Shown here: positions 1 through 37,668 of the stretch, in pieces
Layout: each line of letters starts with the position of its first letter
Numbering within the stretch: the stretch's first letter is position 1
Source of the DNA: Candidatus Thorarchaeota archaeon
GTDB lineage: Archaea > Asgardarchaeota > Thorarchaeia > Thorarchaeales > Thorarchaeaceae
Length of the DNA stretch: 37,668 nt
Assembly: GCA_016839445.1 (NCBI GenBank)
Contig: JAEOUG010000065.1
Location: 1-37,668, forward strand
Direction of reading: 5' to 3'
Made by a program: the position numbers and the translations under genes
Notes under the pieces: generated by a model
What the model saw: the letters and a program-made list of their open reading frames with translations, nothing else
Databases searched by the model: none
Told to the model about the DNA's origin: nothing

Positions 1-3000
1 AGCTTGAACGAGTGACTTGCTGGATCATAGTCATAGAAGCCAGCGATTATCGTCACATCGTACGATGCTGGGTCGATACGAGTCCATGCTCCAGGCAGGA
101 CGCCCTCCCAATAGCCGCTAGTTGAGTTGTACAGAAGCGGAACCTGACTGCCTCGGAATCTGATGTATATCTCACCAGGAATGACCTGACTCTGCAAGAT
201 AGCATCGTTGTTGAAGGTGTCATTCAGGTAAACCTTGATCGGCAGCTCAGAACCTCTACCAATTGTCTTGACAGCTTCAGTTGGCTCTATGGCAACCATT
301 TCGGATGGGAGCGATATGATGACCAATGTCACAGTGGTCGTTGATGGGACATGATTGTCCTTTGTAGCGGTGATAATCAGAACGCGTGTTCCGGCCCCCA
401 AGGCAGTCGTGTCGATGTAAGCCTCGTAGCTCCCAGTACTGCCAATCTCGCCAATGCTGCCACCGAAAGCGCCTGACTGCCATGTGATAGATCCACCAGA
501 CAGCGGGCTTCCATGAAGATCATCAATGAAATTAATCAATACGTGAGCATCAGTGGTCCAGTTCAGCGTGAGGACAGACTCGACTGCGTTCAGGGACGTG
601 CTGATGAGCACTACTCCAAAGGAGGTCGTAAGGCTGGCAGTAGCGTATCCACTTCGAAGTGCGGTTATCCTGATCTGATGTGAACCCACAGTGCGGTCGG
701 ATGTGCTGAATGAGAGGTTGTAGACTCCCGGACTGCCGGTGACTGCAACGAATGTGTATCCGATGGGAACACTCTCGTCTGCTGTGTAGCGAACATTGAT
801 GGTGGCAGCGGTCACGCCGATCTGGGCATGGTCCAAGTCCGTGAAAGTGACCAGTAGCCAGACCACCTGAGATATCTGAGCTGTTGCTGGCTGAGGGGCT
901 CCAGCCTGAAGACTTGTCCATATCTGGTCCACCAAGCCATTCAGAGTAATCATGGTCTTGTTAGCGTAGAACGGAGAGAGCACAGGATTCCACTTGACAG
1001 TTATGTTGAATAGATACGTGCCAGTGCCTGAGCTCAGCCAGTTGGTATCGACTGTTATTGTGTATACGCCAAGGGCTTCAGCTAGCCAGTATGATTCTCC
1101 CAAGGTGAGCGTGTCGTTCCTGCAGCTGAACACTATGATTGCACCCGATACTGGAGCGTCTGTGTCAACGTCAGTAACAGTGATAGTGATGGTCAGAATA
1201 TCACCCTTCGGAGTGCGCTCGATCTGATCGGGCTCAACGAACATGGTCCTCTTCACTACAGAGAATCTGATTGTTGTGCTGTGGTCTGAGTAGTACGGAG
1301 AAGTGCCTCCATCCCAATCGACTACGAGCTCCAGCTCCAATCCTGTCTGCGGACTTGAGGTGATTAACGTAGATGGAATGGTCACTACATATGCAGAGCC
1401 ACTTGGAGTGACAGTGTATCCTCCCACAATCTGTGTTCCATTTGTGAAGTAGAGGAGTACGTTCGCCTGGGTTATGCTTGTGATCGGAGCGTCTGAATCA
1501 AGATCCGTGTAGACGAATGTGAAGACGACATTGTCTAGGTACTTCGTCTGCGAGGGAGGAACTGTGATCTCCAGTGTTGTCTCGCGTTCACGGAGATTCA
1601 CGGTTACGTCAACCGAGGCGCTGACGTAGTACGGCACTCCGCTCCAGGATGCCTGCACAAAGATGATGTGCGTCCCGAGGCCGCTGAGAATGTCAGTTTC
1701 AAGTTGAATCGAGTAGAACCCGCCTGCACTAGGAGTAAGTGTGTAGTCAACTCCCAGAGTCAACGGATTCGAGTTGTACTCAAGGTAGATTGTTGCCCCA
1801 TCAATGCCGGCATCGCCATCATCGTCATCCGTGTATTGCAACACAAAGGTGGCATCGAATCCATAGGGTGTTGTTTCCGAACTTGTATCAATGCTGAGCG
1901 TTGATTCTCTCTGACGGAATCGGAACTCGATGATGAGATCATCTGATGCGTAGAACGGCGATATGGTGTCGTAGCTCATCCTGAGCTGCATCGTGTAGAA
2001 GATGTTGACATTGTATCCTTGGTTCCATGTCTCCACTGTCAGGACATAGTAGCCAAAGGTTGGCTTCCATTCAATCGTGTAGTACCATGTGCCAGGAGTC
2101 ACTATTTCGAACGTAACGGGATAGCCTTCCGCTGATTCATTTGATATGTCCATCGAAGTGAACAAATCTTGGTAATAGAGAATTACTTCCATTGATGCAT
2201 TGTGGGGGATCCTAGAGATGGGCTCTGAGGAGAGCAAAGTTATCCTTTGCCTGACGTTGAAGTTCCTTGTCGCAGAAACGTCGAGAATATAGAACAGGCC
2301 TCTGCTCATCTCGACTCTCAATGCGTAGGTTCCAGGGGAGGCTACGAAGGTCGTGTTCAGAGTCACCTCATAGACACCGGGTGCAACTTCCATCCAGCTG
2401 TACTTGCCTCCATCGACGGGCGTTGCGCCAAGGAAGAGCTCCAGAGAGGCGCCAGTGATCCCGACGCTGGACCCACCCGTGACATCGGTCCAGGTCACAT
2501 TGAAGACAACCTCATCCAGATACTGCGTCGGTGCCGGAGCGAGGTACTCCAAGGATGTCTGTCTGGCAAGCACAGTCAGATAGACGGTCCTTCCGGTCCT
2601 GTTGGCGTAGAAGGGAACTCCATCCCACTTCACACTGAAGGTCATTGCCTTCGCCCCCAGAGAAACGAATTGGCTCGTGTCTATGTAGATAGTGAAAGTA
2701 CCGCCGGTTTCGCTGTAAGTGAACGCCACGCTCATCTCGATGATCAGATTCGGGTCATCACCGATGTAGGTTCCAGGGCCCGCAACGAGGTCCTCCCACG
2801 TGAAGGTGAATTGAGCGGTCTCGTTCCAGCTTGTTGCCGATGGCGGTGAGATTGACAGTAGTGTCTCCCTAGAGAGCACTCTGACAGTGATTGTATCTGT
2901 TCTGTTGCTGTAGAAGGGCGCTACTCCCTTAGACCAATTGACATAGACGTTCATGTAGATGTTGCCGATGCGGTCGAAAATGTTCGTGTTGAAACTGATG

Positions 3001-6000
3001 GAGTAGTTGCCAGGCTGAGTCGCAGAGAGATCTCCGATTGTGACCAATCCAAGGTCCACCGACTCGGTCGGGAACGCAACATAGACGAAAACATCGCCTG
3101 TAAGGTTAGTGATCCCCACGCCGCTATCGCTGAAGAAGAATACATAGCTCATGCCCTCTCCATAGGCTGTCGGATCTGATGCCACCAGAAGCGTGAGAGC
3201 AGACTCTCTTCCAATGACGTTGGCTGTGGTGACGAAGCTCTTGTCCTGATAGATTGCTACGACACCCGTCCAGTCGGCATATACTGTGAAGCTCTGGAGA
3301 CCGAGCCCAAACTGGTCGGCGTCAACGTAGATGAGATAGAACCCGTCGCCAGTACCATCATCGTAGGTGAAGGTCGACACAACTAGACCGGACGCATTGT
3401 GTACGTACAGGTCAACCTGCCCCGACCGGATGCCTACAGCGCTGTCCAGATCTCCGTAGTAGACGGATATCACGAAGGTGCCGATTGTGCTCACAGGCTC
3501 GATGGAACTGACCAGCCTGAAGTCTGTGCTGTGGGTTCGTATGGTCACAGTGATGGTGAAGGTTGCGGTCTTGTAGTTCGTTCCCTTAGAGAAGGTGAAG
3601 TAGTAGACCTGATTCTGGGAGATAGTGTCGGAGAGAGATGTATGGAAGGTTATCTGGTACTGCTGTGAACCAGGTAAGTACACAACAGAGAAGTTGCCCC
3701 AATCTGACACAACCTGCGTGTAAGGCGTCGTCGTGTTGTCAATGGGCACCAACCTGTCGAGGTCCGTGAAGTCCACCAGGAAGGTCGGCGAGTTGCCTAT
3801 AGGAATACTGAGAGACCCAACAGATGGTACTGCTGAGGTGTAGGCCTCTCTCACTACGATTCGGAACTCGAGTTCCTTTGACTCATGGTTGGCCTTGCTC
3901 GCTCTAAGGGTGATGTAGTAGGTGCCCTTCGCGAAGCCAGTCACATCGATCCAGACGCTATAGAGCCCTCCACCTATGTTGGTGGTGTTGATGATCCAAG
4001 AGGGGTGGTCCGGTGATGTTATTGTGGCACTATCAATCCCCGCACTGCTGTACGCTTCTGTGTAGTTCAGGATGATTTCCAGATTCAGATTGTATGGCGT
4101 AGTAACCTGCGGGAAGTTGGGCGAGGACAGGAAGGTGGCGATTTCAGTATACCTGAACCTAATCACAATCGTCGCGCCATCGTAGATGGAGCTGCTGGAT
4201 GTGAAGACGACAGTGATTTGGTAGTAGCCACCTGTGAAGTACGAGGTGTCGATGGTGAGACCATAGCGACCGATTGCCTGCTCAGTAGTATCAATGGCGA
4301 TGGCGTATCCTGCCACAGAGAACTCTCCAGATGATCGACCAATGACTGGATTGCCGTAGTTCGGTCCCTGCTCACTCACATTGAGGCGGAGGTCGATGGT
4401 GAAGTCCACCCCAATGGCGAAGTAGAGGCTGGCGGGATCGTGGTACATCATGACATCCATCGAACGTATCGTGACGACGAACTGGTGGTTAGATGGGTCC
4501 TGATAGACGGTGCTGTCAAGGTCAACAACAAGCGTGACTGTGTAGGAATTCACTCCCCAGGTGCTGGTGTCAAGAATCACGTTCAAGCTTGATAGAGAGG
4601 ACTCCACTTGCGAGCCGCTCGGGGGCCAAGTGAATGTCAGAGAAATGACATCGGTGTAGGCAACAGTGCCTCCTGTGTCAAGGTCCGTGATGACCACTGT
4701 TATTGGAGTAGTGTTGCCATAGGGTTGAGTAACGACCCCAATGACATTAACAGAAGTCCTGTGTGCCCTTATTGTGACGTCAAACTGGTAGTCGTCAGGC
4801 TGATAGTAGTCCGTGCTGGAGATCGTGACTCTGAGCGTCACCGTGTATACGCCAATATCCCATGTGTTGGTGGTCAGAGTCATATCATACGTGAAGAGGA
4901 AGCTCTTGATCTCCTGACCCTCTGAGGACGTGAAGTTGAAGGATGCAACGTCACCGATGTCGACGATAGTGCCTGTGTCGAGATCCAGCAGCACAACATG
5001 CAGAGGAACATTGTCGCCATAGGGAATTGTCATGGCGCCTGATACAGATATTGCGGTGTAGTGCTCTCTGATTACGACTGTAATGTCAACCGTCGCGGTG
5101 TTCATGTAGTCTGCAGACTTGGTTGCCTTCAGAGTGAAGACATGGTCACCGATGGACAGGCTAGCCGTATCGATGGATATGTAATATAGTCCGCCACCCT
5201 CCGAAACCACGTTGACTGGTGAGTCATCCCCGAAGGTTATGGTCGCTCCTTCTATCGGAGAGCCTGTATATGCGTCTGTGAACTCTAAGGTGGCTGTGAA
5301 GTCTTGTCCAACAGGAGTCGTTGACGCGTCGGTGTAGTCCAGATCGGTTTCATGGAAGAGATCGATCCAGAAGTGCTCTGTGGCGTCGTTGTAGTAGGTA
5401 TGAGTTGAGTCTACCTCAACTCTCCACCTCTTAGCGTCGCCAAGGTCGTTTGTGTCAAGCACTGCGCCGTATCTGCCACTTCCATAGTCGTCGAGGGTGA
5501 TGGTCGAAGGAGTGGTCCAGTTGATGGTAACAGTGGCTCCCGTGACGCCCGATGATGTGATGGAATCTCGGAGCTGATACTCAAGTATCACGGAGTCGCC
5601 AGCATTCTTGACAGTAATCCTATCGCCAATCGCATCGGTAGGCTTGTTCAGTGTCAAAGCAGAGTCATGCTTGACTATGAAGGTGCGCTCAAAGAGACCG
5701 GTCTTGTTTGTGACAAAGGTGCCTGAGTCATTGTAGTGCGCTGTGACGGTCCAGAGACCTGCTGGAGCGCTGGAGAGTGCCGTCGTTTCGACTGAGTGGT
5801 CGGGCGAGGTTGCCTGCACCTCCGAACCGGGAGCTGCAAAGGTGTCTGCGTCAGCTTGATTGTAGTACTCAGTTCGGTACCAACCTGCTGATCGACCAGA
5901 TTCAGTGGATATCCTTATCTCATCCAGTCGACCTGGGAACCATCCAGTACTACCGGGAAACTGGTCATCTGCATCTCCGCCTCCAATCCCCCAGTCAGCT

Positions 6001-9000
6001 GTGAACCCAAGGCTAGCCCATGATGCGGACCCAACAGATCCCGAGTCTGTTACGTCGTTTCCTTGGATGTAGATCTTGTTGTTAGAGGGTGTGCTGGAGT
6101 CAAGGACACAAGCAAAGTGATACCAGCCGGGGTTCCAAGAGTTGATTGTTGTCCACTTGTACATCGGATCACCGGGCCCACTCTCCACCTTGAAGACAAG
6201 TGTACCATTCGGAACAGATTGACTATAGTCCCCACCGACCAGAGCGATGTGCATGTCATAGTCGCCGCTGATGTACTTCTCCATTATGAGATAGGAGGTC
6301 GGCGACGAGGTTGAGAAGGAAGTGGCGAGCCTGAACCATCCAGATATCACCAAGTCACCATCTGGGTTCAGTGTGTCAGGAGCGAGAATCTGATCATTGA
6401 CACCGTCAAACTCCTGTCCAAAACCTGCCCTACCTGCGGCCTCCACGTTCCCGTATTGAACTGCATCATATTCGTTTCCGGAGGAGTCATAGTGTATGGC
6501 ACCAGAGGCTTCGTTCACGACGTCTTCGCCCAAGTGATAGACGGCCTCGTATCCGTTAGCCGACCAGATTGCCTCGGGATTCTCAAGGTTGTCTACGACA
6601 TCACTACCGTAGTACATTGTGATCGTGTTGACTTGACCATCGGTAAGGTTGGCTAGGACCCATGCAACAATCCGCGCTTCGGTTAACGTGTAGTCCTGAT
6701 TGAAGTACTCAATCTCATGAGGCAAAATGCCACTACCCATTGCGAACATGATATCTGAGCCGTCAGATCGTACCTTGGCAGAGTTGTGCAGATCAGTATC
6801 GGTGAAGTCCACCAACACCGGGAAGTTCTCTAGATCATCAAGTACCAGCGCGTCTGGTATTGTCAGAGTCTTGTGATACCTGAAGGCAGGGAACTTGTGA
6901 CTTGGATTGGTAGAGGTCGTGTTTGAACTCTGATACCAGATGGACCCCGTGGGGTCGGTCAGAGTGAAGCCCACAGATGCACCGAAGTACGTAGGAGTTG
7001 TTGCGAGGAACTTCATCTCGTCCCCAATGTTGAACGTGGCAGTGTCACCCAGAGCTTGCCCTGATATCCCCATTTGCAGATTCTCGACGTAGTTCTTGCT
7101 GATGAACTTGACAGTCCACATGCCCCAGAAGTCAATCGATGACCTGTTTATCGTGAGGTAGCCGCCACTGTACCACCAGTCTGTTCCAAGAGATTTGGGC
7201 TGGTTGTAGGGATTCAGCACTGCAGTGGGCTTCCACTCCGCCAAGGGATACTCAACGGTGAAGCCCATGTTGGTAACGCCTTCAGGAGGTGAAACCATCA
7301 CCTTGCCAGTCCAGTTGACGATGGTACTTCCGCTCTCGATGTAGAAGTCAGTGCCTGGATTGAAGTCGCCATCAAGAGTCTGGCCGATGCCTCCTATGTC
7401 CATGGTCACAATGACGTCCATGGTGACTGGGGAGAGTGAACTAGTAGTGAACGAAAGGCTTGTAGTACCTGCATCAGCCCAGGAGTCCACGGCGTCCCTC
7501 TGGGGGCTCACTGAATAGAAGCTTGAGGGATCATTCTGGTTGTTGTACTCAGTGTCAAACCATGATTCAGAGCGCACTAAAGGCGTAAGTCGGACTTCAT
7601 CTATCCTGCCGGCCCAGTAACGGGCATTCAGCAGGTCGTTGTTTCCTATGACGAACATGGCATCGGAATTGTAGATGGATGTACCACTAAACGCCTGATT
7701 GATTACAAGGACTCCGTCAAGATACGCCATGATTGAGCCTCTGGAGGCACTCCAAGACCATGCAATGTGATGCCAAGTGAAGTTTGAGGCGGATGCGACA
7801 CTCGTGTAGCTTCCGCCGGCGCCATTAGGGTCAGTCCAGAGCCTGGTGCACACATGATTGTAGGGATCCATTCGCATAGTCATGATGTGGTATGCAGGAT
7901 CTGTCGATGTCGATTTTGAGAATATCCTGGCATCCTTGTCCTCAGTGCGATAGACCCACGCACTCATAGTGAAGTCGGTCCAGTCATTTGTGTAGATTTG
8001 CCCAACAGAGATCAGGTCATTCGAGCCATCGAAATCCGTTGCATTACCTATCCTTCCAAAGACGAGATCTGAGGAGTCCATTCCTCCATAGGATGTACCG
8101 TCGTGGTTGTTGGACGTACTGTCATACAGGATGGAAGAGGGATCTTCATTCATGTGTTGCACAACCTCATAGTCGCTCCACACTTCGGTAGATGCGAGTG
8201 AATTCGCATATTGACTGCCATAACTCATTGTAATGGTAGTGTCCACAGAACCAGAGAGATCAGGAACCTTGACCCATGCCACGAGGTGTGAGTGCGTTCC
8301 ATTGCCTTTGAAATCGAACATCTCGATTTCGTGGTATAGTGGCTCGCCATCAATCATGAAGAGAATGTCAGATCCATCCGTCTGGACTTGCTCTCTCAGA
8401 TCCGAATCCCAAATATCAACTAGAACTGGAAAGTCGGTGAGGTCTGCCGCTACCTTTGTGTGGTCTATGATTATATCCTTCTCGAATTCGTAGAAGTTGA
8501 TGGTGTCCTCTGGTAGGGGAACCATGTATTCCACAAAGAGACGTGCAAGGTCCGCCCCATCATAACCAGCAGAGCCCTTGATGTTGACCCACCGCTGGTA
8601 GTAGTCAGCATTCGACAGATCAGCCATGAGGCAGATGTAGTTGCCCGCGTTCCAATTGTCACGGCTCACAACATTCTGAAGCAAGCCAGCGATTTCAGGA
8701 GACCTATATCGCGTGTCTGGAGACGTTATCCAGGAGTTGAGGGCCCAATTCACACTTGTCGGCACCCAACTGAAACGGTCTTCTAGAACTGGTAGGCCGG
8801 CAGTGAACGCTGAAACGTCGTCTTCGTCTGCAACGTAGAGGCGCATGGCATAGAGGCGAGTCCCCGATGCACCCTGTGCTTCCATCTCGACCCATGCACT
8901 AGTTATGATTGCGCCCTGAGGTATGTCAACAGGAAACTGAAGTCCAAGCTGGAAGAGACCATCTGTGTACCATCCACTCGAGGAGTACATCCCCACTTCA

Positions 9001-10073
9001 ATGGCGCCATCGTTGCTGTATCCATCTAAATCGATTCCAGCGCCGCTCGTCTGATCGTAGCAATCTCTGTTCGCATCGTCAGGAACGTATGGATAGATGC
9101 TGTAGGATTCAGACCCCACGATAGCAGTGCCGTTTGCCCTTAGGTCAATCTGCTCGGGGAATGGTCGAACAGTGAAGTCGACCACTATATCGTCGACTCT
9201 ACCATAGACGCTATTTGCTGACGAGGTTCCCGTCAGGTCTGTGGCAATTCCAATCTTGAATTGGGTCACATGCTCGTCGAGGTTCTCCATGGAAGAAGCG
9301 GGGATAGAGATGGAAGCACTCAGCCAGGTGTTCTGCGTGTCCCCGGACTCAAAGACGTGGAACTTGTAGTAGTAGCCGCCAATCTCAACGAAGAGATGCA
9401 ACTGGTCGTTCATGGACGTAGCTGATACTCTGTACATGAATGAGATATCGGCGGAGTAAACCTCTCTCCAAGGAAGTGACACCATCTGAGAGATGTAAAT
9501 CTCATCACCAGCAGCGTGTGACCAGCTAGAGCTATAGCTTGCATAGAAAAGCGCGCTCCGTCCGGAATACCCGGTGGAGTCGCTGTCAGCCTCGTAGACG
9601 CCATGAATTGGGTGTGGATTGTCAGATGGCACGTCCTTGATGATTGTCCAGCCATCCGGAACATCTACTGTGTCGTCGTTTTCAGAGGTGGAACCAGTAA
9701 CGACGAACTTCTCACTGTGGTAACTGTTGAGATTACCGTTGTCAAGCACATCCTCCATTGTGACACTAAGACCCTGGAGTTCCGCGGCAAGGTTCGTTCC
9801 AGTCCAGCCGTCCGTGAGTGTGACCGAACTTATGCCCGGAGTGCTCGAATCGAAGGTGAGAGTCCCATCATCAGAGAGAATCGTACCGTCCCTGACGACT
9901 CTCAGCGCAGGCCCCGTTCCAGTGCTGGGGTCACCAGCCTTTGCATAGGATTCGTATCCCTGCGGAAGCGGGGGAAGCCCCTCAGTTAGCAGACTAGGAT
10001 CTGCTTCCGGAAGAGCCACTGGCATTAGAAAGACGATAATGAATAGGACGGCTATCGGAACACTCTTTCGCAT
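1..10073 (-). CDS. Giant secreted/surface protein (>3,350 aa, 3' end outside window): signal peptide, DNRLRE-like domain, 2x DUF2341+LamG-like modules, many Ig-like beta-sandwich repeats
   Basis: Manual translation from ATG at 10073 (GAGGAGGA RBS at 10081-10088) gives MRKSVPIAVLFIIVFLMPVALP. The frame was open in every stretch I translated and is still open at position 3 (DVTIIAGFYDYDPASHSFK). Motifs: GLQFPVDIPQGAIITSAWV (~8950); KDIIIDHTKVAADLTDFPVLV...DGSDILF...AWVKVP and WHHIAWSW...GRIDEVR (8490-7530); second copy LENFPVLVDFTD...GRLDEIRIS (6890-5850). Confidence 0.9.
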   Translation of the reverse strand, partial: MRKSVPIAVLFIIVFLMPVALPEADPSLLTEGLPPLPQGYESYAKAGDPSTGTGPALRVVRDGTILSDDGTLTFDSSTPGISSVTLTDGWTGTNLAAELQGLSVTMEDVLDNGNLNSYHSEKFVVTGSTSENDDTVDVPDGWTIIKDVPSDNPHPIHGVYEADSDSTGYSGRSALFYASYSSSWSHAAGDEIYISQMVSLPWREVYSADISFMYRVSATSMNDQLHLFVEIGGYYYKFHVFESGDTQNTWLSASISIPASSMENLDEHVTQFKIGIATDLTGTSSANSVYGRVDDIVVDFTVRPFPEQIDLRANGTAIVGSESYSIYPYVPDDANRDCYDQTSGAGIDLDGYSNDGAIEVGMYSSSGWYTDGLFQLGLQFPVDIPQGAIITSAWVEMEAQGASGTRLYAMRLYVADEDDVSAFTAGLPVLEDRFSWVPTSVNWALNSWITSPDTRYRSPEIAGLLQNVVSRDNWNAGNYICLMADLSNADYYQRWVNIKGSAGYDGADLARLFVEYMVPLPEDTINFYEFEKDIIIDHTKVAADLTDFPVLVDIWDSDLREQVQTDGSDILFMIDGEPLYHEIEMFDFKGNGTHSHLVAWVKVPDLSGSVDTTITMSYGSQYANSLASTEVWSDYEVVQHMNEDPSSILYDSTSNNHDGTSYGGMDSSDLVFGRIGNATDFDGSNDLISVGQIYTNDWTDFTMSAWVYRTEDKDARIFSKSTSTDPAYHIMTMRMDPYNHVCTRLWTDPNGAGGSYTSVASASNFTWHHIAWSWSASRGSIMAYLDGVLVINQAFSGTSIYNSDAMFVIGNNDLLNARYWAGRIDEVRLTPLVRSESWFDTEYNNQNDPSSFYSVSPQRDAVDSWADAGTTSLSFTTSSLSPVTMDVIVTMDIGGIGQTLDGDFNPGTDFYIESGSTIVNWTGKVMVSPPEGVTNMGFTVEYPLAEWKPTAVLNPYNQPKSLGTDWWYSGGYLTINRSSIDFWGMWTVKFISKNYVENLQMGISGQALGDTATFNIGDEMKFLATTPTYFGASVGFTLTDPTGSIWYQSSNTTSTNPSHKFPAFRYHKTLTIPDALVLDDLENFPVLVDFTDTDLHNSAKVRSDGSDIMFAMGSGILPHEIEYFNQDYTLTEARIVAWVLANLTDGQVNTITMYYGSDVVDNLENPEAIWSANGYEAVYHLGEDVVNEASGAIHYDSSGNEYDAVQYGNVEAAGRAGFGQEFDGVNDQILAPDTLNPDGDLVISGWFRLATSFSTSSPTSYLIMEKYISGDYDMHIALVGGDYSQSVPNGTLVFKVESGPGDPMYKWTTINSWNPGWYHFACVLDSSTPSNNKIYIQGNDVTDSGSVGSASWASLGFTADWGIGGGDADDQFPGSTGWFPGRLDEIRISTESGRSAGWYRTEYYNQADADTFAAPGSEVQATSPDHSVETTALSSAPAGLWTVTAHYNDSGTFVTNKTGLFERTFIVKHDSALTLNKPTDAIGDRITVKNAGDSVILEYQLRDSITSSGVTGATVTINWTTPSTITLDDYGSGRYGAVLDTNDLGDAKRWRVEVDSTHTYYNDATEHFWIDLFHETDLDYTDASTTPVGQDFTATLEFTDAYTGSPIEGATITFGDDSPVNVVSEGGGLYYISIDTASLSIGDHVFTLKATKSADYMNTATVDITVVIREHYTAISVSGAMTIPYGDNVPLHVVLLDLDTGTIVDIGDVASFNFTSSEGQEIKSFLFTYDMTLTTNTWDIGVYTVTLRVTISSTDYYQPDDYQFDVTIRAHRTSVNVIGVVTQPYGNTTPITVVITDLDTGGTVAYTDVISLTFTWPPSGSQVESSLSSLNVILDTSTWGVNSYTVTLVVDLDSTVYQDPSNHQFVVTIRSMDVMMYHDPASLYFAIGVDFTIDLRLNVSEQGPNYGNPVIGRSSGEFSVAGYAIAIDTTEQAIGRYGLTIDTSYFTGGYYQITVVFTSSSSIYDGATIVIRFRYTEIATFLSSPNFPQVTTPYNLNLEIILNYTEAYSSAGIDSATITSPDHPSWIINTTNIGGGLYSVWIDVTGFAKGTYYITLRASKANHESKELEFRIVVREAYTSAVPSVGSLSIPIGNSPTFLVDFTDLDRLVPIDNTTTPYTQVVSDWGNFSVVYLPGSQQYQITFHTSLSDTISQNQVYYFTFSKGTNYKTATFTITVTIRTHSTDFRLVSSIEPVSTIGTFVISVYYGDLDSAVGIRSGQVDLYVHNASGLVVSTFTYDDGTGDGFYLIYVDADQFGLGLQSFTVYADWTGVVAIYQDKSFVTTANVIGRESALTLLVASDPTAYGEGMSYVFFFSDSGVGITNLTGDVFVYVAFPTESVDLGLVTIGDLSATQPGNYSISFNTNIFDRIGNIYMNVYVNWSKGVAPFYSNRTDTITVRVLSRETLLSISPPSATSWNETAQFTFTWEDLVAGPGTYIGDDPNLIIEMSVAFTYSETGGTFTIYIDTSQFVSLGAKAMTFSVKWDGVPFYANRTGRTVYLTVLARQTSLEYLAPAPTQYLDEVVFNVTWTDVTGGSSVGITGASLELFLGATPVDGGKYSWMEVAPGVYEVTLNTTFVASPGTYALRVEMSRGLFYILDVSATRNFNVRQRITLLSSEPISRIPHNASMEVILYYQDLFTSMDISNESAEGYPVTFEIVTPGTWYYTIEWKPTFGYYVLTVETWNQGYNVNIFYTMQLRMSYDTISPFYASDDLIIEFRFRQRESTLSIDTSSETTPYGFDATFVLQYTDDDDGDAGIDGATIYLEYNSNPLTLGVDYTLTPSAGGFYSIQLETDILSGLGTHIIFVQASWSGVPYYVSASVDVTVNLRERETTLEITVPPSQTKYLDNVVFTFVYTDLDSDAPITSITQANVLLYFTNGTQIVGGYTVTPSGSAYVVTIPSTLITSSPQTGLELELVVDWDGGTSPYYSDHSTTIRFSVVKRTMFVEPDQIERTPKGDILTITITVTDVDTDAPVSGAIIVFSCRNDTLTLGESYWLAEALGVYTITVDTNWLSSGTGTYLFNITVKWNPVLSPFYANKTMITLNGLVDQIWTSLQAGAPQPATAQISQVVWLLVTFTDLDHAQIGVTAATINVRYTADESVPIGYTFVAVTGSPGVYNLSFSTSDRTVGSHQIRITALRSGYATASLTTSFGVVLISTSLNAVESVLTLNWTTDAHVLINFIDDLHGSPLSGGSITWQSGAFGGSIGEIGSTGSYEAYIDTTALGAGTRVLIITATKDNHVPSTTTVTLVIISLPSEMVAIEPTEAVKTIGRGSELPIKVYLNDTFNNDAILQSQVIPGEIYIRFRGSQVPLLYNSTSGYWEGVLPGAWTRIDPASYDVTIIAGFYDYDPASHSFK

Positions 10074-10252
10074 CTGGTTGTCCTCCTCAGGTCGACCACC
10101 TGATTTCCATACTACACAGTATGTTGTTCGGAGTATCCACTCTCGACTGGCCTTCCAACGCGGACACACATAAGAAGTAATTCGCGACAGACTACTTCTG
10201 TTGAGAAAGAAGACCTTCGATTTTTCGAAGTTGTGTCGCGTAGCCCCTCGAA

Positions 10253-10939
10253 CTAGCAGGAGAGATAGCTGGCATAGCTCACGAACCGATATCCAAGGTT
10301 GTCTTTGAGGTCAGCCAAGAAGTCAAACATCTCGTTGCTCCTATGGTCCAGAGTGTGAATACCGACCTGAAGCGAGCCGCCGAGCTGGACCTCCAGCATG
10401 GCATCTACGGTGGGCAACCTCCGCCCGCCGTCTGATATCACCCGTGCGGCAACGCTCAGAGACCTGCCATCCAAAATCGAGTCAACGGTGTTCTCACGGA
10501 TGCAGTAAGCGAAACCGAGGTCTCTGGCCACCTTTGAGATCAGGGGTGGCGCTGCCCACTGGGGTGGCACGAATCCTTTCGGACTGATTCCGAATCCCTT
10601 TCGGATAAGGGCCCTTCCACTCTTCAGTCGTTTGAGGATCTGATCCCTCGAGAGCTTTGTGAACTCATCCTGAGACCCTGACTTGGTCGTGTGAGAGTAG
10701 CCGTGCTGTCCTATCTCCAATCCGAGCGACTGCAGGAACTGAGTGAACATCGAGTCGCGGGAGAAGGTATTCGTTCTCTTCATGAGATACATCGGCGTGA
10801 CCAGAAGGGTGTAGTCCGATATCCCTAGGTCGCAAAGGAGATCGTAGGTCTTCACTACATCATCCTCATAGACTGGTGAGATGTGGTGCACTGAGAGAAG
10901 GGCTGTTCGGTCCTCTACGATATCAACTGCCTTTCCCAA
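10253..10939 (-). CDS. DUF2334/polysaccharide deacetylase-like (NodB fold) protein
   Basis: LLSVHHISP, EIGQHGYSH, GFVPPQW and VGIHTLD motifs; TTG start with a GGTGAGG RBS. Confidence 0.75.
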   Translation of the reverse strand: MGKAVDIVEDRTALLSVHHISPVYEDDVVKTYDLLCDLGISDYTLLVTPMYLMKRTNTFSRDSMFTQFLQSLGLEIGQHGYSHTTKSGSQDEFTKLSRDQILKRLKSGRALIRKGFGISPKGFVPPQWAAPPLISKVARDLGFAYCIRENTVDSILDGRSLSVAARVISDGGRRLPTVDAMLEVQLGGSLQVGIHTLDHRSNEMFDFLADLKDNLGYRFVSYASYLSC

Positions 10940-11013
10940 TCGGCCTCACCTCAAGTCTCTCTAGATAATGAGTGCTCATGCTCCCTGAAAAGCACTACTC
11001 AAAGGTACAGGTC

Positions 11014-11250
11014 TCAGAGAGGAGGCTTCCACTGCTTGTAGGCGAGCTCTATGTCCTTGTCTGTTATTGTCTTCCTGCCGGTGTGCTTTGTGAGGTCGAA
11101 GGCTCGCTTTGCGATTGTCTCCCCGATTTCCTCGAGGATCTTGGCTAGAGTCTCCGCACCCTTGTCACTGACTCTTCCAGCACCCGCCTTTCTGATCAGC
11201 CGGTCTATTGGCGCCACTGGAATGATTCTACCTTTTGTCGATCTAGGCAA
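11014..11250 (-). CDS. Archaeal histone (HMf-like histone fold)
   Basis: IPVAPIDRLIRKAGAGRVS...KHTGRKTITDKDIELA matches the HMfA/B pattern (RVS, HxGRKT, DIELA); 78 aa; GGAGTG RBS before the TTG. Confidence 0.93.
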   Translation of the reverse strand: MPRSTKGRIIPVAPIDRLIRKAGAGRVSDKGAETLAKILEEIGETIAKRAFDLTKHTGRKTITDKDIELAYKQWKPPL

Positions 11251-11310
11251 CGTTTCACACTCCGCAAATCGGAATCAGAGGCCTGATATGCTCGTTTCGA
11301 GTCCGTTTTC

Positions 11311-11318
11311 TATTTAAG
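11311..11318 (-). promoter_or_regulatory. Putative TATA box of the histone gene
   Basis: Minus strand reads CTTAAATA about 60 nt upstream of the start codon; fits the archaeal TTWAWA consensus. Confidence 0.5.
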
Positions 11319-11391
11319 AACTTTGTAATACGGGAAACGGATGAGGAGAATCGGCGGGCTTTGAAGAGAGAACCTATCCATGGTCCTAGCA

Positions 11392-12576
11392 TCACTTGGG
11401 CCATGCTCGAAGCGTCACGATTCTGGCATCACGTATCTCTTGCTTGAGGATGTCATCGGACATGTCTTTCTCTGCGGCTTCGACCTTCTCCTTGTCAGCG
11501 AACACAGATGGATACTGAGGAGCAAGAGTGCAACACGTGACGCCCTCATCTGCGAACTTGTAGGTGCCAATCGCGCGAGCAATGCGGATGATGTCCACCT
11601 TGTCATCTCCAGCCAAGGGGCGCAGGATTGGGAAGTCGGTAACGGCGCTGTCTATGGCTCGAAGGTTGGCAGTTGTCTGTGATGCCTGCTCACCAATTAT
11701 CTCTCCAGTGACGATAGCATGAGCGTCTTCAGCGATGGCGATCTCGCGGGCCAGACGTAGCATGTTCCTCTTGCAGAACAGGCAGGTCATCTTCTTCGGG
11801 CCGTGTCCTATTGCATCGTCAAGGTCAGGTCCGTGCGGCACTATGTACATCTTGACCTCATGTCCGTACACATAGGAGGCCAGAACGCGGGCTTGCTCGA
11901 CGGCGATTTCAGAACATCGCTCATCACAGTGTGGAGTGTTGTCGAAATAGACGAAGATGGGAATGCACCCCCTCTTCATCACCTTGAAGGCTGCTACCGG
12001 GCTGTCGAGTCCCGTTGATACTGTGCAGACAACCCTTCCTTGGGTCCCAGTGGGCATTCCGCCAAGTCCCTGCACGGTCTTGGTGAAGATGTAGGCCTGG
12101 CTCTCCCTGACTTCGACATAGATCTCCTGATCTGGGGCATGGAGGTCAACAGGCAGTTTCATCGGCCCCTCGAAGATTCGCTCACCAAGCTTCTCCCGGA
12201 TGTCTTGGCTTGAGTAATCATGAGTGCCGACTCGTCGGGCATCCACCTTGAAGGACCTGCCCTTCTCGAACTCGGCCAATGCTACCTCCTCACCCCCATT
12301 CAGAATCGTTCCGAAATCAGAGGATGTTACGACAACGGGGGACGTTGACACTACGCCAAAGATCCCCGCACACACCTTGGCTGCTCTTACCGCATCATTG
12401 GTTTCCACAAAGATACGTCCGTACTGACGGTCAATGGCAGAGAATGGAACGCCATGTTCCGATAGAGCAATCTCGACCTGACGAACAAGAAGGTCCGTCA
12501 TCCGGCGTCTCGTCTGCTTGGATTTGATCCCAATCTCTCCATATCGCAGAAGTACGGCCGAATGCTCAGGGGCCAT
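11392..12576 (-). CDS. thiI: tRNA 4-thiouridine synthase ThiI (THUMP + PP-loop)
   Basis: LLRYGEIGIKS, GLGGMPTGTQG, PP-loop STGLDSPVA, CLFCKR, TGEIIGEQASQT, LRPL, CC. Confidence 0.93.
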   Translation of the reverse strand: MAPEHSAVLLRYGEIGIKSKQTRRRMTDLLVRQVEIALSEHGVPFSAIDRQYGRIFVETNDAVRAAKVCAGIFGVVSTSPVVVTSSDFGTILNGGEEVALAEFEKGRSFKVDARRVGTHDYSSQDIREKLGERIFEGPMKLPVDLHAPDQEIYVEVRESQAYIFTKTVQGLGGMPTGTQGRVVCTVSTGLDSPVAAFKVMKRGCIPIFVYFDNTPHCDERCSEIAVEQARVLASYVYGHEVKMYIVPHGPDLDDAIGHGPKKMTCLFCKRNMLRLAREIAIAEDAHAIVTGEIIGEQASQTTANLRAIDSAVTDFPILRPLAGDDKVDIIRIARAIGTYKFADEGVTCCTLAPQYPSVFADKEKVEAAEKDMSDDILKQEIRDARIVTLRAWPK

Positions 12577-12649
12577 CGACTCTCACATCCTAGGGAAACC
12601 AACTCTACCGGGTTCTCATATGAATCTACTCAACCCGAATCTGGAATAC

Positions 12650-14035
12650 TCATCTTCTCCTCAGAACGTAGACCACTGCAACGAGCACGACGATACCTAG
12701 CCCAGCTGACGCGTAGAGAATCAGATTCGGGTCTGTCGTGCCTCCATCTGTGGTGGACCCAGACGTTGTCGACGTAGTTGTGGAATCTCCCGTGGTCGAC
12801 GATGTGCTGGTCGTAGATGTCGAGACGTCGGTGACTGAGAGCGGCTCTCCAGCGTAGTAGTCAGCCATCAACGTGAAGATGTCAGTGTTGTCGATTAGCA
12901 GGTCGCCAGGGAGTGACTCGAACACTGAACCATAGCAGAAGAGCCCGACCGGGGTCGCTGTGTGGTATGTTGAACTCCAAGTAGTCGTCACGTTGGTAGC
13001 ACGTTCGACTCGAAGTGATCTTCGGTCAGATTCTTGCATGAGGCTTCCTGGTAGTACGTCATCGAGGTTGTGTCCCACAACCTTCATCCCGCCGGTTTCG
13101 TGGTCTGCTGTCACAATCAGGATAGTATCAGGATTGTCTTGTACGAATTCGAGCGCGAGAGCCACGGCCTTGTCAAACTCGATGGTTTCGAGGGCCACCC
13201 CGATTCGGTCGTTATCATGACCAGCGAAGTCGATCTGACCTCCCTCAACCATAAGGAAGAATCCATCTTCATCCTGTGAGAGGAGCTCAATTGACTTGTT
13301 CGTCATTTCCAGGATTGAGGGTGTTGCGGTGTAATCACGGTACCTCTCCTCATCCATATACGAATCCGCAAAGAGACCCAGTATCTTCCCTGACGTGAAG
13401 TCGAGCAGCGCAGTTCGATTGGTCACGAGTGTGTAGCCATTGGAGGCCATTGTGTTCAGCTGGTTTTGCGAGAAGTGCTGGAGCCCTCCACCCATTAGGA
13501 CGTCAACTCCGGCCTGTTCAACAATTTGTGAAGTGATCTCTGAATAGTCGCTCCTACTCTCGACATGAGTCATGAATGCTGCAGGTGTGGCGTGTTGAAT
13601 CATGGTCGTCGTCACCAATCCCGTAGACTTGTTCAACTTCTGAGCAATCTCCAGGATTGTCTCCAACGGCTCGCCAGATGGAGTCACGGCAATCATGTTG
13701 TTGTTGGTCTTGTTACCTGTGGCAATAGCTGTACCTGCGGCGGCGGAGTCTGTGATTTCGGCATCCAGGCTAGAAGTGATCACTGAGGCATTCCATGTCA
13801 GGGTCTCGAAACTCAGTGTGCCTGTGGCGTTATACTCAACCAGTCCGGCGAGAGACATATGCTCATATCCCATGCCATCACCAATCATCAGGATGATGCT
13901 ACGGCTCTCTGTCTGTGCGATGTTGGACTGCACAGGAAGATATCCACTTGGAGCGCCGGTGGCGACGAAGATGGGAGCTGCAAGTAGAATCACTACAAGA
14001 CACACTTGGAATCCAGAAGCACTCATGAGTCGCAT
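12650..14035 (-). CDS. phoA: Alkaline phosphatase (PhoA family), secreted and C-terminally membrane-anchored
   Basis: IGDGMG, TDSAAAGTA (Ser nucleophile), HATPAAF, EGGQIDFAGH, TADHETGG; N-terminal signal peptide; Ser/Thr-rich linker followed by a TM helix and RRR. Confidence 0.9.
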   Translation of the reverse strand: MRLMSASGFQVCLVVILLAAPIFVATGAPSGYLPVQSNIAQTESRSIILMIGDGMGYEHMSLAGLVEYNATGTLSFETLTWNASVITSSLDAEITDSAAAGTAIATGNKTNNNMIAVTPSGEPLETILEIAQKLNKSTGLVTTTMIQHATPAAFMTHVESRSDYSEITSQIVEQAGVDVLMGGGLQHFSQNQLNTMASNGYTLVTNRTALLDFTSGKILGLFADSYMDEERYRDYTATPSILEMTNKSIELLSQDEDGFFLMVEGGQIDFAGHDNDRIGVALETIEFDKAVALALEFVQDNPDTILIVTADHETGGMKVVGHNLDDVLPGSLMQESDRRSLRVERATNVTTTWSSTYHTATPVGLFCYGSVFESLPGDLLIDNTDIFTLMADYYAGEPLSVTDVSTSTTSTSSTTGDSTTTSTTSGSTTDGGTTDPNLILYASAGLGIVVLVAVVYVLRRR

Positions 14036-14116
14036 ACGGTGGGAGAAGGCAATCCAAATATTAAGTCACACCAATAGGCAAAGACTTCATATTTGGCTCA
14101 GGAAGCCAGTGCTTCG

Positions 14117-16144
14117 ATGACAGTAATCGGCGTCGATGTCGGAGGCACCTTCACCGACATCATCCTGATGAACCCGGAGACAGGGCTACAGATTGTCCAC
14201 AAGGTACCTACGACTCCGGAGAGTCAGGACAAGGCCGTAATGAGAGGCATCTCGGAACTCCTCACAGGTCAAGACCTCGAGCCTGATGATGTGGAACTCG
14301 TCGTACACGGAACCACGGTAGCCACAAATGCCATGTTAGAGAGGAAGGGTGCCAGAGTAGTACTCGTGACCACAGCAGGCCTCGAAGATGTCATCGAGAT
14401 AGGAAGACAGAACCGCGAAGAGATCTACAGCCTGGTGGCTACGCGCCCTGAACCACTGGTGAAGAGGGAGGATAGGATAGGTCTCAGGGAGCGGCTTGAC
14501 TACAAGGGTACCGTGCTAGAGAACCTATCTGAAGAAGAGATCGAGAACATTGTATCTCAGACCAAGGAGAGAAGCCCGGAATCTGTGGCCGTTTCGCTCC
14601 TCTTCTCATACGCCAACCCTTCACATGAGCAGAGAGTCCACGAGCAATTGGAGAAGTCGCTTGACGCCTATGTGGTGTCTTCCTCGAGAGTCCTACCCGA
14701 ATTCAGGGAGTTCGAGAGAACCTCGACTACAGTCCTCGAGGCATACCTCGGCCCGCTGGTTGTAGGATACCTCAAGAAACTGGATTCATCCTTAGGTAGC
14801 CTCTGCAAGAACGCAAAGCTTGCAGTGATGCAGTCCAATGGAGGGACAATCCTCGCCAGGGAGGCCAGAGGAAACGCCATAGGACTCGCAATATCTGGCC
14901 TTGCAGGAGGAGCGATAGGAGGGCATCAGATTGCGGCACAGGCGAGTCTATCCAAAGTCATCACGTTGGACATGGGCGGAACAAGCTGCGACATCAGCGC
15001 CATAGATGGAGAGGTAGTCATCAGATCAGACAACGAGGTGGGGGGCCTACCCCTTCGCACACCCAGTGTTGATGTGAAGACAATTGGTGCAGGAGGAGGT
15101 AGCATCGCGTGGCTGGACCAAGCAGGGATACTTCATGTCGGACCTCAGAGCGCTGGGGCTGTGCCGGGCCCAGCGTCATACGGGAAAGGCGGAACTTCTG
15201 CCACAGTAACTGACGCAAACCTCGTCATAGGTCGGCTCAACCCAGATTACTTCCTAGGCGGGGCAGTCAAGCTCAACTACGAACTGGCTCATGGTGCAAT
15301 CCAGAGCCTAGCAAGGACCCTCGACCTAACAGCCGAGCAGACCGCCCTAGGGGTCGTCAGGATATCTACCGCCAATATGGTTCAGGCAATACGAGAGGTA
15401 ACCATCGAGAGGGGCAAGGACCCAAGAGGGTTTGTGCTCGTCCCCTTCGGTGGAGCGGGACCAACGCAAGGCGTCGACATCGCCGAGGCATTGGGCATAG
15501 GCGAGATGCTCGTACCGCCATATCCTGGAATCACGTCTGCGTTGGGCCTCATCTGCGCTGATCTTAGAACAGACGTGATGCGCTCTCTGATTGTGCCGGC
15601 AGAACCGGAGAATGTACGTTCGGTATACAGGACCTTCGTGGAACTGAGTGATGAAGCCGCCAGGAAACTGCTCGACCAAGGAGCGAGAGTCAATGAAGTC
15701 CAACTGGAATGGACCATTGACATGAGGTATGCGGGCCAATCCCACGAGCTGAACACACCTATCAGCGGCCGGGACATCGAAGCGCTGTCAAAGACGGTTC
15801 ATGAGTTCCAGAGGATTCACGAGGGCTCTTACGGTTACTCGATGGACGGAAGATCCGTTGAGTGGGTGACAGCAAGAGTCTCAGCTCGGGCAGCACTCAG
15901 TAGATATCATTCTCAGGAACATATAGCCAGTTCGTCTGCGGAGTCCTTTGTCACTCGGAAGATAGTCCTTCCAGATGAATCCAGAGAAGAGGTCTACGTG
16001 TACAGAAGAGATACACTTGGCGCAGGATGCAATCTGGATGGGCCCTGTATCATTGAGCAGCTTGACACGACCGTCTATCTTGGGCCAAGCTGGCAAGCGA
16101 AGATGCTGGAAGATGGGTCTCTCAGGACGAGGAGGTCCAACTGA
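14117..16144 (+). CDS. Hydantoinase/oxoprolinase subunit A (ATP-dependent)
   Basis: GVDVGGTFTD, HGTTVATN, DMGGTSCD, IGAGGGSIA, PFGGAGP. ATG at 14117 is preferred over the track's TTG at 14093. Confidence 0.92.
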   Translation: MTVIGVDVGGTFTDIILMNPETGLQIVHKVPTTPESQDKAVMRGISELLTGQDLEPDDVELVVHGTTVATNAMLERKGARVVLVTTAGLEDVIEIGRQNREEIYSLVATRPEPLVKREDRIGLRERLDYKGTVLENLSEEEIENIVSQTKERSPESVAVSLLFSYANPSHEQRVHEQLEKSLDAYVVSSSRVLPEFREFERTSTTVLEAYLGPLVVGYLKKLDSSLGSLCKNAKLAVMQSNGGTILAREARGNAIGLAISGLAGGAIGGHQIAAQASLSKVITLDMGGTSCDISAIDGEVVIRSDNEVGGLPLRTPSVDVKTIGAGGGSIAWLDQAGILHVGPQSAGAVPGPASYGKGGTSATVTDANLVIGRLNPDYFLGGAVKLNYELAHGAIQSLARTLDLTAEQTALGVVRISTANMVQAIREVTIERGKDPRGFVLVPFGGAGPTQGVDIAEALGIGEMLVPPYPGITSALGLICADLRTDVMRSLIVPAEPENVRSVYRTFVELSDEAARKLLDQGARVNEVQLEWTIDMRYAGQSHELNTPISGRDIEALSKTVHEFQRIHEGSYGYSMDGRSVEWVTARVSARAALSRYHSQEHIASSSAESFVTRKIVLPDESREEVYVYRRDTLGAGCNLDGPCIIEQLDTTVYLGPSWQAKMLEDGSLRTRRSN

Positions 16145-17721
16145 TGATTGACGACCCAATCACCTTCGAGGTCATCAAGAACTCGCTCATTTCATGTGCG
16201 AGAGAGATGAGTCAGGCCCTGCGAAGAACTGCATTCAGCCCGAACATCAAGGAGAGAAGAGACTGTAGCTGTGCTGTCTTTGATTCTCAGGGAAGACTGA
16301 TTGCCCAGTCAAAGGACATTCCAGTCCATCTAGGGGCCATGCCTCTCTCTGTGAGATCCTGTGTTGATACACTTGGAGATGAATTGACAGAGGGCTCGAT
16401 GGCCCTCGTCAATGACCCGTACTCGGGAGGCTCCCATCTGCCTGACTTGACCCTCGTTAATCCAGTCTATGAGAATGGCGAGAGGGTTGCATTCGCAGCC
16501 AACCGAGCCCATCATGCAGACATCGGTGGAGAGAGCCCAGGATCTATGCCGGGCATGTCGTTGTCCCTCGAGGAAGAGGGAATCGTCATTCCGCCGAGAA
16601 TCGTTGTCGAAGAAGGGGGTCTCAGGAAGGAGCACATATCGGATATATTACAGGCCACAAGAACACCTGACGAGAGACTTGGTGACCTATCTGCCCAAGT
16701 CGCCGCAAACCTTGTTGGTGCACGTAGACTGGCCCACGTTGCAGCGGAGCACGGATGGGAGGTGCTCTCCAGGTCCTTCGAGGAACTGAGGCTCTACTCT
16801 CAGGCAATGATGCGCTCAGCACTCGCGCAACATGTTGGCGGAACTGGCCAGTTCACCGATTACATGGATAGTGACGGCGCGGGATCATGGAGAATACCCA
16901 TCTCCACATCAATCTCACTAACAGAGAGTGGAGCAACTGTGGACTTTGAAGGGACTTCAGATCAGGTCGCAGGCAACATCAACTGCCCAATCGCGTCAAC
17001 CTTGTCCTCGGTATACTATGTCTTCATCACTCTCTTTGGTCGCGAGATACCGACGAACGAGGGGTGCTGGAGCGTGATAGATGTCAAGGTTCCACGCGGC
17101 TCGCTTCTGAATCCCGAGTATCCTGCAGCAGTATCTGCCGGAAATGTCGAAACCTCTCAGCGAATTGTGGACGTGACTTTGGGGGCGATGGCGAAGATTG
17201 TACCCGACTTGGTTCCAGCGTCCAGTCAAGGCACGATGAACAACTTGGTGATAGGTGGGATGGACCAGAGGAACGAGGCACCATTCTCCTTCTATGAGAC
17301 CATCGGAGGAGGGAGTGGAGCTGCCAAGGGGCAGCATGGATCAAGCGGAATCCATTCACATATGACGAACACCCTGAACACGCCTATTGAGGCTCTCGAG
17401 ATTGCGTATCCTCTGAGGGTTAGAAGATATGGACTACGGCGCGGAACCGGCGGCGGCGGCACCTGGAAAGGTGGCGATGGCATAGTCAGAGAGATTGAGA
17501 TTATCGGAGAGCAATGCACAATCTCAATACAATCAGAACGTCGACACTCGCAGCCCTGGGGGCTCAAAGGTGGCCACCAAGGCGAACGTGGCAGGAACAC
17601 AATCATCTACGAGGGAGAGGAAAAGCCGCTCCAAGCCAAGACCTCTGTCGTGGTCCTGGATGGAGCGACGGTGAGGATTGAAACACCTGGTGGAGGGGGA
17701 TGGGGAGAGTCCCCGGAGTGA
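16144..17721 (+). CDS. Hydantoinase B/oxoprolinase subunit B
   Basis: SPNIKERRDCS, PVHLG, NDPYSGGSHLPD, HHADIGG, TPGGGGWG; TGATG stop/start overlap with subunit A. Confidence 0.92.
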   Translation: MIDDPITFEVIKNSLISCAREMSQALRRTAFSPNIKERRDCSCAVFDSQGRLIAQSKDIPVHLGAMPLSVRSCVDTLGDELTEGSMALVNDPYSGGSHLPDLTLVNPVYENGERVAFAANRAHHADIGGESPGSMPGMSLSLEEEGIVIPPRIVVEEGGLRKEHISDILQATRTPDERLGDLSAQVAANLVGARRLAHVAAEHGWEVLSRSFEELRLYSQAMMRSALAQHVGGTGQFTDYMDSDGAGSWRIPISTSISLTESGATVDFEGTSDQVAGNINCPIASTLSSVYYVFITLFGREIPTNEGCWSVIDVKVPRGSLLNPEYPAAVSAGNVETSQRIVDVTLGAMAKIVPDLVPASSQGTMNNLVIGGMDQRNEAPFSFYETIGGGSGAAKGQHGSSGIHSHMTNTLNTPIEALEIAYPLRVRRYGLRRGTGGGGTWKGGDGIVREIEIIGEQCTISIQSERRHSQPWGLKGGHQGERGRNTIIYEGEEKPLQAKTSVVVLDGATVRIETPGGGGWGESPE

Positions 17722-17734
17722 CACTGGGAAGCAC

Positions 17735-18484
17735 TTAGACGCCTAGAGAGACTCCGCCATCAAGGGCGTTGACCTTGATTGTCTTAGACTGCTCTCCAGC
17801 TGATGCGCTGATGTAGTAGACGGGAATGTAGAAACCATCAAGCTTCTTGAAAGTCAGATCGTGTGAGATGACTCTCTTGGCCCCTGAAGGCTTCTGGGAG
17901 GCAGCCTTCGATACTGCTTTCACAACCTTCGCAACGCTGTTGTACTTGCCAGCTCCGACACGTTGCTTCTTAATCCACGTCGGAGATGCGCTCTTCTTAC
18001 CCGGACCCTTGACTGTCTTCTCCATGACTCTCGCAGGCCCCCCAGTCTTCCCATCCAGAATCATCTGATCGCTGCGAGCGAGTTCAAACAACTCAACGAT
18101 GTCAATCTTCAAGGCGGGACCAGGAATGTCCTTCCCCTTCTTGGGAGTCATGACCTCTCCTCCCACAAGAGCGGCCTGGACCTGCTCATTCACACCGAGC
18201 TCCTGCGTTCTCAGTCGCAAGAACGAGAGCTCGAGGGCGGCCTCATAGTCACAATAGAAGTCATACTTGAGAGAAGGTCGTCCAATCTTGATTGCATCCA
18301 AGGACACCCCAAGAATGCCTGGAGCCTCCTGCTCAACGGTCTTGGCAGCCTTCTCAGGTTTGACCTTCGCAGCGAAGTAGTACGTCTTCTGCTTCTTATC
18401 ATCAACCTTCATCTTCGCGTGAGCGCCAGTAGTTTTGAAGCTGGCCTTTGACGGACCGGACTTCTTTGCCTTCTTCTTAGCCAT
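17735..18484 (-). CDS. Hypothetical Lys-rich basic protein
   Basis: Long ORF directly downstream of gltX on the same strand; likely start MAKKKAKKS after GGAG; C-terminal FYIPVYYI...KVNALDG beta motif; no family recognised. Confidence 0.7.
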   Translation of the reverse strand: MAKKKAKKSGPSKASFKTTGAHAKMKVDDKKQKTYYFAAKVKPEKAAKTVEQEAPGILGVSLDAIKIGRPSLKYDFYCDYEAALELSFLRLRTQELGVNEQVQAALVGGEVMTPKKGKDIPGPALKIDIVELFELARSDQMILDGKTGGPARVMEKTVKGPGKKSASPTWIKKQRVGAGKYNSVAKVVKAVSKAASQKPSGAKRVISHDLTFKKLDGFYIPVYYISASAGEQSKTIKVNALDGGVSLGV

Positions 18485-18536
18485 GATAATCTCCAGTACG
18501 GCCACTGGCAGTCCTGCTATATGTTCTCTTTGGCCG

Positions 18537-20294
18537 CTACTTGTGAGCGAACGCTACTCTGATGGCCCCATCAGACTCGAAGATTCTGCCAAAGCCTACC
18601 CTCTCGAACTGCAGAAAGGTGCCCACCGGGAGCGAGGCCAGCCCAGGCTCGGCGAAGCCCTCGGTACATGACCCGTCAATCTCAATTAGCTGAACGGGGA
18701 TGCAGTCTGCTTTGGGAATCCAGTGGATGATTGGACCATTGATTCTCCGGACTTCATCAACGGGAACACTGTGAAACTCGCCTGTTGGTGGTTTCTTCTC
18801 TGTGAGTGTGAAGTTGGCGAGGTCTTTCAGACGAAAGATACTTCCCTTACTCATTCCGTCTAGGTCTCGACCCTGCAGACCGAACTCCGCGCGGCCTTCC
18901 GAAGCGCTAATGGGAATCTCGCGCATTCCTCTATCGGGAAAATCAGGGTGAACCGGCACAGAGGCGGTCTCGATTCCAGGAGGTATTCCGGTGAGCTCTG
19001 TCCATACCGGATCCCGAACGAAGAAGGCTCTAGGAGCATCAGCATCCCGAATCTTCCGATTCTCGGAGTAGACAGACTTCATGGATATGGTGATGTCGAC
19101 AACACTGAGTCCTAGGTCTAGCATTGCCTTTCGGACTGCTTCCGGATCGATGCCTCGGCGCTGAAGGGACTGAAGACTCCATGTTCTCGGGTCATCCCAC
19201 CCAGCGTATGTTCCATCCATGACCTCACGTCGAGACTTGCTCTTACTCAGTTTGGCGTCCTGAAACTTCAGCCGGCCGTAGTAGAGGAGCTCTGGATGCT
19301 TCCATCCGTACAGGCTCCAGATGTGCTGCTCAATCTTCCCTTCCTTAACAAGGTCCTTTCCTCTCACAATGTGTGACACACCAAGCTCGTGGTCATCGAT
19401 GCCCCAGGAGTATTCCAGGAGAGGCCACACACGATATTTCGAACCGACACGAGGATGTTCGGTTTCGGAGATTCGCAGAATCACATGGTCACGCATTGCA
19501 GGGTCGGGGTCCTCCATTCCGGTCTTGAGTCGGACCGCTGCTGCGCGCTCAGGATAGGTTCCATCGAGCATCTTCTCCCATCGTTCGAGGTTTTCGTCAA
19601 CTGACAGAGACCTACACGCGCAGGCCTTACCCTTGATCTTGTGCTCTTTGCGCCAGACGTTCGCGTCGCAGTCGCATACGTAGGCCTCCTGCTTTCTTAT
19701 CAGATCGACTGCGTATTTGTAGAAGAGATCAAGTCGGTCGGACTTGTAGACCGTCCTGTGATACTTGACACCAAGATAGTCCAGGCCCTCAGGAATCAAA
19801 TCAAAGGCATCAGGCTCAACGACCTTCTCGACGGATCCTATAGTGTCGTCAAACACCAAGATCAACTCACCGTTGTATCTCTTCACGTAGTAGTCATTGA
19901 GAACGACCATCCTAGCGTTACCTATGTGGAGAGGACCTGATGGGAACGGAGCAAGTCTCATCACAACCTTGTCCCACTTCTCCAGATTCGGCAACTCAGG
20001 AGGCGCCTTGTCCTCCTCCGTATCAGGCTCAGTGTCGACCTCCAGAAGCTCAGGCGCGACCCGCTTCAGCTCAGCGACCTGCTCCTCAGGGCTCATCTTG
20101 CTTATTTCGGCCACGGACGCGCTCACCAAGTCCTTGACTTCCTTTGCTCGAGACCTGAGATCAGCTCTTGAGCCAAGAAGCACGCCCATTACTGATTTGA
20201 CATCCGGGGTCCCTTCATACTTGACTGCATTCTCTAGAACAGCCTTCCGGACCACATTCTGCAAGTCGCTCATCAACAACAGCTCTCGTTCCAT
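18537..20294 (-). CDS. gltX: Glutamyl-tRNA synthetase (archaeal type)
   Basis: RLAPFPSGPLHIGNAR (HIGH), FDDT, YVCDC...CACR Zn site, RGKDL, KLSKS (KMSKS), QFERVGF. The start may be the second ATG (20273, MSDLQ). Confidence 0.95.
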   Translation of the reverse strand: MERELLLMSDLQNVVRKAVLENAVKYEGTPDVKSVMGVLLGSRADLRSRAKEVKDLVSASVAEISKMSPEEQVAELKRVAPELLEVDTEPDTEEDKAPPELPNLEKWDKVVMRLAPFPSGPLHIGNARMVVLNDYYVKRYNGELILVFDDTIGSVEKVVEPDAFDLIPEGLDYLGVKYHRTVYKSDRLDLFYKYAVDLIRKQEAYVCDCDANVWRKEHKIKGKACACRSLSVDENLERWEKMLDGTYPERAAAVRLKTGMEDPDPAMRDHVILRISETEHPRVGSKYRVWPLLEYSWGIDDHELGVSHIVRGKDLVKEGKIEQHIWSLYGWKHPELLYYGRLKFQDAKLSKSKSRREVMDGTYAGWDDPRTWSLQSLQRRGIDPEAVRKAMLDLGLSVVDITISMKSVYSENRKIRDADAPRAFFVRDPVWTELTGIPPGIETASVPVHPDFPDRGMREIPISASEGRAEFGLQGRDLDGMSKGSIFRLKDLANFTLTEKKPPTGEFHSVPVDEVRRINGPIIHWIPKADCIPVQLIEIDGSCTEGFAEPGLASLPVGTFLQFERVGFGRIFESDGAIRVAFAHK

Positions 20295-20428
20295 TCTCTT
20301 GGTGGTTCATTTAACTTTGACTCACATTGCACAGTTTCAATGACGTTGAGAGGTTTGTATCTCACGGAGACGCTTATTTGGGGAATTTGGGGAACCTAAG
20401 TAGTAAATCTCGACTCAGGTGCGAAGTA

Positions 20429-20740
20429 GTGTCCGAGCTCAAGTGTTGTAAGAGATGTGGTGCCTTCTACACCTGCACGCACAAGGGCGAATGCTGCCCT
20501 GAGTGCCAGTGGTATGATCCCTCAGACAATGTCTGTCTGGCACTGCCCGAAAAGAAGAGGTTGAAGCGCCGGGAATCAGTGGAAGAGGGTAGTCCCGAAC
20601 TCGACCCGGAGACCTTCCTCTTCGAGGACGATGATGAGGACGAAGACCTGGATGTAGCCGAAGATGCGGGCCTCTCTGATGATGATGATGACGAGGACCT
20701 GGATGAAGACTTCGACATCGATCTGGATGAGGACTGGTAG
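20429..20740 (+). CDS. Small Cys-rich (putative Zn-binding) protein with long acidic tail
   Basis: GTG at 20429 after AGGTG; CCKRC-x4-C-x5-CCPEC-x8-C, basic KKRLKRR, then an Asp/Glu tail ending DEDW. Confidence 0.7.
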   Translation: MSELKCCKRCGAFYTCTHKGECCPECQWYDPSDNVCLALPEKKRLKRRESVEEGSPELDPETFLFEDDDEDEDLDVAEDAGLSDDDDDEDLDEDFDIDLDEDW

Positions 20741-20742
20741 CT

Positions 20743-21525
20743 CTAGGTTGGGAGATTCAGGAAGTACAGCCCCAGCAGCGCAACTGCTACCCACACAAGT
20801 CCTGTAGCATGACCCACGAGCCAGTTGCGAGCCCCTTTCTTACCTATCTTGATTGGCCCAAGGGGTTTCAATCCTGCCGGTGCACTCTGATCCGGATCTA
20901 CTGCTCTCCATACTATCTCCAGCGGGTTTGCATCACTTGGGAAAATGTCCAGATAGAGATGCGAGGCATATCCAAGAAGGAAGAGGGCTGTGACATAGTA
21001 CTCGACCTCAGCACCTACTGCAAGGGGAGAGCCGGCATCCGCTATCCGAGCTGCTACACTAACGATTGTAGTCATCGTGACAAGAAGAGGCAAGATCATG
21101 CTGTGGAAAATGATGTTGCGATGACGCGAGATACCCAGGAAAGGAATGTCCCAATCGGGCATGAGTGCCCCGGTGACTGTTATCAGGGCCCCAATGAAGA
21201 TGGAGATGTTGCCATAGACCGCGACGCCAGTGGTATACTGGTAGACGAGGGTGCCACCAAGCGAGCCCAGACAGAACAATACAAAGGACATGGCGCCTAC
21301 AGCCCCCTTGTTACTCGTGGTCCGAATCTTCATGTTCTTGTGGGGTGCTTTGTAGTAGAGTATGGGGACGCAGACAATCACTGCCACCACTCCACCCGCA
21401 CCATAGTAGAACATCAGTTCAGCCAGTGAGCCGAGGTCAGACATGTACACTGAGAAAGCGTAGAGCAACGTGTACAGGCCAACGAATAGCGAGAAAGCGA
21501 ACACCATGTGCGATACTCTGTTCAT
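20743..21525 (-). CDS. Membrane-bound metal-dependent hydrolase (YdjM/DUF457-like)
   Basis: N-terminal SH, PDWD, HRNIIFHS and GYASHLYLD motifs within multiple TM helices. Confidence 0.7.
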   Translation of the reverse strand: MNRVSHMVFAFSLFVGLYTLLYAFSVYMSDLGSLAELMFYYGAGGVVAVIVCVPILYYKAPHKNMKIRTTSNKGAVGAMSFVLFCLGSLGGTLVYQYTTGVAVYGNISIFIGALITVTGALMPDWDIPFLGISRHRNIIFHSMILPLLVTMTTIVSVAARIADAGSPLAVGAEVEYYVTALFLLGYASHLYLDIFPSDANPLEIVWRAVDPDQSAPAGLKPLGPIKIGKKGARNWLVGHATGLVWVAVALLGLYFLNLPT

Positions 21526-21572
21526 CGTGCCAAACTCCGCGAAGCCTAGCGAGCTCAGTGAGTACGACTATC

Positions 21573-23933
21573 TTATTTCTTTCCCCGTCGCAGGCCCGGA
21601 AACCAGTACTGTGTACTTCGTGAATAACTCCTTTGCTCCTTGGCGACTCCGGTTTCCACAAGCAGCGACAATGCCTTTCTTGCTCGCTCCTCAGTCCAGT
21701 TCAGCCCAACTACAACATCCTCGAAACTAAGATTCCCCTCCCGCTCCGCTGCGAGACCAAGTACTAGTTGAGGATCGTCAGTGAGCGCAACTGGCACGAA
21801 TTCCACAAGAAGCGCGCCTCCCTCAAGTGTTGAGAGGCCTTGGATCAGCCCTTCACCAGACATATCGTTGATAATGCTCTCAACCTCGTCACTTTCAGTT
21901 GCCCACCCGAGATTGTCAAGTCGAACAAGAAGCTCGGAAAGCAACATGATCCCTCCAGACTGCTTGGACTCCTCGGCTGTGCGGAGGATGTCCCTCCTCA
22001 AACCGTCTCTCCGGTCGTCCCTCTTCAATAGCCTTCGAACCATGCCTTGCTGCTTCTTTGCCTCTGCTATCCAGGCTTCTGGCTCGTATCCGAGCTCAGT
22101 AAGCAGCTCGGAAAGCGCGCTGCGATATGCAGGGATGGATAGGAGGGTCTGCCCCTGCGTCTCAAAGGCTTCTCCAAGTCGCTCGCGAATGACGTCGAGT
22201 CTCCTAGCGCGGTCAACGAGCTCGTCCAGGCGGGCTGCCACTTGCTCCTCGTGCGAGAGGGGTGTCAGAACGATAGGGATGGTCACATCATCAACAGCAT
22301 CAAGGACGAATTCAAAGACACGATCGGAGTGTCCTCTTGCTCTCACAGTACCCTCGTAGCGGCTCTTGGGAAGGAAGGTCTCAACGATGCCCCTTCTGTC
22401 CGACTCAAGGACCAACGCGCCAAGTTCAACCTCTGCACCCTCAACTGCTCGGCCTGACTCATCGTGTATGTGGAATCTCACCCTACAGCCTGAACCGTCA
22501 ATGGGAGAAATCGTGTGCCGCCGAGTCCGTTTTCTCAGGCGCCCCTCAGGAATCGAGGAAATCATCTTCTCGAGATCTTCGAGCATCTGAGGCTTCAGTA
22601 GACCATCAGCTACAAGGGAGCGGGCTCCATCAAGAATGATCCTTCGAGAGGACTTCAATGACAAGAGATTGTGCTGACTTGACAACTCCCGAATGCGTTT
22701 CCTGAAGGTGACATCTGTGTTGGCATAGTCCTCGAGCATGGCTCTCAGGGCGTCTATGGCGTGGGACGAGGACGTGAACGTATCAACGAAGTCCTTCCTT
22801 CGCCCTATGGCTTCGTCGGTGTCTACGAGATGAGAAGGTGGATAAACGCGAACCTGGAGAAGGCCCTTCTTCGTATAACCCACAATTACGAACGGAACAA
22901 GTAGGCTTGTGTCAGTTCCTTCAGAGTCTAGGCTGGCAGTAATGGAGATGTTTGCGATATCGCGCTCCAATCGATCGATTGCCTTCTTGGCCTGCTCAGC
23001 CTTGGCCTTCAAGTTCTCTGACTCTGATAGGATCTTCTTAGAGCTCTCTCCGATAGAGCCCGAGATGGATTCTCTGCGGCCCAGGTCTCTTTTGAGAGCG
23101 GTCTTCCGGGCATCCAGAGTCCTCATGACGTCTTCTTCCTTGGAAGAGTCTGATCCTGAGGATCGAACCCGCACTAGTTCTGCTTCAAGCCGCTCTATCT
23201 GGTCTTCGAGGGATGAGATTCGTTGCTCCAGTCTTGACAATGCAGGACCTGCATCGGCTTCGAGGACTCCGACGATGGACTCGACCTTTCTAGATATCCT
23301 AGCAGGGATTTCATCTACTAGCAGAGGGCCAGATTCCAACGACTCCATAGTGGTTCGTATCTGTTCAACTGCGGCATCAAAGTCCTGGGACTGCAGAATC
23401 CCAGGAAGTAGTATCGAATAGTCCTCTGTGTCTTGTCGAGAGGGGCGCTCTATGAAACGGGCCACACCCGGGGCAAGAAGGCCGCTCAGCAGTCCGAGGA
23501 ATGAACGGTCCTCGGACAGACTGATCTTGTCTAGCTCAGCATTCGCACGTTCGATGCAAGCAAGTACATCCTTGGAGTCTCGCGCATCCTTAAGGCAGTT
23601 CTCTATGTCCTGGCAATCTATCCGAGGGACTATTCTAAGGGACTCACTAGCTATTCCTACTTGCTCAATGAGACAGTGACGTCCTGAGCTTGAGGCAGGA
23701 ATCAGTACGACAGGAAGGTACCCCTTGAGAAGGAACTCCAGGTCCCTTCCCTCACTCTCCTCGATGGCCCTGATCGTCATCGAGGCCAGGAAGTATTCCT
23801 CTGGTACAGCCTGCTCCATAGGTTGACCGCCCGCCAGCTGCAGCTTCCTAGTGGCTGCGGCTGGAACAATGAGTCTTCGGCGGTCCATCTTCCTAAGTAT
23901 CTCCGAAGAGAGAACCAAGGCAATGCTTTTCAT
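21573..23933 (-). CDS. Multidomain protein: coiled coil + beta-sandwich + C-terminal ESCRT-II Vps22/Vps36 (EAP30)-like module
   Basis: C-terminal ~230 aa SGGIMLLSEL...VEFVPVALTDDPQLVLGLA...LNWTEERARKALSLLVETGVA...QYWFPGL parallels SNF8/Vps22 as recalled (NGGLITLEEL...QSVPAELNMDHTVVLQLA...LKWETERARQVLEHLLKEGLA...HYWLPAL). Start could be 23888 (MDRRR). Confidence 0.8.
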   Translation of the reverse strand: MKSIALVLSSEILRKMDRRRLIVPAAATRKLQLAGGQPMEQAVPEEYFLASMTIRAIEESEGRDLEFLLKGYLPVVLIPASSSGRHCLIEQVGIASESLRIVPRIDCQDIENCLKDARDSKDVLACIERANAELDKISLSEDRSFLGLLSGLLAPGVARFIERPSRQDTEDYSILLPGILQSQDFDAAVEQIRTTMESLESGPLLVDEIPARISRKVESIVGVLEADAGPALSRLEQRISSLEDQIERLEAELVRVRSSGSDSSKEEDVMRTLDARKTALKRDLGRRESISGSIGESSKKILSESENLKAKAEQAKKAIDRLERDIANISITASLDSEGTDTSLLVPFVIVGYTKKGLLQVRVYPPSHLVDTDEAIGRRKDFVDTFTSSSHAIDALRAMLEDYANTDVTFRKRIRELSSQHNLLSLKSSRRIILDGARSLVADGLLKPQMLEDLEKMISSIPEGRLRKRTRRHTISPIDGSGCRVRFHIHDESGRAVEGAEVELGALVLESDRRGIVETFLPKSRYEGTVRARGHSDRVFEFVLDAVDDVTIPIVLTPLSHEEQVAARLDELVDRARRLDVIRERLGEAFETQGQTLLSIPAYRSALSELLTELGYEPEAWIAEAKKQQGMVRRLLKRDDRRDGLRRDILRTAEESKQSGGIMLLSELLVRLDNLGWATESDEVESIINDMSGEGLIQGLSTLEGGALLVEFVPVALTDDPQLVLGLAAEREGNLSFEDVVVGLNWTEERARKALSLLVETGVAKEQRSYSRSTQYWFPGLRRGKK

Positions 23934-23992
23934 ACTTTCTTATAGAGATTCAAGTCGCGCCCTGTGCCAACATGCCGATGGAAGGTCTCAGA

Positions 23993-24376
23993 ATGAGCGA
24001 GGAAAACCATCTCCTTCTTCCGTATTGCCCCTACTGCGGCAACTACAAGGGAGTCGGAGTATGCCCCGATAGGAATTGCCATGGACACAGCCAAGAGAAG
24101 CTCATGTCATACAGCGCCTCCAAGATCGAGACACAGCCCAAGGACCGCAGAGGAATGTGTGCAATATGCGGAGAAGTGGCTGTCAGCATCTGTGGCTCTT
24201 GCTACGGGTTCTATTGTGAGAAGCACAGCCAGGGCCGAGAAAGAGAAACGCTTGACTCTATGAACCAAAGGCTCGGCACATGCGCCGTGTGTGGAAGGCT
24301 GGTATGTGAGCATTGCTGGATTCTTGACAAGAAAGGCAAGATTATGTGTCTTCAGCATCTTGAGCATGTCCGATAG
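23993..24376 (+). CDS. Multi-zinc-finger protein (B-box/AN1-like Cys/His pattern)
   Basis: CPYC-x7-CPDRNC, CAIC-x7-CGSC-x4-CEKH, CAVC-x4-CEHC-x10-CLQH. Alternative start at 23972. Confidence 0.7.
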   Translation: MSEENHLLLPYCPYCGNYKGVGVCPDRNCHGHSQEKLMSYSASKIETQPKDRRGMCAICGEVAVSICGSCYGFYCEKHSQGRERETLDSMNQRLGTCAVCGRLVCEHCWILDKKGKIMCLQHLEHVR

Positions 24377-24474
24377 CAGAGCACCATAGTCCTTCTCTAG
24401 GTCTGTGGAGCAATCTAGCTACGTAGGGGTCAAACTAATATGCCCTAGGTACATTTCCGAGGTCGGGACAGGAT

Positions 24475-25590
24475 ATGCCAGAAGCAACCTTTGTAGTCCA
24501 ACTTGATGACCTGCATGGCTTCGTAGTGAAGCATCGCCATCCCGCGAAACTCACACTGAATGAGAGGATTCTCAATCTGCTCTTCTATGAGCAGCAGAAA
24601 GCGACTCGTGAAGAGGTGAGCTACGCGGAGATAGAGGGGTTGAAATTCATCACCTACAGCTCTCCCGCATATCCTGGAATGATGGTATGCTCCATTCTCG
24701 GCCCTGACGAAACCGTGGCGGACGTTCGCAACGAAGTGTCAGGTTCCGGCAGATTGATTCTGGCCCTCATGGCCGATGATCCTGAGGCTGTAGACTTGGC
24801 CGAGATCCTCAAGAGTGGTAAGACACTCTCGGGGCTAACGGACGAGCAGAGATTCGCAGAGATCTTCTTGACACCATCATCCGCTCTTCTTCTCGAGAGG
24901 ATGCAAACAGAGGGCGTTGAGAAGTCAGCCAAGCTCTCAATCTGGTTGAAGAGCCAAACACAGAGCGACGAAGTGGACATCCGTGAGGCTATGGACCCTC
25001 TAATGAAATCAGGCGTAGTAAGGGTCGAGATGGTTGGGAAGACAGCGGAAACAGTATTCCTAGTGAAAGACCTCTTCGGATTCAGAGAACCTCCCGTCGA
25101 GTCTGTGGCAAAGGCAATAGAGATGATGCCATCAATGGCGCAGAAGTATCGCAGCTTCGTGGCCGAGTTCTTCTCTCCACCACCTCCGAACAAGGGCTAC
25201 AATCCGACGATTCCTGTGTATGACCCCAACTCCCCCATATTGGAGGACCGAGAGCACATCTCAAAGCTACTCTCAGACAGGCTTCACTTCATGGTTCTGG
25301 ACTGCCTCAGGGAGCAACCACTCACTGCGGCCCAGATCTCAGAGAAGACCGCCCTTCCAGAGGCGGCTGTCATGAAAGTCCTCTGGTCACTGGAATCAGA
25401 GAAGGTCGCGGTCAGATTCGAGGAAGAGGATGTCTGGGCCCTCCTGACGAACCCAAGAATCCAGGCGTTCATGCCCGAGTATCTATTGCCTATAGTTGCG
25501 AAGAAGCTATCAGAGAAAGAGATTTCACCGGAGGCTGCTCGCCGACATATCCAACTCCTAATAGAGAACTGGGGTGAACAGAGTGATTAG
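24475..25590 (+). CDS. Putative longin/uDENN-like domain + two winged-helix domains
   Basis: N-terminal FVVQLDDLHGFVVKHRHP beta-hairpin pattern; WH-like segments DIREAMDPLMKSGVVRVE and LDCLREQPLTAAQISEKTALPEAAVMKVLWSLESEKV. The CDS is secure; the fold call is inference. Confidence 0.6.
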   Translation: MPEATFVVQLDDLHGFVVKHRHPAKLTLNERILNLLFYEQQKATREEVSYAEIEGLKFITYSSPAYPGMMVCSILGPDETVADVRNEVSGSGRLILALMADDPEAVDLAEILKSGKTLSGLTDEQRFAEIFLTPSSALLLERMQTEGVEKSAKLSIWLKSQTQSDEVDIREAMDPLMKSGVVRVEMVGKTAETVFLVKDLFGFREPPVESVAKAIEMMPSMAQKYRSFVAEFFSPPPPNKGYNPTIPVYDPNSPILEDREHISKLLSDRLHFMVLDCLREQPLTAAQISEKTALPEAAVMKVLWSLESEKVAVRFEEEDVWALLTNPRIQAFMPEYLLPIVAKKLSEKEISPEAARRHIQLLIENWGEQSD

Positions 25591-26434
25591 AAGCGTCTAT
25601 GTTCTCGGCGAACAAGGGAACATGATATACTCCAAGGACTATGCCAAGAGTGAGCACAAGGATAGCCTAGTGGAGTTCCTCGTGAACCTTTCACAGTTCC
25701 TCAGGACAGTTGACCTTGAGGAGAAGACCGAGCATATGAGCGCCGCAGTTTCAAGGATATTCTACACCAAACGAAATCCGTTCACCTTCATGTTCGTGGC
25801 CGACAAGGCAGACGACGCCACACAGATAGACGAAAAGATGGGACAGATGGTTGACTTCTTCATGAAGGACTACGCCAACCTGGCCCTCGCGAACCAACCT
25901 CTTGATGGCTTCGACGAGAAGGTCGACGAGATTGCTGTCACCATGGTCAAAGTGGCAATCCTTGGCTTCGCAGGCGTTGGCAAGACAACCACCCTCCACC
26001 TCCTCCGTGGAGAGACCCTACCACTCGTACACGACCCGACGATAGGCGTTTCAATCAAGAAGTTGCCTGAGGAAGTTGAGAACGCCAACATCGTGCTCTG
26101 GGACCTAGCAGGGCAGAGCCGCTTCAGCATACTGTGGGCCAAGATGATAGCCAATGCGCAAGTAGTCATCATCGTCACAGATAGTACTCTGGAGAATGTT
26201 CTCCGTAGCAAGAAACTAGTGACGCTTGTCAAGGAGGAAGTCCCTGATGCGAAGGTCATTGGCATTGCGAACAAACAGGACCTTCCAACGGCGCTCACGC
26301 CAGAGCGAGTGGGCCAGATTCTCGGCATCCCAACCTACGAGCTTGTCGCCATCGATATCTCATACAGGGACCGCCTGATTTCAATCATCAGGAGAGCCAT
26401 TCTTGAGGGCAAGGCTGAGGCAAAGGCAGCCTAG
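25574..26434 (+). CDS. Longin-domain fused small GTPase (Arf-related)
   Basis: N-terminal IRSVYVLGEQGNMIYSKDY (sigma-adaptin/longin-like); G1 GFAGVGKT, G2 PTIG, G3 WDLAGQ, G4 ANKQDLP; overlaps the upstream stop (start 25574 or 25583). Confidence 0.85.
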   Translation: MNRVIRSVYVLGEQGNMIYSKDYAKSEHKDSLVEFLVNLSQFLRTVDLEEKTEHMSAAVSRIFYTKRNPFTFMFVADKADDATQIDEKMGQMVDFFMKDYANLALANQPLDGFDEKVDEIAVTMVKVAILGFAGVGKTTTLHLLRGETLPLVHDPTIGVSIKKLPEEVENANIVLWDLAGQSRFSILWAKMIANAQVVIIVTDSTLENVLRSKKLVTLVKEEVPDAKVIGIANKQDLPTALTPERVGQILGIPTYELVAIDISYRDRLISIIRRAILEGKAEAKAA

Positions 26435-26502
26435 AAGATTCAGTCCAGCCGCGAAACCTTAAGTCTGCTCAGAACAGAGTCATACCCGGAAGGGAGAACC
26501 TG

Positions 26503-27276
26503 GTGAGTGTCGAAGACTCTGGAGACAAGGCAGATCTCAAGTGTATATTCTGCGGGAAGACCATCTCAGCTAAGGAGGCGGTCAGATACAGCGGAGCACT
26601 CTCATGTAATGACTGTGCGATGAAGCAGGAGCCAGTTAGGCAGTTCAATGAGCGACCGTACTACATCGCGGCTGCGATTGGCTGCCTGCTCGGTGTGCTA
26701 GCTATGGCATATGCTACAGTGCATGCCGCGCTTTATGCACAAGTTGGCCTAAGCTATTACTATCCACCCCTAGATCTCTACTTCATCTCGCTGATCGTGG
26801 CAGTCCCGTTGCAGTCACTAGGACTGTATGCTCTGAATCACAGTGAACCGAAAAGGGCGTCTCTTCTATTCCCAGTTCTTGGACTATTCGCCTGCATCGT
26901 ATTCGGGCTATCTCTCGCTGATTTCCTCATTGCAGGGCCATCATACGTAACCGAGGGGCATATTGACGTCTTCGCAAAGGGATACAGCTACTATCCCTCG
27001 GTGGGGACCGTTCTGGTTCTCTTCTACCTGGGGGCAGGATGCTCCATATTGCTTGAAACAGGTCGCAGCAAGATAGAGTACAGGTCTGTCGCGGCGGGAG
27101 GGCTATACCTACTTGCCAGCGGACTTCTGCTGTTTCCACTGGCGCTTCCTCCAGTCGGGTTCATTCACTCCACCATGTACTTCACCGCTCTGTTGTTCTT
27201 TTCGACGAAGAGAGATGTCAGAGAGCCGCAGCCACTGGAGACCTTGGGATACACACCTGTGGGCTCAGAGAGCTAG
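26503..27276 (+). CDS. Zn-finger (CxxC..CxxC) multi-pass membrane protein
   Basis: CIFCGK-x12-CNDC followed by about six hydrophobic helices; GGGAGA RBS. Confidence 0.7.
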   Translation: MSVEDSGDKADLKCIFCGKTISAKEAVRYSGALSCNDCAMKQEPVRQFNERPYYIAAAIGCLLGVLAMAYATVHAALYAQVGLSYYYPPLDLYFISLIVAVPLQSLGLYALNHSEPKRASLLFPVLGLFACIVFGLSLADFLIAGPSYVTEGHIDVFAKGYSYYPSVGTVLVLFYLGAGCSILLETGRSKIEYRSVAAGGLYLLASGLLLFPLALPPVGFIHSTMYFTALLFFSTKRDVREPQPLETLGYTPVGSES

Positions 27277-27363
27277 CCTTCCACCTTGAATCCGTCAAGA
27301 CAAAGGTTAAGAATGATTCAGAGGACAATTTCCTAGAACACAGGCCACGATAGGTGTGAAACC

Positions 27364-27957
27364 ATGTCTTTTGACCTTGATGAAATCGTGAAAAAGCTCA
27401 AAGAGATTGAAGGCTTTGCTGAGAACGTAGCAGAGACCAAGATGCTTGCGGATCAACTGGCAGCGAACTTCGCCAACATGAAGATGTCGCTGACCAAGAC
27501 GATGAACGACAGCTTCACTGAGATTGCCAATCAGATAGACACTCTCCGCAAGAACATGGAGAAGATGGAGAGCGTCAAGACCGAGGCCCCAAAAACGACC
27601 CCTCCGGTTAGTGAGCCAGCACCAACTCCGGCTCCTGAACCGGAGATTACGCCAGCTCCGGAACCTGAGCCAGAGCCAGAACCCGAACCCATGGCTACTC
27701 CTGAACCAGAGCCAGCTCCCACTCCTACAATGGAACCAACCCCAGAACCTGAGCCGGCCGCAGTGGCTGCACCGGCAGAGGGCAACGACCAGCTTGACTT
27801 CCTGCTCCAGCAGAAGGACAGACTGAAGGCCCAGCTGACCGATCTCAGATTCGACTACATGCGCGGTTACATTCCAGAAGATGAGTACAAGAGCAAGGAA
27901 GCTGATCTTGATTCTCAGCTCGAGGATCTTGACAAGCAGATTGGCGCTCTGAAGTAG
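27364..27957 (+). CDS. Coiled-coil protein with Pro/Glu linker and C-terminal SHOCT-like helical hairpin
   Basis: Heptad-rich N-terminus, (PE/PA)n linker, [25 protein letters not shown]; AGGTG RBS and GTTAAG TATA-like element near 27306. Confidence 0.75.
27610..27755 (+). repeat. Low-complexity Pro-Glu/Pro-Ala coding repeat
   Basis: Imperfect CCNGARCCN iterations encoding [26 protein letters not shown]. Confidence 0.7.
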
Positions 27958-28087
27958 AACAGCATCCAGAATCTATTACGGATGATGCGGCTACGAAAGG
28001 AGCCGCAACCCTCTTTTCTTGACAGACGCAATGATGATGCAGAAGAGAGGAGGCTAGCAGTGCCTCCCACTCAGGATGGTTTGCCCA

Positions 28088-29062
28088 TCACTTCTTACCC
28101 TTTTCGTATTCAGCCATCAGTTTCTTGGCATGCTCGATGTATGATGCAGCAGTGGTTTCTGCAACGCCAGCAACCTTCTCTGAGAGCTTCTTAACATCGG
28201 CTTTGGAAAGGGCTGCAACGGTCTTGAAGCCACCATCTCGAAGTGCCTCCGCCGTTTTTGGACCCACACCGTCAACGTCAGTGAGTTCAGGCTTTGTGAC
28301 CTTGGTCTTTTCTGCAGTCTTCGGCTTCGCGTCGGCTTTCTTCTCGTCCTTCTTTGGTTTGGACTCAGCCTTCTTTGGCCTGGGTTCATCCTTCTTCGCC
28401 GGCTTCTTCTCATCCTTCTTTGGCTTGGGCTCAGCCTTCTTCGCTGGTTTCTTCTCAGCCTTCTTTGGCTTGGGCTCAGCCTTCGTGGTCGGCTTCTTGA
28501 CTGGTTTCTTAGCCGCTTTCTCTTCCTTCTTCGGAGGCGCAGGTTCTGATTCAGGCTCAGTTTCCTCTGACTCGACGAGTGGTTCTACGATCACTTCAGG
28601 CCTCTTATCGCGTCGCTCCTTCTTCTCTCCGGCTTCTCGTCGCTTCCTCGCAAGTTTGCTGGGTTTGACCGCGCCAGGTGTAGCAGCTGCGGCAAGAGCC
28701 ACATCCATCTCATCAGTAATTACTGAACTGTCGGGAACAGATGAGGCGACCTCTTCCAATGCATCCGCTAGCATCACTGGGGCACCCACTTCGCGCTTCT
28801 TTAGCTCGCCGGGAGTCGTATAGACAACAAACCCACTCTCTTTGACGTAGGGGACAACTACTCCCTCGTTCTCTTTGTCTCTGAGTATCTTCCTGGCGAC
28901 GCTCATCCTCACGTTGAACCTATTGGCAATGTCATAGCATGTGACCGACCGTGCCTTCCGAAGGTACTCATCAATTCCCTCGAGCACTTCCTTCTTCGGA
29001 ATCGCATCTCGGATTGTTCTCTCGGTCTTGGTTGCTGACTTGCCCCACTTTTTACGACTGAT
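28088..29062 (-). CDS. rps25e: Ribosomal protein eS25 fused to Lys/Pro/Glu-rich linker and C-terminal helix-hairpin-helix domain
   Basis: Extending the frame upstream of the track start (28987) gives SRKKWGKS...VTCYDIANRFNVRMSVARKILRDKENEGVVVPYVKESGFVVYT, the eS25 KKW plus winged-helix pattern; C-terminus LTDVDGVGPKTAEALRDGGFKTVAAL...VAGVAETTA is a tandem HhH. Start inferred at ATC 29062. Confidence 0.8.
   Translation of the reverse strand: MSRKKWGKSATKTERTIRDAIPKKEVLEGIDEYLRKARSVTCYDIANRFNVRMSVARKILRDKENEGVVVPYVKESGFVVYTTPGELKKREVGAPVMLADALEEVASSVPDSSVITDEMDVALAAAATPGAVKPSKLARKRREAGEKKERRDKRPEVIVEPLVESEETEPESEPAPPKKEEKAAKKPVKKPTTKAEPKPKKAEKKPAKKAEPKPKKDEKKPAKKDEPRPKKAESKPKKDEKKADAKPKTAEKTKVTKPELTDVDGVGPKTAEALRDGGFKTVAALSKADVKKLSEKVAGVAETTAASYIEHAKKLMAEYEKGKK
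28340..28485 (-). repeat. ~45-bp imperfect tandem repeat encoding KKAEPKPKK(A/D)EKKPA
   Basis: CCTTCTTTGGCTTGGGCTCAGCCTTC recurs on the + strand; about three peptide units. Confidence 0.75.
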
Positions 29063-29118
29063 GGTGATTACTCTCCTAGACTAGGTTCACTAGGTCACCG
29101 CGAAACGGCAGAGTTCGA

Positions 29119-29127
29119 CTTTTAAAG
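29119..29127. promoter_or_regulatory. Putative TATA element between divergent eS25 and HExxH genes
   Basis: CTTTTAAAG, near-palindromic, in the ~110-bp divergent gap. Confidence 0.45.
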
Positions 29128-29172
29128 ATGCTCATTGCTCTGTATCGTGAGAGCGATTAGCGAGCCAGAAAC

Positions 29173-29838
29173 ATGGTTTCCAACGAAGAATTGGCCGGCC
29201 TTGCACATAGGCTTGTCCAGGCCGCGTATCCTGAACTAGCGGAATCGGAATACAGAGTCAGGTACGGGAAGACCTCGGCCTTCGCGTCTGTGTCATGGGA
29301 GAATCTGCACGACGGAATCGACATCGTCTGCAATTCATCTGTGAAGAAGTGGCATGAGGCTGCTTTGCTTGGACTTCTTGCGCATGAGCTGAGCCACCCT
29401 GCCCAGAGAGAAGGAACCACATCAGAAGAGGGAACGGACTCAGATGTCCTTAGACGATGCCTCGGGCTGTACCTCGCAGTAGAACGACTCCTTGCAGGCA
29501 AATACGAGGATCACATTGTCAAGAGAGGCAAGGACAGATACATGGGGTACCGGACTATCCGTGCCAATCTCTCGCAGCCCGAGCTGGTTCAACTTGACCG
29601 CCTGCTTGCTGAGCTTCGATTGATTCCAAGAAAGGCAGCCGACAGAGAACGAGGAGTCCACGACATGGCCAGAAGGACACTGCCGGACAGAACCATCCTT
29701 CTCATCGACGGTCTTCAAGTAGAACTTGAGGGCATTAGCTCTTCTGCTCAGATTGAGGCAATCGAGGTTGAATCTACACTCGTCGTTACTGTTGATGGAA
29801 TTGAGTCTCTGAGGCTTGAGCGCACTGATTCGGACTAG
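29173..29838 (+). CDS. Hypothetical protein with HExxH zincin-like motif
   Basis: ALLGLLAHELSH followed by EEGTD (possible third ligand). Confidence 0.65.
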   Translation: MVSNEELAGLAHRLVQAAYPELAESEYRVRYGKTSAFASVSWENLHDGIDIVCNSSVKKWHEAALLGLLAHELSHPAQREGTTSEEGTDSDVLRRCLGLYLAVERLLAGKYEDHIVKRGKDRYMGYRTIRANLSQPELVQLDRLLAELRLIPRKAADRERGVHDMARRTLPDRTILLIDGLQVELEGISSSAQIEAIEVESTLVVTVDGIESLRLERTDSD

Positions 29839-31124
29839 TCCTTTCTCTTTGTGACTTTGACCTTCTGGACAGCAGTGACCTCGCTGTCCGGTGGGATATC
29901 TTCGTCAATGACGCAGCCTGCGGAGATCACAGTGTTTGAGCCAATCCGCGTAGCGGGGTAGATAGATGAGTTGACACCAATCACAACATCGTCTCCAACT
30001 ATGGCGCCGAATTTCCGTAGTGGTATCTGTATCTTCTCATCCTCACGTATGAGGTAGAGCGGTTCAGCTCCGGGTCGCCAATTCCATAGCTGAGCTCCTG
30101 CCTCAATGCAGGTGTCTGAGCCGATGATAGAGTCGGCAAGATAGGTCATTCTGCCAACGTTCACTCGCTCAAAGACCATGCAGTTCCGCATTTCCACAGC
30201 ATAGCCGATTCGAACTCCGTCACAGAGGCTGCTGTAGTCACGGACCAGTGAGTTGTTGCCGATGTAGACGCGTTTTCCAATGTACAACGGGCCTCTGAGA
30301 GTCACGTAGGGCCGGATGATGCTCCCCTCGTCGATGTACACAGATCCTTCAATCACCACACTAGGATGGACATCAGCAGACTCTGCGATGAAGCTGCCCT
30401 TACCACGTAGCAGCCGGTCCATGACTATCCGATTTGCGCTCAAGATGTCCCAGGGCCACGTGAACTCCGCCCACTCTTTCTCCCAGACGGCGGCCGAAAC
30501 CTTAGCTCCTCCCCCTATGAATTCTTCATACGCCTTCTCCATGCCCTTATGCTTCTCAAGAAGAGGCAGTATCTTGGTGCTGAAGACAGTCACACCAGCA
30601 ACTGCGTAGTTGCTGACATACCTCTCAGGACCGCCCTTCTCGACGAGCTTCTCGACAATCCCATTAGCACCCATACGAACGGTACCGTATTGCTCGGGGT
30701 TTGACACTAGAGTGACTAGCATCGCGACATCCGAGTCCATGGTTTTGTGATTGGCAAGAGTCCGGGCTACCATCTCGGGCTCCACAAGGACATCGCCATT
30801 CACCAGAAGGAATTCCTCTTCACCTTCGAGCTCGTCCTTCGCGCAGAGTATGGCATCCTCCGCACCCTTTTGCTCCATCTGAATGACATATCGAATTCGG
30901 ACATCTTGGTCCCCACCCATCTGGAAGTGATCCATGAGATCCTCTCTGCCATGGCCCACAACTATCACGATATCGTAGATGTCGTTCTCTTTGAGGCTGT
31001 CAATGATGTACTGCAGGACTGGCCGCCCTGCAATCATTAGCATGGACTTAGACCGAGCTGCCGTTAGAGGGCGGAGGCGTTTGCCCTCGCCTGCCGTTAG
31101 AACAAGCGCTTTCATTTCCGTCAC
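29835..31124 (-). CDS. Bifunctional sugar-1-phosphate nucleotidyltransferase/acetyltransferase (archaeal GlmU-like)
   Basis: ALVLTAGEGKRLRPLT, VNGD, LVEK, and C-terminal hexapeptide repeats (KFGAIVGDDVVIGVNSSIYPATRIG). Confidence 0.85.
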   Translation of the reverse strand: MTEMKALVLTAGEGKRLRPLTAARSKSMLMIAGRPVLQYIIDSLKENDIYDIVIVVGHGREDLMDHFQMGGDQDVRIRYVIQMEQKGAEDAILCAKDELEGEEEFLLVNGDVLVEPEMVARTLANHKTMDSDVAMLVTLVSNPEQYGTVRMGANGIVEKLVEKGGPERYVSNYAVAGVTVFSTKILPLLEKHKGMEKAYEEFIGGGAKVSAAVWEKEWAEFTWPWDILSANRIVMDRLLRGKGSFIAESADVHPSVVIEGSVYIDEGSIIRPYVTLRGPLYIGKRVYIGNNSLVRDYSSLCDGVRIGYAVEMRNCMVFERVNVGRMTYLADSIIGSDTCIEAGAQLWNWRPGAEPLYLIREDEKIQIPLRKFGAIVGDDVVIGVNSSIYPATRIGSNTVISAGCVIDEDIPPDSEVTAVQKVKVTKRKD

Positions 31125-31176
31125 GCAAGAACTAGACTATCACATGAGCAATAAAACTGTTGGCTGTGGAGGAGCG

Positions 31177-31914
31177 TCACTTGATGAGGTGAAAGTAGAT
31201 GCGTCTCTTTCCAGCCCCGACGTTCTTGGACTTGCCGATTGCCAGCTCGCCAATCTCACTTGTATTCTTCACATGTGTCCCCGCACACGACGCCGCATCG
31301 TAGTCCCCAATCAGAAGGACACGGAAGCTCGTTACAGAGGATGGTACCATCTCAAGATACCTTGTTGGGTAGCCCCTGGTCTTCAGGTACTCTATGGCCT
31401 CATTTCGTTCCATGAACTCGATGGAAACCTCGAGATTCTCAGCAAGCTTCTCATTCACGCCCGCTTCGACCTTGCGCTTCATCTCATCATCGAAGGACTC
31501 AAGCGGAGAGTAATCCGCACGGCTCTCCCCGGGCTTGATCATGTTTCCCACTGTTTCTATTCCATAGTGGATACTCAAGTATCGAGAGAGCACATGTTGG
31601 GCGGTATGGAATCTCATGCACTCGTATCTGTGGTCCCAATCAATGACTCCGTGCACTTCTGCTCCAACCTCGACTGCAGGACCACTATAGAAGTGACGGA
31701 CCTCACCATCTTCCTTCCTGACCTCTGTGATGCTCAGGTTTCTCTCCCCAAGTGAGATAGTCCCCGTATCGCTTGACTGACCCCCTCCCAGTGGGTAGAA
31801 TGCAGTCCGATCGAGCACAACATACCCTTCACCAGACGCAATGACCTTTGCATCGAATTCCCTCAGGTAGTTGTCCTTCATGTGCAGTAGCTCAGTCACG
31901 GGACACATCCCCAA
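31177..31914 (-). CDS. alaXM: Alanyl-tRNA editing protein AlaX-M
   Basis: TAFYPLGGGQSSDTG, HTAQH and CAGTH Zn ligands; probable start at GTG (VTELL) near 31899. Confidence 0.9.
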   Translation of the reverse strand: MGMCPVTELLHMKDNYLREFDAKVIASGEGYVVLDRTAFYPLGGGQSSDTGTISLGERNLSITEVRKEDGEVRHFYSGPAVEVGAEVHGVIDWDHRYECMRFHTAQHVLSRYLSIHYGIETVGNMIKPGESRADYSPLESFDDEMKRKVEAGVNEKLAENLEVSIEFMERNEAIEYLKTRGYPTRYLEMVPSSVTSFRVLLIGDYDAASCAGTHVKNTSEIGELAIGKSKNVGAGKRRIYFHLIK

Positions 31915-32424
31915 TCACGAGATCTTTCTCAGATTCTTCCATTCCTGCACAGCTAGGTTGCGGGCTTCCTCAAGATCCTTGGGGCCTAGGTCGAATTCGG
32001 GAGTCTCAGAAGCGGCATCAATGATGGCCCTGACATCCTCCTCGGTCTCTTCAGCCATCACCCCTTCTAGGATGGCACTAGCGATATCATCTGACACACC
32101 ACGATCTTTCAGGAACCGGGCCAAGGGTGTATATGACACGGGCACGTAGCCACTATCGGCGGCGGGCTCAAGCCCGAGGGCCTTCATCTTCGATTCAAAC
32201 ATGTTCGTGATGATCTGCTCACGCGTCTTGACGGGTGGAGCATCGGCCGGCTTCTCCTTGTCAATCTGAGCGATCATTCGCTTCATACGCTTCACTATGT
32301 TTGAGTCCCTAGGCCCTTGGGGCTTGACAGCCAAGCGAGCAATCAGGATAAGGCAGACAACTAGGACGACAAGAAGTATGAACATTGTGTCCGTTACGAG
32401 ATTGAGTATATCGATTGACTGCAT
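31915..32424 (-). CDS. Hypothetical single-pass membrane protein
   Basis: N-terminal TM (FILLVVLVVCLILIA) then a charged helical domain; abuts alaX. Confidence 0.7.
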   Translation of the reverse strand: MQSIDILNLVTDTMFILLVVLVVCLILIARLAVKPQGPRDSNIVKRMKRMIAQIDKEKPADAPPVKTREQIITNMFESKMKALGLEPAADSGYVPVSYTPLARFLKDRGVSDDIASAILEGVMAEETEEDVRAIIDAASETPEFDLGPKDLEEARNLAVQEWKNLRKIS

Positions 32425-32523
32425 TAGGAGCGCGCCCCGTGTACGTAGCCTCAGCGTACGTCAGTTTTCAACGCAACGTCAACTTTAAGGTTTGTCCTGA
32501 CAGGACTAGTCTACCCAAAGAGC

Positions 32524-33327
32524 GTGAGTTCCGTGACTGATGATAGACGAATCTTGGAAGAACTAGCGGCTGGCAAGATCACAATAGAAGAAGCAGAGAG
32601 GCGACTAAGACTTACATCAGTTGTGACGCTTGAGGGACTGGCAACACTAGATGCAAACCGTGATGCAAGAAGCGGAGTCCCGGAGGTCGTGATGGCGGAA
32701 ACGAAGACCTCGCAGGAAATCGAAAGAATAATCGCCAAGATGCTGGAGAGTCAAGGTTTCGCTCTTCTCACACGGATGGATGAACAGAAGCTCAAGCACA
32801 TCGAGTCATCCTTCAGAAGTACGAATGTTGTCCGATACGGACGTGAGCCACTGATGACAGTCCTCGTTCACAGTGAGGATTGGACTCCCAAGAAGACTGG
32901 TGCTAAGATTGCGCTTGTCACAGCAGGCACATCTGACATCCCTTATGCCGAAGAGGCGAAGGCAATTGCCTATGTGATGGGAGTGGATGCACTGGCATTC
33001 TATGATGTCGGCGTGGCAGGAATTCATAGACTCATTCAACCACTGAAGCAGATCTTGGAAAACGACGTGGAGGCCGTCGTCGTCTTCGCGGGGATGGAAG
33101 GAGCGCTCCCCACTGTAGTTGCTGCACTGGTGGATATTCCAGTCATCGGAGTTCCAGTCCCAGTTGGATATGGGCATGGTGGGGACGGCGAAACTGCGCT
33201 TGCGTCAATGCTGCAGTCATGTGCACCTGGACTCGCCGTTGTCAACATCGGCAACGGCTTTGGTGGCGGTGCAATGGCATCCATCATTGCGCTCCGAACA
33301 GCAAGAAACCGGCGTCGTCAAGACTAG
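32524..33327 (+). CDS. larB: LarB-family (NCAIR mutase/PurE-related) carboxylase
   Basis: RSGVPEVV, TAGTSDIPYAEEA, DVGVAGIHRL, AGMEGALP, VGYG, LQSCAPGLAVVNIGNGFGG. Confidence 0.9.
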   Translation: MSSVTDDRRILEELAAGKITIEEAERRLRLTSVVTLEGLATLDANRDARSGVPEVVMAETKTSQEIERIIAKMLESQGFALLTRMDEQKLKHIESSFRSTNVVRYGREPLMTVLVHSEDWTPKKTGAKIALVTAGTSDIPYAEEAKAIAYVMGVDALAFYDVGVAGIHRLIQPLKQILENDVEAVVVFAGMEGALPTVVAALVDIPVIGVPVPVGYGHGGDGETALASMLQSCAPGLAVVNIGNGFGGGAMASIIALRTARNRRRQD

Positions 33328-34451
33328 CCCGAGAAGTGGTCTGCGATTCTGCTGTATACTCCCACGGAGGAAAGGAGTTCATCGATCCGGATGAACTCGT
33401 CCGGCTGATGTGCTTGCTCAATAGAGCCGGGTCCGCATATGACATGAAGAATCCCAACCTTGGGCTGCAGCACTGAGCAGTCTGTCCCATAAGTGGCAGC
33501 ACCAAGATTCCGCCTCTCTCCTGTTGCCGATTCGACCGCATCCCAGGCTATATCCACAATCTCAGCTTCCGTGGGAGTACGCACCGCGGGCTTCCCGTGA
33601 ATGTACTCAACACGGGCACTATCGGCGAAGCCTTCTGCTTGAAGTCGTTGATTCATTATCTTCAGTATGCTCTCGGGAGTCTGGCCCTTCACGATTCTCA
33701 TGTCAAGGGTGGCCTCGCATCTATCAGGTACAACATTGACTTTGATGCCGCCGGAGATCTCTCCGATGCTCAAGGTAGGTGTTCCAAGAAGGGAATCCTC
33801 TTCGTGAGGATAGGGAACCCCTGTCAGGACTCTTATTGCATCCATGCAGATCTGTATGGCATTGACGCCTTCCTCAGGCCTAGAGCCATGTGCAGACTTG
33901 CCCTTGGCAGTCACTCTCGACCAGAACAGGCCCTTCTCACCAACGAGAACATTGAGACTAGTAGGTTCAGCGCAAACGCCGAACTTGATTCCTGTAAGCA
34001 AGCCGCTCTTGGCTACCTCTTCGGCTCCCGAGCAACCACTCTCTTCGTCCGATGTGGCTAGCATGACGAGCGGCTTCTCGTGCTTCGTCTCTGTGTACAG
34101 AATCAGGGTCTCGGCAAGAGCGGCAAGGGGACCCTTCATGTCGCAGGCTCCACGTCCATACAGGCGGCCATTGACAATCTCTGGCTCAAACGGTCGATAC
34201 GTCCAGTTCTCCAAAGGCCCGGCTGGGACTGTGTCCATATGCCCGTGAACGACAAGATCACCGACTTCTCCATCATGGCTTGAAAAGATGAGATTAGGCC
34301 GCTCTTTCGGCCCGACAGAAACGCAAGAGATGCCGTGAGACTCCAGATGGTCTCGTAGTACCTGAGCAACCTCCATCTCACGCCCAGGCGGATTCTCAGA
34401 CTTCGTGGAGATCAGTTCCTTGGTGAGCCTCAAGACCCTTGCTTCGTCCAA
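33324..34451 (-). CDS. M20 family metallopeptidase/deacylase (ArgE/DapE-like)
   Basis: HGHMDTVP, GRGACDMKG, SDEESG, AEPT, AHQPDE. Confidence 0.9.
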   Translation of the reverse strand: MDEARVLRLTKELISTKSENPPGREMEVAQVLRDHLESHGISCVSVGPKERPNLIFSSHDGEVGDLVVHGHMDTVPAGPLENWTYRPFEPEIVNGRLYGRGACDMKGPLAALAETLILYTETKHEKPLVMLATSDEESGCSGAEEVAKSGLLTGIKFGVCAEPTSLNVLVGEKGLFWSRVTAKGKSAHGSRPEEGVNAIQICMDAIRVLTGVPYPHEEDSLLGTPTLSIGEISGGIKVNVVPDRCEATLDMRIVKGQTPESILKIMNQRLQAEGFADSARVEYIHGKPAVRTPTEAEIVDIAWDAVESATGERRNLGAATYGTDCSVLQPKVGILHVICGPGSIEQAHQPDEFIRIDELLSSVGVYSRIADHFSG

Positions 34452-34612
34452 GTTTCCAACACACCTAGCTGGAGAATCAGAGCACCCTGCTATGAAGGTT
34501 CCTCAACGGCGGACATCATGCTCTCTAGGACTCGACATCAGCCCCCTGCTTCACTCCTTGTCACACAGCAGCGAAGACACAGGCTTATCTGCACTCTATG
34601 TTTCAGAGATTC

Positions 34613-34685
34613 TGCGAATCGATGACGCGGATTACCCCTGGCGGAGCTAACGCGATGAAGACCTAAGAGCAAGCTGAGATTCGCA
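34613..34685 (+). ncRNA. Candidate C/D-box guide sRNA
   Basis: Perfect 8-bp terminal inverted repeat TGCGAATC/GATTCGCA enclosing C-like (C)GATGA, D'-like CTAA, C'-like CGATGA and D box CTGA; the C boxes are degenerate. Confidence 0.35.
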
Positions 34686-34800
34686 CTAATGCTTCTGCGT
34701 GTAGAAGAAATCGGGTTGGGCTGAGGCCTGTGCCATCCGGGGCAGGGGTCACGGGGGAGAGAGATCTTAGGACACCCATTCGTGCGCATAGACGAATGCG

Positions 34801-34971
34801 CTAAAGCTCATCTCGTTCGAACACGAGTTCTTTCTTCTTCAGGATAACTCCAAACCTCTGCCCTGCGTCATCAACCAAGGAAACATCCTCATCTTGAAGG
34901 AAACTCCGGACCCTCTTCCTTAGGCTCCTTGAAGGGATATCTCCCATGCGAATGACGTAGGCCTCAGCCAT
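34801..34971 (-). CDS. Small hypothetical protein (56 aa), below the ORF-track cutoff
   Basis: MAEAYVIRMGDIPSRSLRKRVRSFLQDEDVSLVDDAGQRFGVILKKKELVFERDEL*; GGAG 9 nt upstream; TATAAATA at 35086-35079; hairpin CATTCGT/ACGAATG just after the stop. Confidence 0.6.
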   Translation of the reverse strand: MAEAYVIRMGDIPSRSLRKRVRSFLQDEDVSLVDDAGQRFGVILKKKELVFERDEL

Positions 34972-35078
34972 TGTAGGGAACTCCGACGGATGCTGTGATG
35001 ACGCGGCAGTCTAGAGGGATGCAAGACTACCTCTGAGGTGCAAACACCTCGTTGGCATGAGTGTAGAGACCTCCCAAC

Positions 35079-35086
35079 TATTTATA
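35079..35086 (-). promoter_or_regulatory. Putative TATA box
   Basis: Minus strand reads TATAAATA upstream of the 56-aa ORF. Confidence 0.5.
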
Positions 35087-35275
35087 GAGAAAGCAGAGAT
35101 AGGCGTCCCACAGAACGCCCCCAGAGAGCGGGAGAGCTAGGAAATCGACGCCCTTGATTCACGCAGACCCACAGAGAGCTCTGAGTAGACCGGGATATTG
35201 TGAATAGTGAGATATCTAGACATGAATACTTAACAAACGGCCACTGCCTTCTTGCGACACACAACATCCAGAGGG

Positions 35276-36769
35276 CTAGGGGTTGTAAGCGAATGGATGC
35301 CTTGCCGAGTCCTTTCTTGAGAGGATCTCCTCAGTCGACTGGCGTCCTTCGATGGCTCGCCTCAGAGCATGTCGTACTGCGATGAAGTTGTTGATGTGCA
35401 CACGCTTCGGGTTTGCCGCACTTGGGTGGACGAACACATTGACTGCAAGAATGAGATCACGAACGAGCTCTTCTGGTATGATTCGGTCTGTAATCGTTCG
35501 TCGCACTGCATCAACGACTGCTTTCTGAGCAACATCATACACCATTCTCCGATGGTCTTCCGATGTTATCGTCACAGTGGGAGCGAACACCGTTGTGAGT
35601 TCCAGGTCCTTGATTTTGGTCGATGAGTGGAAGTTCTCCGAGATCTTCCCTGCGTGCTTGACAGCTTCCTTCATTGGACCGTCCCGCAGGCCCATAACAA
35701 GATCAACGTGGGCAACCTCAGTTCCTCCGCCAAAGAGTGATTCACCATGAAGTAAGGTGAGGTCAGACACTGTATCTGGAACCTGCCCCACAGCTCTCGG
35801 ATAGTCCTCCGCGACAATCGAGCGATTGCCCATCCTGAATGTGACAGGCCCACGCTGGATCATTTGTAGGTCCTCCAGGCAAATGCGAATCTCATCAATG
35901 TCCCCGTAGCCGAGAGAGTCGCCCTCCTGGAGGGGCTTCCGAGCGTTGCCAACAGGAACTCCAAGCATGTTCAGAGCTGCCTTGACAGCCAGCCCGCCGC
36001 CACGATTGACGAAAATGCGAACGATTCTCTGGATGCTTCTCTGGGCGATGCGAGCCCCTTTGAGGTCACCCTCCTCCAGCAGAGTCATCATCCGAATGTA
36101 GCGATCCGGAAATACGTTTGCGCTAGCCAGAATAGCTCCATCGCAACCTGACGCCAAAGCTGGCAGAGCAACCTCGTCGTGTCCAACCACTACTTGGAAC
36201 TCGTCAGGCTTCCTCACAAGAATGGTCGTGAGATTGATCAAGTCGCCGCTCGAGTCCTTCATGCCTGCGATGCCATCAATCTCTCTGAGGCCATCCACGA
36301 GGGTCCAGTGAAGTGGAACCCCTGTGACCTGAGGAATGTTGTACAGGAATATGGGAATCTCTGAACTCCCTGCCACCTTCTCGAAGTGCTCATAGATCTC
36401 CTTCGCTGAGGGCTTCAGGAAGTAAGGGGTCACTACCAGTGCAGCAGAGGCACCTAGCTCGGCAGCTCTACGGGTCAGCTTGATGACGTCTCCCGTGTAT
36501 GCAGCGCCAGTGCCCGCCATGACAGGAACACGCCCCTTGGCTGCTTCGCAGGCAATCCTGATGGCCTCAACCTTCTCCTCGAAGCGCATGCTCGTGAACT
36601 CCCCGGTCGTGCCGCAAGGCACTATACCGGTGGCTCCCGCCTTGATAGTGTAGTCAATGAGATTACGATACTGCTTTTCGTTGACGCCGCCCTCAGTGAA
36701 AGGAGTAACGAGAGCAGGGTACACACCTTTGAATCTGAAATCACCGTCGTACACTGTCTTCACCCCCAC
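35276..36769 (-). CDS. DapA/NAL-family class I aldolase fused to formaldehyde-activating enzyme (Fae)-like domain
   Basis: GVYPALVTPF, GTTGEF, LYNIP, GMKDSSGD (Schiff-base Lys); C-terminus GESLFGGGTEVAHVDLVMG...VNVFVHPSA...ARHPF matches Fae. Likely start is GTG 36754. Confidence 0.85.
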   Translation of the reverse strand: MGVKTVYDGDFRFKGVYPALVTPFTEGGVNEKQYRNLIDYTIKAGATGIVPCGTTGEFTSMRFEEKVEAIRIACEAAKGRVPVMAGTGAAYTGDVIKLTRRAAELGASAALVVTPYFLKPSAKEIYEHFEKVAGSSEIPIFLYNIPQVTGVPLHWTLVDGLREIDGIAGMKDSSGDLINLTTILVRKPDEFQVVVGHDEVALPALASGCDGAILASANVFPDRYIRMMTLLEEGDLKGARIAQRSIQRIVRIFVNRGGGLAVKAALNMLGVPVGNARKPLQEGDSLGYGDIDEIRICLEDLQMIQRGPVTFRMGNRSIVAEDYPRAVGQVPDTVSDLTLLHGESLFGGGTEVAHVDLVMGLRDGPMKEAVKHAGKISENFHSSTKIKDLELTTVFAPTVTITSEDHRRMVYDVAQKAVVDAVRRTITDRIIPEELVRDLILAVNVFVHPSAANPKRVHINNFIAVRHALRRAIEGRQSTEEILSRKDSARHPFAYNP

Positions 36770-37668
36770 ACATCTGCAAGAGCAGCTTCCACGGCCTCCT
36801 GCGTAGCCTCCGTCATTCGCCGCCTGTTGCGGGAGTTCAGGTTAATGTCCAGCGCCATGATTATGACCTGCTCGTCCTGCTCCGATTTGGGAATCAAGCC
36901 CCTTTCCAGATACGCAGCCACAGCCTTAGCCGCTCCTGACTGAACCGGCCCGTAGAATAATGAAGCCTGCCTCATGGACTTGATTGTCCGGATAGGAAAC
37001 ATGAGGCTGCTTGGTCGTACCGCGAGATTAGGCTCTAGAATGACACTGAGTGCCTCATGTCCAACTCTGGGTGTTGTGAGAAGCCTGACGAACGCGAAGC
37101 CGAGTGACTCTGATTTCTTGCCGACAACCAAGGCAACTGAAACAACTTCATTGGAGCTGGATCCTGTACGCAACTCGGACATGTCGGCTTTGACTCCTTG
37201 GTCTGAAAGAGCGCTCATCATGTCGATTTCGGTTTCTAGTGGAGCTGAAGACTTGGGCTTCACGAGTCCAATCTTCTCGAGCTCGACCCGAATCTCATCC
37301 TTGAGTTCTGGCGTCAGTGTGCCTCCAGTGTCAAGAGGCATCCTGCTCTTCCCGCCTTTGATACCGAGCATCTTCAAGGCTGCCTTCACTGGAGGAGCTC
37401 CGCCATTTCGAGTGACAATCCTAGCAAGGGTCTGCACTGATAGCTGAAGCTCCGCTGCTCGCTTCATGTCACCGGCCCTAACCTTCTCCATGATCTCAAG
37501 CCAGATGTGTGGTATCACGTTGCCAGAGGCAAGAATCGCAGCCTTGGCTCCCGCTGCGACAGCAGAGAGGAAGCACTCGTCATGTCCTATGATCACAGGA
37601 ATCTTACCTTCGAGCTTCTGAATCAGCTCGACCGTGTGTCCTATGTTGCCGCTGCTATCCTTGATTCC
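36760..37668 (-). CDS. Second DapA-family aldolase-Fae fusion (5' end outside window)
   Basis: Frame open to the window end: GIKDSSGNIGH...IIGHDE; C-terminus GHEALSVILEPNLAVRP...FYGPVQSGAAKAV is Fae-like. Confidence 0.8.
   Translation of the reverse strand, partial: GIKDSSGNIGHTVELIQKLEGKIPVIIGHDECFLSAVAAGAKAAILASGNVIPHIWLEIMEKVRAGDMKRAAELQLSVQTLARIVTRNGGAPPVKAALKMLGIKGGKSRMPLDTGGTLTPELKDEIRVELEKIGLVKPKSSAPLETEIDMMSALSDQGVKADMSELRTGSSSNEVVSVALVVGKKSESLGFAFVRLLTTPRVGHEALSVILEPNLAVRPSSLMFPIRTIKSMRQASLFYGPVQSGAAKAVAAYLERGLIPKSEQDEQVIIMALDINLNSRNRRRMTEATQEAVEAALADVWG

What the first reader, a model, noticed from the sequence alone, without database searches (positions are those of the whole stretch)
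35276..37668. Tandem DapA-aldolase/Fae fusions: candidate new formaldehyde-coupled aldolase system
Seen: two adjacent, overlapping genes each join a DapA/NAL-family barrel with an intact KDSSG lysine to a C-terminal Fae-like domain. In the fully visible gene the DHDPS substrate-binding Arg (E. coli YNVPSRTG) is replaced (YNIPQVTG), arguing against ordinary lysine-pathway DapA. Established: Fae condenses formaldehyde with H4MPT, and methanogens fuse it to hexulose-6-phosphate synthase (Fae-Hps), coupling a formaldehyde-releasing aldol cleavage to C1 capture; DapA-family enzymes are pyruvate aldolases. Inference: this may be an analogous fusion that cleaves or forms a pyruvate-formaldehyde adduct such as 4-hydroxy-2-oxobutanoate and channels the C1 unit to or from methylene-H4MPT. 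I do not know of a characterised DapA-Fae fusion.
Basis: partly seen in the sequence, partly recalled or inferred. Interest (0 to 1): 0.88.

Follow-up and report, generated by a model that had tools for sequence, protein, structure and literature searches.

The report
Split aldolase–Fae enzyme pair in Thorarchaeota
Two neighbouring archaeal genes each join a pyruvate-type aldolase to a formaldehyde-activating domain; databases name them as the lysine-pathway enzyme DapA, which they almost certainly are not, and they probably work together as one enzyme linking a small aldehyde to one-carbon metabolism.

Summary
Gene A (35276-36769, minus strand) and the contig-truncated gene B (36760-37668, minus strand) are both DHDPS/NAL-family barrels fused to Fae domains.

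**Not lysine DapA.**
- Arg138 is missing.
- No dapB was found.
- One relative carries a separate dapA-dapB pair beside its fusion.

**Wider family.**
- The pair descends from an old tandem duplication of a single-copy aldolase-Fae fusion.
- That fusion is common in Asgard genomes and in proteins labelled Bathyarchaeota, where sources call it 4-hydroxy-tetrahydrodipicolinate synthase.
- My paper searches found no mention of the fusion.

**Complementary decay.**
- A keeps the Fae His/Asp and C-terminal arm but lost the central loops.
- B keeps the loops but lost the His/Asp and the arm.
- A also has Tyr107 replaced by Phe; B keeps it.
- A complex prediction places the retained parts face to face, so I infer an A/B heteromer.

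**Context.**
- Thorarchaeota lack Hps, so these are their only Fae domains.
- Fae presence tracks Mch by family.
- The fusion is genomically tied to an uncharacterised TIM-barrel family resembling class II aldolases.
- In Fae-less lineages that family sits with aminotransferases, homoserine dehydrogenase and an aldehyde oxidoreductase.

**Function.** A formaldehyde/H4MPT-coupled 2-oxoacid aldolase is the best reading. 4-hydroxy-2-oxobutanoate is a candidate substrate. None of this is proven.

The parts
35276..36769 (-). Gene A (A-type paralogue), 497 aa: class I aldolase barrel (DHDPS/NAL family) plus Fae-like domain
   Evidence: Lys161 (KDSSG), Tyr133 and GTTGE kept; Arg138 replaced by Val; Tyr107 replaced by Phe.
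35924..36733 (-). Aldolase (PF00701) domain of gene A
   Evidence: 243.7 bits, profile 2-273; residues 13-282.
35291..35746 (-). Fae-like domain of gene A: keeps the His/Asp motif (AHVDL, His354/Asp356) and the C-terminal arm (ARHPF); lost the central PN and GP loops
   Evidence: 97.5 bits. TIGR03126 scores 105.8, below its cut-off of 118.
36760..37668 (-). Gene B (B-type paralogue), 3' 302 codons; the 5' part is on contig C68
   Evidence: Full-length relatives are 465-477 aa.
36775..37155 (-). Fae-like domain of gene B: lost His/Asp and the C-terminal arm; keeps the central ILEPNL..P and FYGPVQ loops
   Evidence: 104.5 bits, profile 9-135.
34801..34971 (-). Conserved 56-aa ORF just downstream of gene A; function unknown, link to the pair unproven
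   Evidence: tblastn finds it in 34 of 49 Thorarchaeota loci. No Pfam hit. Contigs of three RNA libraries cover 34718-35025.
33324..34451 (-). ArgE/DapE-family M20 deacylase; conserved downstream neighbour, functional link uncertain
   Evidence: TIGR01910 230 bits. Its cluster is present in 39 of 50 Thorarchaeota loci. A homologue lies near the fusion in family f12.

Best explanation
Genes B and A encode the two subunits of one heteromeric enzyme. It belongs to a widespread, uncharacterised archaeal family in which a class I (Schiff-base lysine) 2-oxoacid aldolase of the DHDPS/NAL superfamily is fused to a formaldehyde-activating (Fae) domain.

Shown: the domains; the retained and lost residues; the distribution; the ancient duplication.

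Inferred:
(1) The aldolase domain binds pyruvate or a close 2-oxoacid through Lys161, and makes or breaks a C-C bond to a small aldehyde, most likely formaldehyde.
(2) The Fae part exchanges that C1 unit with tetrahydromethanopterin (methylene-H4MPT), as in Fae-Hps.
(3) In this lineage, after duplication, the A-to-B Fae interface kept a complete site (His/Asp and C-terminal arm from A, central loops from B) while the B-to-A interface decayed.
(4) Across the aldolase dimer, B supplies Tyr107 to A's active site.
(5) The candidate reaction is 4-hydroxy-2-oxobutanoate <-> pyruvate + formaldehyde (-> methylene-H4MPT), connected to homoserine/aspartate-semialdehyde metabolism. The direction is unknown.

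It is not the lysine-pathway DapA.
For: **Domains.**

**Not DapA.**
- The Arg138 position holds no Arg in any group: 0 of 23 single-copy fusions, 0 of 46 A and 0 of 40 B. Of the 20 plain DapAs in the tree set, 14 matched my YN.P..[TS] search and 13 of those have Arg there; the other 6 did not match the search.
- dapB was not found in the own genome, nor in G075 (a 98%-complete Thorarchaeota genome) or the closed genomes G023 and G012.
- G147 has dapB next to a stand-alone DapA and also carries the fusion.
- Fusion aldolase domains form one clade apart from plain DapA (SH-aLRT 100, branch 0.83; quick tree).

**Catalytic core kept.** Lys161 in 23/23, 45/46 and 40/40; Tyr133 in all.

**Fae part of single-copy forms is complete.**
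- 194-217 bits against the TIGR03126 cut-off of 118.
- His22, Asp24, the PN and GP loops and the C-arm are each kept in 23/23.

**Complementary decay.**
- A: His 46/46, Asp 46/46, C-arm 45/46; PN deleted in 46/46.
- B: His 0/40, Asp 0/40, C-arm 0/40; PN 40/40, GP 40/40.
- Tyr107: Phe in 45/46 A, Tyr in 37/40 B.
- The same split appears in pairs of families f8 and f21 and in metagenome pairs.

**Complex prediction of the two Fae parts.**
- ipSAE 0.91, best of 3 controls 0.15. That mark was reached by 58 of 80 solved complexes and 2 of 110 mismatched pairs.
- The three runs agree in at least 90% of contacts, and partner pLDDT is 90.
- The interface is A 336-345, 354, 356-358 and 467-495 against B 185-220 and 235-255, which are exactly the retained segments.

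**Only Fae in the lineage.**
- Two Fae hits in the own genome.
- Hps scores above its cut-off in 0 of 31 Thorarchaeota genomes.
- Fae and Mch have nearly the same family distribution.

**Partner family.**
- A 315-aa or 428-aa TIM-barrel protein lies next to the fusion in 14 and 20 loci.
- The 315-aa form was found, one weak f19 hit aside, only in fusion-bearing families.
- In Fae-less families the 428-aa form sits in an operon with two aminotransferases, homoserine dehydrogenase and AOR.
Against: - No biochemical data exist; the substrate is inferred.
- All groups carry G-x-D-E where DapA has G-D-D. This aligns with NanA's GYDE. By my recollection that motif binds sugar hydroxyls in sialic acid lyases, which hints at a larger hydroxylated aldehyde rather than formaldehyde.
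- Homoserine dehydrogenase coexists with the fusion in f9 (11/25), f16, f18 and f8, so the fusion is not a simple replacement for it.
- The 428-aa partner also occurs in lineages without Fae or H4MPT, and in Thorarchaeota it is not adjacent to the pair.
- The complex pass may reflect likeness to the solved Fae homopentamer (1y5y), and it does not exclude homomers.
- An odd-numbered Fae ring cannot alternate A and B strictly.
- The A and B Fae parts both score below the TIGR03126 cut-off, so Fae activity may have changed or been lost.
- Which Fae subunit supplies which residue to the H4MPT site, and the cross-dimer role of Tyr107, come from my memory of the literature, not from a call.
Confidence: 0.5

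Rival explanations
1. They are genuine 4-hydroxy-tetrahydrodipicolinate synthases (lysine/DAP pathway) carrying an accessory or regulatory C-terminal domain, as the public annotations say.
For: TIGR00674 dapA scores 227 bits (A) and 226-247 bits (relatives), above its cut-off of 206. The best PDB matches are DHDPS entries. Sources name the family this way.
Against: No Arg138 in 0 of 109 fusion sequences examined. No dapB in the own genome or in 3 of 4 fusion-bearing genomes checked. G147 has a separate dapA-dapB pair. The fusions form a clade apart from plain DapA. GxDE replaces GDD.
Confidence: 0.03
2. The aldolase acts on a larger, hydroxylated aldehyde (sialic-acid-lyase-like or keto-deoxy sugar acid chemistry). 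The Fae part is not a formaldehyde handler here but a scaffold, a pterin-binding or regulatory module, or a scavenger unrelated to the aldol step.
For: GxDE motif aligned with NanA's GYDE in all 109 fusion sequences. Second-best NCBIfam hits are HpaI-like and NanA models. Fae is a ring-forming oligomer in the solved structure (recalled).
Against: NanA and KDG-aldolase models score far below their cut-offs. Single-copy forms keep every Fae position tested in 23/23, which a mere scaffold need not do. In Thorarchaeota, which lack Hps, Fae is kept only in this fusion, and Fae tracks Mch.
Confidence: 0.2
3. It is an H4MPT-dependent hydroxymethyltransferase that adds the methylene group of methylene-H4MPT to a 2-oxoacid other than pyruvate. 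This would be a functional analogue of ketopantoate hydroxymethyltransferase, or a step in cofactor synthesis.
For: The chemistry is compatible with an enamine on Lys161 (inference). In Thorarchaeota the 428-aa partner sits beside an ECF-type vitamin-transporter S component in 4 of 4 genomes examined. A CitG-like gene lies near the fusion in f12.
Against: A normal PanB is present in the own genome at 383 bits. Nothing in the contexts points to pantoate or to a defined cofactor pathway.
Confidence: 0.12
4. In this lineage the pair is decaying: one or both Fae parts (and B's or A's aldolase site) are inactive relics, and the two proteins do not need each other.
For: Both Fae parts fall below the TIGR03126 cut-off. 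Each has lost conserved segments.
Against: The pair is kept in 47 of 50 Thorarchaeota loci. The A/B split is shared with f8, f21 and metagenome pairs. What each copy retains is 90-100% conserved and complementary. The predicted interface is made of the retained segments. Mean pairwise identity of the Fae parts is still 0.72 (A) and 0.60 (B).
Confidence: 0.1

Closest known systems
Fae-Hps (bifunctional formaldehyde-activating enzyme / 3-hexulose-6-phosphate synthase of methanogens and other archaea; NF009833)
   Same: An Fae domain fused to an aldolase-type enzyme that releases or uses formaldehyde. It is found in H4MPT-containing archaea, and many Asgard genomes carry both kinds of fusion.
   Different: Here Fae is C-terminal, and the partner is a Schiff-base 2-oxoacid aldolase (PF00701), not the OMP-decarboxylase-fold Hps. 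NF009833 matches only through the Fae part (79-81 bits against a cut-off of 274). Thorarchaeota have no Hps.
DapA / DHDPS (4-hydroxy-tetrahydrodipicolinate synthase)
   Same: Fold, Lys161, Tyr133, the GTTGE motif, and an HMM score above the curated cut-off.
   Different: No Arg138; Tyr107 replaced by Phe in A; GxDE instead of GDD; no dapB partner; a separate clade; an added Fae domain.
N-acetylneuraminate lyase (NanA) subfamily
   Same: The same superfamily, with a G-x-D-E motif aligned to NanA's GYDE.
   Different: NanA models score 150-183 bits against cut-offs of 281-382. No sialic acid genes are nearby.
Fae of Methylorubrum extorquens (PDB 1y5y/1y60)
   Same: Single-copy fusions keep all tested positions. 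Gene A keeps His/Asp and the C-terminal arm; gene B keeps the central loops.
   Different: Neither A nor B alone has the full set, and each is fused to an aldolase. The solved enzyme is a homopentamer (recalled).
Ketopantoate hydroxymethyltransferase PanB and class II 4-hydroxy-2-oxobutanoate-forming aldolases (functional analogues; recalled, not tested)
   Same: They join a C1 unit (methylene-pterin or formaldehyde) to a 2-oxoacid.
   Different: Unrelated folds and metal-dependent mechanisms. PanB is separately present in this genome.

Membership tests
DHDPS/NAL superfamily (PF00701) | HMM match above the gathering score | tested here: met
   A scores 242 bits; the B fragment scores 60.6 bits, against a cut-off of 22.1. 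Full-length B relatives score 255-259 bits.
DHDPS/NAL superfamily (PF00701) | Schiff-base lysine (E. coli Lys161) with Tyr133 and the GxTGE pyruvate-carboxylate loop | tested here: met
   Lys in 45/46 A, 40/40 B and 23/23 single-copy. Tyr133 in all. Thr45 is in all rows; Thr44 is Thr in most and Ser in a few.
DapA (true DHDPS, EC 4.3.3.7) | Arg138, which binds the carboxylate of aspartate semialdehyde (role recalled) | tested here: not met
   Val in 44/46 A (Ala in 2); Cys in 40/40 B; Cys/Leu/Val/Thr in 23 single-copy fusions. Arg in 13 of the 14 plain DapAs that matched the YN.P..[TS] search; the other 6 of 20 did not match it.
DapA (true DHDPS, EC 4.3.3.7) | Tyr107 of the catalytic triad, supplied across the tight dimer (role recalled) | tested here: inconclusive
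   Phe in 45/46 A; Tyr in 37/40 B and in 22/23 single-copy.
DapA (true DHDPS, EC 4.3.3.7) | The next pathway enzyme, DapB, is present in the genome | tested here: not met
   No TIGR00036 hit in the own genome (89.8% complete), nor in G075, G023 or G012. It is present in G147, beside a separate DapA.
DapA (true DHDPS, EC 4.3.3.7) | NCBIfam TIGR00674 equivalog score above its cut-off | tested here: met
   227.2 bits against a cut-off of 206.15. This explains the public annotation but conflicts with the residue and context tests.
Fae (PF08714 / TIGR03126) | HMM match | tested here: inconclusive
   The Pfam cut-off is met (94.7 and 102.9 bits against 27). The TIGR03126 cut-off of 118 is not met by A (105.8) or B (97.7). 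Single-copy relatives meet it (194-217 bits).
Fae (PF08714 / TIGR03126) | His22/Asp24 motif (His22 as acid catalyst: recalled) | tested here: inconclusive
   A: 46/46 and 46/46. B: 0/40 and 0/40.
Fae (PF08714 / TIGR03126) | Central loops (..PNL..KP.. and FGPAQ) and the C-terminal arm (..HP..) | tested here: inconclusive
   A lost the loops (PN deleted in 46/46) and keeps the arm (45/46). B keeps the loops (40/40) and lacks the arm (0/40).
Fae-Hps (NF009833) | An Hps (OMP-decarboxylase-fold) domain joined to Fae | tested here: not met
   Only profile positions 4-161 of 392 match, at 79 bits against a cut-off of 274. Hps scores above its cut-off in 0 of 31 Thorarchaeota genomes.
N-acetylneuraminate lyase (TIGR00683 / NF003164) | Equivalog score above the cut-off | tested here: not met
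   150 and 163 bits against cut-offs of 382 and 281.

The most novel reading that the evidence does not exclude
The aldolase-Fae family, with its class II-aldolase-like partner, is a natural enzyme system that joins the methylene group of methylene-H4MPT (Wood-Ljungdahl C1 pool) to pyruvate, giving 4-hydroxy-2-oxobutanoate and hence homoserine, or runs the reverse. This would be a previously unrecognised C1-C3 junction in Asgard and Bathyarchaeia metabolism. It would explain how Thorarchaeota keep threonine synthase while homoserine dehydrogenase was found in only 2 of 21 genomes searched. In Thorarchaeota the enzyme has become an obligate A/B heteromer with split active sites.
Probability: 0.22. 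Interest if true: 0.9.

Novelty: new variant of a known kind. Interest (0 to 1): 0.72.

Why it matters
- Asgard archaea and Bathyarchaeia are abundant sediment lineages whose carbon metabolism is known only from genome annotation.
- The sources that name this family call it lysine-pathway DapA, so metabolic reconstructions both miscount lysine synthesis and overlook a second formaldehyde/H4MPT-linked enzyme.
- If the aldolase really exchanges a C1 unit between a 2-oxoacid and methylene-H4MPT, it is a new entry or exit point of the archaeal Wood-Ljungdahl pathway, and a natural counterpart of engineered formaldehyde-pyruvate aldol routes.
- The tandem pair is also a clean natural example of a duplicated enzyme whose two copies each kept half of two inter-subunit active sites.

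Tried and rejected
- **Ketopantoate idea.** I tested whether the fusion might replace PanB. PanB is present at 383 bits, so I demoted this.
- **Homoserine replacement.** I looked for an anticorrelation with homoserine dehydrogenase. It is rare in Thorarchaeota (2/21; 1/26) and was not found in f12, f13, f21 or f27. It is present with the fusion in f9 (11/25), f16, f18 and f8, so there is no clean pattern. asd_EA was found in 5/21. thrC scored above its cut-off in 18/21, with the own genome just below. thrB scored above its cut-off in 0/21. These results fit either auxotrophy or an alternative route.
- **Local Thorarchaeota synteny** (two Pfam-less 816-aa and 889-aa proteins, M20, LarB-like, AlaX-like, a GlmU-like transferase). 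It is conserved, but these genomes are close kin, so I do not take it as functional evidence.
- **The 428-aa partner.** There was no Pfam or NCBIfam hit, no PDB sequence hit and no usable ESM Atlas hit. The AF2 model (pLDDT 73) is a generic TIM barrel; its weak top Foldseek rows (MTHFR, class II aldolases; E about 3e-3 to 2e-2) are not evidence.
- **The 315-aa partner.** There was no Pfam hit, no NCBIfam hit and no PDB sequence hit. The ESM Atlas points to clusters in which only 23-36% of members carry Peptidase_U32. The model (pLDDT 82.5) matches class II aldolases with Foldseek E down to 1.9e-8 but TM only about 0.45-0.54. The two partner families align at hhalign probability 76%, E 2.2e-5, over 115 columns; an earlier script run on looser alignments gave 9.7%.
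- **Other neighbours.** The Bathyarchaeia-type neighbours are TrmI and membrane proteins, and I judged them unrelated.
- **RNA.** All four runs laid were contigs. Contigs of RNA libraries X15, X18 and X20 cover 34718-35025, and X15 also covers 37351-37519. None cover gene A. Contigs cannot show absence or strand, so I make no claim about expression of A or B.
- **Tree.** The careful tree search did not finish in 300 s. The quick tree (SH-aLRT only, midpoint root) is what I cite.
- **Papers.** I saw only listings, and passages of PMC11291895 and PMC8879981. Neither paper mentions the fusion. The Fae structure paper was not in the library, so the roles of His22, Gln88 and the C-terminal arm are recalled. 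Supplements were not opened.
- **Not used.** I made no structure model of the fusion itself. The search of protein representatives and the third homologous-protein run were not used.
Full report
**What is there.**
The last 2.4 kb of the window hold two minus-strand genes.
- Gene A (35276-36769, 497 aa) has a DHDPS/NAL-family barrel (PF00701, 6.5e-72, residues 13-282) and a C-terminal Fae domain (PF08714, 7.4e-27, residues 342-493).
- Gene B (36760-37668) runs off the contig. The visible 302 codons hold the last third of a PF00701 barrel and an Fae domain that matches only profile positions 9-135 of 159.
- The rest of B is on contig C68, whose first 127 bases are identical to the last 127 of the window.
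- The assembly (2.9 Mb, 89.8% complete) has no other Fae hit.
- Close relatives bear the names Thorarchaeota or Promethearchaeota.

**Not a local oddity.**
- Of the 120 best relatives of A, 116 carry both domains. Among those that carry a name, most are called 4-hydroxy-tetrahydrodipicolinate synthase and a few are named for the Fae part.
- The B-then-A tandem is present in 47 of 50 Thorarchaeota loci, the window included.
- A survey of 151 genomes of the phylum found Fae in 102, in three forms:
  - Fae-Hps (open frames of about 400-460 aa, 218-244 bits);
  - a single-copy aldolase-Fae fusion (about 495-527 aa, 168-208 bits; families f9, f12, f13, f16, f18, f27; architecture confirmed);
  - diverged tandem pairs (f1 = Thorarchaeota, plus f8 and f21).
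- The single-copy form is also abundant in proteins labelled Bathyarchaeota/Bathyarchaeia and Atabeyarchaeia.
- A quick maximum-likelihood tree of the aldolase domains (83 rows; the careful search did not finish) shows:
  - all 63 fusion sequences on one side of a long branch (SH-aLRT 100) from 20 plain DapAs;
  - within the fusions, an A-type clade (support 95) and a B-type clade (91), each holding the Thorarchaeota copy plus the matching gene of f8, f21 and metagenome pairs, beside a single-copy clade (81).
- So the duplication is old and shared by several families.

**Not DapA.** The dapA equivalog model scores above its cut-off (227 against 206 bits), which explains the annotation. Four observations contradict it.
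- The position of E. coli Arg138 never holds Arg: Val 44 and Ala 2 of 46 A; Cys 40 of 40 B; Cys 15, Leu 4, Val 3 and Thr 1 of 23 single-copy fusions. Of the 14 plain DapAs that matched my motif search, 13 have Arg there.
- dapB was not found in the own genome, nor in a 98%-complete Thorarchaeota genome or two closed Atabeyarchaeia genomes.
- G147 has dapB directly beside a stand-alone DapA and carries the fusion elsewhere.
- All fusions have G-x-D-E where DapA has G-D-D, which aligns with NanA's GYDE.

The catalytic core of a Schiff-base 2-oxoacid aldolase (Lys161, Tyr133, GTTGE) is conserved throughout.

**Complementary decay.**
- Single-copy fusions keep every Fae position I tested in 23 of 23, and they pass the curated Fae cut-off (194-217 against 118 bits).
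- In the pair the losses are split:

| Feature | A (n=46) | B (n=40) |
|---|---|---|
| His (His22-equivalent) | 46 | 0 |
| Asp (Asp24-equivalent) | 46 | 0 |
| FVHP motif | 46 | His replaced by Asp (39) or Asn (1) |
| C-terminal ..ARHPF arm | 45 | absent in 40 |
| PN loop | deleted in 46 | 40 |
| GP of FGPAQ | lost | 40 |

- The same division holds in the f8, f21 and metagenome pairs, apart from one B-type copy that keeps the His.
- In the aldolase part, Tyr107 is Phe in 45 of 46 A but Tyr in 37 of 40 B.
- By my recollection of the literature, the Fae active site lies between neighbouring subunits and Tyr107 of DHDPS reaches into the partner's site. If so, an A/B heteromer would have one complete Fae site (A-His plus arm against B-loops) and one complete aldolase site (in A).
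- A complex prediction of the two Fae parts passed: ipSAE 0.91, best control 0.15. That mark was reached by 58 of 80 solved complexes and 2 of 110 mismatched pairs. The runs agree in at least 90% of contacts, and partner pLDDT is 90.
- Its interface is made of A 336-345, 354, 356-358 and 467-495, and B 185-220 and 235-255, which are the retained segments.
- A homologous complex (the Fae pentamer) is solved, so the pass may be from memory, and it does not exclude homomers.

**What it may do.**
- Fae and Mch have almost the same family distribution in the phylum.
- Thorarchaeota have no Hps above its cut-off (0 of 31), so the pair holds their only Fae domains. The Fae function is therefore tied to the aldolase.
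- Outside Thorarchaeota the fusion is next to one of two Pfam-less proteins:
  - a 428-aa form, in 20 loci (f9, f27 and Bathyarchaeia-like metagenome contigs);
  - a 315-aa form, in 14 loci (f8, f12, f13, f18, f21 and 2 metagenome contigs).
- The 315-aa form occurs, one weak hit aside, only in fusion-bearing families (29 of 151 genomes).
- The two forms are complementary in distribution and weakly alike (hhalign probability 76%).
- The 315-aa model resembles class II aldolases (Foldseek E 1.9e-8, TM about 0.5).
- The 428-aa form is present in Thorarchaeota too (own genome C157, 777 bits). There it sits beside an ECF S-component in 4 of 4 loci, and within about 2 kb of a ThrC-like/PadR gene in 7 of 17 genomes.
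- The 428-aa form also occurs in Fae-less families. There it heads an operon of aminotransferase, homoserine dehydrogenase, aldehyde:ferredoxin oxidoreductase and a second aminotransferase.
- This places the partner, and by association the fusion, in C4 amino-acid and aldehyde chemistry.
- The GxDE motif and the coexistence with homoserine dehydrogenase in several families argue for caution.

**Novelty.**
- My full-text searches for the fusion found nothing relevant.
- The Atabeyarchaeia paper mentions Fae-Hps only (passages read).
- The kind (Fae fused to a formaldehyde-handling aldolase) is known from Fae-Hps. The partner enzyme, the family and the split pair are new as far as I could see.

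Noticed in passing
window 34801-34971 (-), and 34718-35025: A 56-aa ORF between gene A and the M20 gene is conserved at protein level in 34 of 49 Thorarchaeota loci and has no Pfam hit. Contigs from three metatranscriptome libraries of two studies cover just this stretch.
   Followed up: partly
L065:4252-5556, own genome G000:C157:15835-17100 (L186:9830-11110): A very conserved 428-aa TIM-barrel protein without any family hit. It lies next to the aldolase-Fae fusion in f9, f27 and Bathyarchaeia-like contigs; next to an ECF S-component (and often a ThrC-like/PadR gene) in Thorarchaeota; and at the head of an aminotransferase / homoserine dehydrogenase / AOR / aminotransferase operon in Fae-less Asgard families.
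   Followed up: partly
L064:4424-5359 and relatives (alignment A3): A 315-aa protein without a family hit, found (one weak hit aside) only in fusion-bearing Asgard families and usually adjacent to the fusion. Its AF2 model (pLDDT 82.5) resembles class II metal-dependent aldolases such as YdjI, FBA and tagatose-bisphosphate aldolase.
   Followed up: partly
Thorarchaeota genomes: In the sampled Thorarchaeota genomes, Hps, homoserine dehydrogenase (2 of 21), archaeal Asd (5 of 21) and canonical ThrB (0 of 21 above its cut-off) are mostly not found, while ThrC-family genes are plentiful (18 of 21 above the cut-off). One roughly 495-aa ThrC-like form carries a C-terminal PadR domain.
   Followed up: partly
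window 3-10169 (-): An open frame of at least 3389 codons runs off the window start. Not examined.
   Followed up: no
window 25574-26434 (+): A 286-aa protein with an Arf/Roc/Ras-type small GTPase domain, typical of Asgard archaea.
   Followed up: no
window 37542-37668 and G000:C68:1-127: The assembly breaks inside gene B. The two contig ends share an exact 127-base overlap, so C68 and C25 are adjacent in the genome.
   Followed up: yes
G000:C50:7214-8062 (L005:1486-2412, -): A third DHDPS-family gene in the genome (308 aa, 134.6 bits) with a lysine in a GVKYA motif. It looks like a KdgD-like member, not DapA. Not studied.
   Followed up: no
window 32524-33327 (+) and 31177-31914 (-): A protein with an AIR-carboxylase domain (LarB-like, by my reading) and an AlaX-like tRNA-editing protein follow the M20 gene. 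The order is conserved in Thorarchaeota loci.
   Followed up: no
L068:5194-6174: In family f12 a CitG-like gene (PF01874) and an M20 deacylase homologous to the window's lie just downstream of the single-copy fusion.
   Followed up: no
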